A DNA stretch of 64,000 nt, taken from the IMG/VR virus record IMGVR_UViG_3300048587_000983; one strand, 5' to 3'. This document shows, one piece after another, positions 1-64,000 of this stretch; within the stretch, counting starts at the first letter, position 1, and every line of letters starts with the position of its first letter. A model generated the notes under the pieces. That model searched no databases, was not told where the DNA came from, and saw only the letters and a list, made by a program, of their open reading frames with translations. This DNA is from a virus. A program made the position numbers and the translations under genes.

Positions 1-804
1 GAGATGCGGGTGTGCTTTCACGGCGAGCCTTACGAGCTGATTGAAACGGACGATTTTTCCGGCTGTGAGCTTAGGATCTGGGCTGAAATCTCGGGCGATC
101 CACAGCTCCGCGACGCCTTCAACAGAAAGGTGGACGTTCACTCCTACGCGGCTACAAAATGCTTTGCCCGCGAGGTTTCCAAGAAGGTGAACCCTCACCT
201 GCGGAATGCGGCCAAGGCGGTGAACTTTGGGATCATCTACGGCATGGGAGTCTATTCCCTTGTCGATCAGATCAATGCCCAGGGCTACCGCGATCCTGAA
301 GGCCGGCAGATGTCCATCGAAACGGGCCAGGAGCTCTACGACAAGTATATCCAGGAGTTCTCGGTGGGTATCGACTACCTTCGCGCCGTGGGGAGGGAGG
401 CTGCTGAGAAAGGTTGGGTGAGCGACCTTTTCGGCCGTCGCCGCTACTATCGCCTTCCTGATCCGACCGACGTGGAGAAGTTCCCGCGCGGGCGGCAGGA
501 CTTCGCCTACAAGGGGCTCATCTCCCGAATCGAGCGACAGGGCGGAAACTTTAAGATTCAGGCCATGAATGCGGAAATGACCAAACTTGCGATGGTGCTT
601 ATCCGGCAATACGCGCGCAAGAACGGGATCAGGACCAAATTTATGAACCAGGTGTATGATGAAGTTGTAACCAGAACGCACAAGGACGACTCCCCCTCCT
701 TCGCGCCAGTCAAGAAAAAGCTCATGGAGGAGGCGGCTCACAGGTGGCTTAAAACCGTGCCTATGGAGGTCGAGCAGAATGTCGGGCCCACGTGGACAAA
801 GTAA
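1..804 (+). CDS. polA: DNA polymerase family A, C-terminal polymerase domain (5'-partial, frame open at window edge)
   Basis: Motif A DFSGCELRI, motif B RNAAKAVNFGIIYG (Phe at E. coli 762 position), RQGGNFKIQ, motif C QVYDEVV. Confidence 0.95.
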   Translation, partial: EMRVCFHGEPYELIETDDFSGCELRIWAEISGDPQLRDAFNRKVDVHSYAATKCFAREVSKKVNPHLRNAAKAVNFGIIYGMGVYSLVDQINAQGYRDPEGRQMSIETGQELYDKYIQEFSVGIDYLRAVGREAAEKGWVSDLFGRRRYYRLPDPTDVEKFPRGRQDFAYKGLISRIERQGGNFKIQAMNAEMTKLAMVLIRQYARKNGIRTKFMNQVYDEVVTRTHKDDSPSFAPVKKKLMEEAAHRWLKTVPMEVEQNVGPTWTK

Positions 805-1150
805 GACCAACCCTAACCGCCCGCTGCCCCTCCCCGAGGATCGGCCGTGGGCTGCCCTTCCTTTGCAAACAAGACAGGACTTCCGGGTTTTCTTTGCCCT
901 TCGCGGGGTTCCGGCTTACCGCGTGCTCATCTACCCCAAGCTTCTTATTTTTCAGATCCACCCGCGTTACTTCAGCTGCCTTTATAATGAGTACGAGAAG
1001 AAACCCGAGCACGTCCAGTGGATCGTGGAGCCGATCTCCATGTGGCGTCATGTCCTCGGGCTGCAGGTCTTTGAGGACCACCTTGGGGCTGCTCGAATGA
1101 TTGAAGGGGAAGGTTATGGCGTCATATACCGCGACTCCAGAGACGGCTAG
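779..1150 (+). CDS. hypothetical protein
   Basis: 123-aa ORF filling the gap between polA and the next gene; start uncertain. Confidence 0.5.
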   Translation: MSGPRGQSKTNPNRPLPLPEDRPWAALPLQTRQDFRVFFALRGVPAYRVLIYPKLLIFQIHPRYFSCLYNEYEKKPEHVQWIVEPISMWRHVLGLQVFEDHLGAARMIEGEGYGVIYRDSRDG

Positions 1151-1859
1151 CTGTATTTTCCAACTCGCTGAAGGCAAGGTCTGTGGCGAGACCAAGGTTT
1201 ACGGGACAGGCAAGGACGCTCTTCGTTTTTGCTGGTCTCATTACGCTCTTCGCTGCGCCGAGTGTCAGACGAGGCAGGCCCTGTTTGAATGCGCGATGCT
1301 GACCGACGCGGGTACGGTTTGCCGGGCCCCCATGTGCTCGGTGGAATGCTACAAGGCCCACCAGCAAAAGCACCACCCGGTCTCCCGGCAACCGCTCAAA
1401 AAGAATGTGCCAATTCAAGTCGTATTTGCTGACGGCAGTATATACGACCACGAGGCCTTGGAGAGTGCGCTCGTCGAAGAGATCGTCTTCGAGCATCCCG
1501 TCACCAAAGCTCACGCCAGGTGTCTCAGAAGGCCGGGAGCCAGTCCAGGAGGCGTTCCCGTTTATGCAGAGCTTCCTCAGATCCGAAAGCCGCTCCCGCC
1601 CCCTCTGGAGCTGCCGAGGGTGTCCCCTCAGCCGTCTCCTCAACCCCAGCCCTCTCAAAGGAGCGGAGCGAGCCATCAGCATCATCCGAAAAACGCCGTG
1701 ACGGCATTCTCGCTTCATGTCAGTTGGCTTCTTGCATTGATCGAAACCCGCGACGAGCGCATTTTGAAGGTGCTTTCCGTCGAACACCTTCAGCGCCTTG
1801 AAAAGGTGCTGTGTGAAACAACCATTGCTCTTTTGGAGACAAACAATCATGGTGGCTAA
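1116..1859 (+). CDS. Cys/His-rich zinc-finger protein (HIT/MYND-like pattern) with Pro-rich linker
   Basis: C..C, CxxH, CxxC and CSxxC..HxxxH patterns in the N-terminal 90 aa; ATG at 1116 after GGGGAAGG. Confidence 0.6.
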   Translation: MASYTATPETASCIFQLAEGKVCGETKVYGTGKDALRFCWSHYALRCAECQTRQALFECAMLTDAGTVCRAPMCSVECYKAHQQKHHPVSRQPLKKNVPIQVVFADGSIYDHEALESALVEEIVFEHPVTKAHARCLRRPGASPGGVPVYAELPQIRKPLPPPLELPRVSPQPSPQPQPSQRSGASHQHHPKNAVTAFSLHVSWLLALIETRDERILKVLSVEHLQRLEKVLCETTIALLETNNHGG

Positions 1860-2079
1860 AACCAACCAATGCCAGCGCTGCAGCAGCACGACGGAGTGCC
1901 GCACGGTTTACCGTCTCGACTTTTCCATCGTTCTCTGCGAAAGCTGCCGGCTCGGGTTTTACAGGGCCGAGTCCAGCTGGTTTTATCCTGAATTCGATTT
2001 TAAAGGAGCCTTCTCTGATGACCAAAAAGAGATCCTTCCACCTTCGTCTTGTCCAGCCCCCTCTTCCGCAGCGGAATGA
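1849..2079 (+). CDS. small zinc-ribbon hypothetical protein
   Basis: CQRC...CESC; ATG overlaps the end of the upstream gene. Confidence 0.5.
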   Translation: MVAKTNQCQRCSSTTECRTVYRLDFSIVLCESCRLGFYRAESSWFYPEFDFKGAFSDDQKEILPPSSCPAPSSAAE

Positions 2080-2461
2080 AAAAGGTCCTGGTTATGATAC
2101 CGACCCTCATCTGAAAACCCACATGCAGAGCGTTTTCCTTCCTTTCAGCAGGGAGACGCTCTGGCTTCGCATCGAGCCCTGTGTCTGCGGCGGGGCCCAT
2201 CTTTTTTACGTAAGGCTCGTTGACGTTGACGACCTTTGCGACCACAAGCCCTGCCTTCGCGTAAAAGGCAGGATTGCGGAAGAGATCGTCCTCTCGCAAC
2301 ACGTCGAGTACAAGAGAGTCCATAGGTTTTTTGGCATAAGTCCTTTGAGATTGGTTTTAAAACACGTCTTCCGACTGCGGCGAAAGCTTGTCATGCGTGA
2401 TTTTGGTTTGCATCAGTCAACGGTCGTCAAGCAATACTTCGAGGATGCTTTTGGAATTTGA
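2018..2461 (+). CDS. hypothetical protein
   Basis: 147-aa ORF in the co-directional gene run. Confidence 0.45.
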   Translation: MTKKRSFHLRLVQPPLPQRNEKGPGYDTDPHLKTHMQSVFLPFSRETLWLRIEPCVCGGAHLFYVRLVDVDDLCDHKPCLRVKGRIAEEIVLSQHVEYKRVHRFFGISPLRLVLKHVFRLRRKLVMRDFGLHQSTVVKQYFEDAFGI

Positions 2462-2520
2462 CTCGTGTATGAATGCTTTGCAGAGAAAATCAGGTCAAGC
2501 ATTCCCATGCAGGAGGCCCT

Positions 2521-3282
2521 ATGAGCATCGTTACAAAAACAGGAGTGGTCTGGGACGTTGAGACCACAGGTCTTGACCCCGAAACATGCGACATCATCGA
2601 GATTGGGGCCGTAAAGTTTGAGTGGGAAGAAGAGGAGACGGACACAGGTCTTCGCATCGGCTCTCCTTCCATAATTTCTGTCTACGGTGGCCTTAGGGAT
2701 CCGGGCAAACCAATCCCTCCTGAGATCACAAAACTCACGGGCATCACCGATAAGGACGTCAAGGGTAAAAGTCTCAGTCAGAACGTTCTCCGCTCCTACG
2801 TCGAGGGCACTGACCTTCACGTCGCGCACAACGCGTTTTTCGATAAAGGCTTTCTTCTTAAAGCCCCGTTTTTCGCTGGGGCCGAAGGGGTGCGGTGGGC
2901 CTGCACGATCAAGCACATCGACTGGATGGAGAAAGGTTTTAAAAGCACGTCGCTCGCCTATCTTGGCTGCGACAATGGGTTTTTGAACCCCTTCCCTCAC
3001 CGCGCGGTCTTTGACTGCGCCTCAACCTTCAGGCTTATGGCTCCACATTTTGGAGAGCTTCTTCAAAACCATACGCAAAGGCTTATGCGGATTTACGCCT
3101 GGCGCTCGCCTTTTCACACCAAGGACACGCTTCGAGAGCGGAAGTATTTCTGGGATCCTGACCTTAAGGTTTGGAAGAAGGAATGCATCGAATCGAAGAT
3201 CGCCGACGAAGTCCAGTTTTTGCAACAAATGGTTTACGGTCATGCCAATTCCGGTCATGAAATCGAAGAGATAGCCATGTAA
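2521..3282 (+). CDS. dnaQ: DEDDh 3'-5' exonuclease (DnaQ/Pol III epsilon-like)
   Basis: ExoI DVETTG, ExoII VAHNAFFD, ExoIII HRAVFDC; SD GGAGG upstream of ATG 2521. Confidence 0.9.
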   Translation: MSIVTKTGVVWDVETTGLDPETCDIIEIGAVKFEWEEEETDTGLRIGSPSIISVYGGLRDPGKPIPPEITKLTGITDKDVKGKSLSQNVLRSYVEGTDLHVAHNAFFDKGFLLKAPFFAGAEGVRWACTIKHIDWMEKGFKSTSLAYLGCDNGFLNPFPHRAVFDCASTFRLMAPHFGELLQNHTQRLMRIYAWRSPFHTKDTLRERKYFWDPDLKVWKKECIESKIADEVQFLQQMVYGHANSGHEIEEIAM

Positions 3283-3320
3283 ATGTACTGCGCAATGGAT
3301 TAGCCCAAACCGTTATGCGG

Positions 3321-3351
3321 GCCCGCCTCCAGAGTTGGAAGCGGGCTTTTT
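3321..3351 (+). terminator. rho-independent terminator
   Basis: GCCCGCCTCCA-GAGT-TGGAAGCGGGC hairpin followed by TTTTT, 40 nt after the exonuclease stop. Confidence 0.7.
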
Positions 3352-3368
3352 CACATTAAGGAGACAAA

Positions 3369-4046
3369 ATGGAACAGAAGTGGAGCAACGAAGAGATTGG
3401 CCGTCTGATCGAAATAGCCTGTAAGGCACAGACCGGCTTGCTGCTCGGAAGAGAAAGCTATCAGGACACCAGGAAAGCCTTTCAGGACGCTCTTCGTACA
3501 GCTTACGACGCCGGACTCAGCATGAACAGCGAAAGGCTGCGGAGTGCTCACGAGGCCATGGACTCCACCAGCCGCCTCTGCGATGGTGCAAAAGCGGCGA
3601 TCGCGCAATACGAGGTGGTCCTCGAAACTGTAATGCGTGCTCTGTCGACGAGGATGACAACCGAAGACTACAAAACGCTTTGCCGTCACGACCTTGCCAC
3701 TTATCTGCTGAAAAAACTGCCCCAGTATCCAACCGGCGAGATTTACCAGATCTCCTGGCCGATGACGCTTGAAACAGCTGCGTTTCACGCCCGAAATCAC
3801 TGGGATCAATCCGGGTGTCACTATACCAGCTGCGCGCATTATGGTGGCGATGAGATTTACGTAACTGTTGTCGGGACGCCGCGAGCGCTTCTTCTCTGGG
3901 TGTGTGAGGAGTTTGACAACCTCGATGATATCCTCAAAAACTTCCACGTTTGCGACGACCCGGCGCTTATAAGACACTACATCTCTCAGCACCGCACAGT
4001 CGTCGATCCGACCGAAGAGCTCGAAGAAAAATTGGGTACAAGTTAA
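3369..4046 (+). CDS. hypothetical protein
   Basis: 225-aa ORF with SD AAGGAG. Confidence 0.7.
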   Translation: MEQKWSNEEIGRLIEIACKAQTGLLLGRESYQDTRKAFQDALRTAYDAGLSMNSERLRSAHEAMDSTSRLCDGAKAAIAQYEVVLETVMRALSTRMTTEDYKTLCRHDLATYLLKKLPQYPTGEIYQISWPMTLETAAFHARNHWDQSGCHYTSCAHYGGDEIYVTVVGTPRALLLWVCEEFDNLDDILKNFHVCDDPALIRHYISQHRTVVDPTEELEEKLGTS

Positions 4047-4077
4047 TTGTAGAATCTCTTTAAACAAGGAAGGTTTC

Positions 4078-4479
4078 ATGACTAAAGAAAAAAGCATTCG
4101 CTTGCACCCGGAGTTTGGCGTCAACCCCACCGTGCTCCAGTGCCCGATTTGCGGCGATGAGTACGGGGTTGCGTTGCTTGGTTATAACAGAGGGAAGGAG
4201 GCGCCACGGGTATCGTGCGACCCCAACTCGATTTGCGGCAAGTGCGAGGAACACAGAAAGATCGGCATTATCCTCATTGAGACGCGCGACGGTGAGTCTG
4301 GCAAAAACCCCCACAGAACGGGCCGCCTCTGGGTTGTAAAGGAAGAGTTCTTCACTCGCGCAGGCGAGCCGGATTCAAACACGGCGGAAATCCTCAAATC
4401 CCGAGTAGCCTTTATAACAAGAGCAACGGCAGATGCGATGGGTCTTCCGGACCCTGAACCCGAAAAAACTGGAGGTTAA
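4078..4479 (+). CDS. zinc-ribbon hypothetical protein
   Basis: CPIC...CGKC; SD AGGAAGG. Confidence 0.7.
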   Translation: MTKEKSIRLHPEFGVNPTVLQCPICGDEYGVALLGYNRGKEAPRVSCDPNSICGKCEEHRKIGIILIETRDGESGKNPHRTGRLWVVKEEFFTRAGEPDSNTAEILKSRVAFITRATADAMGLPDPEPEKTGG

Positions 4480-4482
4480 ATT

Positions 4483-5355
4483 GTGAGCGTCGAATACTGG
4501 CTCGTCACTGAAGCCGTGCCCTATTTCACAAAAAGACTCGGCGGTGACGTCTCTTTTTCAAACGGCGCGAGGATGTTCCAACTCCTCTTCGCCGCCGGCT
4601 GGGAGCCGACAAAAACCCATTACTCTGAAATACCGGACGTCATCTGGCGCATGCACGAAAGCGATGCGCGCGCGAGGATCATACGGCCCATAACGTTCTC
4701 GCTCATGCCCCCGCAGTCAAGACTTCCCGACAAGCAGAGCATCCCCCAATCCCCGCAGGACAGCATGATCCCGGTGGGTTTCCACGCAGACAACCGAACC
4801 TTCATAGTTCCTCTCATCGCTGACGTCGGTTATCGGAATAACGACAGCCCCTATCTTCAGGTCTACTTCGATCATGGAAACCAGGAGGGCCCCTACTTTG
4901 ACGAGACCGGTCATGTCTTTGAAGAAGGCTACGAGTGCGGTGGCGACCAGTTTGCGGAGTTCCTCCTTCCGTCTCTCAGCGAGGAGTGCGAGGAAACGGA
5001 TTTTGATGACGCCCTCCGGGAATTTCTTTTCGATCGCGTCAGCGGTCTTGCGCTAAAGCTCGGCTCGCAGTCTTTCTACAAAGGCTGGAACGAGTACCTC
5101 GTCTCGATTGAGCGGGAGAACTTCAGCTACACGGCCTTCACGGCCGAAGTCAGAGGGCTGCGGGATGAGGTCACAAGGCGAGGCGGCTCCTACGCTCTGG
5201 CGGTCTTCAACGCCGAAGTGAGGCGCATCGTGGATCACTTCTCAAAGCAGGCTTCCCTCTCTGAGCAGGAAAAGCACCGGCAGGCGCTGCGGTACCTCAA
5301 AGACTTTGCGCCGCAATCGATCCAGTCCGCACAGCAAGCCGGTTACGTTCACTAA
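4483..5355 (+). CDS. hypothetical protein
   Basis: 290-aa ORF, GTG start with SD GGAGG. Confidence 0.7.
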   Translation: MSVEYWLVTEAVPYFTKRLGGDVSFSNGARMFQLLFAAGWEPTKTHYSEIPDVIWRMHESDARARIIRPITFSLMPPQSRLPDKQSIPQSPQDSMIPVGFHADNRTFIVPLIADVGYRNNDSPYLQVYFDHGNQEGPYFDETGHVFEEGYECGGDQFAEFLLPSLSEECEETDFDDALREFLFDRVSGLALKLGSQSFYKGWNEYLVSIERENFSYTAFTAEVRGLRDEVTRRGGSYALAVFNAEVRRIVDHFSKQASLSEQEKHRQALRYLKDFAPQSIQSAQQAGYVH

Positions 5356-5404
5356 CCTTTTAATACCGCACCACAACGGTATGATCCTTGTAGAGATTTC
5401 TTCA

Positions 5405-5437
5405 GGGCCTGCCCGGTTTTCGGGTGGGCCCGATTTT
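5405..5437 (+). terminator. possible terminator hairpin
   Basis: GGGCCTGCCC/GGGTGGGCCC stem with 7-nt loop, then GATTTT; intergenic. Confidence 0.45.
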
Positions 5438-5467
5438 CCCAACCGATTGGATCTTATAGGAGCCTGA

Positions 5468-6277
5468 ATGGAAACGAATCTAAAAAAATCAACGTTTGAG
5501 GAATTTAAGGCCTGTGCGGAGCAGCGTTTAAGCCTGTCTCAGAACCGGAAAGAGGTCGACGGTGAATACACGGACTCTTACGTCAAACTTTCCGAGATGG
5601 CCCGAGAACTCCTGAAGGACGTCACTGCCGAGGATCTGCGTCGGTTAATTTTTGCCAGTCTTTCAGAAGAACACAAGCAGTCCGACCTCTACGGCTCCGG
5701 CGAGCTGATGCCGGTTCTTTCCGAAAATATTGTAGTCGCCGACTGGTGGTCAGACGAACCGTTTCCGCTGGCCTACTGCATTTTCCGTTTAGCTCATTTA
5801 CCGTGGGGCCAAGGGTCTCTTTGGCGAGCGCATCTCCATGTCAGCCTCCACGCTATCGAGCAGCTCAATTATACGGGACGGTCGAGGTCTGTTAAGACAT
5901 CGGTTTGTCACAACTGCGTTCGTGACTTCACTTGCTCTTCCGGAAAGATCTGTGTTGTCATCGAAGGTCAAGTCGATCAGGTAGCGCGGGCTGTTATCTT
6001 CGCCGTTGAAAACGGTTTCGCTCCCGTCACCGCGCTGGAGACTCTTGAAAAACTCGATAGTTCTGCGGAAGCACTGGATATCAAGTTCAAAAAGTATCAT
6101 GTGGTGCGGGAGTACAAAAGCGAAAAGACTTACGAGGTGCTTGCCTCCAGTCATGATAATGCTCTAAGGCTTGTCAACGAGAGTCTTTTGACCTCCGGCT
6201 CAACGCCTATTTCAGAAAGCGACCTCACATTCCATGGGGAGCGCGTTTACTGTGTGGACGAAGAGGCCGCGTTTTAA
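5468..6277 (+). CDS. hypothetical protein
   Basis: 269-aa ORF with SD AGGAG. Confidence 0.7.
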   Translation: METNLKKSTFEEFKACAEQRLSLSQNRKEVDGEYTDSYVKLSEMARELLKDVTAEDLRRLIFASLSEEHKQSDLYGSGELMPVLSENIVVADWWSDEPFPLAYCIFRLAHLPWGQGSLWRAHLHVSLHAIEQLNYTGRSRSVKTSVCHNCVRDFTCSSGKICVVIEGQVDQVARAVIFAVENGFAPVTALETLEKLDSSAEALDIKFKKYHVVREYKSEKTYEVLASSHDNALRLVNESLLTSGSTPISESDLTFHGERVYCVDEEAAF

Positions 6278-6391
6278 TCAGGTACTAAGGAGTCGAAATT
6301 CTCTAGTGGCTGACCGGCACCCTTCCTGATACTGTCTTTCCCTATTAGCAGCCAAACAGTCAGTTATCCTCTGCGAACGGGAGCCTTCCGT

Positions 6392-6784
6392 ATGACAGTG
6401 CCGCCGACAGCCGTTGGTACGTTTCGGGACAAGCGTGGGAATTTCTGGGTTAGCGTCGAGGCGGTTTGTGACTTCCTCGGCGTGGACTTTGGGTGTGAGC
6501 GAAAGCGCATAAAGGCCATGAGCCGGGCTTTGCACCCGCACAACTTCATGCGCCACCGCTTCACCTCTCCCCGCTCGCGCACTCGCTACTATATCTTCAG
6601 CCTGCCGGCCGGCGAGCTTTTGCTTTGGATCAATGCCATGGCGGAGACGCCATCCTATAAATGCCCGAAATCGGGTAAAAGATTTACGGTGGATCGCCAG
6701 CGCCTTCTTCATATTCGGCGGTCGCTCAAGAATCAAAAAGCGCTTTCAAAAGCCAGGGAGCTTGAGGAAGTGCTCTCAGCCTAA
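6392..6784 (+). CDS. phage antirepressor N-terminal (P22_AR_N-like) domain protein
   Basis: FWVSVEAVCDFLGVDFGCERKRIK resembles the P22 Ant N-terminal pattern. Confidence 0.5.
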   Translation: MTVPPTAVGTFRDKRGNFWVSVEAVCDFLGVDFGCERKRIKAMSRALHPHNFMRHRFTSPRSRTRYYIFSLPAGELLLWINAMAETPSYKCPKSGKRFTVDRQRLLHIRRSLKNQKALSKARELEEVLSA

Positions 6785-6795
6785 AGGACACACTA

Positions 6796-7515
6796 ATGCA
6801 AGAGCAAACATCGCTTGTGGCACGGGATGTCGTGCTGCAGCCCGGGGATCGTTTTGTCGTCAAGGAGCAGCCCTATGTTCTGAACGCCTGGCGCAAAATT
6901 CTCGGGATCGTGCAGGACGACGACCTTCTCAATGCCAAAATCCGTTACGTAAGAGTTTTTCAAGGAACGGCCACCATCGCCGCCCCCCACGTCCTTCTTC
7001 GCACGGGCTTAAACCTGCCTGACGGCTTTTACCAGCTGACGATCGACAACTGCCTCGTTTTCAGCGATCGGTGCGAGGAGGACATCAACAGGCCAAACCT
7101 TAAGGCCATGACAGCCAGCGAGCCCGTTCCGAGACAAGCCATGCACGATCTTTTAAACTGGGTTACCTGGGTCGGCGACCTCGATCGGCAAAAGCCTGCA
7201 ACGATCGGCATCAACCGTAAAGGGTTCTGGCTGGCGGACAACCCCAAGGCCCCTCCGCATCGAATCCCAAGCAGCCGTGAGGGTTACGCACTGGACCTCC
7301 CGGTACCCGAGGATGACCCGATTTTCGTGAGCGGCTTCAATCTTGAACTGGCGCTCAAGGAAATCACGCGGTACGATACGGTCGTAATCGCATACGAGAG
7401 AAACCCTAACGACCTCACGCCGCTTTTCATCGGGCAGAAGTGGGAACGGTGCGCTCTCGTTATGACAAAACCGCCGTATTTGACCCATTCGAGGCCACAT
7501 GGACAACAGCTTTGA
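6796..7515 (+). CDS. hypothetical protein, possible divergent DNA sliding clamp
   Basis: 239-aa ORF with SD AAGGA; C-terminus GFNLELALKEI..VVIAY..PLFI..ALVM recalls clamp domains; the ORF is solid, the function speculative. Confidence 0.6.
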   Translation: MQEQTSLVARDVVLQPGDRFVVKEQPYVLNAWRKILGIVQDDDLLNAKIRYVRVFQGTATIAAPHVLLRTGLNLPDGFYQLTIDNCLVFSDRCEEDINRPNLKAMTASEPVPRQAMHDLLNWVTWVGDLDRQKPATIGINRKGFWLADNPKAPPHRIPSSREGYALDLPVPEDDPIFVSGFNLELALKEITRYDTVVIAYERNPNDLTPLFIGQKWERCALVMTKPPYLTHSRPHGQQL

Positions 7516-8314
7516 CAAGCTTTTCTACCATCACGGGCGTTTTGTTGCCGGCGTGGACGAGACCGGCGTCTCCGATATCGCCGGGCCGCTCATTGCGGCC
7601 TGCGTGATCCTGCCCCAATTCCAGGGGCGGGCGGACGACGTCCGGATCTTTGAAGTGGACGACTCCAAAAAGGTCCCGGAGCGCTACCGCAAGAAAAAGG
7701 CCGAAGTGATCTGGCAATGCGCGCTCGGCATCGGCATAGGGGAGGTGACCCCGACCGAGATCGACGCTCTTGGACAGGAGGCCTCGGTTCGTCTGGCCAT
7801 GCTGCGCTCGATTATGGCGTGCAAGGCGCCAGGCAGCAACAAGCCGGCACGCCCTGATTTTTTAATGATTGACGATGCGCAGGGCGTCTACGCCCCGCTC
7901 AAAATCAAACAGGCCAACATTCCCGGCGGTGACGGAAAAAGCCTTTGCATCGCCGCGGCCAGCATCATAGCCAAGGTCTATCGTGACGAGTATATGTGCA
8001 AGCTCCACCAGAGCTACCCCTATTACGATTGGATCAACAACAAGGGCCACCCCTGTAAAAACCACTTCGATGGCCTTGACTCCCATGGTTTTCAGGTGGG
8101 GATTCACCGGGTCAAGCGCTGGCCGTTTGTCAAAAACCCGCGCCTTGCTGAAGATGCCGCGGAGTCAGCCATGTGGAACAGACGGCGAAGGCTCTGGCGC
8201 AAAATCACCGAGCAGAAACTGGAATCGGAAATAGGAGAGGGTCTATGGACTTTAAAACCTCAATCCTTTCGTCCCTCACAGCGCTCCAGGAGCCCTATAC
8301 AAAAGGCTCTGTGA
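7499..8314 (+). CDS. rnhB: ribonuclease HII (atypical)
   Basis: GVDETG..AGPLIAACVILP, DDSKK, MIDD, GGDGKSLCIAAASIIAKVYRD, NKGHP. Confidence 0.92.
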   Translation: MDNSFDKLFYHHGRFVAGVDETGVSDIAGPLIAACVILPQFQGRADDVRIFEVDDSKKVPERYRKKKAEVIWQCALGIGIGEVTPTEIDALGQEASVRLAMLRSIMACKAPGSNKPARPDFLMIDDAQGVYAPLKIKQANIPGGDGKSLCIAAASIIAKVYRDEYMCKLHQSYPYYDWINNKGHPCKNHFDGLDSHGFQVGIHRVKRWPFVKNPRLAEDAAESAMWNRRRRLWRKITEQKLESEIGEGLWTLKPQSFRPSQRSRSPIQKAL

Positions 8315-8469
8315 CGTGGAAGCAGATCGAGGAGATGAAACTTATGGTCGGCCGCGAGGACAACGTGACCAAGCTCGCCCACATGCTCAAGATCATGCAG
8401 GAGCTTCTGGGCCGTGAGATCAAGGTCACAGCACCGGAAGAGGAGACGGTCGATGACAGCACCCTATGA
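8245..8469 (+). CDS. hypothetical protein
   Basis: 74-aa ORF, SD GGAGAGG, overlaps the rnhB 3' end. Confidence 0.45.
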   Translation: MDFKTSILSSLTALQEPYTKGSVTWKQIEEMKLMVGREDNVTKLAHMLKIMQELLGREIKVTAPEEETVDDSTL

Positions 8470-9037
8470 AAACTCCGAGCCCATTGTGAGCCGCTACAGC
8501 GAAATCCTCTTCGGCGTCAGGCACGGTTCGGAAAGCTTCACCGTCGCATTTCTTCCTGGAAAGATCGCCCTTGCGGGAACGCCGGGCCACCAGTTTTTTT
8601 TAAATCCTGGCAATGTCCCGGCGGAGCGCCTCGGTGAGGTCATGCAGTCGAGAAAGGACCTTATGGAGCGCGCTCTTGTCCATAAGGAAACCAGCTCGGA
8701 TCGTGCCAAATTTCTAACGTCAATCGACACCCTTTTGCATGAGGGCGTGATCGATGGGGTCGGGCGGGCCACCCTCCGCGCTTTCATCATGAAGTGCGAC
8801 TGCCCTCCGAAAAGAATCAAGGAAAAACTGAGAGCTATGGGTTACGCCCATATCATCCCGCAGCTCGACTTTGAGCGTTACCCCGACGAGCTGACGAGCA
8901 CCATCGATGCCATGGAGAAGTTTTTGAATGGCCTCCCAAAGACTACAGAAGCCGCCGCGCAAAGTGAAACCAGGAGCACTCGCGCCCGAGCTGCAATTTC
9001 GCCTTCACCTCAGCGAAGGCCATCTAAAAGTTCTTGA
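8453..9037 (+). CDS. hypothetical protein
   Basis: 194-aa ORF, SD GAGGAG. Confidence 0.6.
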   Translation: MTAPYENSEPIVSRYSEILFGVRHGSESFTVAFLPGKIALAGTPGHQFFLNPGNVPAERLGEVMQSRKDLMERALVHKETSSDRAKFLTSIDTLLHEGVIDGVGRATLRAFIMKCDCPPKRIKEKLRAMGYAHIIPQLDFERYPDELTSTIDAMEKFLNGLPKTTEAAAQSETRSTRARAAISPSPQRRPSKSS

Positions 9038-9407
9038 AAAAGCCCTCGACCTTTATTCGCGCGTCGGCATGGGGCAGCTCGCCGAACCCATCCGAATCAT
9101 GGCCGAGGGGCGGCCGGATGCCGCCGGGATCACAGAAATCCGCGATGCCCTCGTTACGGCTTTGGGCGGGGTGGAGTTTCCCGATCAATCGCAGTCCATC
9201 AGCTCCAGCCGCATCTCTGATGAGTTTCGTGTGGCCTACGATATCCAGCAGGTTGCGCGCCATGCGCTCCATACCGTTCGCTTTTACCGCGACCCGGGCT
9301 ATAGGCAAAATTGTAATGCTTACGTCTACGGCGATCTGCCGAGAAGGTATTCGGCCTATGAGCCGATCATGCCCATTCTGCTCATGAGGCCTCTTCTTAG
9401 GAGGTAG
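8928..9407 (+). CDS. hypothetical protein
   Basis: 159-aa ORF; start uncertain. Confidence 0.55.
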   Translation: MASQRLQKPPRKVKPGALAPELQFRLHLSEGHLKVLEKALDLYSRVGMGQLAEPIRIMAEGRPDAAGITEIRDALVTALGGVEFPDQSQSISSSRISDEFRVAYDIQQVARHALHTVRFYRDPGYRQNCNAYVYGDLPRRYSAYEPIMPILLMRPLLRR

Positions 9408-9410
9408 GTC

Positions 9411-9644
9411 GTGAGTGTCAAAGCCCGTCTTGAATTTCTCGATGGTTCCGTATTCGAGGTCGCCCTCCCCGCCTGGCATCAGGAAGCGGTGATTCTCGTT
9501 TCGCCAAAACCGGGTACAATGGAGAACGTAAACCTCGATTATGTTAGAACGACAAGGGCGCTTGTGCGGGTTTACCGTGAACGGCCCCCGGCCCGGATCA
9601 TTCCCTTTCCTCTCGACAGGGTGAAGCGAAAGGCCGGCAGTTAA
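9411..9644 (+). CDS. hypothetical protein
   Basis: 77-aa ORF, GTG start with SD GGAGGT. Confidence 0.6.
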   Translation: MSVKARLEFLDGSVFEVALPAWHQEAVILVSPKPGTMENVNLDYVRTTRALVRVYRERPPARIIPFPLDRVKRKAGS

Positions 9645-9669
9645 GCCTACTTACCGTGGAGTTACCGTG

Positions 9670-10083
9670 ATGAGAAGTTTCTGGGATGGCTTTGAAAAGA
9701 AGGCCAATGCGCTCGCCGCCTTCAAGGGGCTCGCCAAAAGAACGAGGCTGCCCGAGACCGCTGGTCAGGCGGAACGGGTGTTGAACTACGGGGCCATGAA
9801 GGCCGCACCGAAGCCCGCCACCAGGACGCTCGACTACGGGGCCATGAACGCCGAGAGGAGCCACGCAAGGGCCATGAAGGAGCACGATGCCGCCCGGATC
9901 AATTACTCGAGCGGGAAGCCCGTTTTGGAGGCCAAGGGGGCTCCTGTGCAGACCCCCGCTTCCCAGACGGTCGCCCCACCTCCCAGCCCTGATGCTGTGG
10001 CCATGAAGCGCATCCAGAATGCAACCAAGGGGTCAACGCCGATCACCCACTGGAATGATGCCCTAAAGGAGGGGACCCGGTAG
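9670..10083 (+). CDS. FWxGFEK-leader protein (putative internal virion protein)
   Basis: Starts MRSFWDGFEKKA; internal repeat LNYGAM/LDYGAM from 16-bp direct repeats at 9785 and 9833. Confidence 0.7.
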   Translation: MRSFWDGFEKKANALAAFKGLAKRTRLPETAGQAERVLNYGAMKAAPKPATRTLDYGAMNAERSHARAMKEHDAARINYSSGKPVLEAKGAPVQTPASQTVAPPPSPDAVAMKRIQNATKGSTPITHWNDALKEGTR

Positions 10084-10086
10084 GAA

Positions 10087-10371
10087 TTATTCCTTCGAGT
10101 AAGCCTCGATCTCAAAGGGTATCCGGCGATAGGCCTCGTCGTGATTCCGGTAGCGAATGAGGTTTGCGAAATAATCCTTGAGGTAGATCACGTAGAACAT
10201 GAAAATTCCGTGTCGATCCATTTGGGCTTGATGGACGAGCTCGTGACGAATCACCCTTCGCGGGAGCTCGCCCTTTTTATAGCCGGTCAGCATCCACCTT
10301 CCAAGAACCATGGCCGCGTAGTTTTTCATGGGCCAGAATCGGAAAATCCACGAGTTATAGATGATCTTCAT
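10087..10371 (-). CDS. HExxH zincin-like small metallopeptidase (DUF4157-like)
   Basis: RHELVHQAQ and PFEIEAY motifs. Confidence 0.7.
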   Translation of the reverse strand: MKIIYNSWIFRFWPMKNYAAMVLGRWMLTGYKKGELPRRVIRHELVHQAQMDRHGIFMFYVIYLKDYFANLIRYRNHDEAYRRIPFEIEAYSKE

Positions 10372-10562
10372 GGCGTCCCTCCGCGGATCTTATCGGAGGA
10401 AACGGGCGCGGGTAAAGCTTTGGCGCGTTTTGCCGAAAGGGGCGGGGGAGACGGCCAGCTCCATGTACCTCCTTCACTGCAAGCGAAGAGGTCCCCCTGA
10501 AAAGAGCGGCGTTTCCTGGAGGCCGGGGGTTTTTCGGAGCCTCGTAGCACCCGGCCTTTCAA
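10368..10562 (-). CDS. small hypothetical protein
   Basis: Start and stop both overlap the neighbouring genes (TTGA and ATGA coupling). Confidence 0.45.
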   Translation of the reverse strand: MKGRVLRGSEKPPASRKRRSFQGDLFACSEGGTWSWPSPPPLSAKRAKALPAPVSSDKIRGGTP

Positions 10563-10834
10563 TCCCTTCGGCCAGCGCCGGCGACGTTCATGTGAAATTT
10601 AAAGCCATAGCGGGCACAGATCGCCCCACAAAGAATACGCAGCGATTCTATGTTGCGCCCCTTGATGCCTATGACCTTGCCCCGATCCGAGGGCGCGGTA
10701 TCCACCGTGAAGGCGACGGTCTTCTCCGAGCAGATAAACTCAATCGAAACTTCCGACGGGTGGTCCAGAAGCTGCCGAAAAAGGGGAGCTATGACGTCAT
10801 CGTGCAGGTATCGGGACAATGTCCGGGTGTCCAT
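10559..10834 (-). CDS. khpA: KH-domain RNA-binding protein (KhpA/UPF0109-like)
   Basis: 91 aa; DRGKVIGIKGRNIESLRIL with GxxG loop; ATG 10834 chosen over the 11209 start of the ORF track. Confidence 0.85.
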   Translation of the reverse strand: MDTRTLSRYLHDDVIAPLFRQLLDHPSEVSIEFICSEKTVAFTVDTAPSDRGKVIGIKGRNIESLRILCGAICARYGFKFHMNVAGAGRRD

Positions 10835-11651
10835 AGGCAATCGCTCCAATGGTGACGGTGAATCCGGCGGCGCTATGGTGCCCGCCTCCACCGAAGGCTT
10901 CGGCGATAGCGGCGACGTTAAACCCCTTTTCGGAGCGAAGGGAATAAGTTCGCAGCCACGTCCTGTCAGCCGTCTCCGTATCGTAGTAGACCACCGAAAA
11001 ATCGCTGTCAGGAAACTTTTCGAGAAGGGCATGACCGATCTCCGACCGGTATAGCGGGCTGTTGACTGCCGGAACTCTATGACCTTTGATTTCAAGATGG
11101 CCGCTCCTTTCGGTGAGAAACCGCACGCTCTCGTTGACGACAGACAACTGGATTGCGCCGATCTCTGAGAGTGTGGAGGTGTCGTGCATGTTCCGCTTCC
11201 AGACCTCAAAGTCCTCAGAGATTGACCGGAGCGCTGTGGTTATCTCCCGCGTCTCAAACATCTGAAACTTCCAGAGGTCTCTGTCCTGGATATGACGCAG
11301 GAGCTTTGGCGTATGCCTGCCAGGGTGAAAGTATTCCCAGGCCATGACCGCGCCGGACTTGTCGGGGTTGAAGTGGCAAAAGTCGAGCCCTTCCAAGTCC
11401 GCTTTGGCCGTCTTATGGTGGTCGAGCACCGTAATCTTGAGCCGCGTCACCTCGCGTAGAAGAATGTCACGCTTGAAGCTGAAGTCGAGAACAAAGACCT
11501 CATCCCCGGTCTCACACATATCAAAAGGCGCATCGCCTTCATCGTAGCGACAGGCCCTGTACATGGCGCCATAACCGAACTTTTCCCAGGCCGCGTAGGC
11601 AGCCCCATAGCCATCGAGACAGTCGGCGTGATAAAAAATCCATGTTGTCAT
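10797..11651 (-). CDS. DHH/DHHA1 family phosphoesterase
   Basis: YHADCLDG, LDFSF, LDHH, IQDRDLW, GGGGHHSAAGF. Confidence 0.92.
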   Translation of the reverse strand: MTTWIFYHADCLDGYGAAYAAWEKFGYGAMYRACRYDEGDAPFDMCETGDEVFVLDFSFKRDILLREVTRLKITVLDHHKTAKADLEGLDFCHFNPDKSGAVMAWEYFHPGRHTPKLLRHIQDRDLWKFQMFETREITTALRSISEDFEVWKRNMHDTSTLSEIGAIQLSVVNESVRFLTERSGHLEIKGHRVPAVNSPLYRSEIGHALLEKFPDSDFSVVYYDTETADRTWLRTYSLRSEKGFNVAAIAEAFGGGGHHSAAGFTVTIGAIAYGHPDIVPIPAR

Positions 11652-11893
11652 TCGACTTCATCCTCATCATCCTTGCGGCGTGTGACCACCCAGTGTGTGG
11701 TAACCTCGGCCCTCAGGGTGTAGCCCGTTTTTTTGCCCGTGGCCTTTTCGAGGACTGTGACCTCGAACTCATCGTCGTCCATCGCGTCGTCAGTGAGAAC
11801 GGTCTCCGCGTAACGGCTCGCCGCACCGTAGGCTGTGCCCGCCTGTATCGTCCGCGACTCAAGACCCTCGCCTGATACAATAAATTCAGCCAT
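11648..11893 (-). CDS. acidic hypothetical protein
   Basis: 81-aa ORF coupled to the DHH gene (ATGA overlap). Confidence 0.6.
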   Translation of the reverse strand: MAEFIVSGEGLESRTIQAGTAYGAASRYAETVLTDDAMDDDEFEVTVLEKATGKKTGYTLRAEVTTHWVVTRRKDDEDEVE

Positions 11894-11895
11894 GT

Positions 11896-12225
11896 CTACC
11901 CTTTTGCGTCTGGTTTTTTGGAATTGTAGTCGAGAAGGCCGCGCGCGACAACAAAGAGAAAGTAGCCCAAAAACCCGGCTGTCACAGTTTTCATGGCGGG
12001 TTTCGCCAGCGTGATAACAAGGAGCGCCGTAACAAAGCCGAAGAACGCGCCCTCGACAAAGGCGTTAAGAGTGCGGTCGCGCTCCTTCAGCCTGTAGGCC
12101 TTTTTTGAGACCCGAATGATCCGCTCCTTTTTGGCTTTCGCTTCAGCGGAGCGTGCAAAAACGCTGGAAATGGAGGTGAACCTCCGCACGGGCGTCGAGC
12201 GTGTCACTGGCCCAAAGGATCTCAT
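11896..12225 (-). CDS. membrane protein
   Basis: Two hydrophobic segments in the C-terminal half; ATG 12225 overlaps the upstream stop. Confidence 0.6.
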   Translation of the reverse strand: MRSFGPVTRSTPVRRFTSISSVFARSAEAKAKKERIIRVSKKAYRLKERDRTLNAFVEGAFFGFVTALLVITLAKPAMKTVTAGFLGYFLFVVARGLLDYNSKKPDAKG

Positions 12226-12461
12226 TCCTCTTTCTCCCTCGCACCACCAGCCTTCTTGAGGTGGACAGTGACCTCCAATGTCTCCGGGCAGACCTCCACC
12301 CAGTCGACTTCCAGGTCTTTCACCGGCAGACCGTCGAGCGTATTTTCCGTCGCCCCGCATAGCCAATCGCGGACCTCGTCATTCAGCTCTCCAACAAGAC
12401 CCCCCAGGCGTTCGGCGATAGCCTCCGCCACTTTTTTTACCAAATCCTCATCGGCACTCAT
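12222..12461 (-). CDS. hypothetical protein
   Basis: 79-aa acidic ORF in a coupled run. Confidence 0.55.
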   Translation of the reverse strand: MSADEDLVKKVAEAIAERLGGLVGELNDEVRDWLCGATENTLDGLPVKDLEVDWVEVCPETLEVTVHLKKAGGAREKEE

Positions 12462-12900
12462 CGCCACTTCCTTTGTCCGAAGGGGAAACGACCGGCACGG
12501 CAAACGTGACGAGAATCTCATCCTTCTGCGCATCCACGGTTTCTATTCGGTAGTCCTTGCTGAAACCTGCGAGGGTCTTCTTTAAGCGCCCTAAAAAGTC
12601 CCCCATGTCTGTGCGCCTCTCGGCTGGTGCCTCCAGCGGGGGAGACAGGCCAAGCGTGGAGTATTCGTAGGCTTTAAGGTGCAAAGGATCGAAACTATGA
12701 ATGCCTTTTTTGCTTCTGTGGATCACTATGGTGTCGAGCGGCGAATAGCATGGTTCGGAAGGATCAATCTTTCTAATTTTACGAAACCTGTAGGCCTCCC
12801 ACAGTCCGGTGGAGCAGTTGGCCCAGCCCCCGCTTTCCAGAATAAACTCCGCAAAACGCTCGGCCGCCTCCTTGCTGATCTGCACAAAGCCCATTAGCAA
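12448..12900 (-). CDS. hypothetical protein
   Basis: 150-aa ORF in a coupled run. Confidence 0.6.
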   Translation of the reverse strand: MLMGFVQISKEAAERFAEFILESGGWANCSTGLWEAYRFRKIRKIDPSEPCYSPLDTIVIHRSKKGIHSFDPLHLKAYEYSTLGLSPPLEAPAERRTDMGDFLGRLKKTLAGFSKDYRIETVDAQKDEILVTFAVPVVSPSDKGSGDECR

Positions 12901-13199
12901 GGACCCCCCTTGTAGCGCACATGAAACGCAAAAGCCGACCAGGCGTCAAAGAGTGGTCGAAACTCGTTGCGGATCGTGCAGCTCCCGTCATCCTCCTTTT
13001 GGACAACAAGGTCCATCCGGGGAATACCGGCCTTGTTCTCAGGATTCATGACGCGAATCAGTCGATGAATGATGGGGTCCTCGACCGGACTCGACGCTGC
13101 CCAGCCTCCAAGGGCCACGAGCCATGCGCAGAAAAGATCGGCGCTTTGCCGTTCGGTGAAGAAGACGGGTTCAGCCAGCTGCATTTTTTCGCTCCACAA
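12894..13199 (-). CDS. hypothetical protein
   Basis: 101-aa ORF in a coupled run. Confidence 0.55.
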   Translation of the reverse strand: MWSEKMQLAEPVFFTERQSADLFCAWLVALGGWAASSPVEDPIIHRLIRVMNPENKAGIPRMDLVVQKEDDGSCTIRNEFRPLFDAWSAFAFHVRYKGGPC

Positions 13200-13467
13200 T
13201 ATGACTTCTTATGTCAAGGCCGCAAAAGGGGCAGAAGTTGGCGACGATGCCCTTTTTCTGAAACTCCCCGAGCTTGATTCGGATAAAAGACATCGACATC
13301 TCACCCGTCTGAAGGTTCATATATGTATCGAGGAAAAACCCTTTCCCCCTGGGTGAGCCTGGAGCCTGTTCCACGATTCGGCTGAGGCCCGCGCACGGCC
13401 TTAAAAAGCTGCCTTCTATTTTGCAGGGGTAGTGCCCCTTCAGATCCTCGACTATGACTTTTGCCAT
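13171..13467 (-). CDS. zinc-ribbon hypothetical protein
   Basis: C..C and NFCPFCG motif typical of small phage proteins. Confidence 0.6.
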   Translation of the reverse strand: MAKVIVEDLKGHYPCKIEGSFLRPCAGLSRIVEQAPGSPRGKGFFLDTYMNLQTGEMSMSFIRIKLGEFQKKGIVANFCPFCGLDIRSHIVERKNAAG

Positions 13468-13772
13468 TTTTTTCGATGCTCCCTTAGGGCTAGTTCCCTT
13501 GCCGCCTCTTCAATTCGTGCTGGTATCTGGAGTGCCTTTAATGGTTGAAACAGCTCCTCACGCAAAAGTCTACTCTTTTGCGCAGAGAGCCTCAGCTCCT
13601 CGCCAGCGCGCGGCAGCGCAATACCTTCGGGAGTCCTTGCCTGACAGATTTTTTGCTCATATTCCTCAAGCTGGTCATAATAGGACAGCCAGGCCTGAAA
13701 AGCTTTTTTAAAATTCGGGTCCGGTCGGTTGCATACACCTAAATGCCGTCCTCCAGCCATTTCCTCTTTCAT
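13452..13772 (-). CDS. hypothetical protein
   Basis: Helical charged ORF; start moved to ATG 13772 to avoid overlap with the divergent gene. Confidence 0.5.
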   Translation of the reverse strand: MKEEMAGGRHLGVCNRPDPNFKKAFQAWLSYYDQLEEYEQKICQARTPEGIALPRAGEELRLSAQKSRLLREELFQPLKALQIPARIEEAARELALREHRKKWQKS

Positions 13773-13889
13773 GTCCTCACTCTCCCTCTGCAGATTTCTT
13801 CCCCAATTCTTACCAAATTTGACCAACATGCAGACACTCCTAATTGGGCCCCCGTCAGCCGATACCTCGTGATCATCAGAGGAGGGCGT

Positions 13890-14609
13890 ATGCTCGATAT
13901 CATCATCTCGATCCAAAGCGAAGACATCACCAATGCCCAGGCGAAACGGGTGGTTTCAGCCCTCAATACGCAGCTGAAGGACCATTTCGGGCCTGCCTGG
14001 CACATTGTTGCCAAAAGCCGCCTCGTCATGGGCCCCGTGGACCCCTTGGCAACGCCCGCCGGCGCCGTGCTCGTCGTGGCCGATGAAGCGCACATCGAGG
14101 GGGCTCTCGGTTATCATGATCGGATAGTGGAAACCGGGCTCCCAATTGGCTTTGTTTTCGAGGATATATGTCGCGAACTGGGCGAACCCTGGTCGGTGAC
14201 TTTGAGCCACGAGCTTTTGGAGCTCTGCCTGAACTCGATGATCAACGACTATTGCGTGGGGCCGCACCCAACGGACAGGAAAAGAAACGTCTGGCACTGG
14301 AAGGAAGCCTGCGACGCCGTGCAGGACCAGACCTATACCATCCGTAATGTTGAGGTCTCCGACTTTGTTCTGCCTCATTTTTTTACGCCGGAGCGGGAAA
14401 ATAACGAGAAAGTAAATTTTCTCGAAACCTCTGGGCTTCGTAGCTTTGACGTCACCGCCGGAGGCTACCTTGGCTTCTTCGATCCAAAGATAGGCCGTGA
14501 GACGACCTACTTCAAATCCGAAATCGGAAAAAAGCGCTCCGCCATCAAGCAAAAGATGAAGCAGCTTCGTAGAAAGGAAAAGGTTGCCAGTCTTTTGAAG
14601 AAGATCTAG
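13890..14609 (+). CDS. putative zinc metallopeptidase-like protein
   Basis: GALGYH, WSVTLSHELLE, EACDAV, VSDFVLP motif set; SD GGAGGG before ATG 13890. Confidence 0.7.
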   Translation: MLDIIISIQSEDITNAQAKRVVSALNTQLKDHFGPAWHIVAKSRLVMGPVDPLATPAGAVLVVADEAHIEGALGYHDRIVETGLPIGFVFEDICRELGEPWSVTLSHELLELCLNSMINDYCVGPHPTDRKRNVWHWKEACDAVQDQTYTIRNVEVSDFVLPHFFTPERENNEKVNFLETSGLRSFDVTAGGYLGFFDPKIGRETTYFKSEIGKKRSAIKQKMKQLRRKEKVASLLKKI

Positions 14610-14956
14610 TCCGCTGCGTCGAGCGGCAGATGGTCGGCTGGACCGGGAAGCCTGCGAAGGATCTCAAAAGTCACAACGCAGCGATCAACGTCGTCGTCAC
14701 AGTCGGAGATGAGCGTGCACGAGGGCTGGGTCCGGTCGATTGTTCTGCACCGCACGAGTCTTGAATCGTCAAGGACAATGTTCATGTAGACCCCGGAGAG
14801 AGGCGGTCGTGGCGAGCTTTCCGGCGGTTTTCTCGTGATAAAAAACTCGGCGAGATAAAGAAAACCCGTTATCGCGCAGATCAGGACCGCCGCCTTGAAG
14901 AGGGGGATGGTTGCAGATATGAGGGCTTCAAAGGCTGCCGGCGCAGCTTCACGCAT
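14606..14956 (-). CDS. membrane protein
   Basis: N-terminal hydrophobic helix, Cys-containing C-terminal domain; start uncertain. Confidence 0.45.
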   Translation of the reverse strand: MREAAPAAFEALISATIPLFKAAVLICAITGFLYLAEFFITRKPPESSPRPPLSGVYMNIVLDDSRLVRCRTIDRTQPSCTLISDCDDDVDRCVVTFEILRRLPGPADHLPLDAAD

Positions 14957-14972
14957 CCAGGAGAAAAGTGTG

Positions 14973-15437
14973 ATGAGTCTTTTCAAAATAAGCACTCCGT
15001 TTCTTGTCCGGGTCACGATTGCTCTGGTGCTTGTCATTGTCAGCGCCATAGCCCTCGGCTCGGATTTTACTGATGTGGAATACCTAAAAAATTACGACGG
15101 CGACACGCTTACGGTCAATATCAAGGATTTGCCGGACGTCTTCGGCAAGGAGATTCCCGTGAGGATTCGCGGCGTTGACACGCCCGAGATGAATGCCTCA
15201 AGAAACTGTGAGCGCAAGGCCGCGGACGACGCCCGCCGCTTCCTTAGGCGCGCCCTCTCGGGCACCAAAATAAGGCTGCTCGGGTGCGAGAGGGACAAGT
15301 ATTTCAGACTCCTCTGCACCGTAAAAGCAGGTGAGGTGGATATAGGGGAGAGAATTCTCAAAGGAAGGTGGGGTATAGCATACGATGGGGGGACCAAGGC
15401 CGACTGGTACTGTGGCAACCCCGAAAAGCAGGACTAG
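14973..15437 (+). CDS. thermonuclease (SNase/micrococcal nuclease family) with N-terminal signal/TM
   Basis: YDGDT, VRIRGVDTPE, RDKYFRLL; SD AGGAG. Confidence 0.92.
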   Translation: MSLFKISTPFLVRVTIALVLVIVSAIALGSDFTDVEYLKNYDGDTLTVNIKDLPDVFGKEIPVRIRGVDTPEMNASRNCERKAADDARRFLRRALSGTKIRLLGCERDKYFRLLCTVKAGEVDIGERILKGRWGIAYDGGTKADWYCGNPEKQD

Positions 15438-15498
15438 ATTATAACCCGTCCTGCCGCGTAACTGTAAAAGGTTACGCATAAATCAGAATCGGCAGGTT

Positions 15499-15933
15499 TC
15501 ACACCGAGCGCCTCCCCTTGTCAAAGCCAGAGAACTCGGGCAGTGGCCAGCCTTCAAGGCAATGCCAAAGATGAAGGCAGTAGCTATGGATGTTCACAAA
15601 ACGGTCCTCGGGCGGAAAGACCATGGCCGCATACTTGTCTTTTCCAATGAACCTCTCTTTGACGAGCTTGATTTCATCGTAGCTCGGAAGCCTCTTCTGG
15701 TGGGCCAGCGAAACGTGAAGCCAGGGTTTCATGTCCTCTTCAATGCAGACCGAGGAGATGACGGTGAGAGGGTAGAGGTAGTGCTGCCAGCGGAGCCCAT
15801 CGATGCGCCGCCCGGTTTCCTGAAAAACCCCCTGAAGGCCGCTCGTGTGAGCGATGACTATGTCGAGCGCGTTAATGGGAATCGCCCTCATTGTTGTCAC
15901 GTTGCTCATGTCGTGCGGCAGTTCTGTTTCCAT
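15499..15933 (-). CDS. conserved phage protein (DUF7694-like)
   Basis: WLHVSL..RLPSYDEI..VKERF..FPP..FVNIHSYCLHLW pattern. Confidence 0.7.
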   Translation of the reverse strand: METELPHDMSNVTTMRAIPINALDIVIAHTSGLQGVFQETGRRIDGLRWQHYLYPLTVISSVCIEEDMKPWLHVSLAHQKRLPSYDEIKLVKERFIGKDKYAAMVFPPEDRFVNIHSYCLHLWHCLEGWPLPEFSGFDKGRRSV

Positions 15934-16123
15934 GGACTTTAACCTTTCCTTTAGAAGAGTCAGCTCGGACCTGTTTTTCGAGCATTGTAATCATTTCGTC
16001 GAGCATTACAAGATCGGGGTCCTCCGCCTTCGGTGCTTCCGGTTTTGAGGGAGTGGGCAGGGGCCTTTCATCGGCACAGGCCGTCAAAGCACAAAAGGCG
16101 GGAACCAGCAAAAAAGCTCGCAC
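15872..16123 (-). CDS. putative lipoprotein
   Basis: Signal peptide with lipobox LTAC. Confidence 0.55.
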   Translation of the reverse strand: MRAFLLVPAFCALTACADERPLPTPSKPEAPKAEDPDLVMLDEMITMLEKQVRADSSKGKVKVHGNRTAARHEQRDNNEGDSH

Positions 16124-16140
16124 GCGGTATTTACCTCGTT

Positions 16141-16176
16141 AAAAAAAAAGAAGGCCTGGGGTTTCCCCCAAGCCTA
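16141..16176 (-). terminator. rho-independent terminator
   Basis: AGGCTTGGGG-GAAA-CCCCAGGCCT hairpin followed by TCT9 on the - strand. Confidence 0.85.
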
Positions 16177-16209
16177 ATGAACGAGGCCTCGCTACGCAAC
16201 AGTTATCCG

Positions 16210-16566
16210 TTATGGAGCTGTGCGCACGATATTCTTGATGACCATTTTCCCTGCCACATGCATGAGCTCAAAGCTCTCGACGCCACGCGACATGCTCTCA
16301 AGGATGAAAGGAGGGGTGAGGCCGTTGGCCGGGTCGGTCGGCTGCGAGCGCAAAGAAAAGGTGCCGGCCCCTGTGCCAGGATAATCCTTGCCAGGACCCT
16401 CCGTGGAGCCTCCGCCCCACTTGATGCACTCCGTTTCCCATGCGATGCAGGTGCCGTACTCATCCTTTTCGGTGCAGCGGTATTTCCACTGCAGACAATG
16501 CCCCGGGCCTTGAGCCAGTGCGTTACCAGCCAGAAGGGCTGCTGCGACTGAGATCAAAAACTTCAT
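16210..16566 (-). CDS. secreted Cys-containing protein
   Basis: Signal peptide MKFLISVAAALLAGNALA; 4 Cys in the mature N-terminus. Confidence 0.7.
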   Translation of the reverse strand: MKFLISVAAALLAGNALAQGPGHCLQWKYRCTEKDEYGTCIAWETECIKWGGGSTEGPGKDYPGTGAGTFSLRSQPTDPANGLTPPFILESMSRGVESFELMHVAGKMVIKNIVRTAP

Positions 16567-16569
16567 ACG

Positions 16570-17124
16570 TTATCTCCTTAGTGAACTCCGGACACCCTGT
16601 CCAGAGGAATTCGATTTGTTCTCAGGATAGGCTAGCCAGGCTATCCCGAAGGTGTAGGCGACGAGCCATAGTCCAAAGCTCAAGGCTGCAGGCTGCTGAC
16701 CTCGCTCAAAGGTCGCCTGAAGCGAGAGAAGGCCCGTGCGCGTCCAGCCGGCAATCTCGGGATCGCTCACGTTAGCCGGATTCACGACCATGAGCTTGAA
16801 CTGAAGGACCCACCAGCACGTCAGTACAAGGCAGATTGTTGCGAGAAACATCGCCATGCGGAGCCACGGCCTTTCGGTCACAACAAGGTTTCTGAATGCC
16901 ACCGAAAAGGCTATGCCTGCTGAGAATTTGAAGCCGAGGATGGGCGCCACGATTGGCGAGACAGACCCCTTTTGAAGAATCTCAACCCCGTTCATGGTCA
17001 GCCTGGGCGGAAGGCCGGGCTGAAGTCTGAGGATGGCATCCATCAGATGAGAGGCATTGAGCCACACCATCGAAACGGCGAGCGTAAGCAGGGCCCAAAG
17101 AGCAAGCGAGCTTTTATCTTTCAT
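16570..17124 (-). CDS. multi-pass membrane protein
   Basis: About 4 hydrophobic helices; ATGA overlap with the upstream DUF6973-like gene. Confidence 0.7.
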   Translation of the reverse strand: MKDKSSLALWALLTLAVSMVWLNASHLMDAILRLQPGLPPRLTMNGVEILQKGSVSPIVAPILGFKFSAGIAFSVAFRNLVVTERPWLRMAMFLATICLVLTCWWVLQFKLMVVNPANVSDPEIAGWTRTGLLSLQATFERGQQPAALSFGLWLVAYTFGIAWLAYPENKSNSSGQGVRSSLRR

Positions 17125-17789
17125 AATTTCCTTCCATCATTGTTTGACGGCTTGTGCTCTGCGCCGACAATCCGCGTAAGCCGGCCGACCTGAGTGGCAG
17201 CGAGACAGCCCGATTTTGAACGATCGTTGGTCTGATAGGCCATTCCAATTTGCTGGCCGTTGAGATTATTGCGAAGATCCATAAGTTTTTCCATGGGGGG
17301 ATTTCCCGGGTATTCCTCGTGAGCCTTGGTCCAGCTGTGAGTCCAGCTTCTCTCGATGTTGATCGTCATAAGAGCGTTCCAATAGCAGTGGCGGAAGGCG
17401 TCGGCATTGCCGTTATGAAAGCCGCTTGTCCAGTTGTCTTCGGTGGCGAGGGAGGCCGTGTAGCCGTAGCGAATGGCCATCACGCCACGCGAAGGGCTCT
17501 CGTTGAAGAGCCTTCTCTCGTCGGCGGTGAGGTTCAACCGGCCTTTGATGAACTCGATATCGGAGGCGTTGAGCGCATCAATAATCGAGGCGTAGTCGTA
17601 ATCGTCAGCGTTTTCTGTCCGGCTTTGAACCGAGAAGAAAAGGTCGTGGTCAATTTCCTCCCAGCTCTTCTCCGGGTGAGCCTCACGGTAGGACTCGACA
17701 TACTCTATGAGATCGTCCATACCATCGGCAAAAGCGTTTGGGGCGAGTGGTGCAAGGAAAGCCGCTGCCAGAAATCCGAAAACCTTCAT
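17121..17789 (-). CDS. secreted DUF6973-like protein
   Basis: Signal peptide MKVFGFLAAAFLAPLAPNAFA; NADAFRHCYWNA..AHE..MDLRNN motif. Confidence 0.75.
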   Translation of the reverse strand: MKVFGFLAAAFLAPLAPNAFADGMDDLIEYVESYREAHPEKSWEEIDHDLFFSVQSRTENADDYDYASIIDALNASDIEFIKGRLNLTADERRLFNESPSRGVMAIRYGYTASLATEDNWTSGFHNGNADAFRHCYWNALMTINIERSWTHSWTKAHEEYPGNPPMEKLMDLRNNLNGQQIGMAYQTNDRSKSGCLAATQVGRLTRIVGAEHKPSNNDGRKL

Positions 17790-17886
17790 GAAAATTCCTT
17801 TGTGAAGGGTGAATGAAAAATAGCGTCCTACGGGGTTTTCCGTAAGACGCCATGTTATTTCCATCGAGAGAATGATGGGAGTGAAT

Positions 17887-18150
17887 CTAATTGTCAGGCC
17901 GAGAAAGATTGGCCGCCGTGGGCGGTTTTTCACCTCTTTCGGCTATCCGTCGCTGGCGATTGTACTTGATGCGCAGACAGATCCCCAAGGGAAGAAAGAT
18001 GGTGACCCCGGCTGCGTCGATCGCTGCCATGAACCACTGTCCAAAGAAAACGTCGATGGCGAGGAACATTCCAAAAGCGGCGGCGAGGGAAAGGCAGAAC
18101 GTGCCAGAATCCCCGGCCCATATAAAGAGGCTTTTCAACCATTCAGCCAT
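17887..18150 (-). CDS. small membrane protein
   Basis: Two TM segments plus basic tail. Confidence 0.55.
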   Translation of the reverse strand: MAEWLKSLFIWAGDSGTFCLSLAAAFGMFLAIDVFFGQWFMAAIDAAGVTIFLPLGICLRIKYNRQRRIAERGEKPPTAANLSRPDN

Positions 18151-18971
18151 TTCCGACCCCCCTCGTATTTTTTATCCACGTAGCTCTTATGGGCCTCAGC
18201 CATATCAATCATCCACCAGCGACCCTCCACATCCTGAAGGAAGTCGATCGACCAGGCCCCTGGAATGGCGGTTGTGATCGATTCGGCCAGCCCTGCGAGG
18301 TAGCGAACCTCGTCCTCGGTCTCGGCGTTTAAAACCTCAAGCGCGGCGTCGATGGAGGGGTATTCCAGAGTGTCCACTTCGGCCCAGTCCGGGAACGCCT
18401 CGCGTGGCCAGTAGGGCTGGTGCCAGCTCACCTTTCCGTTTTCAGCAAAGTAGCGGCGCTCCTTGGTCACAGGCATCTTACCCTCAAAGAGCATGTGAGT
18501 CTTGGTTGGAATGAGGCGGCGAACCACCATGAAGTTGGTGTCTTCTGTGCCCATGCCTCCGACGCAAGCCCAGTTGTAGACGATGTTGTAGACTGCCTCC
18601 CTCACGTTTTCCTTTTTCTCGACGTAACAGCTCCAGTTATGCTTGTCCGAAAAAAGTCCCGTCTTGACAAAGCAGGGATAGCCAAAGAGGTCGCACATTT
18701 CCTCCACTTTGCTTATTCCACGATCCACGGCTTTTTGCGTGACCTCATCGAGCTTTTCGTTTTCAGCAACGCTTAGAATTGCGAGCTGAAGCTCGTAGGG
18801 AAACTCCACCAGCGCAGTCGGGGGCACCGGAATGTCCGCCGGCAAAAGCGGAAACCAATAGCTCTGGCAGGTCTTATTCTCTTTGATGTTCTGAAGGTGC
18901 CTGCGGCGATGCTCCGCTCTCTCCTCCTCGGTCGGCAGCCTTATTTCCGGTATCGACGCTTCGCTCATCAT
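18135..18971 (-). CDS. ATP-grasp fold protein (putative)
   Basis: GYPCFVKTG..SDKH, ERRYF..GKV, WSIDF...WWMIDM; SD AAGGAG. Confidence 0.6.
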   Translation of the reverse strand: MMSEASIPEIRLPTEEERAEHRRRHLQNIKENKTCQSYWFPLLPADIPVPPTALVEFPYELQLAILSVAENEKLDEVTQKAVDRGISKVEEMCDLFGYPCFVKTGLFSDKHNWSCYVEKKENVREAVYNIVYNWACVGGMGTEDTNFMVVRRLIPTKTHMLFEGKMPVTKERRYFAENGKVSWHQPYWPREAFPDWAEVDTLEYPSIDAALEVLNAETEDEVRYLAGLAESITTAIPGAWSIDFLQDVEGRWWMIDMAEAHKSYVDKKYEGGRKWLNG

Positions 18972-19332
18972 GCGCTCCTTTAGGTTTTGGTGCTGTGGAC
19001 GAAAAGATATCCCGAACGAGTTTTTCTTTCCACTGGTCATAGCCTGGGTGCAGGCGCACCGGAATAAACTCTTTCGGGAAGTTCAGGACAGGCATGATCT
19101 TCCGGTAGACCTGCCTCGCATCGAGAAGCGTCCCTTCGGGGATGAGTTCCGCGTCCTTCGCGGCATCGTGTTCTCGTTTCATACACATCTCACATAGGTT
19201 CCAGAAGGTTTTTTTGGAATCTCCCGGACGCCCGCACGGGCACTCCTGGAGAATGGTAAAACATTCCGGGCAGACGGCCCGAAAATGCTCAAATACCGTT
19301 TTGACAAGAGGCGGTGAAAACATGGCTCTCAC
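18874..19332 (-). CDS. Cys-rich hypothetical protein
   Basis: CPEC..CPC..CEMC. Confidence 0.5.
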   Translation of the reverse strand: MRAMFSPPLVKTVFEHFRAVCPECFTILQECPCGRPGDSKKTFWNLCEMCMKREHDAAKDAELIPEGTLLDARQVYRKIMPVLNFPKEFIPVRLHPGYDQWKEKLVRDIFSSTAPKPKGAHDERSVDTGNKAADRGGESGASPQAPSEHQRE

Positions 19333-19673
19333 TTTTGAAGCGGGTTTTCATGGATGGTGTGTTGAGCGCTAGCGGCTCGCAGCTCCTTGACCGCAATCCA
19401 GCACTGGCAGAGGTAAAGGCCGAGGTGGATCGGTGGGCACTCTCCCGCGTCGTTTCTCCACCAGCTGTTGTGCCCGCAGAAGGTCTGGGGCTTGCCGGCA
19501 AAAAAGACAAAGAAGCGTTCGCGGACCGTGATCATCCAAAGCCCTTTGGGAAGAGGGCTTGCCGCGAGGAACTCGTAGGTGCGGAACAGAGCCTCGATAC
19601 CGTTGTCATATCTGATTTTCAGACCGGTTATCGTCTCAGTGCGCATGGCTTTTGTCCACAAGGATCTCTCCAA
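19329..19673 (-). CDS. hypothetical protein
   Basis: 114-aa ORF in a coupled run. Confidence 0.5.
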   Translation of the reverse strand: MERSLWTKAMRTETITGLKIRYDNGIEALFRTYEFLAASPLPKGLWMITVRERFFVFFAGKPQTFCGHNSWWRNDAGECPPIHLGLYLCQCWIAVKELRAASAQHTIHENPLQK

Positions 19674-19866
19674 AAACGCCGTGTTCGTTTAGCTGCAGGG
19701 TGCCGCCGATCTCCTTATATTCCTCAAGGCTTATCTCAACGACGTGCCCATTTCGTATGACCAGCGCTCCGCGGACAGGGGCTGCACAGGGGCGCAGATC
19801 CTCAGAGCTAAGGTCTTCTGAATATACCGGGAGGGGCCTTGCCCCTTTCCTGAACTCGTTTGCCAT
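19636..19866 (-). CDS. hypothetical protein
   Basis: 76-aa ORF from ATG 19866. Confidence 0.45.
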   Translation of the reverse strand: MANEFRKGARPLPVYSEDLSSEDLRPCAAPVRGALVIRNGHVVEISLEEYKEIGGTLQLNEHGVFGEILVDKSHAH

Positions 19867-20254
19867 CGACCATCCTTTCGTATACGGCCTCGCCTTCCTT
19901 AAGATCGGAGGGCACAGCCTCTTTGCGCAGCGTGTTGTTGATAAGATCAATTCCGTGCTTGGCGGACTCCACGTAGAAAAGAACAACATTGTAGGCGGAG
20001 TGCTCGCCCATGTCGATTTTTGTGTAGCCGCCTTTTTTCCAGGCCTGCAAAACCCCCTCGCTGATGCTGATCAGCATGCACTTGCGGTCATCAACGGCCA
20101 CGGCCTCGCCGTTTGCCGTGACCTGAATGTCTGTGTCAATCTCCAGCTCTTCCTTTGAGATATAGACAGGGCCGATCTCTCTCAACCCTCTCAGATTTTC
20201 TGGAGTGAAGCCGAGGATAACGATATCCCTCATTTTCCCTTTGATCATGAGCAA
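19808..20254 (-). CDS. hypothetical protein
   Basis: 148-aa ORF with two similar ISxxE segments. Confidence 0.6.
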   Translation of the reverse strand: MLMIKGKMRDIVILGFTPENLRGLREIGPVYISKEELEIDTDIQVTANGEAVAVDDRKCMLISISEGVLQAWKKGGYTKIDMGEHSAYNVVLFYVESAKHGIDLINNTLRKEAVPSDLKEGEAVYERMVDGKRVQERGKAPPGIFRRP

Positions 20255-20311
20255 ATCCTGTGGTTTTATGATGCCCTTGCACGTGATAAAAGTCTGAAAA
20301 TCCTTTTGATG

Positions 20312-20339
20312 GCCCGGAAAACTACCTGCCGGGCTTTTT
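20312..20339 (+). terminator. hairpin with T-tract on + strand, directly after a - strand stop
   Basis: GCCCGG-N11-CCGGGC-TTTTT. Confidence 0.5.
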
Positions 20340-20800
20340 CATATCCAGTTCTCAACGACCGTCGGCGGGTCGCTTTCATCCTTTGGAATTTTCACCAGGG
20401 GCCCAAATGTGTCCTCCATCGCGGCAATGACAGCCTCGTATTCGCCGTAAACGACCCAGCCCGTCCTCACAGCGGTCCCTGAGCCCGCATGAAACTCGAC
20501 CGCAGCAAACTCCTTTTCGTTCTGCGGGTTACTGTAGATGGTCACGATACGAAGCGGCGCCTTTTCCATGCTACTTAGCACTTTTTCAGATGGCGCCATC
20601 ACCCTCTCGTAGACAGAGCGGATGAATTTTTCCTTATCCTCTCCGAGGTCTTGCGAGGAGAGAAGCACTTCCATACACTTGACCCAGAGGATATAGGTCT
20701 GGCCTGTGTCGGGCTCGTCGCCCTCAAGGTTCAGCCTGTAGCGTCCGTCGCCATTGTCTTTAAACGTGAAGGTAACCCTCGTCTCTTTGATTTCTGTCAT
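20339..20800 (-). CDS. hypothetical protein
   Basis: 153-aa ORF, SD GGAGAGG. Confidence 0.7.
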   Translation of the reverse strand: MTEIKETRVTFTFKDNGDGRYRLNLEGDEPDTGQTYILWVKCMEVLLSSQDLGEDKEKFIRSVYERVMAPSEKVLSSMEKAPLRIVTIYSNPQNEKEFAAVEFHAGSGTAVRTGWVVYGEYEAVIAAMEDTFGPLVKIPKDESDPPTVVENWI

Positions 20801-20990
20801 GACCTCTCCGTTGCTATTCAGAATGTGATACCAGGACTCTTAATCCCAGGGCACAGGTTTTTTGGCGAGAAACGAAAAAAGCGCATCGTCCAAAAGGGCG
20901 CTGCGCTTCGTCGATATATGGAACCAGGTTCCGGATGATTCTTTCTGAAAGGTATCCTGCCTTAAAACTGCCGCCGTGTCTTCTCTTTCT

Positions 20991-21392
20991 TCAGGGGATA
21001 TCCGTATTGACGACGACATACGGCATTCCGCCAGGAAGCAGATGCCAGCTGTCACGCTTCATACAGAATTCCAGCATGTTGACCGCAAGACCAAGGCACA
21101 TAAGGTCCTCGCACCTGTTATGCTCACCCCACTGTCTGCCTTCCCTGTCTTCACAGAGGGCGAGAAACGACCAACCTTCACCTTTACCCTTATGAAATGT
21201 GTCAGGCAGCTGCCGCAAAAGCTCCCGTATCGCCTCTTTCTTCTCCAAAAGACGACCAGGGTGAAAGCCGAATTTCCGGATAACCCCTTCGACGATAACG
21301 GCGTCCGGAGGCGGCTTATGGTCGGGAACCTCTTCGTCACTGTAGAGGACGTGATTCATGATCTCGCGTACATTAGCATCCGTCAGCTGCAA
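20991..21392 (-). CDS. conserved phage hypothetical protein
   Basis: GWSFL..C.D..G.QWGEH..LPGGMPY pattern; TTG start 21392 chosen. Confidence 0.65.
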   Translation of the reverse strand: MQLTDANVREIMNHVLYSDEEVPDHKPPPDAVIVEGVIRKFGFHPGRLLEKKEAIRELLRQLPDTFHKGKGEGWSFLALCEDREGRQWGEHNRCEDLMCLGLAVNMLEFCMKRDSWHLLPGGMPYVVVNTDIP

Positions 21393-21618
21393 GAGAGCTC
21401 TCCTCGCTTTTATCCCTGTAGATAACCCTGCCTTTGTCGTCAAGGTATTCAATTTTCCAGGTTGGGTGATAGTTGAGAACGTGGGCCTGATCGTCAAGCC
21501 TGATGCGAATATACGGGCCCTGCGTGGACACGATGGTTCCCGGCTTTCCCTTGTAAAGTACCCGGCCGCCACGCTTTGCCGGGACGCCGTAGGTTTTTTG
21601 AATGTACTCAAAACTCAC
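21373..21618 (-). CDS. conserved phage hypothetical protein
   Basis: YGVPAKRGGRV..G.I..IRLD..YHPTW pattern. Confidence 0.7.
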   Translation of the reverse strand: MSFEYIQKTYGVPAKRGGRVLYKGKPGTIVSTQGPYIRIRLDDQAHVLNYHPTWKIEYLDDKGRVIYRDKSEESSLAADGC

Positions 21619-21826
21619 AGCCGCTTTTCTCCTTGTCGTAAATTTCCTGAGTTTTCAGAAACTGCGACGCCACGCTTCTTCCCGCACGTTCACGGGCGGC
21701 ATCGCTCGAAAACTTTTTGATAAGCATGGTGGAAAGCCAGACTTTCTCCTGCCGCTCCATGTCGCGCCTGAGTTTGTAGAGCTTTATCTCCCGCGTCACC
21801 CATTGGACGAGCCTTGTTATGAGCAT
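21608..21826 (-). CDS. hypothetical protein
   Basis: 72-aa ORF coupled on both sides. Confidence 0.5.
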   Translation of the reverse strand: MLITRLVQWVTREIKLYKLRRDMERQEKVWLSTMLIKKFSSDAARERAGRSVASQFLKTQEIYDKEKSGCEF

Positions 21827-22215
21827 TAACCGCCGCCTCCAATGATTCCAAAACGTACAAGAAGCTGGGCTACAGAGATGCCTGCCTGCACTCCCGTGAC
21901 AAGAACAAGAAGGAGCGATATGAAGTGGAGCTTCTCGACGTTTTTTACAACCTCCACCGGCACAGACACCCGCCCGTCCATGGACTCGGGCGCGGCGCTC
22001 TCAGGGGGTCTGGGCTGCTGTTCGACAGGCTCCTCGCTGACCGCCAGCACGTACTTCCGCCTGTTCCACTGCTCTCCGCACCACTCACCTGTCTCGTTAG
22101 TCTCAAGCCTGCAGCCGCAGTTTTCGCAATTGATGATACACGACTGCCGGTTGGTCCCGAGTCTTTCAAAGCTGGCTTCACCGCCACAAAAAGGGCATGG
22201 ATCAAGTTTTGTCAT
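21826..22215 (-). CDS. Lar family restriction-alleviation-like protein with C-terminal TM helix
   Basis: LDPCPFCGG...CENCG...WNRR. Confidence 0.75.
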   Translation of the reverse strand: MTKLDPCPFCGGEASFERLGTNRQSCIINCENCGCRLETNETGEWCGEQWNRRKYVLAVSEEPVEQQPRPPESAAPESMDGRVSVPVEVVKNVEKLHFISLLLVLVTGVQAGISVAQLLVRFGIIGGGG

Positions 22216-22241
22216 GGCTCTCTCACGATGGTTATCTGAAA

Positions 22242-22270
22242 GGTATAAAGTGATAAATGCGATGGCTCAA
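22242..22270 (-). promoter_or_regulatory. sigma70-like promoter
   Basis: TTGAGC-N17-TATACC upstream of the Lar-like gene. Confidence 0.45.
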
Positions 22271-22280
22271 GGATTTTGTG

Positions 22281-22305
22281 AAGGGCGCAGAACGCGCCCT
22301 TTTTT
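22281..22305 (+). terminator. hairpin with T-tract on + strand, after a - strand stop
   Basis: AAGGGCGC-AGAAC-GCGCCCTT-TTTT. Confidence 0.5.
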
Positions 22306-22312
22306 GGCTGGA

Positions 22313-22615
22313 TTACTGGTCGCTGCCCGTCGCAGCGCTCTCCTCCTGCAGGACGGCAGAAGCGGCTTGACCTTCAACCAAAAGCTCGACGGTCTTTTGC
22401 TTGAAATTCACGTTTACGACCACGGCGGGAGTGCCGTTGAAGTCGACAGCCTCACCGTTCCAACCGGAAACGACGAGGTCCTGGAAAAGCTCCTTTGATA
22501 TCATAGGGGAATCCTGACGGATGATAAGACCAGTCCCCCCTCCTATGGCGCCACCGGCCTTCAGTTCAGACGAAAGCAAAAGAGTCAAAAGAGACGATGC
22601 GATGATAGCTTTCAT
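22313..22615 (-). CDS. small secreted protein
   Basis: Signal peptide MKAIIASSLLTLLLSSELKA then GGAIGGG; ATGA coupling to the upstream regulator. Confidence 0.7.
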   Translation of the reverse strand: MKAIIASSLLTLLLSSELKAGGAIGGGTGLIIRQDSPMISKELFQDLVVSGWNGEAVDFNGTPAVVVNVNFKQKTVELLVEGQAASAVLQEESAATGSDQ

Positions 22616-23343
22616 GGATACTCCTCCGTTCCTTTCAGTACGTTAAAGAGCGTGCCGACCATTATCAGCACATCGCCCTTGTTCCGCTCATCACGGACGA
22701 GCGTCATGGTGTGTCGGACAAAATCGATCGCGGCATGATAGACAGCGAGTGCGGTTTCAAAGTTCACGCTTTCCCAGGCCACATGGGCGAGCGAGGATCG
22801 CTCCACGTCGTCGTTCTGGGATGGACATATGGAGGCCATGACCCCGATCCACTGGCGGGCCGTATCAAGACTCACGCTGCCGAGCGCGCGGTCGAGCCTG
22901 AAATTGCCGCCGCTGGCCGGTGCCAGATGGCCCGCGCTCACAAGCTCGGAAAAACGCCGGGCCGCCTCCCGCCCAAAAAAGTCGCGGACCTCGGCCTCAT
23001 TCGTGCCGCTCCTATGGCTTGCAAGAAGAAGGACGGGCACATAGTCGCGGTTCTCCAGGTACTCCATCATGTCTTCGTCTTCGGTGCGCTCAGAGACCTC
23101 CGTGCGCGTCCTGGCGAAGGTCGGCATATAGGTCTGCACAAAAGCCTGAAGCTCCGTCTGGCTCATGATGCGCTCGGCTATCCTCATGGCCGTTTCCGGC
23201 ATGACGGACGTTTCATTTTGCACGATCCTTCGTATTGTCGAATAGGAAACGTGAGTCAGCCTTTTGAGCATCGTGAGGTTCCGGCTTTCGCGCCCGGCCT
23301 CCCATTTTTTTATAGCAAGGCTTAAAGCCTCAGTCATGGTCAT
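22612..23343 (-). CDS. HTH regulator, TIGR02147/DUF4423-like
   Basis: N-terminal HTH (LKRLTHVSYSTIRRIVQNE), central winged helix, C-terminal SVN...F.....F..LK segment. Confidence 0.6.
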   Translation of the reverse strand: MTMTEALSLAIKKWEAGRESRNLTMLKRLTHVSYSTIRRIVQNETSVMPETAMRIAERIMSQTELQAFVQTYMPTFARTRTEVSERTEDEDMMEYLENRDYVPVLLLASHRSGTNEAEVRDFFGREAARRFSELVSAGHLAPASGGNFRLDRALGSVSLDTARQWIGVMASICPSQNDDVERSSLAHVAWESVNFETALAVYHAAIDFVRHTMTLVRDERNKGDVLIMVGTLFNVLKGTEEYP

Positions 23344-23362
23344 AGCGTTCTCCAATCCCACA

Positions 23363-24001
23363 TCAGTTTTTCAGGTCAACTTCTGTAACGGGAATACCTT
23401 TGTGTTCCATAAAGGCACTCATATAGCCCCAAAGCTCTTTTTTGGTGACACCCGCCGCCTTAAAATCCGCCTCTTTTGAAAGAGGGATGAGGTTTCTGAA
23501 CGCCTCGACAATAAAGCGATCGTCATCCGTACACTTGCGCGCCCTGCTTGTCAGCTTATGGGTCCGCGAGTCGTGATCCTGCCCATACGCGAATTCCAGC
23601 CCGCTTTCACCATACATGCCCCAAAGTATACATTCGGTGCGCTCAGGGAAATCCTCTGCAGAGAAGTCCTCTGGAAAAGTCGCCCGCTTTTTTTTAGCTT
23701 CGTCCAGAAGCTCCTCGTCGGTTTTGCTTTCCGTCTTGTCGATTTTGACCGCAACACACCATGTGTCAACGAGAAAGCCGAAGCGCTCGACATCCTTGGC
23801 CGCAAAGGCTCCGGCCAGCAGCAGCATAAACTTCTGTTTATCCCGGATGGTCGTAAAATCCAGCGGTATGACCCACGCTTTTTTGTCACGAAAAGCAACG
23901 ACCGCTGACGCAAAAGGCTTCTTCCGGTTCAGATAATGCTGCTTCGCGCGGTCGATATAGTCATCGAGAAATTTCTTTTGTAAGTAAACGTAGTCCTGCA
24001 T
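23363..24001 (-). CDS. hypothetical protein
   Basis: 212-aa ORF. Confidence 0.7.
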   Translation of the reverse strand: MQDYVYLQKKFLDDYIDRAKQHYLNRKKPFASAVVAFRDKKAWVIPLDFTTIRDKQKFMLLLAGAFAAKDVERFGFLVDTWCVAVKIDKTESKTDEELLDEAKKKRATFPEDFSAEDFPERTECILWGMYGESGLEFAYGQDHDSRTHKLTSRARKCTDDDRFIVEAFRNLIPLSKEADFKAAGVTKKELWGYMSAFMEHKGIPVTEVDLKN

Positions 24002-24090
24002 TCTTCAATCCCTGTAGCCGGTTGAACGTCTGTTTAAAATGCGAAAAGGGGCTGGAAACGAGCCCTGCCCCCTTACTTTCTGTCAGAATT

Positions 24091-24561
24091 CTACGCGCCC
24101 GGCACATCCCAGCAGATGGTCTTCGCGGTGTTGTCTCTGACGTCAATTTGAATGTGAAAATGCTTCTTGCAGCCAAGGCAGCGCCCGTGACCCGAGTTTC
24201 TCCCCATCTGAAGGGAAAGACCGGGTCTCATGAAAAAGGACGCCTCGCAGTAGGGGCAGGATATGTCGTAGCGCTCCTTCAGAGGAAAGCCTTCCGGCAG
24301 GCTCTCGCCGAAGCGGTGCTTATCCTGCGCCCGTCTTCCGACCATGATCACATCCCGGAGATCGTCCTCCGTTGCATCTTTCAATGCTGCCGTGACAACG
24401 TCTGCGATGGCATCGACGCCGGCCTCCTTCATACAGGAAGGGCAGGGTACCTGCACGCCGTTCCCACCACCGCCGTCCGACATTCGGAGGAGCTTTTTAT
24501 CACGGCAAATCTTGCAATTATACTGCTCAGGCGCTGGCGTCAGTTCCGGATTTATCCCCAT
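24091..24561 (-). CDS. zinc-finger protein
   Basis: CKIC..CPSC and CPYC..CLGC pairs. Confidence 0.65.
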   Translation of the reverse strand: MGINPELTPAPEQYNCKICRDKKLLRMSDGGGGNGVQVPCPSCMKEAGVDAIADVVTAALKDATEDDLRDVIMVGRRAQDKHRFGESLPEGFPLKERYDISCPYCEASFFMRPGLSLQMGRNSGHGRCLGCKKHFHIQIDVRDNTAKTICWDVPGA

Positions 24562-24562
24562 T

Positions 24563-24892
24563 TCACATGAACCCCATTTTCTTTGCCTTGTCCATCAGAC
24601 GCTTTGCTGCAGCCGTGATCTGAAGGCCGTTGTTCCAGTCGTCGACGAACTCGATCCCCTGGGCGAGTCTTTTCACGTTGTCGCAAATTTGTGACTCCAT
24701 CTCGCGCGGCGCAATCAGAAGAATCGGCTTATTCATGAGAACCGCCAGACCAAACTGCATAATGGCCTGAATGTCCTTCTCATAGTTTTTACTGAAAATT
24801 GCGGTAAAAACGCTTGATCCGGAGAGCCCTTCGATATTCCGCCGGACGCTCTCTTTGAATGCCGGGTCCTCAAAAAAATCCTCGTTTTCCAT
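24563..24892 (-). CDS. nucleoside 2-deoxyribosyltransferase/TIR-like fold protein (putative)
   Basis: AIMQFGLAVLMNKPILLI resembles the NDT ExGxAxAxxKP motif with Glu->Gln. Confidence 0.5.
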   Translation of the reverse strand: MENEDFFEDPAFKESVRRNIEGLSGSSVFTAIFSKNYEKDIQAIMQFGLAVLMNKPILLIAPREMESQICDNVKRLAQGIEFVDDWNNGLQITAAAKRLMDKAKKMGFM

Positions 24893-24910
24893 ATCCCACT
24901 TCCTTTCGGG

Positions 24911-25105
24911 TTACTTGGGCTCTGCCGGAAGCCTTTTGGCTATCTCACCGAGCATCGTCCATATCGCCATAAGATTCATGTTCAGGAGCTCAAGCTCGCC
25001 AACCGCCGTTCGCTTGCCCTCGTTCATCTCCAGAAGTTTTTTCGCGTGAAGCGGGATCGCTTGCGACAGTAGCTTCAGCCTTGTGTCAATCTCCTCGTTC
25101 GTCAC
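24911..25105 (-). CDS. hypothetical protein
   Basis: 64-aa helical ORF, GTG start. Confidence 0.5.
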   Translation of the reverse strand: MTNEEIDTRLKLLSQAIPLHAKKLLEMNEGKRTAVGELELLNMNLMAIWTMLGEIAKRLPAEPK

Positions 25106-25391
25106 GACCTTGCTCCTTCTCCGGCTGTTCCTTGGTTCCGCGGACTGGCGGCACCCTGCTGTAGTAGCCCACAGCGTAGTCCACTTGATTCTCCACCAGA
25201 CCAAAAAAATGCCGCATGGCGGCCTTGGGATCTTTTTGACCTCCGATATTGCTCGCAGCAATCCGGGCGAGGGCCAACATGATATGAAAACCCTCGTGCT
25301 GCCTCAGAACAGGTATCAGCGCGTCCGCCATGGCCTGTAGGCAGGCGTCCGCTTTTGCAAGCTCCCGTAGACTCCCGTTCGCTTCACTCAT
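25086..25391 (-). CDS. hypothetical protein
   Basis: 101-aa ORF in a coupled run. Confidence 0.55.
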   Translation of the reverse strand: MSEANGSLRELAKADACLQAMADALIPVLRQHEGFHIMLALARIAASNIGGQKDPKAAMRHFFGLVENQVDYAVGYYSRVPPVRGTKEQPEKEQGRDERGD

Positions 25392-25615
25392 TTGAGATCC
25401 CCCTTGTCTTCCTTGTTTGCGTAAATTGTCGGTGACATGCTGTAGCGGCCCTTCGGTGCCACAGACTCAACGCCTTCTTTCACCTTTATCCCGAGACGTT
25501 TCCCCTCACTCGTCGTAAGGGTCTTCTCGGTGCGGGATGCGACTGTAATCCTGTAAATGCAGTCGTAATCGCAAAGCGATCTGCAGTAGTAGGTTTTACC
25601 GACTTCAAACTTCAT
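25388..25615 (-). CDS. conserved phage hypothetical protein
   Basis: KFEVGKTYYCRS.CD.DC..RTEKT..GRYSMSP pattern. Confidence 0.7.
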   Translation of the reverse strand: MKFEVGKTYYCRSLCDYDCIYRITVASRTEKTLTTSEGKRLGIKVKEGVESVAPKGRYSMSPTIYANKEDKGDLK

Positions 25616-25848
25616 ACAGCCTCGCCCCTGACGATCACTATCGTTTTATCCGGAGTCACATAATGAAGGTAAGGTACAGCCAGCCGCACGGTCACGGCAC
25701 CATGCTCGGCGGAGGATTCTTCCAGGTCCATCGCGTACACCTCCAGCTCATCGTAAAACTCGGGGGACATCTCGTAAAGGTCCCCGTGTCTCAGCTGCGA
25801 GAAAAGAGGCTCCAATACGCTCAGGAATCCAGGTTTTTCTCTTGCCAT
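25612..25848 (-). CDS. hypothetical protein
   Basis: 78-aa ORF, SD AAGGAG. Confidence 0.55.
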   Translation of the reverse strand: MAREKPGFLSVLEPLFSQLRHGDLYEMSPEFYDELEVYAMDLEESSAEHGAVTVRLAVPYLHYVTPDKTIVIVRGEAV

Positions 25849-25895
25849 AAAGGCTCCTTGTGAAAGCCGGTAGACGCATCCACCGGCTCTGATAG

Positions 25896-26264
25896 TTACG
25901 GTTGCTGCAGAAAAGATATCATGATGCCCGTCAGAAGTTTGGTCTGCGTTTCCACGACCCACTTTTGTTCCTCAGGGGTAAATCGGAACTGATTGAGAGC
26001 CCAGGGTGATCTTTTCACGCGCGCCATCTTCTCAACAGCGCAGCTTTCTGTAAAGCCCAGCTGATCGGCATTGTCGTTGAGGTAGCTGGCAATCGTTGCG
26101 CAGATATCTGTACCCTCTCCGTATACGACGACATCAAAAAGACTTTCTATATTAGCCTCCCGGATAAGCTCAACGGCTCGCCGTGACTCATCCAAGTTAA
26201 CCACTTTGTCGGTGTAGGTTTTAAGAAAGTCTTTCTCTTCTTTCGTCAAATCTCTAAATTCCAT
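25896..26264 (-). CDS. hypothetical protein
   Basis: 122-aa ORF, SD AAGGAG. Confidence 0.6.
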   Translation of the reverse strand: MEFRDLTKEEKDFLKTYTDKVVNLDESRRAVELIREANIESLFDVVVYGEGTDICATIASYLNDNADQLGFTESCAVEKMARVKRSPWALNQFRFTPEEQKWVVETQTKLLTGIMISFLQQP

Positions 26265-26302
26265 GCACGTCTCCTTGGTTAGTTCCTTTTTGATCAAAAA
26301 AG

Positions 26303-26581
26303 TTAGCTGCGCGCTCTTTCTTCATCGTCCGCGTAGTAGTCGCGCGGATACACATGATTCTTGTGGTGCGCTTCCACCAGCGCGCAGAAGTCCTCCCAGT
26401 TATCCACAATGGATGCGGGTTCGATTCTATATCGACCATTCATTCCATCGAGATCGTTTAGCTCCAAACAGAGCGTTGAGGACTGCAGCCCCAAAAGGTT
26501 TGCCATAATGATCCGATTTCCGTCTCTCGTATCCACAACGCTGTAAAGCCTTTGATCCATGTACGTCCCTTCCGTCATCAA
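26303..26581 (-). CDS. hypothetical protein
   Basis: 92-aa ORF. Confidence 0.6.
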   Translation of the reverse strand: MMTEGTYMDQRLYSVVDTRDGNRIIMANLLGLQSSTLCLELNDLDGMNGRYRIEPASIVDNWEDFCALVEAHHKNHVYPRDYYADDEERARS

Positions 26582-26608
26582 AAAGAGCAGTTTTTCTGTT
26601 TTTTATTT

Positions 26609-26872
26609 CTACATCCCCTTCATTCGCCGAATAGCCTCCTCATTCATATCCTGAATATGCTTCTCGATTTCGTCTTTGAACGAGGTGAGAATTCTAAACG
26701 CATCCTGTTCCTCGTATTCATCGCAGACGTCGGTCACAGTGGAGAATGCTGTGGCCCATCCAGCCTTGAAGGCCTTGTCCATCTCCGTAACCTGTACGGC
26801 TGAAGCATTCGGCGGTATGACGTTTTTGCGGAAATCCTTGGCCGATTCAAAGAGACCTTTAACTTTTTCCAT
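26609..26872 (-). CDS. hypothetical protein
   Basis: 87-aa ORF. Confidence 0.65.
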   Translation of the reverse strand: MEKVKGLFESAKDFRKNVIPPNASAVQVTEMDKAFKAGWATAFSTVTDVCDEYEEQDAFRILTSFKDEIEKHIQDMNEEAIRRMKGM

Positions 26873-27020
26873 ATATGGGTACCTTCTGGCTTGTTGCTGT
26901 GATCAAAAAACACGTGTTTATTGGACGGAAAACCCCCGATCTGAAAAAGGCTCCTGCCAAGGTTTCTGACAACCTGACAGGAATTGTGATCATCTTCCAG
27001 TGAGTTGAGCCGTGCCTTGG

Positions 27021-28073
27021 TTACTGCTGTGCTGCACTTTCAGAATCCCCTTTCCGGTTCAACAGTTCCGTGCGCCGCGACCTCTCGTGGCCCTCGACGA
27101 TGATCCATTTGTACTTGGGGTTTTCCCGCGGCCCGTAAGGCTGGTAGCGCGGGAAAGGTTCCACGGGCCAGCTGCCCTCTGAATATTCGGCGGCGCGGCG
27201 CTCCATCATCTTTTTCCAGTTCCAGCCAACCCGATGAAACTCGACCTCACTGAACTCCCTGTGCTTACGTACAGGCTGACTGCTTTTGCCGTCTTTATAC
27301 TGGATCGGGTTGCGCTCGGACCTGAGGTCAGGGTCGCCGCTGGACACGTAGATGAGAGATTTGACGAGATCCACGATATGAGAGTCGTTGTCGTACTCCT
27401 CGGCCGTCTCAAAGTACCAGGGGCTCAGCCTACTATTCCTCCTCATCACCCGGCTCCAGTTGTCCGGAATGATTCGGTCCGTACGATCGGGAATCATCTG
27501 GCAAAAATAGCCGCCCGCCCCGGTGCGGCACAGCCACCAGGCAACAAGAACCCGTGAGCCTTCGCCGTCTTCTGCTTTAAACTCTGTTTTGCGAACAGCC
27601 TCAAGAGCAGCTTTAGGGCGGATGGCCACCATTATTTGTTCGATTTGATCACCGTCGCTGTCCCGGAGAGGCTCGGGCCAGCGGATCGTTGCTGTAAAAT
27701 ACTCGGGCAGCGCGTCCCAGGAAATATTTTTGATGCTGGTCTTGCGAAGAACCGGCCAAAACTCTTTTGTGAAGACGTAGCTCTGAACGTCGCCTTCAAG
27801 CAAAAAGTTCGAGATGTTGGCAAGGTAGGTCATCGTGGGGTCTGAAGAAAACACTTTGACCATGTTCCATATCGCGTCCGCGGGCGCATCGACCTTGTGC
27901 GCTCGAAAGATTCGCTCCACTCTTTCCCTGTCATATTGCAGAAGGACGTTACCTTCATTATCCCTCACGCCCAAATCCGATGCGCTGTTGTAGACATCGC
28001 AAAAAGCCCGCTGCATGCGCCAGAGCATACTTTGCGGTCTTCTCAGTTCTTCGTGCAGAAATCTTTTTTCCAT
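27021..28073 (-). CDS. conserved phage hypothetical protein
   Basis: 350 aa from ATG 28073 (SD GGAGAAG); C-terminal W.V..F.R.Q.YGP....KWI.V.GH motif. Confidence 0.75.
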   Translation of the reverse strand: MEKRFLHEELRRPQSMLWRMQRAFCDVYNSASDLGVRDNEGNVLLQYDRERVERIFRAHKVDAPADAIWNMVKVFSSDPTMTYLANISNFLLEGDVQSYVFTKEFWPVLRKTSIKNISWDALPEYFTATIRWPEPLRDSDGDQIEQIMVAIRPKAALEAVRKTEFKAEDGEGSRVLVAWWLCRTGAGGYFCQMIPDRTDRIIPDNWSRVMRRNSRLSPWYFETAEEYDNDSHIVDLVKSLIYVSSGDPDLRSERNPIQYKDGKSSQPVRKHREFSEVEFHRVGWNWKKMMERRAAEYSEGSWPVEPFPRYQPYGPRENPKYKWIIVEGHERSRRTELLNRKGDSESAAQQ

Positions 28074-28126
28074 AGCTTCTCCAAAGAAAAAGCCCGTGCC
28101 AGCCAGAGCTGGCGCCGGGCAGACAT

Positions 28127-28342
28127 TCAAACTTTTGCTTCGCGTGCAAGCAGCTTGCACACTGCAGCAAAAAGTGAGCGGTCCATCTCCAGTCTGTAGC
28201 CGTCTTCGTCCGGCGCTCTTTTCCAATAAAGCGCCTGCGTGACGTAAGCTTCAAACCCGAATTCGTCAAGCCGCTCTTGATGAAAAGTATCGGCGCACTT
28301 TAACTTCATGCGTTCGATCCAGCGACGAGGTTTGTGTTTCAC
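28127..28342 (-). CDS. hypothetical protein
   Basis: GTG start overlaps the upstream stop. Confidence 0.55.
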   Translation of the reverse strand: MKHKPRRWIERMKLKCADTFHQERLDEFGFEAYVTQALYWKRAPDEDGYRLEMDRSLFAAVCKLLAREAKV

Positions 28343-28764
28343 GGCTCCCCTTCCTTGTCAGGTTCATAGTCAATCCGACCCCGCTCGGTGGCCAGATACC
28401 AGCCGTCATCGGCCTCGGCCTTCCTCCACCCCAGCTTTCTCAGAGCCTCGTTCTCGCTCTCTATGAGAGCCGGAACGAGCTTCCCCCTGGGCGGCACAGC
28501 GTAGGCGTAGATCGATCCCGGATAAGTAAACACATGGACGGCTGAGCCATTGCCCCTTGCAGAGGCCGCCAGGACCGTAAGGCCGAGAGCAAGCTTTTCT
28601 CCTGAACCCATGGCGGCGAGGCTCACCTCGGTTAGATCGCAGTAGATCTGCTTATTTGAATACTTTGTCATCACGTATTCGTCCGTCTCGACGGTCTCCA
28701 GCTTAAGGCGGGTTTCCATCGCAACTTCAGTCTCTTCAGCCTCTTCGTTCATCAGGCTCTCCAT
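28339..28764 (-). CDS. hypothetical protein
   Basis: 141-aa ORF in a coupled run. Confidence 0.6.
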   Translation of the reverse strand: MESLMNEEAEETEVAMETRLKLETVETDEYVMTKYSNKQIYCDLTEVSLAAMGSGEKLALGLTVLAASARGNGSAVHVFTYPGSIYAYAVPPRGKLVPALIESENEALRKLGWRKAEADDGWYLATERGRIDYEPDKEGEP

Positions 28765-29179
28765 CCCGGACGTCGCGCGGGAAAAAAGGGGTTTTCAAAA
28801 AATCGTTGAATTGCAGGATGATCGTTGGCCCGCGCATGGGGTACTGGACAATATCGACTTGGTGAACCGCACCGAAGACCGCGATGAAATCGGGGGCGGC
28901 TTCGAGAAAACTCCCGAGCCCGAAGTCCGCGCGATCCTTGCGGCTGATAGCCGCCATACGAACGAAGTTTTCAACACAGTAGGTCACGTCCCAGGTGGGA
29001 TCCGCGAGCCATGCTGTCGGCGGCTGGCTCCACTTTTTCATGGTGGCTTCACCGCGCCGCTTCAAATCCAAAAGCGCGTCTTTTGTCAATTCAGGGACGT
29101 CCACGCGGCTTCTCCTCGTATCTTTCCTGAACATCACAGCCTGCGAGGGTTTCCTGAAAGCGTTCCAAAACTTCATCAA
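28736..29179 (-). CDS. hypothetical protein
   Basis: 147-aa ORF. Confidence 0.6.
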   Translation of the reverse strand: MMKFWNAFRKPSQAVMFRKDTRRSRVDVPELTKDALLDLKRRGEATMKKWSQPPTAWLADPTWDVTYCVENFVRMAAISRKDRADFGLGSFLEAAPDFIAVFGAVHQVDIVQYPMRGPTIILQFNDFLKTPFFPRDVRDGEPDERRG

Positions 29180-29306
29180 GATCTTCGTGAAGTTTTTCCG
29201 GAACCAGCTTTCTCAGGTCCTGAAGCTCGGGCAGCGCATCATCCATAACCGACTTGCCGTCGAGCAGCATCCCGTGTTCAACCTCGGTCTTTTTCTCTTT
29301 CATCAC
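29091..29306 (-). CDS. hypothetical protein
   Basis: 71-aa acidic ORF. Confidence 0.45.
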   Translation of the reverse strand: MMKEKKTEVEHGMLLDGKSVMDDALPELQDLRKLVPEKLHEDLDEVLERFQETLAGCDVQERYEEKPRGRP

Positions 29307-29324
29307 ACTTTCTCCAGGAGTAGG

Positions 29325-29690
29325 TTACGCATCCGGATCATCCATGGAACCGAATCTCATCATTTGGTGAGGCTGCTTTGCTGCCCCAAGAATATAGTTG
29401 ACGTTTGTTTTCACGGCCTCTTCCGAGAACCCTGCGAATAGCAAAAACTGCGTGCAACTCGCCCTGAGGTAACCGCCGAGAGTTCGGGCGAATTTATCGG
29501 AGCGCACATCGGAAGACGCCATGATCTCCACTATCTTGATCCGTGCGGCCTCGCTGGTATGAAAGCTCGCCGCCAGCTCATCAATCTTATCCTTGGAAAG
29601 CCCCGCCGCCCCAAGCATTGAGCGCAGCGCAAGATCAGCAATTGCGCTTCCGTCGAACAACGCCATATGAGAAAACTTGTGTTCCTCCAC
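29325..29690 (-). CDS. hypothetical protein
   Basis: 121-aa helical ORF. Confidence 0.6.
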   Translation of the reverse strand: MEEHKFSHMALFDGSAIADLALRSMLGAAGLSKDKIDELAASFHTSEAARIKIVEIMASSDVRSDKFARTLGGYLRASCTQFLLFAGFSEEAVKTNVNYILGAAKQPHQMMRFGSMDDPDA

Positions 29691-29693
29691 TGC

Positions 29694-30593
29694 TCACCCC
29701 ATTTCCAAAAAGCCGTTGGCATGTTGAAGGATTGCTCTGCCGTCATCGGCATCGAGCCGCCCAAGGATCTGGATAATCTCAAGATAGGCCTGCTGTTTTG
29801 GCGAGAGGCTCCGGGCATACCTTATCTCCTGCGACTGAAGCTGGTAGGTCGCGCCGGGCCTCGACACATCGGCCAGGGCCGCAGCGGGCGGGACGGTGCT
29901 CACAGGCTTCGGCCTTTCGGCGTTCGGCTGATGGCTTCGCTCGGGCGTCCGAATCACAAAACGTGCCGCCTGGGTATCGCCCGGTTTCTCTCCGCGCGAG
30001 GGCTCGGGGTTTGCGGGGGCGGTCTTGCGGTCGAGCTCGTTATAGATCGTCTGAAGCTGAATGCTTTTGATCTTCATGAGTTCCAGGGCGTCCTGAAGAT
30101 CGAAGATCACCGAGACGTCCTCGTTTCTCTGCGCCATGTGAAGAAGGGAGTTCCAGTCGGGCAGCTGGTGTCCGTTGTGCATAAGGATGTCCCGGATCTC
30201 GTACTCGCCCGCCTTGTCTGAATTGATTTCACAAAAATGGACAAAGTCCTTGAAAACCTCATAAAGCCCTGGCGGCAGAGTCGTGGTATTCTCATCCACG
30301 ACTGCAGGCTCGCACGCGGATTCGGGTACCATGAGGTCATCGCCCACCGCAGGAAGGCTTATCGCCTCGGAGGCTGATCCCGACTGACTTGAGCCGATCT
30401 GCTTTAGAAATCTCTCGACGATGGCAACAGTGCCGTGCTTGAAGCTCTTTCCCCGTGGAATCGAAACAGTCCTGTTCCCGTAGCGGTATATCCTGTGCTT
30501 TCCGCCTTCACGTTCAAATGTGAACCCCCTGTCCCTCAGGTAGCGGTCCATTTCGTATGCTCGCATGACCTTCTCTCCGTTATTTCCATTCAT
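29694..30593 (-). CDS. HicA-like RNase domain fused to a long unknown C-terminal region
   Basis: YLRDRGFTFEREGGKHRIYRYGNRTVSIPRGKSFKHGT..FLKQIG matches the HicA pattern; start 30593 or 30566. Confidence 0.7.
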   Translation of the reverse strand: MNGNNGEKVMRAYEMDRYLRDRGFTFEREGGKHRIYRYGNRTVSIPRGKSFKHGTVAIVERFLKQIGSSQSGSASEAISLPAVGDDLMVPESACEPAVVDENTTTLPPGLYEVFKDFVHFCEINSDKAGEYEIRDILMHNGHQLPDWNSLLHMAQRNEDVSVIFDLQDALELMKIKSIQLQTIYNELDRKTAPANPEPSRGEKPGDTQAARFVIRTPERSHQPNAERPKPVSTVPPAAALADVSRPGATYQLQSQEIRYARSLSPKQQAYLEIIQILGRLDADDGRAILQHANGFLEMG

Positions 30594-30657
30594 TTCGCGG
30601 ATTTCCCCTTGTGTCTGTCCGCTAAAAACTCCACCAAAAAGCTTATTCCCAGAATTT

Positions 30658-31011
30658 TCAGCCGATTCGCATGCCCGCCTCCAGCTCCCACGGATAGATA
30701 AGCCGGATTTTCTGCTCGCAGCTGTCACAGCGGGAGGGCCGTTCCTCGATGGGAAGGGGCATGGTATCGCAGTCCTCGAAAAAATAGTTTTTGCAGACCG
30801 GGCAGTCGGCGCCCCAGGCCGAATGCTGGTGGCCTTTTCCGAAGAGGGGCTCGGCCACCACAATCCGCTCCTTTTCGGGATCGGGCTCGGTCTTTTTCGG
30901 CCTCGGCCTATAAAGGTAGCGGATGACCTCGCTGAACGTCCCAAGGCCGGCATCGTCCTTGGCGAGCAAAAGAAGGCGGAGGGCTTCGTCGTCGATAAGA
31001 ATTTCATGCAT
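30658..31011 (-). CDS. ribbon-helix-helix-like domain plus zinc ribbon
   Basis: EILIDDEALRLL..AK....TFSEVIRYL (RHH antitoxin-like) and CPVC..CDSC. Confidence 0.55.
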   Translation of the reverse strand: MHEILIDDEALRLLLLAKDDAGLGTFSEVIRYLYRPRPKKTEPDPEKERIVVAEPLFGKGHQHSAWGADCPVCKNYFFEDCDTMPLPIEERPSRCDSCEQKIRLIYPWELEAGMRIG

Positions 31012-31270
31012 CGGCATCGTCAGGGCTCCCCAGCTTGATTCTGGCGGCGAGCTGCGACTTCAGGATCTCAATGGCGCCCAAAACGTGGAGCTTGCTACAC
31101 GTTCCGATGCTTGTGGCAAAACGCGTGCTGCCGTCCTTCATGATCCCGGTGACTGCGATGGCATCGAGCTTGTCGTCGATGGCGTCCTGCAATATCTCCT
31201 TTATGGCGTTGACGCTCTGTTCTTTGACCTGGTCATTCGACTGATGTTCTGTCATGCGCTTTCCTTTCAT
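31004..31270 (-). CDS. hypothetical protein
   Basis: 88-aa ORF; AIAVTG..KDG......LGAIEIL pattern seen in small phage proteins. Confidence 0.65.
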   Translation of the reverse strand: MKGKRMTEHQSNDQVKEQSVNAIKEILQDAIDDKLDAIAVTGIMKDGSTRFATSIGTCSKLHVLGAIEILKSQLAARIKLGSPDDADA

Positions 31271-31274
31271 GCAT

Positions 31275-31307
31275 AAAAAAAGCCGCTCCCCTGCAAAGGA
31301 GAACGGC
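31275..31307 (-). terminator. rho-independent terminator
   Basis: GCCGTTCTCC-TTTGCAGG-GGAGCGGC followed by T7 on the - strand. Confidence 0.65.
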
Positions 31308-31339
31308 CCCGGAATCGTTTGAAGACGTGATCTATGGAT

Positions 31340-31645
31340 CTAGGGAGTTTGAGACTCTCCATGGTCAGCTGTTCCTTTTTCCGTGGGCTTTTGCAGCGGG
31401 CCCTGGATAATCTCGGCCGCCCTGAGTGCTGCACCCATAAACAAACGCCCAAGATGCCACAAGCCGAGGGCGAAAGCATAGGCAAAGACGATGGGCATCC
31501 AAACAAAAAAGAGGGCGACGAGAGCCCAACCGATCGCCATATAGACGAGCGTTCTTGGGGTGAGGCTGATGCCCGGCAGAGCACCCGCGATCATCTGCCA
31601 CTCTTTTTTGAGATCTTCCTTCTCGTTGGCTGCGTCTCTTTGCAT
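31340..31645 (-). CDS. membrane protein
   Basis: Two TM segments. Confidence 0.6.
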   Translation of the reverse strand: MQRDAANEKEDLKKEWQMIAGALPGISLTPRTLVYMAIGWALVALFFVWMPIVFAYAFALGLWHLGRLFMGAALRAAEIIQGPLQKPTEKGTADHGESQTP

Positions 31646-31734
31646 TTGGATCCTCTTTGCTATGCCCTCAAGGCCGCGCCCAAGAGCGTTTTGAAGAAAA
31701 CGTGGTTATGGTTAGAGGTCAGGATGCGCTGGCA

Positions 31735-32016
31735 TTATGCGCCAGTGGCTCCTTTTCTTTTGACGCCACCCTTCTCCTTTTTCAGGAACTCGGCGAGTGC
31801 CTCCGTTCCCTGCCTAAATTCCGTGGGCCAGTCTTTTCGGATCTTTCCCGTGATGTCTTCGTTATAAAAATCCTTCGTCACGCAGACGATGCAGATCCAG
31901 ACGTGATGGTTGTAGTTCTCCGGTTTCACCGGAACGTCGAGGACCTTGCCGTGAAGACCGCATCGGCCCGGGATAGGCCGGATGATTGCGGGATTTGGTT
32001 TTTTCTCGTCTGTCAT
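31735..32016 (-). CDS. hypothetical protein
   Basis: 93-aa ORF with CGLH..CIVC. Confidence 0.6.
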   Translation of the reverse strand: MTDEKKPNPAIIRPIPGRCGLHGKVLDVPVKPENYNHHVWICIVCVTKDFYNEDITGKIRKDWPTEFRQGTEALAEFLKKEKGGVKRKGATGA

Positions 32017-32017
32017 G

Positions 32018-32365
32018 TCAGTCCTTGATAATTACAACGCCAAGTCTCTGCTGAAGGTGACTTCCGTCTTCCGATTTGGTTTCGACGACGCCGATTTTTT
32101 CGTAGAGAGTCTTGAGGATATTCTCCTTGATGACCCGCTCGTCCCAGGCCTCCAGCACGGGCAGGATCCCGTTTTCGATCGGCGCCTGAATCTTTATGTG
32201 AACTGACTCGATGTGCCGCGAGGCCCACTTGAGAAAGCTCATACGGAGCGCCTTATCCTCAACCCGGTTGATGAGGCTCGTGAGCTCACTTAGAGCGAGA
32301 GGCGCCATCGACTCCCCGAGCTGGGTTGTTCCTTGTCGTGATTGAGGAGAGGGATTCTGGTTCAA
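32018..32365 (-). CDS. hypothetical protein
   Basis: 115-aa ORF; start uncertain. Confidence 0.5.
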   Translation of the reverse strand: MNQNPSPQSRQGTTQLGESMAPLALSELTSLINRVEDKALRMSFLKWASRHIESVHIKIQAPIENGILPVLEAWDERVIKENILKTLYEKIGVVETKSEDGSHLQQRLGVVIIKD

Positions 32366-32594
32366 CAGGTTTTCCTCCGACGGCGTTCATGATTGCGGGT
32401 TTGAAGACGACCTGACCTTCGACGACAAAAAACTCGTCCTTGCCGCCCGAGTCGAGATACTTTTTGAGAGCAAGGCGCTGCGCCCTTTCAAGGTCATCAA
32501 TCGAGTGAAGCGTGTCCTCTACAGGAATCATATCCCCATAGAAGGTCTTGCCGTCGGCAGCAAACTTTTTGCAAACAAAGTACATGCCCATCAC
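32286..32594 (-). CDS. hypothetical protein
   Basis: 102-aa ORF coupled to the DUF1653 gene. Confidence 0.55.
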   Translation of the reverse strand: MMGMYFVCKKFAADGKTFYGDMIPVEDTLHSIDDLERAQRLALKKYLDSGGKDEFFVVEGQVVFKPAIMNAVGGKPVEPESLSSITTRNNPARGVDGASRSK

Positions 32595-32896
32595 CGTCTC
32601 CCTTTCTCGCCAAGCTCATTGGCACTTACAAAGTAAATCTTCTCCAGAACCCGCGGGTCAACGTCCTTGAGGACATCGAGCACATCGCAGAGGGCAAATC
32701 TTTCCCTCCCGTCCGGGAGGACTTTCAGGAATTGCTCGGGGGTGTGATACCAGACCGCTTCCGGGTAAATGGCCTTACTGTAAACGACGATAGGCTCGCC
32801 GCTCTCGGCGCTCCGGGCAATCGCGCGGACGCAGTAATATTCGCCCTGGTGATGCCGGTAGTATTGCTGAGGCGCAATATCCGCCAACGTGCGCAT
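32591..32896 (-). CDS. DUF1653 domain protein
   Basis: YRHHQGEYY.V..IARSAESGE.IVVY....W......F.....GRERF; SD GGAGG. Confidence 0.8.
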   Translation of the reverse strand: MRTLADIAPQQYYRHHQGEYYCVRAIARSAESGEPIVVYSKAIYPEAVWYHTPEQFLKVLPDGRERFALCDVLDVLKDVDPRVLEKIYFVSANELGEKGRR

Positions 32897-33036
32897 GGTG
32901 GCCTCCGAATTTTTGGATTTTTAGACACTTGAAAATAATGCCTATCAGGTTTTTCGGTGGGAATCAGCCGGAAACTTGCTGCGGCAAAACGGGTCATCTA
33001 AAATGAAATAAAGGTAAATCCTTCCCTACACCTTGG

Positions 33037-33054
33037 GGGCGTAGCAATACGCCC
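33037..33054. other. GNRA-loop hairpin in the divergent intergenic region
   Basis: GGGCGTA-GCAA-TACGCCC, 20 nt upstream of the 33075 start. Confidence 0.6.
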
Positions 33055-33074
33055 TATCTTTCAAGGAAAAAATC

Positions 33075-33362
33075 ATGAGTTACCACGACGATCTGCCGGT
33101 TCCGTTTGGTTATGAGGTGCCTCAGTTCGTCAAACAGCTTCTTGAAAACTTTGACGTCTGTCTTTTTCAGATGCGCCTCGATCCGGATCCCGATGCGCAT
33201 CTCAGCATCATCCGAAACCTTTACGTCCACGACCTCATTGTCTCGGCAATTGTTGCCCTCAACATGCCGAAGGAAAAGGAGGCCCTCGTAAAGGAGCTCT
33301 CCCAGCAGCTTGAAATTTTATCGGCGCTCACAAACCCTATCGAGGAGGACCTGAAGAACTAA
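33075..33362 (+). CDS. hypothetical protein
   Basis: 95-aa ORF, SD AAGGA, convergent with terminase. Confidence 0.6.
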   Translation: MSYHDDLPVPFGYEVPQFVKQLLENFDVCLFQMRLDPDPDAHLSIIRNLYVHDLIVSAIVALNMPKEKEALVKELSQQLEILSALTNPIEEDLKN

Positions 33363-36300
33363 GCCTGCGGCCCGTCGAGCGCCACGGCGTCGAGGGTATA
33401 GCGGCGGCTTTTTCCTGTCATGATATCGGACATGAGTTTCGCATAGTTCATCGAATGGAAATAATCGTCGGGGTCGGAGGGTCTATGATCATATTTTATC
33501 TCGCGGCGATATTCGTTGTACTCGGCGTAAATGCCAAGAATATCCTTTGCAAACGGCTCAAAGTCCTTCCAGCGCGGAAAAAGGATAAGACCGTGTTTCA
33601 TATCAAAGAAAAGCTCTGACATGATGAAGTTTCGCTGCAGTTGATAGCGGTAGCCGATAGCATCCCACTTCATTCTTTGCTTGAGCTTGGGCATATACTG
33701 AAACTGGGCCACGCGGTTGGGGCCAAAGGTCCGCATGAGGACGTTGTTAACCCCCCAGCCGTGCCCCCAGTCGGCACCGATAAGCTTGACGCCAAGAAGC
33801 TGGCAGATGCGCGTGATGTCTTTAACGACAAAGTCCGGATCCACCTCGCGTCCTTCGTACCGTTTCGCATAAAAGACTTTCCAGTGTTTCTGCGAGACGT
33901 AAGCCCCTATCGTGAGAACGGTATAGCTTGCGTTTCGTATTTTCCCGGAAGGCGACTTCTCGGAGCCATCATTCCCCTCGCCCCAATCGACGCCGGCCGT
34001 CAGACCCCATTTTTTGGCTTCCGCCTGGGCCGCGCGAATGCCTTCGGGGGTCGTGAGGTTCCAGAGCGAATAGTCGCCGCAGGCCTCGATAATCTCATCG
34101 CGCGTTATAGGCTTGGATGCCGAGTCGTAGGAAAGGCCAAGCACCTCGTTTGCAAGCTGCCCGTAGGGATAGTTGTCCCTTTTCCAGAGAAGCTTCATCC
34201 ACTGATCGTAGAGCCCGCAGATCCACGGCACCATGAGCTGGGGGACGCGGAAGCCCTTGATCATGTTGTTCGGATAAAACTCAACCCACCGGCCCGTCGA
34301 AGGGTCGATCGGCTTATGGCATTTTTTGCAAATGGGGCCAGGCGGAAGGCGCTTCGTTTGATACCACTCGGTCGGGCCGATGTTTTCCTCGTCGAGAAAA
34401 TTCCACTTGCCGCAGTGTGGGCACGGCACCAGCCACTCGGCCTGTGTCGTGGACTGCCAGTAGATCTCGATCGGGTTGTCGTGGGACTTCGGTGTGCCCG
34501 CCATGAGGTTGGAGGCGTCGGGAAAGTGGGACGTACACTCCATGATAACGGGAATTTCTGTCGTGAGGAAATCCTGGATCTCGTCAAGGCAGAGCACCCT
34601 CGCCGATATACCCCTCGTTCTATCCGCCGAACGGAATGCAGAGCGAAGGAAGATGTAGCTGCCGTTTGTGAAGCCCTTCTCAAAGACCTGAGTCGAAACC
34701 GAGCTATCCTGAAAGTAGCGGGCGATGAGAGGCGAGCGCTCGATTGCCGGCCGCAGCTTTTCGTTCGAGAACTGCCGCGTCTGAGTGTGCGACGGCGAGA
34801 CGTAGAGGGCCTTGTTGTAGGGGATGACGACCGAGGTGACGGTGAGGTTATTGGCAAGGAAGGTGGTGTTGTGCTGCACCAAAAAATCTGAAACATAGGT
34901 GTGAGTTTCAGTTTCTATGCCCCAGGTGTCTTGGACACCAATATCCTCAATTGATTCGATCTGGTCCCAGATTATGTCAGCTGCTAAAACGTCTGCCAGG
35001 TCTGGATCACAGAGCGTCTCGTTTATTTTTCTTATCTTTCCGAATGTCGGGGCATAGCTTCTATTGATTCTAAGACCTTGAGATTGAAGACCAGTTCTTT
35101 TCCAGTAGTTGCCGCCACGGCGTCTTGCCAATTCAACAAGATCGTAAACCTCGCTCGGTAAAGTATCGAGGTTACTATTGGAGGCCGTTCCGGGTAAAGA
35201 AAAGGGCTTGCCTGGAATCGGGCCGATTTTATTATAAAACGCCTCGATTGAATCTCTTGTGACGACACGAAGGATATAGGCCAGCTGCCCTCCGGTTGAC
35301 GGGCGATTCTCACGCACCGTAGTTACAATGCCGAATCTACGGAGCAAAAGACGAACCTGCCTCGCCAAAGTCTTGCTTGTAGTACAAAAGACGAGGTCTA
35401 TCTTCGATGAGGTTACGTTCTTGCAATGCCCGTCAGTGGCCCAAAGCCCCCGTAATAGTTGAACAGTGGAATCTGGCCCCAACTGCATCGCCTTGGAGGG
35501 GATGGTTTTTTCGGAGGCCCGTTTTCCAAAGATGCCGGTCTCCTGAAAATATTGATAGATCTGAGATTTTTTGGATATGTAGTAATTCCGCGTGCCTGAG
35601 CGCGGGTCGATCGAGAACTCGCAGGGGCCGTAGAGCGACTCAAACCAGTCTTGGACGACAGGGTTTTTTGCTGTAAACCTTTGGCAGTTTTCTGTCATGG
35701 AGCCATCGCCGATCATCAGCCCCAGTAGCGCGGCCGTGGGGTCCTCAGCCTCAAGAAAAAAACCCTGAGTGCGAAGACTCGCTATGCGGTCGCCTGGTCT
35801 GAGGTCGGCTGCCTGTCGCCACCCGAGCAGCATCCGCAAGGGGTGGTTATGGGTAACCTCCACGGTGGAGCCGAGGCGTGTTCGGATCCTAAGACAGGGT
35901 TTGGCTCCGTTAAACTCCGCCGCTATCACGCGATCCGCAGTCTGCCTGCCGTTTTCGCCAAGCGCCACTATCTCGTCGCCAGGCCTAAGGTCACGTATGG
36001 CTTTCTCTTCACCATATCGCGTCAAAACGAGGGACGTGCCGGTCTGGCACTTCTCCACTTGGCGGGCAGTCTTAAGAAGGATTCGCTTGAAGTTGCCGTC
36101 GTAGATCGGGCGGAGATAGCCCCTTCCGGTGAAGTCGAATTTATGGCCGTCAAGATAGATGAGGTTTCGCACAAAGTCCGACTTTTTGGCCTTCAGGATC
36201 TCCCGGAGCGTTCCGTCCTGGTTGACCGTGCTGCGGAACGCGGCCACCGTCCGCTCGGAGACAGCAGGCGGTTTGTCGTCATACATCCGCGCCTCAAAGG

Positions 36301-36376
36301 CGTCCGATCCCAGCTCTTCCTCGAGATCGATGTCGTCACCGATCCGCTTGTCACCGTTGTCACCGATTGTTCCCAT
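33359..36376 (-). CDS. terL: terminase large subunit (lambda GpA-like) precursor containing an intein; 611 aa after splicing
   Basis: P-loop KTARQVEK/TT, Walker B LCLDEIQD, AGTPK, VPCPHCG zinc ribbon, nuclease AGVDWG and DDYFHS. Confidence 0.92.
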   Translation of the reverse strand: MGTIGDNGDKRIGDDIDLEEELGSDAFEARMYDDKPPAVSERTVAAFRSTVNQDGTLREILKAKKSDFVRNLIYLDGHKFDFTGRGYLRPIYDGNFKRILLKTARQVEKCQTGTSLVLTRYGEEKAIRDLRPGDEIVALGENGRQTADRVIAAEFNGAKPCLRIRTRLGSTVEVTHNHPLRMLLGWRQAADLRPGDRIASLRTQGFFLEAEDPTAALLGLMIGDGSMTENCQRFTAKNPVVQDWFESLYGPCEFSIDPRSGTRNYYISKKSQIYQYFQETGIFGKRASEKTIPSKAMQLGPDSTVQLLRGLWATDGHCKNVTSSKIDLVFCTTSKTLARQVRLLLRRFGIVTTVRENRPSTGGQLAYILRVVTRDSIEAFYNKIGPIPGKPFSLPGTASNSNLDTLPSEVYDLVELARRRGGNYWKRTGLQSQGLRINRSYAPTFGKIRKINETLCDPDLADVLAADIIWDQIESIEDIGVQDTWGIETETHTYVSDFLVQHNTTFLANNLTVTSVVIPYNKALYVSPSHTQTRQFSNEKLRPAIERSPLIARYFQDSSVSTQVFEKGFTNGSYIFLRSAFRSADRTRGISARVLCLDEIQDFLTTEIPVIMECTSHFPDASNLMAGTPKSHDNPIEIYWQSTTQAEWLVPCPHCGKWNFLDEENIGPTEWYQTKRLPPGPICKKCHKPIDPSTGRWVEFYPNNMIKGFRVPQLMVPWICGLYDQWMKLLWKRDNYPYGQLANEVLGLSYDSASKPITRDEIIEACGDYSLWNLTTPEGIRAAQAEAKKWGLTAGVDWGEGNDGSEKSPSGKIRNASYTVLTIGAYVSQKHWKVFYAKRYEGREVDPDFVVKDITRICQLLGVKLIGADWGHGWGVNNVLMRTFGPNRVAQFQYMPKLKQRMKWDAIGYRYQLQRNFIMSELFFDMKHGLILFPRWKDFEPFAKDILGIYAEYNEYRREIKYDHRPSDPDDYFHSMNYAKLMSDIMTGKSRRYTLDAVALDGPQA
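34868..36049 (-). mobile_element. intein with LAGLIDADG homing endonuclease (394 aa)
   Basis: Starts Cys (CQTGTSLV), ends VQHN before Thr+1; LAGLIDADG-like LLGLMIGDGS and LLRGLWATDG; interrupts Walker A. Confidence 0.93.
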
Positions 36377-36819
36377 CGTTTTTTCAAGCCCTTTCGACGC
36401 ACTTTAAGAGACAAAGCTCTTTGATTACAGACACTTGTGCCAGAGCCGCCTCCGACCTTGTCACCAAACGCTTTTTTGCGGAGACACTTTCGGTGACGCT
36501 TTTCCGGACATTTTTTGTAGTCATTTCAATGGGTTTGAAATTTGTCACCGCTGGCACCAGTGAAACCCGAAAAGTAGAAAGCCTATACGCGAAAAACATC
36601 GTTATCAGAGAACTTACCCACGGGAGGGGAGGGGGTGGAGGCTCACACGATTTAAAATTCTCGCACGCGATAGTTACCCAAAAATGCCGGTGACAGCGGT
36701 GACAATGGTGACAACGACTCGGAGAGAGATATATATATTTAATTTTATTGGATTTTAATTTCGCAAAACGCCCGGATTTTGTCACCGCACTTGTCACCGC
36801 TCAGCTCCTCCTGGTGACA
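36349..36819. repeat. array of 10 TGTCACC/GGTGACA heptamers around an AT-rich core (candidate origin or pac site)
   Basis: Exact copies at 36349, 36358, 36459, 36543, 36689, 36698, 36707, 36780, 36792, 36813; AT-rich 36727-36761. Confidence 0.85.
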
Positions 36820-36857
36820 CAGAGGGCAAACCGCCCCCTTATGCCGCAGTAATGGTG

Positions 36858-37727
36858 TCAATCTGTCTTGGATTTGGCTTTTTCCGCCACTTCCCGGAGC
36901 GTCTCCGAGTCGGGGGTCTCAAAGGTGGTCTCGACGAAGTCGAATTCGAGCTGCAGCGATTGGCTGAAGTCCGACTGATCGGCCGAGCGATATTTTTCGT
37001 ACTTGTCCGCGATCGCCAGCACCTGGCTAATCCACTCCCGCGCCTCTTTGGCAGATCCGGCGCCCCCGTCCTCAAGGTGGATGCGGGCCTTTTGGTAGGA
37101 TCGCGTTAAAAGCCCCTGGAGCATCGACGAGACCGAGACCTTGGCCGGAAGGTCGAGCTCCGACTTCAGGATGTCCAGCGGCTCGGTAAGGGCCAGGAAA
37201 TAGATTTTTTGCTCCTGGTCAGACACCCGCTTGAGATACCGGCGCCAGTCGGTCCTCGTCAGCCGCCGGGGGTCAAAGAAGACCCGCCGATAGAGGTCGA
37301 TGTGGACCTCCCGCAAAGGAGTGGCGAATTTGGCCTGGATCGCCTGGATGATATCGTGCGATTTGACGCCCTTCATGACGAGCGCGTTGATGGTCATGCG
37401 GAGCTTGGGGTCGTCGTGGATGTCGGTTGTCAGCTTCAACCGCATCCTGAACTCAGGTGTCACAAAAGGTTTTTCGCCCTGCCACAGTTCGAGGATATCA
37501 AGAACGCGCATCCAGTGAAGAAAATCCGCCCCGCCCTGGCTGCCGTTGGCGAGCTGACTTTGAACGCCAAGCGGAAGAGTCGAACGCACAAACTCGCACT
37601 GAAGATCGATCTCGCCCTGGGTTACGGGAGGCAGCATGAGAAGGGCAAGGTGCTCGTTGACCTCCTCTTCGACCACCATGTCCTTTGTGACGAGAAACCT
37701 CAGGTATAGTTCAAAAGGTGATGCCAT
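36858..37727 (-). CDS. hypothetical protein upstream of terL (possible terminase small subunit or DNA-binding protein)
   Basis: 289-aa helical ORF; the function is inferred from position only. Confidence 0.75.
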   Translation of the reverse strand: MASPFELYLRFLVTKDMVVEEEVNEHLALLMLPPVTQGEIDLQCEFVRSTLPLGVQSQLANGSQGGADFLHWMRVLDILELWQGEKPFVTPEFRMRLKLTTDIHDDPKLRMTINALVMKGVKSHDIIQAIQAKFATPLREVHIDLYRRVFFDPRRLTRTDWRRYLKRVSDQEQKIYFLALTEPLDILKSELDLPAKVSVSSMLQGLLTRSYQKARIHLEDGGAGSAKEAREWISQVLAIADKYEKYRSADQSDFSQSLQLEFDFVETTFETPDSETLREVAEKAKSKTD

Positions 37728-37736
37728 GGCCGCCCG

Positions 37737-38060
37737 CTAGGTGTGCGCTTTGCGGAATAGCTGTTCGAGCAGAGTTGCGCCGTCTCTCCCCCCAGCCAGA
37801 CGCTCGACCTCGCGCCCGTTTTTCAAAAGCACGATCGTCGGAAACGTCGTCACATGATGTTTCTGCGGCCTGAGAGGGTCTCGCTTCACCTCGACAAGGC
37901 GAACCTTTACGCTCGGATATTTACGGGAAAGGCGTCGAACATTGCCGCGGGCCGTCTCGCTCTCGCTCTCGCCGCTATCCCAAAAAAGCATTATGACGTG
38001 CTTTTTGAACTCGACCGGAGCCGCGGTTTTCCGCTCGAAGCCTTTCCAAAAGTAGCGCAT
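37737..38060 (-). CDS. thioredoxin-fold protein lacking CxxC, with FWxGFE leader
   Basis: MRYFWKGFERKTA; VIMLFW(DSGESES), VTTFPTIVLLKNGREVERLAG. Confidence 0.8.
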   Translation of the reverse strand: MRYFWKGFERKTAAPVEFKKHVIMLFWDSGESESETARGNVRRLSRKYPSVKVRLVEVKRDPLRPQKHHVTTFPTIVLLKNGREVERLAGGRDGATLLEQLFRKAHT

Positions 38061-38068
38061 CTTCCCTC

Positions 38069-40138
38069 TCAACCCGGCGCAATTTCCTGGGCCGACCTAA
38101 GCTTTTCAAGACCGTCGACCACCTCGATCAGCCTGTGCATCGACGTGCTGGCCGCCTCCTCGGGGATCTCTTTGAGCCCGATGCGGCTGGCGAGCAAACA
38201 GCTTGCAAGGCAGGAAATTGCAGCTTTCAGTTGTGGAATCTTTCCAATGAACTTAGCAATATTGTCAGGATTTACAAAGTTTAAAGCTAAAAGAGCGTCA
38301 ACCGTCTGCGCGTTGTCGATGTAAGAGGCCTCTTTCAAGAGGTCCCGGCGCAGAAGCGCGGCCACCTTTTCAGCCTTGTCGCGCAAGGGTTTTTTCGCAG
38401 CCAGCTTCTCCGAAGCAAGAGGCGGCGACGCAAGACCGTAGACCTCTGCGCGGCCGCGAACCTTTGCCTCCTTTATAACGCTGGCAATTTTCTCCCGACC
38501 GCAGCCGAGCGAGGCCAGAAGAAAACCTGCCTTTGCCTCGGAAAGAAGCGACTGGTCCCAGCCGATGGCCTGGGCATATTTCTGTGCGCCCTTGATCGAA
38601 AACTGTCCGTAGCCGGTCGATATCACATGAAGAGGAAGACCTTTTGGATTCTCTTCGGCTTCCTTGATCGCGTAGGATTCGAGCGTATCCGACACCGGGC
38701 CAAAGCTCTGCATGGGGACCCACTTCATGTTTCTCGGAAGCGTATGGTAGCCGTTCATCTCGGGCGTGATGCGGTGAAGCTCCATGGAGCCGTTGGTCCG
38801 GAGTTTGATCGGGCGGCCCATAAGATCGGCGCAAACCATTCGGTAGCCATAGGGCTCGGCCTCGATGACCCGGATCGTGACCGGGATTGTGGCCAGAGCG
38901 TGCGAAGCGTCAGGCTGATAGACGAACGTTCCCGTCTGCCCGACCTTTGGCGTTTCGTCGGGCATCCGAAAGTTGGTGTTCTTCACACGAACACCGGCGA
39001 TGCGCGGCTGGATGGTCGACATCGTTTTGCCGACAAAGATTTTGAGGTCAACCGGCTTCATATCAAAGTCGATGACTTTTGGAATAACCCAGCCCTCAAC
39101 AGTCACACCGGTTTTTGTTTTAACCCTGAAGGAGTCGAAGGTGGTCGCCTCCTCGACTATGGTTTGATCCTCCTGAGCCAGAATCACGTTGTCCTTGCCG
39201 CTCGGAAGGAGAAGAAACTTCTCTCCGTTCTGATCGACCTCATTCATCGTGTCTTCGACGTGATCGGAAATTTTTGAGACGAGCGAGTAGCAGTCATCGC
39301 GCGAGACAGGCCCCACAAGGCTTGGCGAGAAGACCTCGTCGCTATTTGAAAGGATCGAATACTTATCCGGACTCTCGCGGCGCAGCATGACGATGCTGTT
39401 TGGAATGAGCTTATCAGCACCCTGGCGGAACTCGTTCATGTTCACGCCCTGAAGATTGGCGATCTTTTTGATAAGCTTTGCGTGACCATGCTTGTGAAAA
39501 CCCGTCAGGTACTCGGGTTTTTTATTGAAAAAATCGAGGATTTTATCCCCATCCCCGACAGTCGGCGCGATCTCATCGATGAGAGGGTAGGAGGCGGTCT
39601 TCATGCCCTCCGGGATTTTCGAGACGATCGAAAGGACCTCGCCAATCGGATCCTCTTTTGCCCGCTCGGAGGCATAGGCGTAGCGGCCAAGCGAGGGCGG
39701 GTAGATTGCATTCCAGAGGTTCGCATCCTCGAAGCGCCCGAGGCCACCGTAGGTCGGAAACTCTTCGATCTTTTGAAAAGCCCCGGTTGTCATGAAGATT
39801 TCCTGGAACATCTGCGGGGTGAGAGGTAAAAGCTTTTGTTTGGCGATCATGACATCAAGGGGATAGAGCATGAAGTCTTTGACAATGATCGGAACGACGG
39901 CTGCCTTGTCGGTCGTGTTGATGATGATGGCGCCGGTCGCAGTTCCGTTCTCTTCGTCTTTTTTCTGAAACTTGACCATGACGCTCATTTCGCTCGCCAT
40001 GGGAACGCGCTCTTTAAACTTTTGGATAATTTCCTCGGGCCACTGCTCGAGATCGTTGCCGAGATGGGTGAGGCTTACATCCTGCACATCGGGCGCGTCG
40101 ATAAAAAGGTTCGCGGGCATGGTCATAGCTGTCTCCAA
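38069..40138 (-). CDS. large putative head/core protein rich in K-x-A motifs
   Basis: 689-aa ORF in the structural module, SD GGAG; KTAS, KYAQ, KIAS, KLAA, KVAA, KEAS. Confidence 0.8.
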   Translation of the reverse strand: METAMTMPANLFIDAPDVQDVSLTHLGNDLEQWPEEIIQKFKERVPMASEMSVMVKFQKKDEENGTATGAIIINTTDKAAVVPIIVKDFMLYPLDVMIAKQKLLPLTPQMFQEIFMTTGAFQKIEEFPTYGGLGRFEDANLWNAIYPPSLGRYAYASERAKEDPIGEVLSIVSKIPEGMKTASYPLIDEIAPTVGDGDKILDFFNKKPEYLTGFHKHGHAKLIKKIANLQGVNMNEFRQGADKLIPNSIVMLRRESPDKYSILSNSDEVFSPSLVGPVSRDDCYSLVSKISDHVEDTMNEVDQNGEKFLLLPSGKDNVILAQEDQTIVEEATTFDSFRVKTKTGVTVEGWVIPKVIDFDMKPVDLKIFVGKTMSTIQPRIAGVRVKNTNFRMPDETPKVGQTGTFVYQPDASHALATIPVTIRVIEAEPYGYRMVCADLMGRPIKLRTNGSMELHRITPEMNGYHTLPRNMKWVPMQSFGPVSDTLESYAIKEAEENPKGLPLHVISTGYGQFSIKGAQKYAQAIGWDQSLLSEAKAGFLLASLGCGREKIASVIKEAKVRGRAEVYGLASPPLASEKLAAKKPLRDKAEKVAALLRRDLLKEASYIDNAQTVDALLALNFVNPDNIAKFIGKIPQLKAAISCLASCLLASRIGLKEIPEEAASTSMHRLIEVVDGLEKLRSAQEIAPG

Positions 40139-40157
40139 TTTAAGGAAATCGTTTTTA

Positions 40158-40844
40158 TCATACTAGCTTACCGCCTGGCTGGCTAGGGATTCCGGCCACA
40201 GCGCCGCCTGGAGCCCCGGTCGTGACGAGAGGACTGCTGCTTGCAATCGTCGTCGTGAGCCAGACGCCCTCAAAGGTCATTTCAATGGTTTTGCCGATCG
40301 CTTTCACAAGAGGCTTTGACCGCGCCTGCGGGTTTTCAAGGTCCCACATGGGTGGCGTCAGCTGCTTTATCCAATCGTCGGCTATCCCGGCGATCGGCCC
40401 TCCGGCGCCAGCCGCCTTCAGCTGGGTCGGAAGGTTTTGGGCACTTACAGGGCCGGGGTTGATCGGCGTCGCCCCGCTCGTTCCGAGGTAGTTGAGTGAG
40501 CTGAATTTATAGGTCGTCGGCCAGCGGGTGAATTTTTCCGCGAGCACCGTGAGGAGCGCCTGGGTGAACATCACCTGCTCAGGCGAATCCTTTCCGAAAC
40601 TAGGTGCGGTGGCAACGAAGGGAGCCGACGTCATTACACCGCCAACCCCCGTACCGGCCCACGCTCCCACCCCTGCGCCCGTGATGATAAGGCTGTCGAA
40701 CAGGATTGAGTCCTGCCAGCTCTTCCAGGCTTTCTCCACAGCACCAAAAAGGCTTTCGATGTAGGAGACGCCCTCGGGCCCGAGAGGCATTCCGTAGAGT
40801 GCGATGGCCTGCTGGGCCATGGTCGATCCTGATGGCGCCGGCAT
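40158..40844 (-). CDS. Gly/Ala/Pro-rich virion protein (baseplate-associated?)
   Basis: 228-aa ORF with start overlapping the spike-gene stop. Confidence 0.7.
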   Translation of the reverse strand: MPAPSGSTMAQQAIALYGMPLGPEGVSYIESLFGAVEKAWKSWQDSILFDSLIITGAGVGAWAGTGVGGVMTSAPFVATAPSFGKDSPEQVMFTQALLTVLAEKFTRWPTTYKFSSLNYLGTSGATPINPGPVSAQNLPTQLKAAGAGGPIAGIADDWIKQLTPPMWDLENPQARSKPLVKAIGKTIEMTFEGVWLTTTIASSSPLVTTGAPGGAVAGIPSQPGGKLV

Positions 40845-42139
40845 TATTTCGATACCTTGACTGTGGTGGAAAACGGGACGAGCGGTGACCCTGTGAACGC
40901 GTTGATGGTTGACGGGTAGGTCAGCACGTTTTCAGTCGCGCCGGTACCTCCATCAAGCTCGATGGTGCCAAGTGCCTTTAGCTTGACGGGAGCTTTTGCC
41001 TCAAGGTTTACAGGCCCCAGCGACTGCACGTCGATCCCCGCCTTGGCGTCGATCTTCACCTTCTGAAGGGCAGTGAAGCTCATCTCGCCAGCATTGGAAA
41101 TCTTAACGGTGCCACCCGGCGCCGAGATCTCAAAATCCCCGGTGGCCAACGCATTGACCTTCACCAGTGGATTTGAGACCTCGATATCCCCGCTCTCCGT
41201 CAGCGACAGTTTGGATGTCGGATTCTTGACCTCCAAAGCCCCAGTCGCACTCAGATTGATTGTAATCAGACTATTTACGGCTACTTTAGCCGCACCTGTG
41301 GGAGAAATATCAAGCTCAAAATTTGGGATGGGACCGGACTTGAAGTTGTAGCTGCCGTCGGGGGAAATTTTTGTTCGTATCCCAATCGGTGTGCCGACGG
41401 GGGAGGGTGGGGATATTTGAAGCTCGTACACGCCGAGGTTTGAGATCGTTTCGGTGAAGCTCGGAAGTTGAACTCCCAGAACGCCAGGCACAGCAGGCCC
41501 TACCTGCCTCTTCCAGACGGTGGTGAGGTCAACCCCGCCGCGATCCTCAGTCATGATGAAGGTTCTAAGGAGGTCCCGTCGATACTCGGCCTTATGCACA
41601 GTGAGCTGGGTGATGGGATCTGATCCCCAGTCGATAGTCCCGCCGTCAGTCCTCAGTTGGTAGCGCCGGCAAAGATCGAAAATTGCCGAGCCTTTCGGGA
41701 TCATGGTCCGTCTTAATGTGTCGCTGCTTACGATCTCAATCGCCCCGTTCGATTTCACCGTAATTTTGTTGCCGGCAACGGTGGAGATGACCTTGTCACC
41801 CTCGATAAGCTTTGCTGGTTCATCGCCTGTGACCGTCGCAGCGTTTCGGGAGAGAGGCTTAAAAAAGCCAAAAATAAAAGGTTCGCCATCGACGTAAAAA
41901 ACAAGCCCTATCGAATTTTTGCGAGGTATTGAGGTGGACTCATCGCCTTCCGGATTACTATCTAGGTTGACCCACTGGCATCGAGGGATGTAATTATCAT
42001 TAAGACTACCCTTACCCAGAAATGTGACAACCGTGCAGTAGCGCTCCTTCGCAAAGACTTCGGTAATTCGTCCGAAGGCAAAACCGAAGGCCTGCTCCTC
42101 GCGGGTGGGATGCTCGCGCTCGTATATTGAAGCGTCCAT
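40844..42139 (-). CDS. Gp5/gpV/VgrG-like baseplate central spike protein
   Basis: N-terminal OB-fold pattern (FGRITEV...W......G.ES.IP...GLV) and C-terminal beta-helix repeats (I.IS.TG...V). Confidence 0.75.
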   Translation of the reverse strand: MDASIYEREHPTREEQAFGFAFGRITEVFAKERYCTVVTFLGKGSLNDNYIPRCQWVNLDSNPEGDESTSIPRKNSIGLVFYVDGEPFIFGFFKPLSRNAATVTGDEPAKLIEGDKVISTVAGNKITVKSNGAIEIVSSDTLRRTMIPKGSAIFDLCRRYQLRTDGGTIDWGSDPITQLTVHKAEYRRDLLRTFIMTEDRGGVDLTTVWKRQVGPAVPGVLGVQLPSFTETISNLGVYELQISPPSPVGTPIGIRTKISPDGSYNFKSGPIPNFELDISPTGAAKVAVNSLITINLSATGALEVKNPTSKLSLTESGDIEVSNPLVKVNALATGDFEISAPGGTVKISNAGEMSFTALQKVKIDAKAGIDVQSLGPVNLEAKAPVKLKALGTIELDGGTGATENVLTYPSTINAFTGSPLVPFSTTVKVSK

Positions 42140-42213
42140 TCCGGCATTTCTCCGTGCATTCTCATGGGGTTTCTGGTCAGTCCCGAGTATATAGCCTTAG
42201 GAGCCATTTGCCG

Positions 42214-42768
42214 ATGTCATTTCAAAAAACGATTTTATGCGGCGAGATCATCACCGACCCCGAGCTCAGATGGAACCAGGCGGGCGTCGCCTGCTGTGCG
42301 TTTCGCTTGAAGACGGCGGAGAGCTGGATCGGTCCGGACGGCAGCGTGCGCGAGGACGAAGAGAGGCATCGCGTGCTCGTGTGGGGAAAAGACGCAGAGC
42401 GCATCTCAAAGGATTTCAAAAAAGGCCACCTCGTAGTCGTCGAAGGTCGGAACAAAACAAGGGCCTGGAAGAGCGAGAACGGGGTCACGATCGACATCAC
42501 GGAGGTGGTGGCCGTACCTAACGGCGTAAGGTTTTGCGGAGGAGCCGCCCTCGCCGAAAGTCGCCCCGCACGACCCGAGGCTTTCCCGGCTCCTCGACAG
42601 GATCCGCCTCCTGAGAGCGCCAAACAACCGTCCCCGGCAGCTCCCGAGGCTGCGGTAAAAGAAGAAAAGCCTTCCGCTCCCAAAAAGAAGACTCCAATCA
42701 AAGCCGCCGCCCCCAAGCCCGACAAGGTTCCCGTGGACCTCGCCGTCGCAGACGATTTACCCTTCTGA
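42214..42768 (+). CDS. ssb: single-stranded DNA-binding protein
   Basis: L.GEI..DPELR, HRVLVWGK.AE, KGHLVVVEGR..TR.W, acidic tail DDLPF. Confidence 0.95.
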   Translation: MSFQKTILCGEIITDPELRWNQAGVACCAFRLKTAESWIGPDGSVREDEERHRVLVWGKDAERISKDFKKGHLVVVEGRNKTRAWKSENGVTIDITEVVAVPNGVRFCGGAALAESRPARPEAFPAPRQDPPPESAKQPSPAAPEAAVKEEKPSAPKKKTPIKAAAPKPDKVPVDLAVADDLPF

Positions 42769-42855
42769 TCGCCCGTAAACTTTACGGCTTGAGTTTTTCC
42801 GCAGGTCAGCCCAATATCGGGCTGGCGATGAATTAACACCGACCGAGGAATCAGT

Positions 42856-43179
42856 ATGAATTTGAGTGAGTTGACAGACCGAGTGGCCGCAGCTAGCGGA
42901 GCCAGCAAGGCTCAAACACGCGAGATAATCAAAACAACATTCGACGCCATGCAGCTTGAGGTCGCCAAGGGTGGCCGGGTTTGCATCGTCGGCTTTGGAA
43001 GTTTTTACCCCTTCGCCCGAAAAGAACGGGTGGGGCGTAACCCCCAGACGGGAGAAGAGGTAAAAATCCCGGCAGGCCCCGTGCCACGCTTTAAGCCGGG
43101 CAAGGAGTTCAAGGATACGATGGCCAAGGAGAGTCCGGCAAAAGCGCAGCGTCGCAAGGCCAACCGTAAAAAAGATTGA
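42856..43179 (+). CDS. hup: HU family DNA-binding protein with basic tail
   Basis: GFGSF...RKERVGRNPQTGEEVKIPA..VPRFKPGK. Confidence 0.95.
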   Translation: MNLSELTDRVAAASGASKAQTREIIKTTFDAMQLEVAKGGRVCIVGFGSFYPFARKERVGRNPQTGEEVKIPAGPVPRFKPGKEFKDTMAKESPAKAQRRKANRKKD

Positions 43180-43296
43180 AGGTGCACCGGAAGCTCCGGC
43201 TAATCCTTCCCTGTGAGTTTTCCGATAGAGTGCCAGTGCTCAATAGGCTAGGCTGATCTTAAGACCACCGAAGCTTTGCTGGGCAAGGAGGGCCGT

Positions 43297-43479
43297 ATGA
43301 ACGGTCTGACGACTGGCCTCCCTATTTTTCTGCGGCGCTTTCTTTGCCGCTTTCTCCCTCATTCCGACAGAAGGCTGGGCCCGGATCGAAACGAGCTGTG
43401 GGCAGACGGCGATCTGTCCCCCAGCACGGAAGTCTGCATCTGCAGGCGGTGTCTCAGAGTGAAGCGGAAACCTGCCTAG
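43297..43479 (+). CDS. small Cys-containing protein
   Basis: SD AAGGAGG; CICRRC. Confidence 0.55.
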   Translation: MNGLTTGLPIFLRRFLCRFLPHSDRRLGPDRNELWADGDLSPSTEVCICRRCLRVKRKPA

Positions 43480-43661
43480 CCCCTTCTTTTTTCAAAGCCT
43501 CGCCAGAAAGCTTTTTTCTCTTCGTGATCTTCATGGAGACCGACCTTGGCTTCGAGCTTTTGCTCTTTCGGGCTTTCCGCAGCTTCCTGCTCCTTTGATT
43601 CCCGCCGCTCATGGCTCAGAAGGAGCGCTTTCAGATCTTTCTTCGACACATCGTCTCTCAT
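43476..43661 (-). CDS. small charged protein with C-terminal FWxGFEKR motif
   Basis: ATGA overlap with the SNF2 stop; ends AFWRGFEKRRG. Confidence 0.65.
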   Translation of the reverse strand: MRDDVSKKDLKALLLSHERRESKEQEAAESPKEQKLEAKVGLHEDHEEKKAFWRGFEKRRG

Positions 43662-45088
43662 GGCTTTTCGCTTCCTTTTTCACGGAGAATATTCAAAAAC
43701 TGGTCGTTCAGAGCATCCTTTTGCGCCGAGAGCATGTCGAGGTACTCATCCACACCAGAGTCCGCTTTCCTGCGTAAAACTCTCTGCAGGAAGGTTTTTG
43801 GAACGGTCGAATGGAACTTCTGAACATGGACATTCCTCTCTTCCGGCGGAAGGTGCTCATGGCTTTTAAAGCGGACGCCCCGGCCCTCAGCCTGCTCCAG
43901 CCGTGAGGTGTTCCAGTGCGGTTCCAAAAGCTGCATCAATTTTGTGCCTTTGAGGTCCAGGCCTTGAGCGCCTGCGCCAGAGATGAGGAGGGCCTTTGCT
44001 CGTCCGGCATTATAATCCTCCACCGCTTGCTTTCGTTTCGCATCAGAGAGTGTCCCGTCAAATACAGCGTGTGGAACACCAAGATTGGCAAGATGTCGCG
44101 CATATTCCTTCACTCCGGAATCGAGGTAGTTTGAGTAGACGACCGCCTTGAAGTTAGGGTCTTTTTGCATACGTTTTTGGAACTCGTCGATCGCCCGCTG
44201 AATTTTTGGAGAAGTCTCCGTTCCCCCAAACCCTCTCGTGCTATTTGATATTTGCCGCGGTCCGGAAAGGAAGGAATTGAGCGACTTGCTCTCCTGTTTG
44301 TTTGGCGGCAAGCCTCGACGAATCTTATAACGAAGCCCAGGACCTGCCTTGTCGAGGACGAAGTCGTAATATTTCATCTGCTCGGCATTCATCGGGACCT
44401 GGATCGTCTCGCGGCTCACAGCGGGAAAGTTCTCCCGCGCCGGCGCGTGATAGTCCACATAGCCCTTCACGAGATCAGCGAAGCGCTCGGGGTTTTTGAT
44501 TTTGTACTCGACCCCTGGTTTTGCCCCATGAAAGATTCGGGCCAGGAGTCCGGGGCTTTTCATGACCTCTGCTATGAAGGCCTTGTCGAAGGCCTTGGGG
44601 TCGGACGGTATTTTCGTATCGCCACGCACCATGGCCATAAGAGGGCCGATCTCGTGCGGGTAGTTGCGGATAGGAGTGCCTGTGAGAAGAATCCGCTTGT
44701 CGTAATCGCGCGCCTTTTGAATCATCTCCTGAGTCCGCTTGCTGTCGGTGCGACCGAGCATGTGGGCCTCATCGACCACAAGAGCGTGGCCCGTAGGTGG
44801 CGTCTTCACGGCCTTTTCGTAGCTCATGATGTTCGGCTTGTGGCCAGTCGTATGCTTTTGTACCTCTTTCGCATAGTTCTGACGAAGAGCCGCTGGTACA
44901 ACGACATCGGTTTCGTCACCTTGCGTCGCGGCCAGGGAGGTGAGCGTCTTGCCGCTTCCAAGGCCGTGATAGACAAGAACGCCCGGCTTTTTACCGAGCC
45001 TTTGCTGAACGCGGATCTGCTGCGGCTCCAGCTTGGTTGTGGTTTTTAGTTTGGCTCTCTTCTCAAAACCCAGCCAGAAGCTGTGCAT
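43658..45088 (-). CDS. SNF2/SWI2-like superfamily 2 helicase/translocase with FWxGFEK leader (476 aa)
   Basis: HGLGSGKT, VVDEAH, LTGTP, GAQGLDL, EPHWN..EQAEGRGVR; SD GGAGGAG before ATG 45088. Confidence 0.92.
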   Translation of the reverse strand: MHSFWLGFEKRAKLKTTTKLEPQQIRVQQRLGKKPGVLVYHGLGSGKTLTSLAATQGDETDVVVPAALRQNYAKEVQKHTTGHKPNIMSYEKAVKTPPTGHALVVDEAHMLGRTDSKRTQEMIQKARDYDKRILLTGTPIRNYPHEIGPLMAMVRGDTKIPSDPKAFDKAFIAEVMKSPGLLARIFHGAKPGVEYKIKNPERFADLVKGYVDYHAPARENFPAVSRETIQVPMNAEQMKYYDFVLDKAGPGLRYKIRRGLPPNKQESKSLNSFLSGPRQISNSTRGFGGTETSPKIQRAIDEFQKRMQKDPNFKAVVYSNYLDSGVKEYARHLANLGVPHAVFDGTLSDAKRKQAVEDYNAGRAKALLISGAGAQGLDLKGTKLMQLLEPHWNTSRLEQAEGRGVRFKSHEHLPPEERNVHVQKFHSTVPKTFLQRVLRRKADSGVDEYLDMLSAQKDALNDQFLNILREKGSEKP

Positions 45089-45110
45089 TACCGTTTCTCC
45101 TCCGGAAGAT

Positions 45111-45491
45111 TCAAATGGTGCCAAGCATAAGCTCTTCGTCTTCGCCCGTTCGCGCAAGATAGCGGAGGTATTCCTTCTGTTCTTTTGGAGGCATGGCGAG
45201 AACTCTTTTGGCTTCCTCGATACCCCGCTTCTGGGCGATCGCCCTAAGGACCCCGGCCAGCCCGCCGACAGCCAAGCCGGCCGCACCTCCGGCAAAAGCC
45301 CCAGGGACAGCGCGGTCCGCGGCACCGAAAAGAGCCCCCGTAACCCCGCCTAAACCAGCTCCGACGAGACCTCCTTTTAGTTTCGACAGCGGTTTTTTCT
45401 GCGCTGATTCTTCGAGCTCTTTTTTAAGAACACGAGCCTCGTAATCGTAGTCGTAAGCCCGCTTTTCAAAGCCGTTCCAAAATGCATGCAT
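45111..45491 (-). CDS. glycine-zipper membrane protein with FWxGFEK leader
   Basis: MHAFWNGFEKRA; GGLVGAGLGGVTGALFG and GAFAGGAAGLAVGGLAG; TGATG coupling to the RNAP gene. Confidence 0.8.
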   Translation of the reverse strand: MHAFWNGFEKRAYDYDYEARVLKKELEESAQKKPLSKLKGGLVGAGLGGVTGALFGAADRAVPGAFAGGAAGLAVGGLAGVLRAIAQKRGIEEAKRVLAMPPKEQKEYLRYLARTGEDEELMLGTI

Positions 45492-48400
45492 CAGTATTTC
45501 CCTTCCTTGCCTTTGCCAAACTCCGCTCCGTAGGCGAACGCCGGGATCGGATGGTAGTCACTCGTATTCGTGCTCCAGCCTTGCGAGGCCCCGGTCGTCA
45601 GCGCGCGCTGCAGCTGCTGATAGCCGAGAGCAGCCATCCAGTCTTTTCTCAAAAGAGGCAGATTGCGCACGGATTTGAGAAGTGGCGCATGAACTATGGG
45701 ATCCTTTTGAATCTTAACCGTTTTCACCGTGGCCGAAAGCCGGGAGATGTCCTCAGGGGTCATCTCGTGCCCCGCGCGAAGGCCTCCGGCAGACTCGGCG
45801 AGCTTAAAGCCGAGGCTCTCTTCGATCGGCACGTCCTGGGCGAGGTTTTTGTTGTGGTGCTGGGCCACCGTATAGGGGATCACATCCCCCGGAAGATAAC
45901 CCGTCCCTTTGGGAGCGTTCTGCACCTGGGTCGTATTGCCCATGGACCGCACAACGGTCTCAAAAATCTTTTTGTGGAGATTGACCCCCTGGCCCTCGTA
46001 GCTCTTTTTGAGCTCGGTGGCGAGGTAGTCCTGGGCGGCGTCCATCCCGAGGTGTTTCACGAGATCCTGGGGCTTGATAGGCCCCTCAGAAAGCGGCTCA
46101 CCACGCCTGACCTGCGAGCCCACCTGCACGCGAAGAGGTTTGCCCTGAGGAACATGCGCCTTTGTGTCTTTACCGATCGTCACGACAAAGCCGCCACCAA
46201 GACCCTTTTCGATCTTTGTCACCCGGCCATCGACCGGGGCAAGTGGCGCAGCGCCTGCGACCTGCTTTGGCATCTGAAGAAGCTGATCGATCCGGGCGTA
46301 GCCCTGAACGTCGGCCCCTGTGCCGGCAGCCCCGCCCGTGTGGAAAGTTCGCATCACCATCTGCACCAGCGGCTCACTTATCGTCTGGCCTGCCTTGGCA
46401 CCGATGTTCTCGCCTATCTCAGGCATGTGACCGTGCTCGTCGAGGCCATAGCACTTCGCGCATGTGCCTTTTGGGGCAAGACAGCGAAGTGGCGAGCGGA
46501 CCTTGATGCTTGAAAGACCGCGTTTTTTCAGCTCGTTGACCACCTTCGTGTCAACCAGGGTATTGTGAGAAAAGCCGCCCTGATCGCCCGCGAGGAAGCG
46601 GTCGTAGACATCGGTGTCCTCGATCTTGTGAGCGACCCCTTCTTTCGTTCCGCAGTCCTCTTTTGATATGACGTTTCCGATTGTGGTCGCCATGATGTCT
46701 TTTGAAAAGGCCCCGGGCAGCGAGGTCTGGATCGCCCTATCCATCATGCCTCGACGAGCCCCGTACATGCTGATCCAGTAATCGCCGACGTCCAGGCCTT
46801 CGGCGTAGGATTTTTTTATTGGGGTCGGGATAATGCGGCCCTTTTCGTCGCTCATAAAAAGAGGGGTCGCCACGATCTGCCTGAGCTGGCTTGAGTTGCC
46901 GCGCGCCCCTGAGCGGACCATATCGAAAAGCGGATTGTCTTTCCCTTCGAGCTTTTTCTCGATGACCTTGTCGATAAGGTTCGCCGCGCGCTTGTTGACG
47001 TCCATAAGCCGGGCCTGGTCGGTGGTCGCCGCAGCGGCTCTGGATGCACTCTCGACCACCCTGTCACGGATCGTCCCAAACTGCGCAATGTCTTCAAGAC
47101 CAAGTGTAAAGCCTCTTTCGTATGCGTGCTTTTCACCTTCGGCCTTGAGGTTGGCGACGATACTCGCATAGTCCTGCGGCGGCAGCTCTTTTGAAAGCTT
47201 CATGACAAGAGCCCCGGTCGCCTTTTTATCAAGGACACCCGTGACCTTATATTTCTCAGGCAGAAAGCGATTGAGGCTCTGGCGGCCAGCCGGCGTTTTT
47301 GAAAGGTAGAAAAGCCCAATCTGCGCCTCCTGGGAGGGCTGAATCATAAGCTTGCCCGACCCCGGCTGGAAGAGATTGCGCGAGGGCTTCAGCCGCTCGG
47401 CCTCTTTGTTGGCCTCATCTCCAATCGGCACGTGAACCGTCATCGTATCGCCGTCGAAGTCAGCATTGAATCCTTGAACGATAAGAGGCGGGATCTTGAT
47501 AGCCTTGCCGTCGGTGATCTTGGGCTTAAATGCCATGATCGAGAACTTATGCAGCGAAGGGGCTCTATTCAAAAGAACATGCCGCTGCTTCATGACATTA
47601 TCGAGTGCTCGGCGCGCAGTCTGCGTTTTCTTCTTGATGGCCTCTTTCGCGTCGAGGGGGTTCAGTCCGAAGTTGCGAAGCTCGCGCACGACGAAAGGTT
47701 CAAAGAGCGACCACGCCATAGGCTCGGGCATCGCCATTTCATCGACGCCAAGCGAGGGCTCAGGGATGATCGTCCCGCGGCCGACATAGTCCTGCTGCTT
47801 TGAGAGGAGCTTGCTGATAAAGAAGCCCTCTTTTGGCTGACCACCCGTGCCGCCCTTGATCTCGGCTATAAGGCCGTCCTTCGGCTTTCCTTTCATGGTC
47901 GTATTCGTAAGACCGACGACACCCTTCACGTGCTTATAAAGATCGGCGCGGACATCAGCCTTCGCATCCTCCGAAAGCAGGTCCATGACGGGAAGGTTCA
48001 TCACCGTGTTGACGACGCCCACGTTCTGATAAAGATCGTTCACGGGGGATGTCGCCACCTCGCCCGTTGGCAGTGGGTAGATGGGTCTATAGATGGGAGG
48101 CAGCACCGGAAGCTTTCTTCGGATGTAGGCCTCTTCAGGACGAAGACCTGTCTGCTTCAGCGCCGATAGGTAGCGAAGCTTTTTGTTCATGTCGTCAAGC
48201 TTCGAGCCAGTCGCATTCTGCGCTTTTCGCGTAAGGTTCTTAAGCTCCGCGTCGACGTCCATTTTCTTTAAAAGTGTTTCGATTCCCGCGCCGCCGGTGA
48301 CGCCCGTATGCTCGGTCGTGAGGCTGCCGTCAGGTTTAACGAAAAGCTTTCCTGCAACGATCTCGTCAAATTTCCCCGAGAGCCCGAGAAGTTTTCTCGC

Positions 48401-51400
48401 TGCCTCTTCAAACGCCGGGTTTACGACGGGCTCCTTCAGCTCAAGATGGCCCCACTTGGTTCCCTTGAGGCCGCCGAAGATCTTGCCATCGAAAAACCCG
48501 CCCTTGACGGGCTGAAAGTCCTTGGCGTGATAGAAGTGCGCCTTCTGCACGCCGCCGCTGCTCATCTTTTCGATCTGGGCGTCCGTGAGAGGGGCAAGCG
48601 TGAGTTTGGTCCCCTCCTTTTGGACATCGATGCCGGCCCCCTTCAGATAGGCCATGAATTTGTCGAATACAAACGGGGCCTTGGGCGGCGGCAGCTGCTG
48701 GCCGCTACGAAGTGCCTTCCAGTATTCGTCGTTGACGTTCGCTTTCAGCGAGCTCATCTCACGAAGGTTTGCCCGCGCCCCGTGGGAGAGGAGCGAATAC
48801 ATCGTCAGAAGGTCGAGCGATTTTGAGCCTTCCTCGCCGCCTGTTTTCAGGGGCTGAAGGTTACTGTCATACGGCATCCCAGGTCCGCCCTGGCGAACCG
48901 AGAAGTTGCCGGCCGATTGCTTGAAGAGCTTCAGGATGTATGGGTTTCCGACGTGCACCTGACCGAGGCTTTTGCCAGTCGAAGGATCAAAAAGTTCTTC
49001 CTTGTCAGACACCCCGTTTTCTTTAAGAAACTTTCGAGTTGTGCCAAGATAGTTTTGTCCTGTGAAGTTTTGAACCTTGTATGGAGCCCCAGCTTTGAGA
49101 GCCGCCTTGCCTGCAGCAGACTCGTAGATCTGACCAATGTTGATTCGTCCAATAACTCCGTGAGGATTGAGGAGGATATCGACAGCTCCGCCTCCAGCAT
49201 CCTTCGGCATCTGTCCATCGGGGAGGATTTTTGTGATGATGCCCTTGTTCCCCATGCGTCCCGAGAGCTTGTCGCCGATCTTTGCGCGCTCCTCGGTTCG
49301 TATGAAGACCGTGATCGTTCCCCCAACTTTAACCACTTCAGTGACAACGCCTTCGTCCTCGCCCGTCCAGCGAACGCTGGCATCCCGCGGTCTATCCGCG
49401 AGGGTTTTGGAGATAACCGCGATCTGAGCATCCCGATTCTTCCTCTCCATTGCTGCGATGATAATATCACCCGAGCGGACGCGCGAACCTTTTTTGATAA
49501 CGCCATCAGAACCAATTTTTGAGGCGTTGTCCGGACTCAGGAGCGCCGGGTAGTTCAGCCGGAAAAGCCCCTTGTCGAGAGTTGACTGGGGTGTTACCGC
49601 GTAGGATTTTTTGTGTATGTGCTCGCTCGTGAGCTTCTCAGCCGCAGACTCCGAGATTACAATCCCGTCCTCGAAGTTGTAGCCCTTGTAGGGAATATAT
49701 GCGGCGCGCAGGTTTGTGCCGAGCGCCAGCGTCCCGCCTTTTGTAAAATTGCTCTCCGCGAGGAGCTGATCCTTTTTCACCCGCTCCCCGACCTTGACCA
49801 CGGGCGTATGATGGAGAAAGCTTTTCCGGTTGAGCGAGAAGTTATTATAGAGGCTAATCTTCCGATCACCTCCAGCCGTCGTAAGAACGATCTCGTCCTC
49901 GCCAACCTTTTTTACAGTGCCTTCTTCAGGGGCACGAATCGCCACCTGGCGCCCGACGACCTCCTCCATGGATTGGCCGGTTGAAGTTCCGACTTGAACA
50001 AGCGGCGCCTCCCGGTGCTTAAGGCCGATGGCCTGCTCCAGCATTTTCGAGGCCATCATCGCCCGGTTCCCCTGGTTTGAGGGAAGAAAGGGGACAAGGT
50101 TTGTCGATGGAGAGAAAAGGGCCTCGGCGGTTGGCGTGAAGTAATCCACCTTGGAGACGGGCACCATAACGATCTGCCCGCGGTAGAGGGCCTTGACCGT
50201 ATCGCCCTTTTGCCCCGGAAAAGCCACGTACTTCTCCCAGCTTTCAATTGGCGTGAGAGCCTCAGGCTGCCCCGTCTTTGCATTTTTCAGGATGGCCTTA
50301 AGATTCTTGCCGTCCTTGATCACGCCCATTGGAAGGTGGAGGTTGACGCCTATTCGTTCTGATTCAGGCGTGTGGACGGGGTCTATGAAACCGTAATGCG
50401 AAGGGTGGACCTGCCGCATCTCGTCTTTGATTGCATGGCGCGATGTGATCCCGCCCGAACCCATGAAAGTCGCCTTGTGTCCGCCGGATAGCATCTCAAG
50501 GGGATTTGTCTGCTCGGGCGTTGCCGCCTTGTCGTCCTGCGTGAAAAACCCCTCGACCGTAGACGAGAACGCGGCCGGGTTTACGAGCTGGCTTATCTTC
50601 ACACGGCGCGGGTTATCGACCTGTCTTCGGATCTTGCGCTCCAGCTCTGTGCGGTTCTTTTCAAGACGCTCGGCTATGAAATCCTCCACGCTATGGATTT
50701 CTTTAAACGCGAGGGAGTCCCTGTCCACGGGTTCTTTTTTTCCAAGCTGCACATCAAGAAGGTTTTTGGACGCGGCCAAGAGCATTGGCCCATCGACCCT
50801 CTCAAACGAAGTCCCAAGCACCAGTTTCGTCGTATCCGCCGGCAGAGACGTTTTTCCAAAATACTCTCTGAGACCATCTTTTTTAACCCCGAACGCGGTT
50901 TCAGCACGCTGCACCGCTTTCGGATCAGTATTTTTGTTGGCCGCCTCTAGTTTGGAACCCCAGGTTTGAGCCATGAGTACAGGAGAGACGCCGAGATGAG
51001 TAAGAATAGGATAAAGAGGAATATTCGTCTGACCCCCGCCGATTTTCTGGATGGTGAAGACACCACTCCTCTCATCAAACGCGAGGTCAAAGTTCCTTCC
51101 TCGTGCCAGGTTAACTTGGGTTTTGAGTTGTCCATTTTGCTTCCTTATCGTGTAGACGCCAGAGCGCAGGCGAAGCTGGTTGTTCACCTGATACTCGTTG
51201 CCGGCGACGATATACGACGAGCGCGCCGTTGCCGTTGGAAGAAGAAAGAGCCTCACTTTCTCCGCGCGGTCAATCACTTTTCCTGTCGAATTTTCGACGA
51301 GTGACAGCGAGGCGTACACAGGAACCCCCCATGTCCCCTCACGAAGCTTTGTCTTTGCCTGGCCGGAAAAGTCGTCCGGAGCGGCTTTGTCGTCGGTCCA

Positions 51401-51517
51401 GACGTTATCAAGCTTCATCGTGCGGATTCGCCCAGTCACCGGAAAAATCGATCGGACGGCATTTACCGCAGCACTCTTCACCGATTCAGTTTGCTGTTTG
51501 GCGTCAAAATTTCGCAT
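45491..51517 (-). CDS. rpoBC: single-chain two-barrel RNA polymerase (fused beta-beta'), 2008 aa
   Basis: beta motifs HPSHYG.IDP..TPE, GYNFEDG, GDKLSGRMGNKG, NPHG..GRINIGQ; beta' motifs LLNRAPSLH, FNADFDGD (47447-47467), bridge helix GARRG, CAKCYG, trigger loop MRTFH.GG; no stop between the halves. Confidence 0.97.
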   Translation of the reverse strand: MRNFDAKQQTESVKSAAVNAVRSIFPVTGRIRTMKLDNVWTDDKAAPDDFSGQAKTKLREGTWGVPVYASLSLVENSTGKVIDRAEKVRLFLLPTATARSSYIVAGNEYQVNNQLRLRSGVYTIRKQNGQLKTQVNLARGRNFDLAFDERSGVFTIQKIGGGQTNIPLYPILTHLGVSPVLMAQTWGSKLEAANKNTDPKAVQRAETAFGVKKDGLREYFGKTSLPADTTKLVLGTSFERVDGPMLLAASKNLLDVQLGKKEPVDRDSLAFKEIHSVEDFIAERLEKNRTELERKIRRQVDNPRRVKISQLVNPAAFSSTVEGFFTQDDKAATPEQTNPLEMLSGGHKATFMGSGGITSRHAIKDEMRQVHPSHYGFIDPVHTPESERIGVNLHLPMGVIKDGKNLKAILKNAKTGQPEALTPIESWEKYVAFPGQKGDTVKALYRGQIVMVPVSKVDYFTPTAEALFSPSTNLVPFLPSNQGNRAMMASKMLEQAIGLKHREAPLVQVGTSTGQSMEEVVGRQVAIRAPEEGTVKKVGEDEIVLTTAGGDRKISLYNNFSLNRKSFLHHTPVVKVGERVKKDQLLAESNFTKGGTLALGTNLRAAYIPYKGYNFEDGIVISESAAEKLTSEHIHKKSYAVTPQSTLDKGLFRLNYPALLSPDNASKIGSDGVIKKGSRVRSGDIIIAAMERKNRDAQIAVISKTLADRPRDASVRWTGEDEGVVTEVVKVGGTITVFIRTEERAKIGDKLSGRMGNKGIITKILPDGQMPKDAGGGAVDILLNPHGVIGRINIGQIYESAAGKAALKAGAPYKVQNFTGQNYLGTTRKFLKENGVSDKEELFDPSTGKSLGQVHVGNPYILKLFKQSAGNFSVRQGGPGMPYDSNLQPLKTGGEEGSKSLDLLTMYSLLSHGARANLREMSSLKANVNDEYWKALRSGQQLPPPKAPFVFDKFMAYLKGAGIDVQKEGTKLTLAPLTDAQIEKMSSGGVQKAHFYHAKDFQPVKGGFFDGKIFGGLKGTKWGHLELKEPVVNPAFEEAARKLLGLSGKFDEIVAGKLFVKPDGSLTTEHTGVTGGAGIETLLKKMDVDAELKNLTRKAQNATGSKLDDMNKKLRYLSALKQTGLRPEEAYIRRKLPVLPPIYRPIYPLPTGEVATSPVNDLYQNVGVVNTVMNLPVMDLLSEDAKADVRADLYKHVKGVVGLTNTTMKGKPKDGLIAEIKGGTGGQPKEGFFISKLLSKQQDYVGRGTIIPEPSLGVDEMAMPEPMAWSLFEPFVVRELRNFGLNPLDAKEAIKKKTQTARRALDNVMKQRHVLLNRAPSLHKFSIMAFKPKITDGKAIKIPPLIVQGFNADFDGDTMTVHVPIGDEANKEAERLKPSRNLFQPGSGKLMIQPSQEAQIGLFYLSKTPAGRQSLNRFLPEKYKVTGVLDKKATGALVMKLSKELPPQDYASIVANLKAEGEKHAYERGFTLGLEDIAQFGTIRDRVVESASRAAAATTDQARLMDVNKRAANLIDKVIEKKLEGKDNPLFDMVRSGARGNSSQLRQIVATPLFMSDEKGRIIPTPIKKSYAEGLDVGDYWISMYGARRGMMDRAIQTSLPGAFSKDIMATTIGNVISKEDCGTKEGVAHKIEDTDVYDRFLAGDQGGFSHNTLVDTKVVNELKKRGLSSIKVRSPLRCLAPKGTCAKCYGLDEHGHMPEIGENIGAKAGQTISEPLVQMVMRTFHTGGAAGTGADVQGYARIDQLLQMPKQVAGAAPLAPVDGRVTKIEKGLGGGFVVTIGKDTKAHVPQGKPLRVQVGSQVRRGEPLSEGPIKPQDLVKHLGMDAAQDYLATELKKSYEGQGVNLHKKIFETVVRSMGNTTQVQNAPKGTGYLPGDVIPYTVAQHHNKNLAQDVPIEESLGFKLAESAGGLRAGHEMTPEDISRLSATVKTVKIQKDPIVHAPLLKSVRNLPLLRKDWMAALGYQQLQRALTTGASQGWSTNTSDYHPIPAFAYGAEFGKGKEGKY

Positions 51518-51668
51518 AGAAGTTGATATAAGCCTCCTGGCGGAGCGTTTAACTTTTCACTTTGAAAGGGGTTCTATAGACAAACTAGAGTAGTTTTCGT
51601 GAAAAATCACCTTTTCTTTCCGATGAGTTGTTTCTGAATGAACTGGCTTTACACAAGGAAGGCAAGCC

Positions 51669-52199
51669 ATGTCGATTAACGCTGAATTTGAAGCTGAAGT
51701 TTCGTCTGACCACGATAGTCCTTTTTCAAAAGCGCCCGGTGGAAACCCTTTCGGGGGTTTTGCGGGAGAGACGGGTGGAAACCCATTCCGCGATTCCCCC
51801 GGGGCGCAGCAGCGGAAATCGCCAAGCGGCGGATCGAAGCCGAACTTTGTGGTACGCGCGTGGCGAGTTGTGAAGGACTTCTTCGTCGGTATCGGAAGGG
51901 CTGTATTTTCACGACAGTTCTGGGTTGATTTTATAGCAACAGCGCTCCGTGATGCGCTTGCCGCTCTTGGGTATTCGATCGGCATGCGAATGGTCAAGAA
52001 AGCTGCGGCGACCGGTGACATCATCTTCCGTGACAAGAGCGGAATGGTGTCAGAGACTGAAGCAGCTGCGCAGGGTACGGCGTATGCGAGCCAGCAGTCC
52101 TGGCCGCCAAGAGCAAGGCCATCAGGTGGTTCCGTCCAGGACAATCTCATGGCTTACCCCGCTGACAGGCCGTACGCACAACGGTCGTTTGTAAACTGA
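51669..52199 (+). CDS. hypothetical protein with GGNPF repeats and amphipathic/hydrophobic helices
   Basis: 176-aa ORF divergent from the RNAP gene, SD AAGGAAGG. Confidence 0.65.
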   Translation: MSINAEFEAEVSSDHDSPFSKAPGGNPFGGFAGETGGNPFRDSPGAQQRKSPSGGSKPNFVVRAWRVVKDFFVGIGRAVFSRQFWVDFIATALRDALAALGYSIGMRMVKKAAATGDIIFRDKSGMVSETEAAAQGTAYASQQSWPPRARPSGGSVQDNLMAYPADRPYAQRSFVN

Positions 52200-52216
52200 G
52201 AAGGTTTGCGCATCGG

Positions 52217-52240
52217 TGCGCCCTGGGATCCCAGGGCGCA
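52217..52240. terminator. 24-bp perfect palindrome between convergent genes (probable bidirectional terminator)
   Basis: TGCGCCCTGGGATCCCAGGGCGCA followed by TTCTCATTTTTTT on +. Confidence 0.7.
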
Positions 52241-52264
52241 TTCTCATTTTTTTAGCTATGCCCA

Positions 52265-52507
52265 TCAGTAGTTCCGCGGGCCGCCGCCCGCTTGAACAGG
52301 CTTCACCTCAGGCGAATCGGTAAGCTTTCCGAGTCCGTAAAGACCGCCTCCAGCAGCGATGGTGCCAAGCGCCGCCTTCTGCTTGAGTTTAAAAAGAGGA
52401 CTTTTGCTCGTTCGCTTGTACCAGTGAAGAGGCATCATAAGGCCCTCAGCCATGCCCGCAGCGAGCTTTTCCTCAAACGCTTTCAGAGCAATGTTCTTTC
52501 CTGCCAT
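52265..52507 (-). CDS. small putative virion protein with hydrophobic Gly-rich segment
   Basis: AFEEKLAA near N-terminus; AALGTIAAGGGLYGLG. Confidence 0.65.
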   Translation of the reverse strand: MAGKNIALKAFEEKLAAGMAEGLMMPLHWYKRTSKSPLFKLKQKAALGTIAAGGGLYGLGKLTDSPEVKPVQAGGGPRNY

Positions 52508-52701
52508 GTCACCACCAGCTCCAAGTGATCCTGAATCGAGGTGATGCGCCCTGTGTCCGGGTCCATCTCCCGATTCGATATTTTTTCCTTGATGCGGTCG
52601 AGGATCTGCGCGTTTGGGTTATTCAGGATCGCCTCGTACTCTGCGCAGTCCTCTTTGTCATTGAGGTTGAACCGCTTTACAAATTTTCTTGTCGTATACA
52701 T
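52483..52701 (-). CDS. hypothetical protein
   Basis: 72-aa ORF, TAATG coupling to the portal gene. Confidence 0.65.
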   Translation of the reverse strand: MYTTRKFVKRFNLNDKEDCAEYEAILNNPNAQILDRIKEKISNREMDPDTGRITSIQDHLELVVTWQERTLL

Positions 52702-54731
52702 TAAACCGCTCCCTGCCGCCGCGGAACCTTCTGCTCAGGCAAAGGGTCCATGCCTACGCCGCCACCACTGGGCGCTGGCGTGGGAGAGCCTGCACCACCT
52801 TGCATCGGCGCGGCTTCGCCCGAGCCCTCAGCGCGCAGCTGATTGAGACGGGTTTCGATACGCTGACCAACCTCGGGCATTTTTTGTTTCACCTCGGAGA
52901 GCGTAAGGGCGGCTTCACCGGGCGAAAGGCTCATCAACTGGCGAGCCCAGGAATCGACTTTCGAGTCGATTTGCTGACCAAGAGCCTTGTCTTCCTTGCC
53001 GCCGGCAGCCGCTCCACCTGCTGTGCCCGGCAGGCCTTGAGCCGTAGCAGCGCCGGGTGCGCCCCCTCCAGCTCCGCCTCCAGGGCCGGCAGGTCCGCCT
53101 GCAGAGGGGTCACCGCCGCCGGGTGCATTTGGATCAGTTGGCTGATCGAGGGGACCAGGAATCCCAAGCCTCTGAGCCCGCTCCTGTGCAGCCACCTGGG
53201 CCTTCTCGGAAAGCTCCTGAAGTGTCTGCTGATAATTAAACTGAATGAGCGAGGCCTCACCCTGCGAGCGTGCACCTGATTTGCTTTGTAGATCCATGAT
53301 GTAGTTCTGGACATGCTGCTCTTCGATAAGTTTTTTGGTTTCCGACTCGTAGTCGTAGCCGAGTTCTGTGAGAAGAGTTTGGTCGCTGATCTTCCGCTGA
53401 GCGTTAAGCCCGATGAGCTGCTGATTCCTTTGAATATCGTCAGCCATACGAAAGTCGGAGAACCGGATATCCTTTACGTCAGAGAGGTTGAGCCATGTGC
53501 GCAGCTTGTCTTTCAGCCAAAGAGTAAAATCAAGAAGCTGGCTTCTATTCTGGATAAAGTCGTTCTCGAGCGTCCGAAGCGAAACGCTCGACCCTGTCCA
53601 GTTGAGACCACCAAAGAGGAACTCCTGCGGAAGCCCGAGCCCACCGACAACTGTCTGCGTGATGTAGTTGATTTCAGGCGCGAGGAGGAGCGCTTTTCCG
53701 TCACCACCAAGTCGCCCAAAGCCAATCGGGATAGGGATAACACCTTTGAAGTTGGGATCGCGGCGGTGCTTTGTGATGACGTTTTCAACCTGCTGCCGCC
53801 AGCTGGCAAGGTCCGTATGAATGTAGGGGTCCTGCTGCGCGTTTGGAAGCGGGTAGATCATATCGAAGGGGACGATATGCTCCATCGCAATCGCTTCCTG
53901 CGCACGCCTGAGGGTATAGAGGTAATACATATCCTTCAGGACGTGGATGATTGCAGGCTTGCCCCAGCCCTGGTCCTGCTCAGCCAGTGTCGGAGCTTTC
54001 AGGTGTTTGATGTTATCTGAGTTGAAGCGAATCATCCGGCGGTTTTTAAGAGCTTCAAGGACGATGATGGGAATGTCCTCGATGATGTCCTTGTCGCCGC
54101 GAAGGATGGCATTACGAAGCTTTCCGGGCACCGAGTACATATAGATGTAGCGGCCCGTATATTCGTTGAACTTGATGTGGATATTTTCAGGGTTCCAGCG
54201 GACTATCCGGATCCCTTTTCTACTTCGATAAGGGACGTCTTTTACGGTCACCTGCCCCGTGTGGTTGCAGCGTGAACAGGTCCCCGAGAACTGATAGTCG
54301 GCCCCGCGAAACGTCCAGTCCCATTGGCGAATAGGCTGGCTGTTGCGACATTCCTTACAGACGAGAAACCGCGTGAAAGGGAAGTGGATACTGACGAACG
54401 CGTTGCCGTAAGTATGGTAGTCGAGGTTAATCTCCATGAGCTTGTCTTTGATGAAAAGCTCTTTGTTGAGAATCTTGTCCCAGACGTTACGGTTGCTCTC
54501 CTGGTCGTCCTCGATGATAAGGTCTGTGATCGGGTACCGCGAAACCTTCTTCATCGCAGCCCCGATGAGGGGGCTGTTGTAGTAGTAGTAGGTGCACCAG
54601 CGGAAAAGCTCCTTGATCGTCGGCGGCATGTACTGCTGCGCGAGGTCAAAGAACTGGTTTGGATACCGCTGGCCCCTCATGTCTCCGAGGGCAAGCGAGG
54701 GCTCGGCCAGGCGTTCCTGTGGGTTGGTCAT
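52701..54731 (-). CDS. portal protein (putative) with zinc-ribbon insertion and Gly/Pro-rich tail
   Basis: Y.NSPLIG, YHTYGNAF, GLPQEFLFGG, ISDQTLL.ELG; CKEC..CSRC insertion; structural module context. Confidence 0.75.
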   Translation of the reverse strand: MTNPQERLAEPSLALGDMRGQRYPNQFFDLAQQYMPPTIKELFRWCTYYYYNSPLIGAAMKKVSRYPITDLIIEDDQESNRNVWDKILNKELFIKDKLMEINLDYHTYGNAFVSIHFPFTRFLVCKECRNSQPIRQWDWTFRGADYQFSGTCSRCNHTGQVTVKDVPYRSRKGIRIVRWNPENIHIKFNEYTGRYIYMYSVPGKLRNAILRGDKDIIEDIPIIVLEALKNRRMIRFNSDNIKHLKAPTLAEQDQGWGKPAIIHVLKDMYYLYTLRRAQEAIAMEHIVPFDMIYPLPNAQQDPYIHTDLASWRQQVENVITKHRRDPNFKGVIPIPIGFGRLGGDGKALLLAPEINYITQTVVGGLGLPQEFLFGGLNWTGSSVSLRTLENDFIQNRSQLLDFTLWLKDKLRTWLNLSDVKDIRFSDFRMADDIQRNQQLIGLNAQRKISDQTLLTELGYDYESETKKLIEEQHVQNYIMDLQSKSGARSQGEASLIQFNYQQTLQELSEKAQVAAQERAQRLGIPGPLDQPTDPNAPGGGDPSAGGPAGPGGGAGGGAPGAATAQGLPGTAGGAAAGGKEDKALGQQIDSKVDSWARQLMSLSPGEAALTLSEVKQKMPEVGQRIETRLNQLRAEGSGEAAPMQGGAGSPTPAPSGGGVGMDPLPEQKVPRRQGAV

Positions 54732-55567
54732 TCGCGGTACTCCAAGGGATAGCGATAATCAAGGTCCACCAGAATATCAGTCAGAAACTGATAGGCGAGG
54801 TAGGGCACTTCGATTTCGCGTGAGAATTGAACCTCTTTTATTTCAAACTGTATCAGGGCCCCCTGGAGGACCGGAACCGAAAAGCGACCGTCCGGCCCTG
54901 TGAGAAAGCGGAGCTTGTGCCGCGTAATTTGCGGAACCTTTCCCTGAGCCTGTGGGTAGCGGATAAGCTGTATTGAGATCTCGGCGTCCGGGTACCGCAC
55001 ACCCTGAAGATCAGTCACGATACCTTCAAGGACACAGACGGCGCCGGTGTAGGCGACCGCCTGCCGATAGCTCGTCTTCAGGCTCTCATTGCCAAAGCTA
55101 TCGACCGTTACGATCGCATAGAAATCCTCGGGAACTCCGTCGGAATCGGCCCACTCGACCATTTCCTCAGGGTCCTCAAGCGCATCGACTTCGGCAACGA
55201 GAAGATCCTCTGATTTTTCCGTGATCGTGCGCGCTGTGAGCTGAAGATCGGCCAACGCGGTCCCGCCCGTGATCTGCACAGAGCCCGGCGCACTTCTGAT
55301 ATTCGAGCGCACGAAAAAATAAGCGCTGTCGGCGTTTGACGCGAAAGCCTTGCCGCCCGTGAGAACGGCATTTATCTGATCGACCGCGCTCGCCGTGCCG
55401 GAGAACGTTATGGTTTGCGTCGAGCCGCCGTTGAGTTTCAGGGAGAGGGTTTTGCCGACGAGAGCCGATGGCAGTGCCGCAAGCGCCCTGAAACCGATCA
55501 TGCTGCGGTAGACCTTGTAGCTGGCGACATCTGACCCGGGGAAAGGGGCCCACCGAAGGTTAATCAC
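54728..55567 (-). CDS. virion structural protein (FN3-like N-terminus, carboxypeptidase-regulatory-like C-terminus)
   Basis: LRW.P......SYKVYRS; LEGIVTDLQG..PDA...TGPDGRFS; SD GAGGAGG. Confidence 0.7.
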   Translation of the reverse strand: MINLRWAPFPGSDVASYKVYRSMIGFRALAALPSALVGKTLSLKLNGGSTQTITFSGTASAVDQINAVLTGGKAFASNADSAYFFVRSNIRSAPGSVQITGGTALADLQLTARTITEKSEDLLVAEVDALEDPEEMVEWADSDGVPEDFYAIVTVDSFGNESLKTSYRQAVAYTGAVCVLEGIVTDLQGVRYPDAEISIQLIRYPQAQGKVPQITRHKLRFLTGPDGRFSVPVLQGALIQFEIKEVQFSREIEVPYLAYQFLTDILVDLDYRYPLEYRE

Positions 55568-55727
55568 GGAATGTCCTCCTCAGGCGGCAAGGCCACGGTA
55601 AAACCCACTACAGGCGGGTTGATGTAGTAAACATCGAAATATCGAATCTGTGGCCCGATCTGCCCGAAGTCATGGCCGATCCCGGCACCATCCATAAACG
55701 TCACGACCGTGTTGGACGGAAGAATCT

Positions 55728-55985
55728 TCATACGAACTCCGTTGTGCCCTCGTCCTCGTTGAGATCGAAAATCGTTTTGTGGTTCTGGCGCACAACGCCG
55801 TTGGGCCAGCGAGCCTGCTGGATTCGGCTCAGCGATTCAAAAAACGCCCGCGCCCTCACACCCTCCAGAATGATCTCGCCGATCGTGGTCGTATCACCCT
55901 CGTCGCGGAAGGTGATGGTTAGGACGCCCGTGTTTTCGTCGGTCGAGTGCCTCGTTATAAATTTGGTGAGCGTCGTGAAGTCCAT
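55728..55985 (-). CDS. hypothetical protein
   Basis: 85-aa ORF immediately downstream of the fibre gene. Confidence 0.65.
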   Translation of the reverse strand: MDFTTLTKFITRHSTDENTGVLTITFRDEGDTTTIGEIILEGVRARAFFESLSRIQQARWPNGVVRQNHKTIFDLNEDEGTTEFV

Positions 55986-55986
55986 G

Positions 55987-58900
55987 TCACCCCACAGTTA
56001 TGAAAGCGGAGCGCCCGGAGATGTCGGTCGCGCCATCATTGATAAGCATCTCGATATAGTAGCTTCGATCCGCGGCGGGCGGGACGAACGGCATGCTGAA
56101 GGCGAAGACGCCGTCTGCATTCGGCGAGGCGAGGTTCGCCTCCCAAAGAAGAGCGCCTTCGGTGCTCTTGACCTTGATGCGTGCATTGCTCGCCGAAAGG
56201 AAGGGTGCTCCGTTCTTTTCAAGCCAGACTATGACTTCCTGCGTTTCATCGCTGGAGTTCAGCGTCGTGGACATCCTGCAGAAGGCGGTGTTGATCGTGA
56301 TTTCCTCAACATCCTCTTTCGTTGCAAGGTCTGAGATATCAGGCCCGAAGCTCTGAGGATCCTGCGTAATCGTCCGGCTCGGGTAGGTCCAGATTTCGGC
56401 TGCAGTAGCGCCCCCGCCCCCGCCACCGCACACGTTGTCGATCTCGCTTAGGATATTCGCCTCGACCGTCGAAAGCTGCGAGCCTGTTGCAGGGTCGCTT
56501 GTGATCTGATCGGTTTTGGCCTTCACAAGATTCACCGTCGCCTGGAGCGTATTGAGCTTGGCTTCGTTCTGATTGATCTCGGAGGTCAAAGCCGTTTGAG
56601 TGCTCGACAGCTGGGCCGTAGTGGCCAGAGGGGCGAGGTCCGCGGCCTGTACCGTGCCTCTTGTCGATACCGCGACGTCGAGCCTTGTAAGACGCACATC
56701 GCTGGCCAGGACCGGATTTGTCGGACGCGCGAGAACGCTCGTCTCCTTCGCCGGATCTGGCGGGAGGTTGTCTGTCTTGGACTTGATGCCGGTGGCCTTG
56801 AGGTCGAGGTTGGCGATGGCTATCGACTGAGCCGAGAAGCCGCCTGTCACAACGGAAGCGGAAACCGGATCGGACGGCAGGTTGGTCGTTTTCGCCTGGA
56901 TGGCGGATACGTCGGCCTGCATCGCATTGACGAGAATCTGCGTCTGATTGTCACCCGAGGTGATGAGTCCTGCCAGCGAGCTCACGGTGGACTCCTGAGC
57001 CACACCGGCGAGAGCGGAAGCGACCTGTGAAGCCGTTGCGCGGGTCGAGACCTGGGCATCGAGCATGTCGGCCACACGTTTGCCGAGAGAGCCGTTTACG
57101 GTCGCCTGCGAAGCCAGATGATCCCAGATGGCCTTGACCGAGGCCGCGGGCAAGCTGAAGCTCGTCAGCTCGCGCGTGCCGTAACTCCAGACGCTGGCGG
57201 CGTCGAGGATCGAGCGGCTCGAAATCGTTGCGTCGAGGTTGTTGAGCCGCGGGTCGTTGGTCTTCATGATAGGCGTAAAGTCGATCTTGTCGTAGATCGC
57301 CGTGTTGTTGCGGTTGTCAGGACCAACGATGTAGTCCCGCGTCAGGTCGAGACGGGTCTGAATCTCATTGATGTCAGGGCGCGTCAACACAGTGGCGTTG
57401 ACAGCCGAGACCGAGGCCAGCGTTGCCGGATCGTTCGGTATCAGATCGGTCCGGGCCTTGATGTTGATGAGAAGCAGCTCGTTGGCGTCAATTTCGCCGA
57501 TGATCTGGCTTTGGCCTGTTTTGATGGCTGCAAGCCCGTACACTCCGGAGTTCACGGCGAGGTTTGTGTTGGTGACGGTGCCTTGAACACTTGTCAGCTG
57601 GGCCTGAATCGAGTTGAGATCGCTCTCAAACTCTGTGATTTCAGTGACCGCCGGTACATAGCGCGTTGCCCCGTTCTCGATCACGGTCGCCTCAACGAGA
57701 GCCTGATATTCGTCCGTTCCCGAGGTTATGCTAAAATTATAGTAGTAAGCCCCCACTTTGACTCCGTCGGGCGTCATCGCAGCTCCCGCCACGATGTCGA
57801 TGCCTGTGTCGAGTCTACGTATCCTTATTGTGGGGGTGCTATCCGGGGCCTCAGCGTGCCCCGTCTCATCATAGAGCCGCAGGTGGAACTGGTAGGTTTT
57901 GGTTCCACTCGTCGGCTTCACCAGCCTCTCAGGAACAATAAACCGCACCGTTGTATTGTTTTGAATCGTCCCGATCTGGGCGGCGACGGCGTCGACCTTT
58001 GTTTCGACGACATTGATTTCGCCTATGATGCTCGACTCGGCGGCGGTCAGCTGCGTGGCCAGAGCCTCGATCAAAATCTGATTCTGATCAATCTCGCTTT
58101 TCAGCAGAGCTGTCTGCGAGCCGACGTAAGGTATGATGGCGTCGATCTTCGTCTCGTTCCCGTTGACCTCTGCTATGACAGCCAGTTCACTGTCGCCGAT
58201 CGCGCCGAAAATCTGCGACAGACCGTAGGTGGGGCTGTTGAGCTCGGCCAGGGTCGAGAGCGCGGATTGCCGGATGACCTGGACATAGTTGCCGAAGGTG
58301 TTCGGAAGGTTGTGTGGTGCGACAAGAGCGTCCCATACCGCAGCGGCGATTCCGGTTGGGGTCGAAGCTGTAAGGCTGCCGAGAGCCTCCCCCGTTGATC
58401 CAGGCGATGTGTGAGCAGAGAGCAGCTCATCCCATACTTCATCAACCACAGCGGCTCTGGATGCTGACGACAACGCGTAGTCCGTCTTATCCGAGACGAC
58501 CTGCGCATTCGCGTTGACATTGGAACCGGTGAAGGTCAGCTGATCGGTTTTGACTTTGATTGCGGTGACGTCGGCCGCTGTGGAGTCCGCGACGGCTTTA
58601 ACCGCAGCGATATCAGCAGAGACGGTCGAGACCGGCGTCCCAATCTTCGTTTGAATGTCATCCGTATCGGCCTGCACACCGGCAATATCGGAGGTCAAAT
58701 CGTTGAACCTTGTGAGCGCATCGGACTCAGCCTGCCGAGTGGAGACATCAACATCGAGCCGCTTGCCAAAGCTCCCTGCTGCTGTGTGACCAGCCTGGAG
58801 CTCATCCCAAACGGCATCGACCAGCTGGGCCTCGGCCGCCGGAGAGAGAACGACACCGCTCGTCCCCGTATCATCGAGAATCGCTGCAGTGTCCGCTTTC

Positions 58901-61212
58901 ACAGCGGCGACATCAGCACTGAGCGAGGCGCCGACAGGGGTCCCGATTTTTGAATTGATGGTATCGGCAGTGGATTTGACCGCCGCAATGTCGCCCGCCA
59001 GTGTCGTGACAGGGGTTCCGATTTTGGATTGAATGTCATCCGTGTCAGATTGGATGGAGGCCGTCTCAGCTTTCACAGCTGCGATATCACCAGCAAGCGT
59101 GGAGGCAGGTGAACCGATCTTCGATTGGATATCGTCCGTGTCTGACTGCACGCCTGCAATGTCACCGGCAAGAGTTGAAACCGGCGTCCCAATTTTGGAT
59201 TGAATGTCATTCGTATCTGTCTGGATCGACGCCGTCTCGGCTTTTACAGCTGCGATATCCGCGCTTACCGAGGCGCCGGCTGGCGTTCCAAGCTTTGTCT
59301 GTACCGCTGCAATGTCACCGGCCAGAGTTGTGACCGGCGAACCTATTTTTGACTGAATGTCATCGGTGTCAGCCTGTACGCCTGCGATATCGCCAGCGAG
59401 GGTCGATACGGGCGACCCGATCTTCGCCTGGATGTCATCCGTGTCTGCTTGAAGCGCGTTGTATTGAGAAAGCGCAGTCGCAGACGACTGCCTGGAGCTA
59501 ACCGTTGTATCGAGGTTCGGGAGGTTATCAAGATAACCCGCGCGAGTCGCCGTGAGACGGGAAAGGAGAGTATCGAGTTTCGTTTCAAACTCTTGAACTT
59601 CCGTTGTCCGGACTTGCTGGAATGGGACGGAGTTTTCCGCGTATTCCATGAAGACAACAAGCGGGCGCTCGGGGTCCGTTGAGTTCACAGTGTATGGGTA
59701 TTCATAAGCTCCGACAGCCGTCCTTGTCATAGGGGTTGTTGCCACAACCACTGAGCCGCCAGGGGTCTCGATTCGGATGTTGATCGTGTTGGAGTCCGGA
59801 TCCTCGGGGCTTCCGGCATCATCGTAAAGCCGCCCGAAGAATTTATAGACCTGACTTCCAGAGGTCGGAAGAATGAGAGGCGACTGGACAACCATTGCAA
59901 AGCGCGTGTTGTTTTGAATCGCATCGACCGAGGCCTGCGTGGCCCGGGAGCTGACTGTCGCATCGAGATTCGGCAGATTGTCGAGGTAGCCTGCGCGCGT
60001 AGCCGTGAGGCGGCTCGTAAGGGTTGAGGTATCCGACTTCACGGCTGCAATGTCGACGCTCACCGAGGCGCCCGCCGGGGTGCCTAGTTTTGTCTGGACA
60101 GCTGCGATATCGCCGGAAATCGTGGATACCGGCGAGCCGATTTTAGCCTGGATGTCATCCGTATCAGCCTGCACGGCAGCTATGTCGCCGGCTAGGGTCG
60201 TGACAGGCGTTCCTATTTTGGACTGGATGTCGTTGGTATCGGATTGGATTGATGCCGTTTCCGCTTTAACGGCTGCAATATCAGCACTAACTGAGGCGCC
60301 AGCCGGTGTACCGATCTTCGATTGAATGTCGTCAGTATCGGCCTGCACACCCGCGATGTCGCCAGCGAGAGTCGTGACAGGCGTACCGATCTTCGATTGA
60401 ATGTCGTTTGTATCGGATTGAATCGAGGCAGTCTCTGCTTTGACTGCAGCGATGTCCGCGCTTACCGAAGCCCCAGCGGGAGTGCCTATCTTCGATTGGA
60501 TATCGTCCGTATCGGCCTGAACGCCCGCGATGTCCGACGCCAGTGTGCCCACGGGCGCCCCGATTCTCGCCTGAATGTCGTTGGTGTCAGACTGCACGCC
60601 TGCGATATCACCGGCAAGAGTTGAAACCGGAGTTCCGATTTTTGCCTGGATATCGTTTGTATCTGCCTGGATCGAGGCCGTCTCGGCTTTTATAGCGGCG
60701 ATGTCCACACTCACCGAAGCCCCAGCGGGAGTGCCTATTTTGGATTGTATATCGTTGGTGTCGGCCTGTACGCCTGCGATATCACCGGCAAGAGTTGAAA
60801 CCGGAGTTCCGATTTTAGCCTGAATGTCGTTGGTGTCGGCCTGAACGCTCGCAATGTCACCGGCGATGGTCGAGACCGGCACCCCGAGTCTTGTCAGAAG
60901 AGTGGCCAGATCCTGATCGATGGAGCGGACCTCGATCTCTTCATCATCCCACTCATAGGCGCGGTCTGCTGTTGCAAACCCAACCGTGGTATAGATTTCG
61001 TAGGACACTGAATACTGACCTTCGACTGTCGGGTTCCACCCGCTCCCCGAATAGTGGCCGCTTCCCCTGTGGGTGAGGGTGAACGGCGAGCCCGACACCT
61101 CAGTGCCGGCGGAATTGAAAACCCTGGCACGAACACCTTTCGTGGTATTCCCGTCCCAGAGGGTTTTACAGAGGAGGACGTTGCTATTTACCTCAGCCGT
61201 TCTTCCTGCCAT
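55987..61212 (-). CDS. giant segmented coiled-coil fibre protein (1741 aa)
   Basis: Tandem DIAGVQADTDDIQSKIGTP repeats, AVWD/EVWD repeats, about four Ig-like globular domains. Confidence 0.85.
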   Translation of the reverse strand: MAGRTAEVNSNVLLCKTLWDGNTTKGVRARVFNSAGTEVSGSPFTLTHRGSGHYSGSGWNPTVEGQYSVSYEIYTTVGFATADRAYEWDDEEIEVRSIDQDLATLLTRLGVPVSTIAGDIASVQADTNDIQAKIGTPVSTLAGDIAGVQADTNDIQSKIGTPAGASVSVDIAAIKAETASIQADTNDIQAKIGTPVSTLAGDIAGVQSDTNDIQARIGAPVGTLASDIAGVQADTDDIQSKIGTPAGASVSADIAAVKAETASIQSDTNDIQSKIGTPVTTLAGDIAGVQADTDDIQSKIGTPAGASVSADIAAVKAETASIQSDTNDIQSKIGTPVTTLAGDIAAVQADTDDIQAKIGSPVSTISGDIAAVQTKLGTPAGASVSVDIAAVKSDTSTLTSRLTATRAGYLDNLPNLDATVSSRATQASVDAIQNNTRFAMVVQSPLILPTSGSQVYKFFGRLYDDAGSPEDPDSNTINIRIETPGGSVVVATTPMTRTAVGAYEYPYTVNSTDPERPLVVFMEYAENSVPFQQVRTTEVQEFETKLDTLLSRLTATRAGYLDNLPNLDTTVSSRQSSATALSQYNALQADTDDIQAKIGSPVSTLAGDIAGVQADTDDIQSKIGSPVTTLAGDIAAVQTKLGTPAGASVSADIAAVKAETASIQTDTNDIQSKIGTPVSTLAGDIAGVQSDTDDIQSKIGSPASTLAGDIAAVKAETASIQSDTDDIQSKIGTPVTTLAGDIAAVKSTADTINSKIGTPVGASLSADVAAVKADTAAILDDTGTSGVVLSPAAEAQLVDAVWDELQAGHTAAGSFGKRLDVDVSTRQAESDALTRFNDLTSDIAGVQADTDDIQTKIGTPVSTVSADIAAVKAVADSTAADVTAIKVKTDQLTFTGSNVNANAQVVSDKTDYALSSASRAAVVDEVWDELLSAHTSPGSTGEALGSLTASTPTGIAAAVWDALVAPHNLPNTFGNYVQVIRQSALSTLAELNSPTYGLSQIFGAIGDSELAVIAEVNGNETKIDAIIPYVGSQTALLKSEIDQNQILIEALATQLTAAESSIIGEINVVETKVDAVAAQIGTIQNNTTVRFIVPERLVKPTSGTKTYQFHLRLYDETGHAEAPDSTPTIRIRRLDTGIDIVAGAAMTPDGVKVGAYYYNFSITSGTDEYQALVEATVIENGATRYVPAVTEITEFESDLNSIQAQLTSVQGTVTNTNLAVNSGVYGLAAIKTGQSQIIGEIDANELLLINIKARTDLIPNDPATLASVSAVNATVLTRPDINEIQTRLDLTRDYIVGPDNRNNTAIYDKIDFTPIMKTNDPRLNNLDATISSRSILDAASVWSYGTRELTSFSLPAASVKAIWDHLASQATVNGSLGKRVADMLDAQVSTRATASQVASALAGVAQESTVSSLAGLITSGDNQTQILVNAMQADVSAIQAKTTNLPSDPVSASVVTGGFSAQSIAIANLDLKATGIKSKTDNLPPDPAKETSVLARPTNPVLASDVRLTRLDVAVSTRGTVQAADLAPLATTAQLSSTQTALTSEINQNEAKLNTLQATVNLVKAKTDQITSDPATGSQLSTVEANILSEIDNVCGGGGGGATAAEIWTYPSRTITQDPQSFGPDISDLATKEDVEEITINTAFCRMSTTLNSSDETQEVIVWLEKNGAPFLSASNARIKVKSTEGALLWEANLASPNADGVFAFSMPFVPPAADRSYYIEMLINDGATDISGRSAFITVG
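58880..60890 (-). repeat. two arrays of 18-32-aa coding repeats within the fibre gene (approximate limits)
   Basis: 11 + 7 units ending in [KR][IL]G[TSAV]P, separated by an Ig-like domain; synonymous codons differ between units. Confidence 0.85.
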
Positions 61213-61216
61213 TTTT

Positions 61217-61684
61217 TTACCTCAGCCTTATAAGCTCCATTAGAAGCATCGTACCGAATGTCCGGACGGTTTGAGTCAGTCCGCCTTCGAGCTTTAAAAT
61301 ACGCAGCTCGATATAATCGTTCGCATTCAGATCGAGAACAAACGTCCTGGATGCGTCGCCCCCCGGCTCGTTTGCGCTGGCCCGGGAGTTGCCGCCCGCG
61401 CGACTCCGCTCGATCACGCTCGTCCCGTTGAGATAGCAGTGGACTTCAAAGCCGTCATCGTTCGCCGTCGAGTCGAGGTTCACCCCGTAGCTCACGCGAA
61501 CAGTGCAGTCCCGCAGCGCTCTGAACTGGCTGGTCGTGGGCTTGTCAAGGAGCCCGTTTGGATAACTGCCTTGATCCGTCGCAAGAGCGACGATTGCCGT
61601 CGTACCCGCCCCACCAGCAATATTCTGGGCAGCCGCGTTCGAGTATTGAAGATATGCATCAGGTCTACCCTGCCTTGCGCTCAC
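61217..61684 (-). CDS. C1q/TNF-like jelly-roll domain protein, paralog 1
   Basis: YLQY...ATDQGS..DKPTTSQFR..VRVSYG..LDLNANDYIEL; GTGA overlap start. Confidence 0.65.
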   Translation of the reverse strand: MSARQGRPDAYLQYSNAAAQNIAGGAGTTAIVALATDQGSYPNGLLDKPTTSQFRALRDCTVRVSYGVNLDSTANDDGFEVHCYLNGTSVIERSRAGGNSRASANEPGGDASRTFVLDLNANDYIELRILKLEGGLTQTVRTFGTMLLMELIRLR

Positions 61685-62139
61685 GGTCGCCTCACAAATT
61701 CCATCAGGAAGCAAGATCCCTCTGCCAGGGCTGTAACGTCATCACCACCCTCCAATGACAGCAGGTTCAGCTCCAGATAGTCGTTCACCGCCATATCCAG
61801 ACGGATCGTTCTTTTCACACTGACGGGCTCCAGCGCTGTGTCACGAGCGCTTCGTCCTGAATTACCAAAGGTCAGGGCCGCGCCGTTTTTTAAAATCTGA
61901 ACTTCTGCGCCGCGGTTGTTCGCATCGCCTGTGAGCACGAGACCGTAGCTTACGCGCACACTGCAGGCAACCAGCGTCCGAAAGCGTGCCGTCGTTGGTT
62001 TGTCGAAGAGCCCGTCAGCGAAACTTCCTTCGTCCGTCGCAAAGTTTAGAATGACGTTGGAAGGCCCGGCGGCAGCGGTCTGCGGGGCAGCCATACGGTA
62101 CTGAAGCCAAGCTCGTTCCTGCGCCTGCCCTGCACCCAT
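61681..62139 (-). CDS. C1q/TNF-like jelly-roll domain protein, paralog 2
   Basis: WLQY...ATDEGS..DKPTTARFR..VRVSYG..LDMAVNDYLEL. Confidence 0.65.
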   Translation of the reverse strand: MGAGQAQERAWLQYRMAAPQTAAAGPSNVILNFATDEGSFADGLFDKPTTARFRTLVACSVRVSYGLVLTGDANNRGAEVQILKNGAALTFGNSGRSARDTALEPVSVKRTIRLDMAVNDYLELNLLSLEGGDDVTALAEGSCFLMEFVRRP

Positions 62140-62140
62140 C

Positions 62141-62434
62141 TTACACCACCGGTTTTACACGTTTGGCTATCTCATAAGACTTGTCAGTAAGAGAGCCGGC
62201 CCCCGTGTAGTTGTCTGCGAACCCCTTCAGGGCAGACTGGAGGGCTCGGAGAGCGTTTCTTTCCGTCGCAGCCTCACCGCCTCCCAGAATCTCTTCAATG
62301 TCGGCGTCGAGATACTGTGAAAGAACCTGATCAATACCCTTGATCTCCTGCACAAGATCGTGCGTTCTGAAACAGATCCTTTGCATAAGGTTAATGAGCT
62401 CGTCACGGGTCATCGGCGTTGCAAAAATAGCCAT
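62141..62434 (-). CDS. hypothetical virion-module protein
   Basis: 97-aa helical ORF, TAATG coupling. Confidence 0.7.
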   Translation of the reverse strand: MAIFATPMTRDELINLMQRICFRTHDLVQEIKGIDQVLSQYLDADIEEILGGGEAATERNALRALQSALKGFADNYTGAGSLTDKSYEIAKRVKPVV

Positions 62435-63198
62435 TAGAGTTCCTTTCCAAAATGATCGGCCACATACTGCTCAATTTCCTTGAGCCTGGCCTTTTGAATA
62501 AGATAGTCGGCGCCTCCGGTGTCCTCGCCCTTCATCACCGCCGCCGCGAGTGCGGTGTCGTTTCCCATGCGGTCGAGGAAACCCTGGCAACCGGCTGTGA
62601 ACACAGCCTCCGGGAGGGCAACAAGGCCCGCGTTGCGCGCCGACGCGGCGAGGTAGGCGCAGATCTCCGAGTCAAACTCCTGCTTCGGTCTAATCGTCCG
62701 CAGGAGCTTCAGCGTCAGTGCAGCCTCCTCAATCTCAAGAGGCTGAACAATCCCGAAATTAACGGGATTGAAGTTGAACGCGTGGCCCACCTTTTCAAAA
62801 ATGTGCCAGTTCTCAAAGGGCTGATTGGTCGTCACCGTAAGCTGCAGAGCGGAGATGAGGTTTCTAAGGTCCTCGTCCGGGTCTATGCCGTGGGATTTTT
62901 GAAGCGTGGTCCAAACCGTCTCAGGCTCCCACTGCCACCACTCTCGTCCGTAGTGCTCGTTAAGGATTCCATATATGCCGAGAACCGTGACGCCGGCTTC
63001 CTTGTCGAACAGGGCTTTCATGGTCACGCCCGAGACGAGTGCTTTTCCTAGCGCCTTGTGCGGGTCCTGAATCGAGTTCACGACGCTTTTGAAGGTTCTC
63101 AGTTTGGAGAGGTCGCGCTTCTTCTCCTCGCTCGCCGATTCGTCAGCGATCTTCTCCATGAAGTCGAGCGTATTCTTGTCAAAGCGTCCCATCACCAA
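62434..63198 (-). CDS. hypothetical virion-module protein
   Basis: 254-aa ORF with W..WEPET motif; start 63198 or 63192. Confidence 0.75.
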   Translation of the reverse strand: MVMGRFDKNTLDFMEKIADESASEEKKRDLSKLRTFKSVVNSIQDPHKALGKALVSGVTMKALFDKEAGVTVLGIYGILNEHYGREWWQWEPETVWTTLQKSHGIDPDEDLRNLISALQLTVTTNQPFENWHIFEKVGHAFNFNPVNFGIVQPLEIEEAALTLKLLRTIRPKQEFDSEICAYLAASARNAGLVALPEAVFTAGCQGFLDRMGNDTALAAAVMKGEDTGGADYLIQKARLKEIEQYVADHFGKEL

Positions 63199-64000
63199 AG
63201 CTCACAATAATTTCTTTTGCGTCCATCGGAAGACTATCGAAGATCGCAACCGGATCCTTCTTCATCTCCTCGGCTATTGTGCGGCCAAAATACTCGGCGA
63301 TCTTGTCGAAGCGGCTTCCGACTATGGAGCGAAGCTCCTCGTGGGTGAGCTCGCGCGAGCTTGCGAGTTTGATCCTGTAACCCGTGTAGGGGTCGGCCTG
63401 CCTGCCAAAGGTCGCAAGAAAAGGATCTGTCAGCGCCCCACCGTAGTAACGGTTGAGCTTTGCTGTCTTATCGAAGGCATGCAGGACCTGGGCGAAGTGC
63501 GAAGGTGTGAGGGAGCGTTTCATACCCGCGATTTTTTCGAGGCGCCCCCGCTGCTCGTTGTTCGATTGAAGCAGGTTCATACGGGCCGCAATATGCGCAT
63601 CCACATGCGGGCTGTAATGGTCGGATGCGTACTTGGCAACCGTGCCTCCCTGCAGCCCCAGACCGAACTCCTGCGAGCGCCTTTGAATCTGGGCGGCGTA
63701 TTTATGCCGAAGGTCCAGCGGTATTTTTTCGTGCTGCGCCTCAAAGAACGCGCATGCAACCTTGAGGTGGTCAGGCGTGGCGAAGGCATACTGCGCCTCG
63801 GTGTAGCTCTCCGCGATATCGCTCACGGCAGCTATCTTTGAGAGATCGGGCTGCACAGTGCTTGCCACCTTGCTCAGCCCCCGGCTCTCGCAGAAGACGT
63901 TGGTGGACGACTCCTGGGCCAGTTTCTCGACGGCCGGCGAGGGTTCAATCCGAAACTTCCGACAGGCCTTTTTCAGATGCCAGGCGGCGATCTTTTGAGC
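63179..64000 (-). CDS. K-x-A-rich putative head protein (5'-partial)
   Basis: Frame stays open from 63868 to the window edge (AQKIAAWHLKKAC...); 12 K-x-A motifs in 273 aa. Confidence 0.8.
   Translation of the reverse strand, partial: AQKIAAWHLKKACRKFRIEPSPAVEKLAQESSTNVFCESRGLSKVASTVQPDLSKIAAVSDIAESYTEAQYAFATPDHLKVACAFFEAQHEKIPLDLRHKYAAQIQRRSQEFGLGLQGGTVAKYASDHYSPHVDAHIAARMNLLQSNNEQRGRLEKIAGMKRSLTPSHFAQVLHAFDKTAKLNRYYGGALTDPFLATFGRQADPYTGYRIKLASSRELTHEELRSIVGSRFDKIAEYFGRTIAEEMKKDPVAIFDSLPMDAKEIIVSFGDGTL

Follow-up and report, generated by a model that had tools for sequence, protein, structure and literature searches.

Unrelated proteins encoded by a 64,000-nucleotide stretch of viral DNA (IMG/VR record IMGVR_UViG_3300048587_000983, referred to here as the window) carry the same short peptide, FWxGF-EKxA, which, judging from its sequence and by analogy with known systems, is probably a two-part head-loading tag made up of a docking core and a K-x-A protease release site.

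Tagged genes of the window

A six-frame scan of the window with the pattern FW.GFE[KR] gave exactly five matches, one on the forward strand (9679) and four on the reverse strand (45079, 45482, 43508 and 38051), whereas 200 shuffled versions of the window gave none (mean count 0.0, maximum 0). Four of the five copies have the register M-x-x-F-W-x-G-F-E directly after the ATG, and a GGAG-type ribosome-binding site lies upstream of each of these four ORFs. The leader common to four proteins that had been reported in the first-pass annotation is thus borne out, as is a fifth copy at the C-terminus of a 61 aa protein. All four leaders were also said to end in K-x-A; in the thioredoxin-like copy the sequence is F-E-R-K-T-A, which exceeds the usual E-K-x-A by one residue. 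Pfam agrees with the folds that had been assigned to the thioredoxin, SNF2 and Gly-zipper proteins, the last through a weak match.

The forward-strand copy begins a 137 aa basic protein (9670..10083, +; MRSFWDGFEKKA) that was recognized by the sequence scan and has no known family in a Pfam search; tagged orthologues of 137–141 aa and pI ~10 are present in G005, L006, L017, L025 and L032. On the reverse strand, the 107 aa thioredoxin-fold protein (37737..38060, −; MRYFWKGFERKTA; Pfam Thioredoxin PF00085, 1.4e-6) is without CxxC and has SGES in its place, and the matching slot in the related G001, between the orthologues of 689 aa and 289 aa proteins, is occupied by a different tagged protein of 83 aa. 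The tagged 476 aa SNF2-family helicase (43658..45088, −; MHSFWLGFEKRA) matches Pfam SNF2-rel_dom (3e-17) and Helicase_C (6e-14) as well as PHROG, and is 59 % identical to a tagged orthologue in G004 and 38 % identical to gp217 of the related isolate Arash, a Salmonella phage; untagged orthologues in L001 and L002 start about 14–18 residues later. The 126 aa Gly-zipper protein (45111..45491, −; MHAFWNGFEKRA; Pfam Gly-zipper, 2.4e-4) is a separate gene in the window, whereas in G002 a Gly-zipper segment and SNF2 are fused into one 910 aa protein, and the linker between them contains a tag-like LRGFYKAAA.

The fifth copy forms the C-terminal end of the 61 aa ORF (43476..43661, −), behind an acidic leader. 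This ORF aligns to residues 5–54 of a 369 aa protein (L037), which has a second tag near its C-terminus, and to residues 215–273 of a 506 aa protein (L010), and both matches continue into a cargo domain; no cargo remnant was found downstream of the ORF in the window, and by its alignments it is a tag-only remnant. A sixth, decayed copy (NIALKAFEEKLAAG) that keeps E-K-x-A lies within an 80 aa Gly-zipper protein (52265..52507, −). The first-pass annotation had listed it as degenerate, and this is upheld by the positional orthologues, which carry DSFIAGFEKRAA in G001 (63138–63365) and DSFMKGFLEKLAAG in G002 on the same Gly-zipper body.

Distribution and portability of the tag

The pattern scan of the genome and of related phages that the first-pass annotation had called for shows the tag to be lineage-wide in a group of uncultured large phages. 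IMG/VR and metagenomes together yielded some 260 distinct tagged ORFs, with about 60 exact matches on 39 stretches in IMG/VR (7–9 copies per 82–152 kb record; 0 matches for a reversed-pattern control) and at least 120 further tag-carrying stretches in metagenomes, where arrays of eight tagged genes occupy 5–8 kb. In 596 Gb of bacterial genomes there were just 34 matches, at chance level and non-N-terminal, and no tag-bearing isolate was found in the collections searched.

Conservation reaches 90 % or more only at F, W, G, F, K and A, and the glutamate before K-x-A is absent from about a quarter of the tags. Over 98 copies the codons are TTC 50 times and TTT 48 times, GGC 34, GGG 33, GGA 18 and GGT 13 times, and GAA and GAG 32 times each; since all synonymous codons occur at tag positions, selection acts on the peptide, as had been surmised from the differing codons of the window copies.

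When 92 tagged cargo proteins were compared by BLAST they fell into at least 56 unrelated clusters, and the peptide is the sole element that these otherwise unrelated proteins have in common. They include NUDIX, SNF2, thioredoxin-like, DnaJ (J-domain) and Gly-zipper proteins and many small basic proteins. The earlier description of the tag as an N-terminal leader applies to about 85 % of copies; the remaining 15 % or so, in relatives, are internal, C-terminal or at both ends, and among NUDIX proteins alone the tag may be N-terminal, internal or at both ends. Internal tags have two flanking E-K-x-A sites.

E-K-x-A in the head proteins

An unbiased scan of gapped tripeptides in head-module proteins ranked E-K-x-A first of 8000 patterns (64 occurrences against 10.1 expected, z 17). 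The broader [ED]KxA was observed 83 times in head proteins against 17.4 expected, whereas tail proteins had 7 (5.3 expected) and the remaining core genes 10 (14.3 expected); the K-x-A enrichment is confined to head-module proteins and absent from the sheath/tube module, and part of it could reflect the composition of helical scaffolds rich in E, K and A. The protease has conserved E-K-x-A sites near residue 28 and where its domain ends, the capsid protein has one at about residue 25, near its N-terminus, and a scaffold-like protein has four to five, and because of these conserved positions the motif is probably the cleavage code of the head-maturation protease. The logo of the head-protein sites matches the G-F-E-K-x-A-[AGS] of the tag. 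K-x-A is under-represented in the bodies of the cargo proteins (73 against 115 expected) and A-x-K is not, but this depletion is not unique to K-x-A, as K-x-G and K-x-x-A are depleted too.

The putative protease was assigned by a match to phrog_18299 (3.6e-9), by gene position and by similarity to the uncharacterised Arash gp222; weak language-model leads point to S78/S77, and AlphaFold returned a pLDDT of 47 and no usable model. The capsid protein is of the HK97 fold (NF042927, 5e-11; phrog_2522, 5e-12). Two window proteins stand out in motif counts. In the 689 aa virion-module protein (38069..40138, −), a candidate protease substrate, K-x-A occurs 12 times where 4.6 are expected (z 3.8) and [EDQ]KxA five times where 0.8 is expected, with four of these sites within residues 519–590. 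A partial ORF with 273 aa visible (63179..64000, −) has alanine at +2 of 12 of its 20 lysines against 2.5 expected (z 6.5), at sites that include LEKIAG, FDKTAK and FDKIAE, and is a candidate for a multiply cleaved head-core protein.

The common K-x-A code of tag and head proteins would also be expected if the peptide were purely a processing module, a high-affinity substrate of the head protease or a junction site for pro-proteins or polyproteins with no role in head entry. The two flanking E-K-x-A sites of internal tags fit such a module, as do the G002 fusion, whose tag-like linker stands where the window has two genes, and the packaging of an untagged SNF2 protein by Arash. We nevertheless consider this unlikely: ordinary head-protein E-K-x-A sites are without the invariant F-W-x-G-F, so that the core carries information beyond cleavage, there is no obvious activation role for a 12-residue N-terminal propeptide on proteins of 50–150 aa, and the proteins must in any case enter the prohead to meet a protease confined to it.

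Cargo properties and genomic setting

The first-pass annotation spoke of cargo enzymes, and SNF2, NUDIX, thioredoxin-fold and J-domain proteins are indeed among the cargo, but enzymes are few and the majority are small basic or Gly-zipper proteins. Cargo proteins have a median pI of 9.9, whereas that of small conserved proteins without the tag is 6.8 (p = 2e-12), and 27 % of cargo proteins contain GxxxGxxxG. A signal peptide or membrane-targeting leader was considered and rejected, as no hydrophobic core follows the tag and about 15 % of copies lie within the protein or at its C-terminus. An interfacial anchor, an aromatic-basic peptide that holds its protein at the inner membrane of the host, would suit the composition of F-W-G-F followed by K/R, typical of interfacial peptides, and the Gly-zipper segments of many cargo proteins; it is most improbable, however, given that soluble enzymes (SNF2, NUDIX) are tagged too, that a classical hydrophobic segment is found in only 7 of 92 cargo proteins, and that the invariant glycine, the E-K-x-A part and the link to the head-protease code would be left unaccounted for.

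Tagged genes lie in a portal–RNA polymerase–terminase module in the window and G001, and in a protease–capsid–sheath–tube module in G001, G004 and G005. The window module encodes a 676 aa portal protein (52701..54731, −; 31 % identity to Arash portal gp204, E 2e-79, and a weak PHROG portal match) and an untagged 2008 aa single-chain β–β′ RNA polymerase (45491..51517, −; Pfam Rpb2_6, 3.7e-56, and Rpb1 domains) that is a probable virion enzyme, and its end is marked by the large terminase gene (33359..36376, −; Pfam GpA_ATPase; phrog_675, 1.3e-53), which is interrupted by a LAGLIDADG intein (LAGLIDADG_3, Intein_splicing). A few tagged genes, such as those at 9670 in the window and 11.9–12.5 kb in G001, lie outside virion modules.

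Several tagged genes directly follow the tube gene (G001, 115.6–119.5 kb; G005, 54.1–55.6 kb), and the GxxxGxxxG of many cargo proteins also occurs in membrane-channel ejection proteins, so the tag might be thought to load proteins into the tail or ejection conduit (tube lumen, baseplate) and not the head interior. This is very unlikely, since [ED]KxA and K-x-A are enriched in the head module only, and RNA polymerase and SNF2, the best documented cargo relatives, are too large for the tube lumen. The tagged genes outside virion modules, the position-independence usual in docking motifs and the adjacency of the tagged SNF2 gene to the RNA polymerase gene, which recalls the bacterial RapA–RNA polymerase partnership, all accord with a short linear motif that docks on a hub not belonging to the capsid (for instance a chaperone, a replication clamp or the RNA polymerase of the phage) and gathers accessory factors in the infected cell. 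We regard such a hub as distinctly unlikely, because it leaves unexplained both a second half that is a motif enriched only in head-module proteins and the clustering of tiny basic or Gly-zipper cargo among capsid, portal and sheath genes.

Virion orthologues in Arash and a proposed mechanism

Arash and the Vibrio phages D69, D148 and D181 have a portal–RNA polymerase–SNF2–head gene block homologous to that of the window, although their RNA polymerase is split and they are without the FWxGF tag. The window RNA polymerase has its Arash homologues in gp206 and gp216, which are among the five proteins most detected in the virion, gp206 being first (PMC10585845). Mass spectrometry of Arash virions gave 3516 spectra for RNA polymerase β, 1210 for β′ and 1148 for the SNF2 helicase gp217, where the portal had 877 and the capsid protein 1333, in a preparation for which 116 proteins are listed (PMC10585845) and which may include contaminants. 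The SNF2 orthologues of Arash-type phages are untagged, and because Arash packages SNF2 in this form the tag is not the sole route into the head; no enriched short motif of comparable strength was found in the Arash proteome.

Returning to the head-loading tag, we infer three steps: docking, cleavage and ejection. Through the invariant aromatic core F-W-x-G-F the protein would bind some internal part of the prohead during assembly; candidates are the inner face of the capsid protein, the protease's C-terminal extension, and a scaffold or core protein. The adjoining (E)-K-x-A would be the recognition site of the head-maturation protease, which would cut off the tag after shell closure; the cargo would then lie free in the head and leave it with the DNA on ejection. 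Small basic, Gly-zipper, SNF2, NUDIX, J-domain and inactive thioredoxin-fold proteins would in this way travel beside the virion RNA polymerase.

Comparison with known systems

The first-pass annotation proposed a sorting tag like the capsid targeting sequence (CTS) of phage T4. The support is circumstantial: every test run (portability, virion modules, K-x-A in head proteins, Arash virion orthologues) agrees with this and none refutes it, but the tag is not strictly a leader. The T4 CTS, found on IPI, IPII, IPIII and Alt and removed by gp21, is a short N-terminal peptide of 10–19 aa (here ~12), and in both systems the peptide alone is common to diverse, mostly small basic proteins (PMC3012670, PMC9026906). 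Its N-terminal part serves targeting and its C-terminal part processing (PMC9026906), with parallel halves here, in which cleavage is putative, and the T4 cleavage motif recurs in scaffold, capsid protein and protease as K-x-A does here. T4 Alt is processed at both ends, a parallel to the double-tagged NUDIX proteins, and the T4 protease has its own site near the N-terminus (PMC9026906). Unlike the T4 CTS, the tag is also internal and C-terminal, occurs on a much wider range of families (at least 56 clusters) and in arrays of up to eight genes, and belongs to uncultured myovirus-like phages (sheath and tube genes) with a bacterial-type RNA polymerase. There is no sequence similarity between the two, and homology to the T4 CTS and gp21 was rejected, as T4 cuts after L/I-x-E and the code here is K-x-A, and Peptidase_S77 (PF03420) was not found in G001–G005, in a search that scored nothing in control genomes either. 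For want of a Peptidase_S77 match, the system appears, on sequence and analogy, likely to be an analogue of the T4 CTS and not a homologue.

In the giant phages phiKZ and SPN3US one protease (gp175 and gp245, respectively, with S/A/G-x-E sites) matures many internal and ejected head proteins at a short consensus site, virion RNA polymerase subunits included (PMC5694885, PMC7411985, PMC10052503). The propeptides of those phages are long and are not known to share a docking peptide, and their cleavage motif is other than that of the present phages.

Cargo-loading peptides of encapsulins are likewise short, portable and found at either terminus; they bind inside an HK97-fold shell and suffice for loading, but their consensus is different and neither DNA nor a protease release step is involved. 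Binding to the capsid protein in this manner is one of several candidate docking modes for the FWxGF tag. In staphylococcal phage 80alpha the capsid and scaffold proteins share a short N-terminal motif with ribosomal protein L27, and it is removed by the host protease Prp. As here, a short N-terminal motif is common to unrelated proteins and served by one protease (putative in our case); the 80alpha motif, however, imitates a protein of the host and is cleaved by a host protease, whereas the present code is common to the phage's own head module.

We tentatively suggest, as a possibility somewhat short of an even chance, that these phages have a general, position-independent loading system in which a tag of 9–12 residues, FWxGF with a K-x-A release site, would admit any protein into the head. 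The tag may itself be modelled on a docking element in the scaffold protein of these phages (Y-x-x-G-F-E-K-x-A). Cargo genes could then be swapped freely between phages, and RNA polymerase, SNF2, NUDIX and many small basic proteins would be injected together as a payload for host takeover and counter-defence.

Copies of the tag in the window

A six-frame scan of the window for FW.GFE[KR] finds five matches, at 9679 on the plus strand and at 45079, 45482, 43508 and 38051 on the minus strand, whereas 200 shuffles of the window give none. As the first-pass annotation had described, four proteins begin with the register M-x-x-F-W-x-G-F-E-[KR] directly at an ATG. Each has a GGAG-type ribosome-binding site to its 5′ side. 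These are a 137-aa protein without a family (9670–10083, +), a 107-aa thioredoxin-fold protein lacking CxxC (37737–38060, −; PF00085 at 1.4e-6), a 476-aa SNF2 helicase (43658–45088, −) and a 126-aa Gly-zipper protein (45111–45491, −), all tagged at the N-terminus. The fifth copy lies, also as described, at the C-terminal end of a 61-aa ORF (43476–43661, −) that corresponds to the leader and first tag of 369–506-aa proteins in the related loci L037 and L010; no cargo remnant was found 3′ of this ORF. The 369-aa L037 protein (5045–6151, +) has two tags bracketing a domain of about 220 aa, with a 46-aa acidic leader in front, and this leader also heads the window 61-aa ORF and G001 116083–116508. 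The degenerate copy suspected in 52265–52507 is genuine, since its positional orthologues in two of the whole IMG/VR records of related tag-bearing phages (G001–G005) have tag variants (G001, DSFIAGFEKRAA; G002, DSFMKGFLEKLAAG) on a homologous Gly-zipper body. A possible weak variant, MKFWNAFRKPSQA, starts a short ORF at 29140–29179 (−); the tag HMM missed it and the gene call is uncertain. Every synonymous codon is used at the conserved tag positions, and thus selection acts on the peptide, as had been argued from the differing codons of the window copies.

Distribution of the tag

The first-pass annotation had also proposed a pattern scan of related phages. When FWxGFEKxA, back-translated into a degenerate DNA pattern, was run against IMG/VR, JGI metagenomes and bacterial and archaeal genomes, the tag was recovered in 39 IMG/VR stretches, many with two to five copies, and in at least 120 more from the JGI metagenomes; the reversed pattern has no match in IMG/VR. 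Each of G001–G005 (82–152 kb) carries seven to nine copies, and arrays of eight tagged genes within 5–8 kb are present in the JGI metagenome contigs L160 and L170. The tandem arrays at L160 4634–9806 and L170 83–6161 hold 8–10 tagged genes, and because M-E-K-x-A-M precedes many of them, translation may in fact begin earlier and take in one more E-K-x-A site. The 596 Gb of bacterial and archaeal genomes yield just 34 single matches, about the number expected by chance by our own estimate from the information content of the pattern; none follows a start codon, and the frames are all short or non-coding.

In total the scans gave about 260 distinct tagged ORFs. The description of the tag as an N-terminal leader holds for 82 of 96 and 139 of 166 tagged ORFs, in which it lies one to eight residues from the start codon; in the remainder it is internal or C-terminal, and the consensus there is longer and almost symmetrical, E-K-[KT]-A-F-W-x-G-F-E-K-[RQK]-A.

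Nature of the tagged proteins

BLAST clustering of 92 tagged proteins, done with the tag masked, gives 56 clusters, of which 43 hold a single protein; unrelated proteins do indeed share one tag. About three quarters have no Pfam family; the families seen are NUDIX (4), SNF2 (3), DUF5661 (3), thioredoxin, DnaJ, Gly-zipper and a few DUFs. The position of the tag varies among the NUDIX proteins, being N-terminal in G005 (55083), internal and following the NUDIX domain in G004 (30973–31665) and L038, and at both ends in G001 (119029–119535). In the more distant phages (L001/L002 and the Arash type) the SNF2 orthologues are untagged and begin 14–18 residues further on, and FWxGF is absent altogether from these genomes; the G001 SNF2 has a decayed version of the tag, and that of G002 is fused to a Gly-zipper segment through a tag-like linker. 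A supposed tag swap between the thioredoxin-like proteins of L021 (C-terminal tag) and the window was left out of the tag-swap cases, since the two have no detectable homology.

Tagged proteins have a median length of about 100 aa and are strongly basic, with a median pI of 9.9 vs 6.8 in untagged small conserved proteins (Mann–Whitney p = 2e-12). GxxxGxxxG is found in 27% of them vs 10% of the background. The tag also stands on the soluble NUDIX and SNF2 enzymes; that it serves as a membrane anchor is highly improbable.

Virion genes of the window and its relatives

The minus-strand block from about 64000 to 33359 is the virion module of the window. It includes a K-x-A-rich partial ORF (63179–64000), the portal (52701–54731), a 2008-aa single-chain β-β′ RNA polymerase (45491–51517) and a large terminase with an intein (33359–36376), all on the minus strand, together with the tagged Gly-zipper, SNF2, 61-aa and thioredoxin-like genes. 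Several of its structural proteins are without family matches, and scans of PHROG, Pfam and NCBIfam assign no family to most proteins of the module. The terminase insertion matches Intein_splicing, Hint and LAGLIDADG_3 and is an intein with a LAGLIDADG homing endonuclease; the G005 terminase is 76% identical to the window extein and has no intein. A 1741-aa coiled-coil protein of the module (55987–61212, −) has only fibritin/SbcC-like PHROG matches and no BLAST match in the otherwise collinear G001. Elsewhere in the window, residues 148–195 of a 437-aa protein (29694–31007, −), which has a homologue in G005, match PHROG 353 'toxin' (E 1e-8). No GenBank phage matches 15 kb of the window by megablast.

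The head module was analysed in G001–G005 in place of the window's own. G001 is collinear with the virion module of the window (portal 62–70% identical, RNA polymerase 62%, terminase 55%), and a second module common to G001–G005 encodes a protease, an acidic scaffold-like protein, two small conserved proteins, capsid protein, sheath and tube. The putative head-maturation protease (phrog_18299 at 3.6e-9) shares 32% identity with gp222 of Arash, a related Salmonella phage isolate without the tag, and the major capsid protein, of HK97 fold (phrog_2522 at 5e-12; NF042927 at 5e-11), shares 33% with gp226, the capsid protein of Arash. In G005 these genes lie at 40140–42140 (protease), 42866–43531 (scaffold-like protein), 44002–44931 (the next head-module protein) and 45509–46420 (capsid protein). 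PF03420 (Peptidase_S77) has no match in G001–G005, a weak negative because control genomes likewise scored nothing. PDB sequence and profile searches with the protease gave no match, and an AlphaFold model of its domain from a five-sequence alignment was unusable (pLDDT 47). The protease genes of G001 (L057 2152–5229), G002 (L065/L064, G002 59040–62243) and G003 (L072, G003 85897–89034) are long forms, about 400 aa longer than in G004 and G005; by alignment the insertions start with Cys and interrupt two different conserved motifs, one behind DWSMG and the other behind GEIWG; they resemble inteins placed in catalytic motifs. The RNA polymerase ORFs of G001 (65102–72634) and G002 (90059–97510) encode about 2500 aa vs 2008 aa in the window, with an insertion of about 500 aa in one open frame near window residue 1360, possibly another intein.

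Tagged genes are scattered within the protease–capsid–sheath–tube module and directly 3′ of it, with a minority elsewhere (window 9670; G001 11.9–12.5 kb). G003–G005 have no RNA polymerase/portal block. They are probably fragments, since the terminase gene is missing from G004 and is the point at which G003 and G005 break off, and phylogenetic profiling for the tag receptor, the RNA polymerase included, is therefore uninformative.

A K-x-A code in head proteins

In head-module proteins, sites of the form [L/F/M]-[E/D/Q]-K-x-A recur at conserved positions. The protease has one near residue 28 (LEKTAA) and another where its catalytic domain ends (AEKLAE), the capsid protein has one near residue 25 (GLQKTAAAG), and each scaffold-like protein has four to five. 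The logo of these sites, [G/L]-[L/F/M]-[E/D]-K-[T/V/I/L]-A-[A/S], resembles the G-F-E-K-[R/Q/K]-A-[A/G/S] of the tag. E-K-x-A ranks first among all 8000 a-b-x-c patterns in head-module proteins (64 observed vs 10.1 expected, z 17) and is not among the leading patterns in replication-type core genes; of the gapped dipeptides in head proteins, K-x-A comes first. [ED]KxA occurs 83 times in the head module (17.4 expected; K-x-A z +10.3), 7 times in the tail module (5.3 expected; z −2.4) and 10 times in other core genes (14.3 expected; z −0.2). Tagged genes lie near sheath and tube genes as well as head genes, and it is very unlikely that the tag loads proteins into the tail and not the head.

In the window, 12 of the 20 lysines in the partial ORF at 63179–64000 belong to a K-x-A (2.5 expected, z 6.5), and K-x-A occurs 12 times in a 689-aa protein (38069–40138; 4.6 expected). 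Cargo bodies are poor in K-x-A (73 observed vs 115 expected, z −4.4) and not in A-x-K or K-A, a depletion that is suggestive only, since K-x-G and K-x-x-A are depleted too. Arash, searched for a tag or cleavage code of its own, has no comparable outlier motif.

Likely function of the tag

Arash and the tag-bearing lineage have a portal–RNA polymerase–SNF2–head block in common, with identities to the window of 34% for the RNA polymerase, 38% for SNF2 (gp217, E 2e-92) and 31% for the portal (gp204). By LC-MS of Arash virions, RNA polymerase β (gp206) gave 3516 spectra, the highest of all proteins, followed by capsid protein gp226 (1333), β′ (gp216; 1210), helicase gp217 (1148, with 38 unique peptides) and portal gp204 (877); as 116 proteins are listed, some are contaminants (PMC10585845). 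Since Arash has no tag, these data show the identity of the cargo and not its loading route.

The best-supported reading, which we consider reasonably probable, is a two-part head-loading tag. F-W-x-G-F would dock the cargo onto an internal prohead component, the maturation protease would then cut at (E)-K-x-A, and the freed cargo would be ejected with the DNA and virion RNA polymerase. The scaffold-like protein carries Y-x-x-G-F-E-K-x-A and a neighbouring head protein has tag-like N-termini, and because of these motifs the tag may be a copy of a core-protein docking element. Given the F-W-x-G-F part of the tag, we regard a junction for processing only as unlikely; given the K-x-A sites of the head proteins, we regard docking to some hub that is not part of the capsid as quite unlikely.

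A head-loading tag of this kind would parallel the T4 capsid targeting sequences, propeptides of 10–19 residues that are the sole element common to diverse internal proteins, and of which the N-terminal part targets and the C-terminal part is processed by the prohead protease gp21 (PMC3012670, PMC9026906). Both ends of T4 Alt undergo processing, and the T4 protease itself carries a site near its terminus (PMC9026906). The resemblance is, however, one of analogy and not homology, because the sequences differ, Peptidase_S77 was not detected in G001–G005 (nor in the control genomes), and the tag also sits internally and C-terminally.

A literature search found no mention of the tag motif, and the words 'virion', 'packaged' and 'N-terminal' are absent from a 2020 description of RNA polymerase-encoding Caudovirales. 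To our knowledge, few cases apart from T4 are understood of how a phage chooses the proteins packed beside its DNA. If correct, the proposed tag would be a second loading code, one that evolved independently and is unusually clean, with five invariant residues as its core and a predicted release site, and K-x-A would be the predicted specificity of a poorly characterized head-maturation protease. Being short and found at either protein end, the tag is directly testable and, if functional, usable for loading capsids. It would also mark virion cargo in metagenomic phage genomes from sequence, with no need of proteomics, and would single out more than 250 proteins of uncultured phages as candidates for injection, probably with anti-defence and takeover factors among them.

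Follow-up and report, generated by a model that had tools for sequence, protein, structure and literature searches.

In the phiKZ-like phages SPN3US and 201phi2-1, a multisubunit-type RNA polymerase (RNAP) is encoded in the head-gene region and is packaged and ejected, and their head proteins are cleaved at a short motif whose last residue is Glu (PMC5694885). That RNAP consists of five separate polypeptides and has no known SNF2 partner, and the cleavage motif is A/S/G-x-E. Poxviruses package a multisubunit RNAP together with SNF2-like ATPases, NPH-I and the VETF small subunit, which act in initiation and termination. E. coli RapA (HepA) is an SNF2-family ATPase that works with bacterial-type RNAP and has its own N-terminal RNAP-binding domains. 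There are precedents for SNF2 packaging in P1 DarB and in the polyvalent proteins of portal/terminase phages, in which it was predicted or shown (Iyer et al. 2017, PMC5512222). The tailed phages of the Caudovirales clade mReC encode cellular-type beta/beta' homologues (Weinheimer and Aylward 2020, PMC7481178). That paper makes no mention of SNF2, helicases, virion packaging, or beta/beta' fusion in the clade. In Salmonella phage Arash, which has been cultured, and in the Vibrio phages D69 and D181 (PMC10585845), RNAP genes lie between the portal gene and gp218, and in Arash the start of an SNF2 gene (gp217, annotated as "DNA helicase") overlaps the RNAP stop codon.

Here, we compare these systems with a four-gene cassette in a stretch of 64,000 nucleotides (the window) from a tailed phage that is uncultured and has a genome of about 180 kb. 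At this size, it probably falls outside the jumbo phages, strictly defined, among which the original prediction looked for its relatives. It belongs to a clade encoding bacterial-type beta/beta' RNAP and is a putative member of mReC.

Layout of the cassette and its borders

The cassette is a discrete unit on the minus strand, with opposite-strand genes on both borders. Its features, in window coordinates, are as follows.

52215-52242: terminator with a 12-bp stem, after the plus-strand gene 51669-52199
51669-52199, plus strand: 176-aa gene at the upstream border, between the cassette and the portal-side genes
51518-51668, minus strand: upstream region of the operon, common to the divergent plus-strand gene
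45491-51517, minus strand: single-chain beta-beta' multisubunit-type RNAP, 2008 aa (Pfam Rpb2_6, 3.7e-56; Rpb1_2, 1.2e-28; Rpb1_5, 1e-24)
45111-45491, minus strand: tagged Gly-zipper protein, 126 aa (homologue family in alignment A1)
45097-45103, minus strand: GGAGGAG ribosome-binding site, read from the sequence, inside the 22-nt gap ahead of the SNF2 start
43658-45088, minus strand: minimal SNF2/SWI2 ATPase, 476 aa (Pfam SNF2-rel_dom, 3e-17; Helicase_C, 6e-14)
43476-43661, minus strand: 61-aa acidic/basic "spacer" peptide ending in a tag
42856-43179, plus strand: HU gene at the downstream border (Pfam Bac_DNA_binding, 4.6e-28)
42127-42768, plus strand: SSB gene at the downstream border (Pfam SSB, 1.4e-20)

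The gene junctions had been described as tightly coupled, and the coordinates confirm this. The RNAP stop codon TGA (45493-45491) and the ATG with which the 126-aa gene starts have one A in common (TGATG). The stop codon of that gene (45113-45111) is separated by 22 nt from the SNF2 ATG at 45088, and the SNF2 stop overlaps the start of the 61-aa open reading frame in ATGA (43661-43658). A GTG start at 45325, given for the 126-aa gene by the ORF lister, was rejected as unlikely, and the ATG in TGATG was preferred. Coupling of this kind is ordinary on the minus strand: the spacing falls between -34 and +22 nt at 10 of the 16 same-strand junctions in the region from 33 to 62 kb. AGGAGG is found 13 nt ahead of the RNAP ATG. 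No operon promoter was identified in the upstream region (51518-51668), and a sigma70-like match there, at 51562-51591, was assigned to the plus-strand gene. Portal comes first in the gene order, followed by small genes, RNAP, SNF2, a gp218-like protein, and finally terminase. The four genes are predicted to be one late operon within the virion-morphogenesis region.

The RNAP is a 222-kDa chain that contains NADFDGD and has no leader tag. Its identity with the RNAPs of four relatives (G002, G004, L112, and L134) is 58-62%, compared with 33-34% for Arash gp206/gp216 and the RNAP of Vibrio phage D69. It is a single 2008-aa chain and not a phiKZ-type RNAP, in which the beta/beta' homologues are spread over four or five polypeptides.

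The RNAP-SNF2 pair and its predicted delivery

At 21 of about 85 SNF2-family loci on viral contigs, an RNAP gene is found on the same strand at a distance of no more than 10 kb. SNF2 adjoins the end of RNAP in L003, L004, L091, and L134, and in L095 and L100-L104 it comes immediately after RNAP part 1; part 2 is farther downstream in L095 and L101-L104. Among large SNF2 contigs without a nearby RNAP, 9 of 10 have one elsewhere. Co-occurrence at the genome level may perhaps reflect only shared ancestry.

The portal protein (52701-54731) has 31% identity to Arash gp204, and the protein p689, for which a fold search found nothing, is homologous to gp218. The window and Arash have the order portal, RNAP, SNF2, gp218 in common, and D69 has the same order except that SNF2 is missing there. 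The SNF2 protein shares 38% identity with Arash gp217 (E 9e-103). Unlike the cassette, Arash has its RNAP split into two genes with others inserted between them, an SNF2 protein without the leader, and neither a Gly-zipper gene nor a 61-aa gene. In L112 (RNAP 60% identical), RNAP is followed by a tag-spacer-tag protein, a tagged DUF5661 protein, and an SNF2 protein with FLAAFEKRA. In G002 and G004 (RNAP 58-61% identical), the genes after RNAP are unrelated to those of the cassette. The original prediction called for a conserved gene order. Of the four closest RNAP relatives found, G002 and G004 depart from the four-gene order, whereas RNAP followed by SNF2 recurs in L112, L134, and the Arash group. 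These comparisons support an evolutionary link between RNAP and SNF2 as a pair within the region of virion genes.

In Arash virion preparations, the RNAP protein gp206 had the highest count, with 3516 spectra, and the other RNAP protein, gp216, had 1210 (PMC10585845). The SNF2 homologue gp217 had 1148 spectra and 100% coverage; for scale, portal had 877 and the capsid protein had 1333 (PMC10585845). The "virion" list runs to 116 proteins, ribonucleotide reductases among them, and the authors allow for carry-over from infected cells (PMC10585845). Packaging and ejection have been seen in the phiKZ-like phages; presence in virion preparations is known for the 38%-identical Arash homologue, and for the window phage it is predicted. 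The leader is not needed for the presence of gp217, because gp217 does not have it and was found in the preparation.

The explanation that we favor, and to which we give an even chance, is a late operon whose RNAP and SNF2 proteins are delivered by the virion, with the leader serving head loading or processing and the small proteins being tagged cargo. The single-chain RNAP and the SNF2 ATPase would be incorporated into the particle and enter the cell together with the DNA. The first transcripts would then come from this RNAP, independently of host RNAP, and SNF2, as a minimal double-strand-DNA translocase, would simultaneously work on the genome as it arrives. In the variable slot behind RNAP, the Gly-zipper protein and the 61-aa peptide would belong to a set of tagged cargo and leader modules, not dedicated transcription parts. 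The "injected transcription kit" of the original prediction survives in part. The RNAP-SNF2 linkage and the abundance of both in Arash preparations favor it, whereas the RapA analogy, the motif as a mark of the cassette, the four-gene order, and the membrane conduit are not supported. It is improbable that nothing is injected and that RNAP and a helicase-like accessory form an intracellular late or middle transcription module, in which the peptide has no connection with the capsid and is an amphipathic segment for docking or membrane targeting. The possibility that abundant enzymes contaminate virion preparations, which the Arash authors allow, fits such a module, but RNAP is the top-scoring protein of the Arash particles and its gene sits between portal and head proteins in all relatives.

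Both SNF2 Pfam scores exceed the family cut-offs. GSGKT, DEAH, and QxxGRxxR (motifs I, II, and VI) are invariant over the 41 sequences of alignment A4, and the AF2 model (pLDDT 93.9, with residues 1-10 at only 49) matches CSB, ISW1, and Chd1 at E about 1e-21 (Foldseek). Both motifs and fold are those of SNF2/SWI2 (SF2) proteins. In the model and the gp217 alignment, the ATPase core begins at about residue 19, preceded by about 18 residues. Unlike RapA, the phage protein has nothing but this core and a 12-residue leader, and no RapA chain was among its 13 PDB sequence matches or top 50 Foldseek matches. These results go against the analogy with RapA that had been drawn. NPH-I gave a weak sequence match confined to the C-lobe (3.2e-5, versus 5e-8 for ISWI) and fold ranks of 40-49. 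NPH-I and D6 are not the nearest SNF2 relatives of the phage protein; CSB, ISWI, and Chd1 all scored better. The likeness to poxviruses, which are eukaryotic viruses, would extend to a packaged partnership; NPH-I similarity is generic to SNF2, and we do not claim a common origin.

If SNF2 is delivered, it might be an RNAP accessory in initiation, termination, or release, by analogy with NPH-I and VETF, or it might be an independent "first-responder" effector of the polyvalent-protein type; we hold these to be about equally probable. A fuller proposal, which we put forward as tentative, is that RNAP is co-delivered with a dedicated minimal SNF2 that it needs for initiation or release, and that FWxGFEK(R/Q)A is a portable capsid address or processing label. 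If this is true, the poxvirus RNAP/NPH-I/VETF machinery would have a counterpart among prokaryotic viruses, across a large tailed-phage clade with a single-chain or two-piece RNAP. The leader and relatives such as AFVDELEKIA would load shuffled cargo (SNF2, NUDIX, thioredoxin-like, WYL, DUF5661, and Gly-zipper proteins) in phages with or without RNAP.

SNF2 orthologues are fused to InPase, LigD 3'-phosphoesterase, ATP-dependent ligase, NUDIX, or Zn-peptidase domains (multidomain forms are in L063, L066, L069, L088, L093, and L096), an architecture of packaged polyvalent proteins (PMC5512222). In L014, L019, and L032, the core lies within 860- to 900-aa proteins of the head-tail module. The complete 84-kb genome of phage G001 lacks RNAP and carries a tagged, 60%-identical SNF2 after a tail-tube-like gene, among other tagged genes that include one for a NUDIX hydrolase. 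All of this would suit a virion-delivered SNF2 that has nothing to do with RNAP, a stand-alone module of the polyvalent repertoire that is adjacent only through a shared head-cargo region. It might translocate along the DNA as it enters, for instance removing host nucleoid or restriction proteins or assisting the entry itself. We think this unlikely, because repeated exact abutment to RNAP genes in several lineages, even between RNAP parts, is hard to explain for functionally unlinked genes and gp217 and gp216 have nearly the same number of spectra. The cassette SNF2 itself is not a multidomain polyvalent protein; it has one domain (Pfam) and, unlike DarB, no methylase partner.

The FWxGFEK leader

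FWxGFEK is present in all three proteins encoded downstream of RNAP, as the original prediction had noted, and at the N termini of two more window proteins, starting at 9670 (plus) and 38060 (minus).

45456-45491, minus strand: leader tag, Gly-zipper protein residues 1-12, MHAFWNGFEKRA
45053-45088, minus strand: leader tag, SNF2 protein residues 1-12, MHSFWLGFEKRA
43485-43508, minus strand: FWRGFEKR of the 61-aa peptide, which ends in KKAFWRGFEKRRG and its stop codon
37737-38060, minus strand: tagged thioredoxin-like protein outside the cassette, MRYFWKGFERKT (NCBIfam thioredoxin, 2.8e-6, below cut-off; homologue in G004)
9670-10083, plus strand: tagged 137-aa protein outside the cassette, MRSFWDGFEKKA (homologues of 50-78% identity in L038, L012, L020, L028, and L040)

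The six-frame translation of the window has five copies of FW.GFE[KR], against 0.0016 expected from composition, and 300 shuffles contained no copy. The copies vary at synonymous sites, and therefore it is the peptide rather than the DNA that is conserved. We found about 60 distinct tagged proteins on viral and metagenome contigs, with the consensus M-x-[AS]-F-W-x-G-F-E-K-[RQ]-A. The start Met is three residues ahead of the F in 40 of the 60, and Ala occupies +8, a position outside the search pattern, in 57. The leader is disordered in the SNF2 model. Variant locations are internal junctions of fused proteins and, in one case, the C terminus. Three complete genomes without any RNAP also carry it. 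The peptide serves many phages as a general, flexible leader at the N terminus of unrelated small cargo proteins and is not specific to the cassette.

The core of the leader is a hydrophobic residue followed by E-K-x-A (ΦEKxA). [FLIMWV]EKxA occurs 10 times in Arash gp218-gp223 and was absent from 88 other Arash ORFs (gp1-83 and gp226-234). In the shuffling statistic, 12 were counted, with gp218 entered twice, against 0.37 expected, and none of 500 shuffles was as high. The positions are kept in D69 orthologues that are only 34% identical to those of Arash. Because the leader core is the motif that marks head-block proteins of cultured relatives, the leader most likely directs head loading, processing in the head, or both. 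Like the T4 capsid targeting sequence (IPI-III and Alt), it is a short N-terminal peptide of about 10 residues on unrelated proteins and ends near a Glu; in both sets, the proteins are encoded in clusters, and the cargo is mostly small and basic. It has no sequence similarity to the T4 peptide, and it differs in its junction and C-terminal locations and in that cleavage is putative here. A docking or membrane-targeting role of the peptide, with nothing injected, would agree with the possibility that F, W, F, and A line one face of a short helix, with the Gly/Ala-rich, basic nature of many tagged proteins, and with the search for a prohead protease gene, which recognized none. However, the leader core is limited to the head block gp218-gp223 in Arash, and tagged genes are located inside head-tail modules.

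The Gly-zipper protein and the 61-aa peptide

The 126-aa protein consists of the leader, a YDY box, two Gly/Ala-rich segments, and a conserved GIEEAKR...KEYLxYLAR tail, and its family has 275 representatives at E≤0.001. Its match to Pfam Gly-zipper_YMGG (PF13441; 2.4e-4, 21.2 bits) is under the cut-off of 28.9, and 3 of 8 homologues have a precomputed PF13441 match. Gly-zipper segments can form pores, and the gene is translationally coupled to RNAP. The original prediction in full made the protein a membrane conduit that ejects the 222-kDa RNAP and SNF2, with SNF2 recycling RNAP as RapA does. We regard this as very improbable, and nothing that we tested supports the conduit. The best 19-residue hydropathy is 1.6, that of a borderline membrane helix, and the structure is poorly predicted (Atlas model, pLDDT 0.50). 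The gene is absent at the corresponding position in L134, G002, G004, and Arash, and the family is found mainly away from RNAP in varied fusions. The SNF2 protein has neither the RapA N-terminal domains nor specific similarity to RapA. On other contigs, homologues of the Gly-zipper protein are beside a lysozyme gene or fused to WYL or DUF5661 modules; the one in L009 comes after a lysozyme gene, a setting that would also suit an intracellular module from which nothing is injected.

The 61-aa peptide is 58% identical (E 1e-18) to the segment between the tags of fused proteins P0004/P0005. It is also homologous to the N terminus of the product of the 233-aa gene that comes next after RNAP in L112.

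Organization and borders of the cassette

The window is phage DNA that holds a large terminase gene and a portal gene. Its sequence bears out the described layout of the cassette, with four ORFs, a TGATG junction between the RNAP and 126-aa genes, a 22-nt gap with GGAGGAG ahead of the SNF2 start, and an ATGA overlap between the SNF2 gene and a 61-aa ORF.

Features of the cassette and its surroundings in the window
33359-36376, minus strand: large terminase with an intein (Intein_splicing, LAGLIDADG_3 homing endonuclease, and Hint) ahead of the gpA-type ATPase domain
42127-43179, plus strand: SSB and HU-type DNA-binding protein genes, inside the structural region; downstream border of the cassette
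43476-43661, minus strand: 61-aa ORF with a copy of the leader tag at its C-terminus
43658-45088, minus strand: SNF2 protein, 476 aa; likely start, ATG at 45088; SNF2-rel_dom and Helicase_C both over Pfam thresholds
45111-45491, minus strand: Gly-zipper protein, 126 aa
45491-51517, minus strand: RNAP, 2008 aa; fused beta-beta'; Pfam Rpb2_6 (3.7e-56), Rpb1_2, and Rpb1_5; NADFDGD present
51669-52242, plus strand: 176-aa gene without a family match, and a strong, T-rich terminator with a 12-bp stem (52215-52242); parts the cassette from the portal-side genes
52265-52507, minus strand: 80-aa gene between portal and RNAP; Gly-rich segment and KxPxxKLK box as in the Gly-zipper protein
52701-54731: portal

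On the minus strand between 33 and 62 kb, 10 of 16 junctions are overlapping or tight, so coupling within the cassette is unremarkable. Opposite-strand genes at both ends still set the cassette apart as a discrete unit. A promoter and terminator scan gave matches no commoner than in shuffled sequence, except for the terminator next to the 176-aa gene. A small opposite-strand gene similar to that one lies at the same place in two related contigs (G002 and L134). An SSB/HU pair, or SSB alone, was found at the place corresponding to the other border in G002, G004, L061, L112, and L134.

The exact-sequence cluster of the 61-aa ORF (P0011) is on 12 contigs, the largest being 180,819 bp. Therefore, the phage genome is probably ~180 kb. 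The record of Salmonella phage Arash, a cultured relative, is also 180,819 bp, though Arash is just ~34% identical, and this is presumably a coincidence.

RNAP-SNF2 pairing and probable virion delivery

The original prediction was that the cassette is an injected transcription kit of polymerase, RapA-like ATPase, and membrane conduit. The part that stands is that the RNAP and SNF2 pair is probably virion delivered; the details concerning RapA, a cassette signature, and a conduit were wrong or unsupported.

Among cultured phages, Arash and Vibrio phages D69, D181, and D148 come nearest (RNAP identity, 33-34%), and the window shares with these relatives the order portal, small gene, RNAP, gp218-like protein. 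The start codon of Arash gp217 ("DNA helicase") overlaps the stop codon of the second RNAP gene, directly 5' of it. Identity between gp217 and the SNF2 protein of the window is 38% (E 9e-103), and the alignment starts at residue 19, so gp217 lacks the leader. Mass spectrometry of Arash virions recorded 3516 spectra for gp206 (RNAP), the top count, 1210 for gp216 (RNAP), and 1148 for gp217 (100% coverage and 38 unique peptides), with 877 for the portal and 1333 for the major capsid protein (PMC10585845). The virion list holds 116 proteins, and its authors allow for carry-over of abundant enzymes (PMC10585845). Sigma-70-like factors are encoded within structural modules of related contigs (e.g., L009 13863-14594, plus strand), and Arash gp10 (sigma) is likewise reported from the virion proteome (PMC10585845).

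A profile search of viral contigs with SNF2 relatives returned 80 loci, and a few further loci brought the total to ~85. In 21 of them, an RNAP gene lies on the same strand no more than 10 kb away. The SNF2 gene abuts the RNAP end in L003, L004, L091, and L134 (the last with an RNAP 62% and an SNF2 29% identical to those of the window). It is 3' of RNAP part 1 in L086, L095, and L100-L104, 5' of part 2 in L118, flanked by RNAP parts on both sides in L095 and L101-L104, and between portal and RNAP in L067 and L125. L112 (RNAP, 60% identical) has a parallel cassette of RNAP, a 233-aa protein (tag-spacer-tag-Cys-rich domain), a tagged DUF5661 protein, and an SNF2 protein starting ...FLAAFEKRA. 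Where SNF2 is distant from RNAP in large contigs, RNAP is present elsewhere in 9 of 10. In all, roughly 30 genomes encode the two proteins. However, the genes 3' of RNAP are unrelated in G002 and G004 (RNAP, 58% and 61% identical). Furthermore, an 84-kb record rated 100% complete (G001) has a tagged SNF2 gene, its product 60% identical to that of the window, 3' of a tail-tube-like gene and with other tagged genes around it, and no RNAP was found there by protein or Pfam searches. Therefore, the RNAP-SNF2 link is repeated but not obligatory. The pair recurs, but the slot 3' of RNAP is variable.

The RNAP genes of G004 (L054 12016-13422, minus strand) and L134 (~6541-8036) carry an in-frame insertion of ~470-500 aa at residue ~1360, which is a LAGLIDADG intein in G004. 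The insertion point is near the Arash-like two-gene split (~residue 1420) and near insertions of SNF2 or other genes in other lineages. This region of beta' looks like a hotspot for insertions and splits.

The proposal that the SNF2 protein is a RapA analogue was not upheld. Only ~18 residues precede its core, leaving no room for the N-terminal RNAP-binding domains of RapA, and RapA was absent from the 13 PDB sequence matches of the SNF2 protein and from the top 50 fold matches of the AF2 model (pLDDT, 93.9 overall and ~49 for residues 1-10). The best fold matches were CSB/Rad26, ISW1, Chd1, and Mot1 (E ~1e-21), with poxvirus ATPases at ranks 40 to 49. By sequence, ISWI (5e-8) came ahead of NPH-I (3e-5). 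Fusions to InPase, LigD 3'-phosphoesterase, ATP-dependent ligase, NUDIX, and Zn-peptidase domains are seen among orthologues from other contigs. This is the architecture of polyvalent proteins, which are packaged and delivered with DNA (Iyer et al., PMC5512222); phage P1 DarB is an SNF2-containing example studied by experiment (PMC5512222).

Given delivery, the SNF2 protein may be an RNAP accessory or an independent effector of the polyvalent type that shares the head-cargo region. We consider the odds roughly even. To our knowledge, packaged multisubunit RNAPs are known from phiKZ-like jumbo phages only. The phiKZ-like virion RNAP comes in five pieces and has no known ATPase partner, whereas the conserved RNAP-SNF2 pair belongs to a different, widespread clade. 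Arash is the one cultured member of that clade with a virion proteome. Through it, experiments could directly address how a minimal bacterial-type RNAP manages in the absence of host factors and if such an RNAP requires a DNA translocase.

A leader peptide and its core in head proteins

The window has five copies of FW.GFE[KR] (expected, 0.0016; 0 in 300 shuffles). Four copies are three residues past a start codon, at 9670 (plus) and at 38060, 45088, and 45491 (minus), and the fifth is C-terminal in the 61-aa ORF. Synonymous differences separate the copies, which indicates selection on the peptide and disfavors a DNA repeat or recombination scar as the source of the motif.

In viral contigs, ATG-N6-FWxGFEK matched at 37 loci, and many of these have two to six tagged genes apiece. 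Sediment and wastewater metagenomes are the source of the leader-bearing relatives. Pooling metagenome loci with these matches gave ~60 distinct tagged proteins (median, 114 aa). Three complete RNAP-less phages are among the carriers, so the motif is not the cassette signature it was taken for. Phage RNAP cannot be the partner of the tag either, which rules out the leader as an RNAP-binding peptide. The start codon is three residues ahead of the F in 40/60 proteins. Outside the search pattern, position +7 is R, Q, or K in 51/60 and position +8 is Ala in 57/60, and Gly, Ala, Lys, and Arg are abundant after the leader. A literature search found the string GFEKRA in no paper.

The tag is carried by SNF2, NUDIX, thioredoxin-like, DUF5661, WYL-linked, and Gly-zipper modules, among others. 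It also marks junctions within fused ORFs, e.g., WYL-tag-Gly-zipper (L005 and P0013), SNF2-tag-next module (L029), and tag-spacer-tag-Gly-zipper (P0004 and P0005). The simplest reading is that adjacent tagged genes fused. Leader-like motifs were at domain junctions in just 2 of 13 large SNF2 fusions, so use of the leader as a junction is not universal. A degenerate leader (e.g., AFVDELEKIA or FLIGFNKQA) stands right before the core at the start of many SNF2 relatives. The 61-aa ORF found only its own cluster in the protein database. It is 58% identical to the P0004 spacer (E 1e-18) and is therefore a real, conserved module. A tagged 137-aa family (window 9670-10083, plus strand; L038, L012, L020, and L028) has a repeated ...LDYGAM... 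box past the leader.

In Arash, the leader core, [FLIMWV]-E-K-x-A, has 10 copies in gp218-gp223, a block encoded between SNF2 and the capsid gene. The count used for the statistics was 12 (gp218 counted twice) versus 0.37 expected and was reached in 0/500 shuffles. There were none in 88 other Arash ORFs (gp1-83 and gp226-234). The core is likewise concentrated in Arash-like L003 (12 versus 0.73 expected) and in D69, and its positions are kept between orthologues with just 34% identity.

Head-block motif regions
Arash OQ632216 (L048), 142729-148976
D69 (L001), 17755-22475
L003

The longer form, hydrophobic-E-K-x-A-[AS], is present one to four times in each of gp218 and gp220-gp223 and is missing from the rest of the sampled genome. 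The Arash paper is silent on it (PMC10585845). Maturation cleavage or docking is the candidate function of this motif in the phage clade. The core repeats in the head block are reminiscent of the short sequences at which T4 and phiKZ-type prohead proteases cut, an analogy that would fit recognition of the leader in the assembling head. The core could equally be a putative binding site instead of a cleavage site. No Pfam or PHROGs match to a prohead protease was found for window proteins p228, p289, p431, and p689 or for Arash gp218-gp225. The gp219-like p289 adjoins TerL and looks all helical, without a catalytic pattern; the AF2 model of the gp218-like p689 was weak (pLDDT 64.5 and pTM 0.34) and matched no fold at E<=0.001. 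The leader tag would allow a sequence-based listing of phage-injected proteins, such as anti-defense enzymes and transcription factors, and could also be a handle for putting foreign proteins into capsids; for the T4 capsid targeting sequence, GFP fusions have been assayed for capsid loading.

The Gly-zipper protein and other small proteins

A role for the Gly-zipper protein as an ejection conduit is speculation and was left unsupported. By hydropathy it is a borderline case for a membrane helix, its Pfam Gly-zipper match is under threshold, and among RNAP relatives its gene is beside RNAP in the window only. An ESM Atlas search gave no lead (scores <=0.86; model pLDDT 0.50). Its alignment found no relative in viral contigs, and none turned up among cultured phages by tblastn. 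At E<=0.001 the family comprises 275 representatives; its hallmarks are a YDY box, a pair of Gly/Ala-rich segments, and a conserved GIEEAKR...YLxxLAR tail. Homologues elsewhere are encoded in a tail module, 3' of a lysozyme gene, or are fused to other modules.

The 80-aa product of 52265-52507 has ALKAFEEKLA in its N-terminus and is weakly similar (E 0.003) to that of a tagged 75-aa gene (SFIAGFEKRA) at the same position in L134. A 437-aa protein (29694-31007, minus strand) has a HicA-toxin-like segment (Pfam, 1.3e-5, under the cut-off; PHROG "toxin," 1.1e-8).

Follow-up and report, generated by a model that had tools for sequence, protein, structure and literature searches.

A predicted single-chain beta-beta' RNA polymerase encoded between the portal-like and terminase genes of an uncultured phage

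Analysis of a 64,000-nt stretch of viral DNA (IMG/VR record IMGVR_UViG_3300048587_000983; hereafter the window), derived from an uncultured phage with a genome of ~175-180 kb, revealed one gene (45491..51517, minus strand) whose product is, by all indications from sequence and modelled structure, most probably a working DNA-dependent RNA polymerase (RNAP) of the cellular two-barrel type, with beta and beta' joined in one chain of 2008 amino acid residues. As judged from its conserved residues the catalytic core is intact, and family-wide sequence comparison shows the beta-beta' fusion to be old and to have become fixed across a large clade of tailed phages with genomes of ~160-200 kb. A full-text search of the literature outside subscription journals returned no description of this fused single-chain architecture. 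About 380 residues shorter than compact Firmicute beta plus beta', and with neither alpha nor omega encoded alongside, a one-polypeptide core of this size would be simpler than any other natural member of its class that retains good alignment to the model enzymes. Such a minimal core would be handy for studies of structure, folding and assembly, and could possibly serve as a new tool enzyme.

An AGGAGG ribosome-binding site of its own precedes the open reading frame, which runs without internal stops to a stop codon overlapping the start of the downstream gene (TGATG). The beta module (residues 1-966; 48620..51517, minus strand) comprises the Rpb2_3 fork (residues 335-395) and the Rpb2_6 double-psi barrel and flap (DPBB/flap, residues 542-879), with the motifs GYNFED at residue 612 and GDKLSGRMGNKG at residue 748. 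The beta' module (residues 967-2008; 45494..48619, minus strand) contains NADFDGD at residue 1351, the bridge helix, the trigger loop (MRTFHTGG) and the second zinc site with its four cysteines. Pfam analysis placed Rpb2 domains 3 and 6, followed by Rpb1 domains 1, 2, 4 and 5, on the same chain (Rpb2_6, 4e-56; Rpb2_3, 2e-11; Rpb1_2, 1e-28; Rpb1_5, 1e-24). The ORF, motif and Pfam checks thus recovered every element named in the original prediction of one uninterrupted 2008-residue frame with beta and beta' motifs.

The equivalents of beta K1065 and K1073, of beta' D460, D462 and D464, and of the trigger-loop H936 are invariant in all 41 family members compared. Sequence searches of the PDB gave matches to bacterial beta' down to E 1e-115. 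Structure prediction, proposed together with the original reading, was carried out with AlphaFold for both halves (pLDDT 82-84), and in Foldseek both models resembled bacterial beta and beta' (E 1e-60 to 1e-64, TM 0.64-0.78), the beta model matching the bacterial beta fold at E 4e-64 and the beta' model matching bacterial beta' with a TM of 0.78. The NADFDGD barrel, the lysine barrel with fork and flap, and the bridge helix with trigger loop, which together characterize a cellular-type two-barrel RNAP, are therefore all present. Domain content, invariant catalytic residues, fold and the family-wide junction bear out the description of a compact, bacterial-like fused enzyme.

The family has nevertheless lost parts that define a bacterial core, namely the beta' zinc-binding domain (ZBD) and the basic patch of the clamp helices that docks sigma region 2. 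The ZBD, ~32 residues with four cysteines in E. coli (68-99), is missing in 41 of 41 family members; at the deletion site (48437..48496, minus strand) FFDGKIFGG runs directly into KWGHLEL. The sigma-contact residues R275, R278, R281 and E295, invariant in nine bacteria, are replaced by V, V, L and V in the 2008-residue enzyme. Rif-pocket residues are likewise replaced, lineage-specific inserts are gone, and the segment corresponding to E. coli beta' 516-571 is absent at residues ~1403-1423.

No sigma, alpha or omega domain was detected in the 73 other ORFs of the window or in the immediate neighbours, and matches to PF01000 (alpha) and PF01192 (omega) were obtained in none of five complete or near-complete relatives, compared with all 14 control genomes. 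These five relatives each carry one RNAP gene. Three of the four complete relatives encode, elsewhere in the genome, a small sigma70-family protein with regions 2 and 4; the sigma search gave no match in two of the five relatives, and in a metagenome scan with the relatives' sigma proteins the contigs of the present phage were absent among the matches listed (80 loci). The claim that sigma is lacking thus holds for the 64-kb window, but given the sigma70-family proteins that relatives encode at other genomic sites, factor independence does not follow for the enzyme. The lack of an alpha gene suggests independence from alpha, with host alpha as a conceivable partner. Because the ZBD and the sigma-contact residues are lost, yet many relatives possess sigma70-family genes, the rebuilding of sigma docking is directly testable.

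The gene had been described as lying between the portal and terminase genes. Upstream, on the same strand, is indeed a portal-like protein of 676 residues (52701..54731, minus strand), a homolog of the annotated portal gp204 of Salmonella phage Arash (E 2e-78), and such a gene occupies this position in all 61 loci where it was found. The description is less exact on the downstream side, where the RNAP gene is followed by a translationally coupled gene for a glycine-zipper protein of 126 residues (45111..45491, minus strand) and by a SNF2-family ATPase of 476 residues (43658..45088, minus strand), with the large terminase (TerL) ~9 kb further on. TerL (33359..36376, minus strand), of the gpA ATPase type and interrupted by an intein, has a downstream position and the same orientation in 44/44 loci where it was found, as does a conserved 689-residue protein with no assigned function (38069..40138, minus strand) in 63/63. 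HU and SSB genes are located on the opposite strand between the SNF2 ATPase and TerL, and a DNA polymerase A gene is also nearby. Several neighbouring proteins share an N-terminal FWxGFEK leader, which the RNAP does not have; should this leader direct packaging, the RNAP does without it. An AT-rich intergenic region of 151 nt (51518..51668), shared divergently with a plus-strand ORF of 176 codons, precedes the RNAP gene and is probably the site of the unit's own promoter; k-mer enrichment and sigma28-type consensus searches of the upstream regions in the window revealed no recurrent promoter motif above background.

Given the presence of the fused RNAP and a design common to hundreds of related phages and contigs from many environments, the phage probably runs its own transcription enzyme, and perhaps carries it in the particle. 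Packaging appears plausible here because the Arash enzyme dominated virion mass spectrometry: Gp206 yielded the most spectra (3516), above the major capsid protein, and Gp216, the sigma factor Gp10 and the helicase Gp217 were also detected (PMC10585845). In the same particle preparation 116 of 272 proteins were listed, ribonucleotide reductases among them (PMC10585845), so that the RNAP signal may represent carry-over or contamination. By analogy with Arash, a distant relative, and from the conserved position between portal and TerL, virion packaging and injection of the enzyme, as originally suggested, is a plausible reading, and we lean slightly towards at least a part of the RNAP entering the virions, from which it would start the next infection.

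The main alternative, which we consider unlikely although it deserves serious weight, is that the RNAP is real but no virion component, with host polymerase reading the early genes and the phage RNAP with a phage sigma taking over middle and late ones. The many non-structural enzymes in the Arash preparation agree with this alternative, as do the sigma70-family proteins of the relatives, reminiscent of many transcription-redirecting phages, the intergenic region that uncouples the RNAP gene from the portal gene, and the leaderless N-terminus. Against it, all loci examined have the RNAP gene placed between portal and TerL, all on one strand; genes in such a position are typically late, and a polymerase for middle genes would therefore come too late. 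Moreover, relatives have a single RNAP gene, the Gp206 spectra exceed those of the Arash capsid protein, and the surroundings of the locus show no excess of sigma70-like promoters (11 versus 7.1 +/- 2.8 expected).

In the favoured scheme of a phage-run, at least partly packaged polymerase, the covalent join would stand in for the assembly platform provided by the alpha dimer, and the chain could therefore fold into a core enzyme unaided. It would be made late, alongside the head genes, and would transcribe phage genes independently of the host polymerase, with promoters chosen not by host sigma70 but by factors of the phage, the small sigma70-family proteins of relatives being one example. It would probably be insensitive to rifampicin. 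More tentatively, and with rather more doubt than belief on our part, a self-contained system resembling that of poxviruses can be envisaged, in which the alpha- and omega-free single-chain RNAP is packed with its own sigma-like factor and the SNF2 ATPase, initiates early transcription on the DNA once this is injected and leaves the rest to newly made copies, the join allowing a 220-kDa core to refold or function after ejection without an assembly platform. The cultured members of the clade (Arash and Vibrio phages) make both rifampicin-independence and virion delivery testable.

The nearby SNF2, HU, SSB and DNA polymerase A genes would fit a main role other than gene expression, for example priming or origin opening in phage DNA replication. 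Such a role is very unlikely in view of the full-size bacterial-type elongation apparatus (bridge helix, trigger loop, clamp and flap) and the sigma factors of relatives. To our knowledge, there is also no precedent for a dedicated replication role among beta/beta'-type enzymes.

A phylogeny of beta plus beta' (MAFFT alignment, FastTree, IQ-TREE LG+F+G4), covering nine bacterial taxa and no archaea, was constructed to compare the family with cellular and mReC-type enzymes, as the original prediction had proposed. The RNAP family (support 100) formed a separate clade outside both the nine sampled bacteria (100) and the mReC-type phage enzymes (95), with long stems, and was not nested within the sampled bacteria; its monophyly with Arash and Vibrio phage D69 received a support of 1.0 in FastTree and an SH-aLRT of 100 in IQ-TREE. 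The mReC-type enzymes were represented by three sequences picked by size and gene layout rather than taken from the mReC paper. Megablast comparison with 50,697 phage records gave no match to the locus. The family represents a third deep phage lineage of alignable beta/beta', beside mReC and phiKZ-like enzymes, and bears on the origins of viral polymerases.

Recent capture of a cellular rpoBC from the host, or misassignment of a bacterial contig to a phage, might be suspected from the nearest solved structures and strongest PDB sequence matches, all of which are bacterial. This is highly improbable, as identity to any bacterial enzyme reaches just about 26-32%, the nine sampled bacteria form a clade of their own without the family, two phage-like MAG contigs were the sole carriers of relatives among 185,579 species genomes scanned, and the surrounding genes (portal, TerL and others) are those of a phage.

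The junction (LKGAGID-VQKEGT-KLTLAPL, residues 958-977; 48587..48646, minus strand) is free of gaps in the family alignment and was modelled by AlphaFold as two neighbouring strands with a two-residue turn. In the alignment to E. coli, beta residue ~1338 passes straight into beta' residue ~15, and there is therefore effectively no linker; the join was correctly placed near 48610-48630 in the original prediction, but the linker of about six residues proposed there is in reality a zero-length join. A frameshift or stop at this point, which would have spoken against a fused gene, was not encountered: 80 of 81 related loci, those of Arash and D69 among them, keep a single open frame across the join (the remaining one is truncated where its contig ends), and the identical 2008-residue protein occurs on 11 independently assembled metagenome contigs. 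Four candidate unfused relatives were rejected, one being truncated by the contig start (P0121), one an ordinary bacterial rpoC (P0133), one frameshifted (L091) and one interrupted by an in-frame TGA alone (L092). That misassembly or a frameshift has made separate genes look fused, as the breaking of some relatives into pieces by gene callers might suggest, has a vanishingly small probability in the face of this identical product, the conserved, gap-free junction read in one frame, and the attribution of all apparent short forms to contig ends, frameshifts or TGA recoding.

Among known systems, the mReC type (Weinheimer and Aylward 2020, PMC7481178), together with that of Cobetia phage Carin-5, is likewise compact and alignable to bacterial beta and beta' (about 900-1080 residues each), belongs to large uncultured tailed phages and branches deeply outside bacteria. 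However, beta and beta' are separate genes in the table rows of PMC7481178, and two RNAP sets per genome are frequent, in contrast to a single ORF here and one gene per complete relative. The gene order in the mReC representatives examined is beta' followed by beta, the reverse of that in our chain, and one mReC class and Carin-5 retain the ZBD that the 2008-residue enzyme lacks. The mReC phages have a gp23-type capsid (PF07068) and a PF03237 TerL (PMC7481178), whereas TerL is of the PF05876 (gpA) type in the present phage and in 4/4 complete relatives, in all four of which a search for PF07068 gave no match. Membership in mReC was thus rejected on gene layout, virion markers and the separate position of the mReC clade in the tree, in which the three representatives had been chosen by size and layout.

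The background originally given on phiKZ/AR9, crAss-like and cellular fused enzymes agrees with the literature and general knowledge. The fused RpoBC proteins of Helicobacter and Wolbachia, of about 2800-2900 residues, operate together with alpha2, omega and sigma and group with their own bacterial lineages. The phage chain has the same beta-to-beta' order, but is 2008 residues long, has neither the ZBD nor the sigma-contact residues and falls outside the sampled bacteria. The RNAPs of phiKZ and AR9 are also two-barrel enzymes encoded by the phage, and they need no alpha, omega or sigma70; one set is packaged in virions, and a SNF2-type helicase is genetically linked to their genes, as here; unlike the present single chain and single set, they consist of 4-5 polypeptides, with two sets per genome, and they have diverged much further from bacterial beta and beta', to which the 2008-residue enzyme bears a far clearer resemblance. 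The crAss-like virion RNAP (phi14:2 gp66 type) holds both barrels in one large polypeptide, as here, and is delivered along with the phage DNA (PMC7481178 and, in part, general knowledge); it has no detectable match to COG models of beta and beta', whereas the present enzyme matches Pfam Rpb1 and Rpb2, and bacterial beta' at E 1e-115.

The closest described relatives are Arash (gp206 and gp216; OQ632216, PMC10585845) and Vibrio phages D69, D148 and D181, of the same clade at about 33-34% identity. They share the seamless beta-beta' join, the loss of the ZBD and the upstream portal, and have genomes of about 180-187 kb. A SNF2 helicase gene (gp217, homologous to the ATPase gene in the window) directly follows the Arash RNAP. 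All four phages break beta' past its catalytic domain into two genes separated by 0.6-4.8 kb, in contrast to the one chain of the window; aligned to the latter, the split site of Arash, D69 and seven IMG/VR relatives falls at residues ~1403-1423 (47249..47311, minus strand). The Arash paper names the gp206 and gp216 products beta and beta' (PMC10585845). In fact, gp206 corresponds to beta plus the N-terminal half of beta', a point absent from PMC10585845.

The RNA polymerase (RNAP) of the window is encoded by one uninterrupted open reading frame of 2008 aa on the minus strand (45491-51517), in which, as the original prediction held, beta motifs are followed by beta' motifs: GYNFED at residue 612, GDKLSGRMGNKG at residue 748 and NADFDGD at residue 1351 were all found. 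Pfam places the beta domains Rpb2_3 and Rpb2_6 at residues 335-395 and 542-879, and the beta' domains Rpb1_1, _2, _4 and _5 at residues 1088-1749 of the same chain, C-terminal to the beta domains. As 11 metagenome contigs encode an identical protein, among them Ga0498926_0000133 and Ga0498917_0000246 with lengths of 175,595 and 180,819 bp, the fusion is no assembly accident. Relatives are encoded on 147 IMG/VR stretches; checked for a stop or frameshift at the junction, 80 of the 81 loci examined cross it in a single open frame, and the remaining one is cut by its contig end. In the protein database, the family amounts to over 120 clusters with lengths of 1990-2040 aa and identities of 45-85%, in addition to longer versions that contain inteins. 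The enzyme is a phage-encoded cellular-type RNAP, a known class, with a distinct and fixed single-chain architecture. The full-text literature searched, including the mReC paper, jumbo-phage reviews, the comparative genomics of Iyer and colleagues and the Arash paper, yielded no account of a phage RNAP with beta and beta' in one bacterial-alignable chain, and the family is present in databases under automatic names.

The junction was aligned for the query, 19 family members, and the E. coli and S. aureus beta and beta' subunits. E. coli beta ~1338 runs straight into beta' ~15, the join falling between query residues 966 and 967 (nt ~48620); a few C-terminal beta residues and about 14 N-terminal beta' residues are absent, and no insertion or deletion occurs at this point in any family member aligned. 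The two parts are therefore joined at zero length, in place of the linker of about six residues proposed earlier. In the AlphaFold model of residues 1-1200 (pLDDT 82, pTM 0.65), the adjacent strands 963-968 and 971-976 are connected by a two-residue turn (pLDDT about 80-92), which suggests that a former inter-subunit strand pair has been made into a hairpin. By Foldseek, both this model and that of residues 880-2008 (pLDDT 84, pTM 0.80) match the beta and beta' chains of bacteria (E 4e-64 and 1.5e-60, TM 0.64-0.78), and a PDB sequence search retrieved bacterial beta' at E 1e-115.

A true secondary split, at query residues ~1405-1423, was found in Salmonella phage Arash, Vibrio phage D69 and seven IMG/VR loci, which form one clade (support 99.6); the split site coincides with the place where E. 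coli beta' 516-571 is missing family-wide. The two RNAP products of Arash are labelled beta and beta' by its authors (PMC10585845); Gp206 consists of beta plus the N-terminal half of beta'. The 180,819 bp contig carrying the exact query RNAP (L004, JGI Ga0498917_0000246) shows 34% protein identity to Arash and no DNA similarity to it by megablast. Apparent short or split forms that might have represented unfused genes all had trivial causes (contig ends, frameshifts or in-frame TGA). One relative, L092:7461-13544 (Logan SRR24302422_8201), was divided by the gene caller into four "subunits"; its RNAP can be aligned in one frame with query residues 2-2007, contains four in-frame TGA codons before a TAA end, and forms a single 2028-aa open reading frame when TGA is read as sense. 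As TGA alone interrupts the frame, the genetic code of this relative is probably recoded. In-frame inserts of 315-514 aa were observed in the RNAP genes of loci L009, L036, L044, L046, L055-L057, L060, L066, L067, L069, L081 and L094, and many long family members comprise an intein plus LAGLIDADG (Pfam). The insert positions recur at query residues ~386, 606, 750-790, 1350-1364 and 1724, adjoining the most conserved catalytic motifs; an intein is also present in the window's own large terminase (TerL, 33359-36376).

A portal-like gene, with the annotated Arash portal gp204 as a homologue (E 2e-78), lies upstream of the RNAP gene on the same strand in each of the 61 loci with a portal detected, while a conserved 689-aa protein and TerL are encoded downstream in 63/63 and 44/44 loci, respectively. 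Given this constant order, location of the RNAP among the head and packaging genes is a trait of the family. Of the predicted placement between portal and terminase, the upstream portal stood, and the terminase proved to be no neighbour, lying 9 kb off. Nor does the gene appear to belong to the morphogenesis operon: with an upstream region of its own (151 nt) and a good ribosome-binding site, it looks like a separate transcription unit rather than part of the portal operon, and is translationally coupled to the gene for a Gly-zipper protein, followed by a SNF2 ATPase. Between portal and RNAP, at 51557-52199, two ORFs overlap: the plus-strand 176-aa ORF (51669-52199) is conserved in close relatives and followed by a strong terminator-like hairpin of 12 pairs and a T-run (52215-52242), and the minus-strand ORF of 197 aa is not the conserved one. 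Four unrelated proteins, with starts at 9670 (+), 38060 (-), 45088 (-) and 45491 (-), share the N-terminal motif M-[RH]-x-F-W-x-G-F-E-[KR]-[KR], which may be a targeting or processing signal; among the four are the Gly-zipper protein, the SNF2 ATPase and a thioredoxin-like protein, and the RNAP lacks the motif.

Packaging of the RNAP in virions, as judged from the Arash data, appears slightly favoured over its main rival, a non-virion role. Mass spectrometry of Arash virions placed Gp206 at the top of all proteins with 3516 spectra, and Gp216 (1210 spectra), the sigma Gp10 and the helicase Gp217 were also detected (PMC10585845). The same preparation listed 116 proteins, ribonucleotide reductases among them, and its authors allowed for carry-over of abundant proteins (PMC10585845).

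Membership of mReC, an uncultured tailed-phage group with its own RNAPs (Weinheimer and Aylward 2020, PMC7481178), was rejected on gene layout, terminase and capsid. In the available part of the mReC table, beta and beta' are different genes in each row, with two size classes that often share a contig, in contrast to the query's single chain; mReC phages have a PF03237 terminase and a capsid of the gp23 type (PMC7481178), whereas all four complete relatives have a gpA-type terminase and no match to a gp23-type capsid. The query enzyme is therefore not filed under mReC. The beta' zinc-binding domain, kept by one mReC class and by Cobetia phage Carin-5, is lost in the query's family. Gene order is beta' then beta, the reverse of the bacterial order, in the mReC-type representatives fetched: a 136 kb Hyphomicrobiales MAG contig (G008:C5; L096, L105) carries beta' of 902 aa then beta of 1018 aa and a second phage-type set of 1003 then 1380 aa, matching the two mReC size classes, and Carin-5 (L098) has consecutive genes for sigma, beta' (1083 aa) and beta (927 aa).

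Trees of 53 taxa and 1941 columns, with few bacterial phyla, no archaea and mReC representatives hand-picked by the analyst, were built with FastTree and IQ-TREE (LG+F+G4). Fused and split members form one clade (support 1.0 and 100, respectively), nine bacteria (Gamma-, Alpha- and Deltaproteobacteria, Bacteroidota, Firmicutes and Mycoplasma) a separate one (1.0 and 100), and three mReC-type enzymes a third (0.97 and 95). The family is thus not nested within the rpoBC of any sampled bacterium, a possibility raised with the original prediction for a host, and is no recent capture from one of them. The query and bacterial enzymes are about 26-32% identical, and among 185,579 species genomes relatives were found only on two phage-like MAG contigs.

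Beta K1065 and K1073, the three beta' aspartates and the histidine of the trigger loop are conserved without exception in 41/41 family members, 37 of which also retain the second zinc site; the beta' zinc-binding domain (68-99) is absent in all 41. Also missing relative to E. coli are the lineage-specific inserts beta 220-360, 934-1045 and 1126-1179 and beta' 947-1134, together with beta' 128-153, beta' 516-571 and both termini at the join; in the alignment the query has about 354 residues less than S. aureus. Clamp-helix residues R275, R278, R281 and E295, invariant in the nine bacteria, are V, V, L and V in the query, and the flap tip is shorter and dissimilar to the bacterial consensus. Since the rifampicin-pocket residues Q513, F514, H526, S531 and I572 are replaced, the enzyme is predicted to be insensitive to rifampicin.

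In agreement with the predicted lack of alpha, omega and sigma genes in the window, domain searches of the RNAP-adjoining genes and 73 further window ORFs returned none, and sigma proteins of relatives used as queries had no match there. Because the window covers only about one third of the phage genome, five complete or near-complete relatives (163-198 kb, three with terminal repeats) were examined; they carry a single beta'-type gene apiece, with an open frame of 2072-2168 aa, and none has a match for alpha or omega, all 14 control genomes being positive. A small sigma70-family protein of 180-192 aa is encoded far from the RNAP gene in three of the four complete relatives. Regions 2 and 4 are present in the two such proteins scanned against Pfam; the region-2 and region-4 motifs of the small sigma proteins are reminiscent of FliA/sigma28. 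In Arash, two proteins with sigma70 domains are annotated as sigma-like. The small protein (L084, L085, L086; loci L109-L188) belongs to a large family, with matches on at least 258 metagenome stretches, many of them soil-metagenome contigs.
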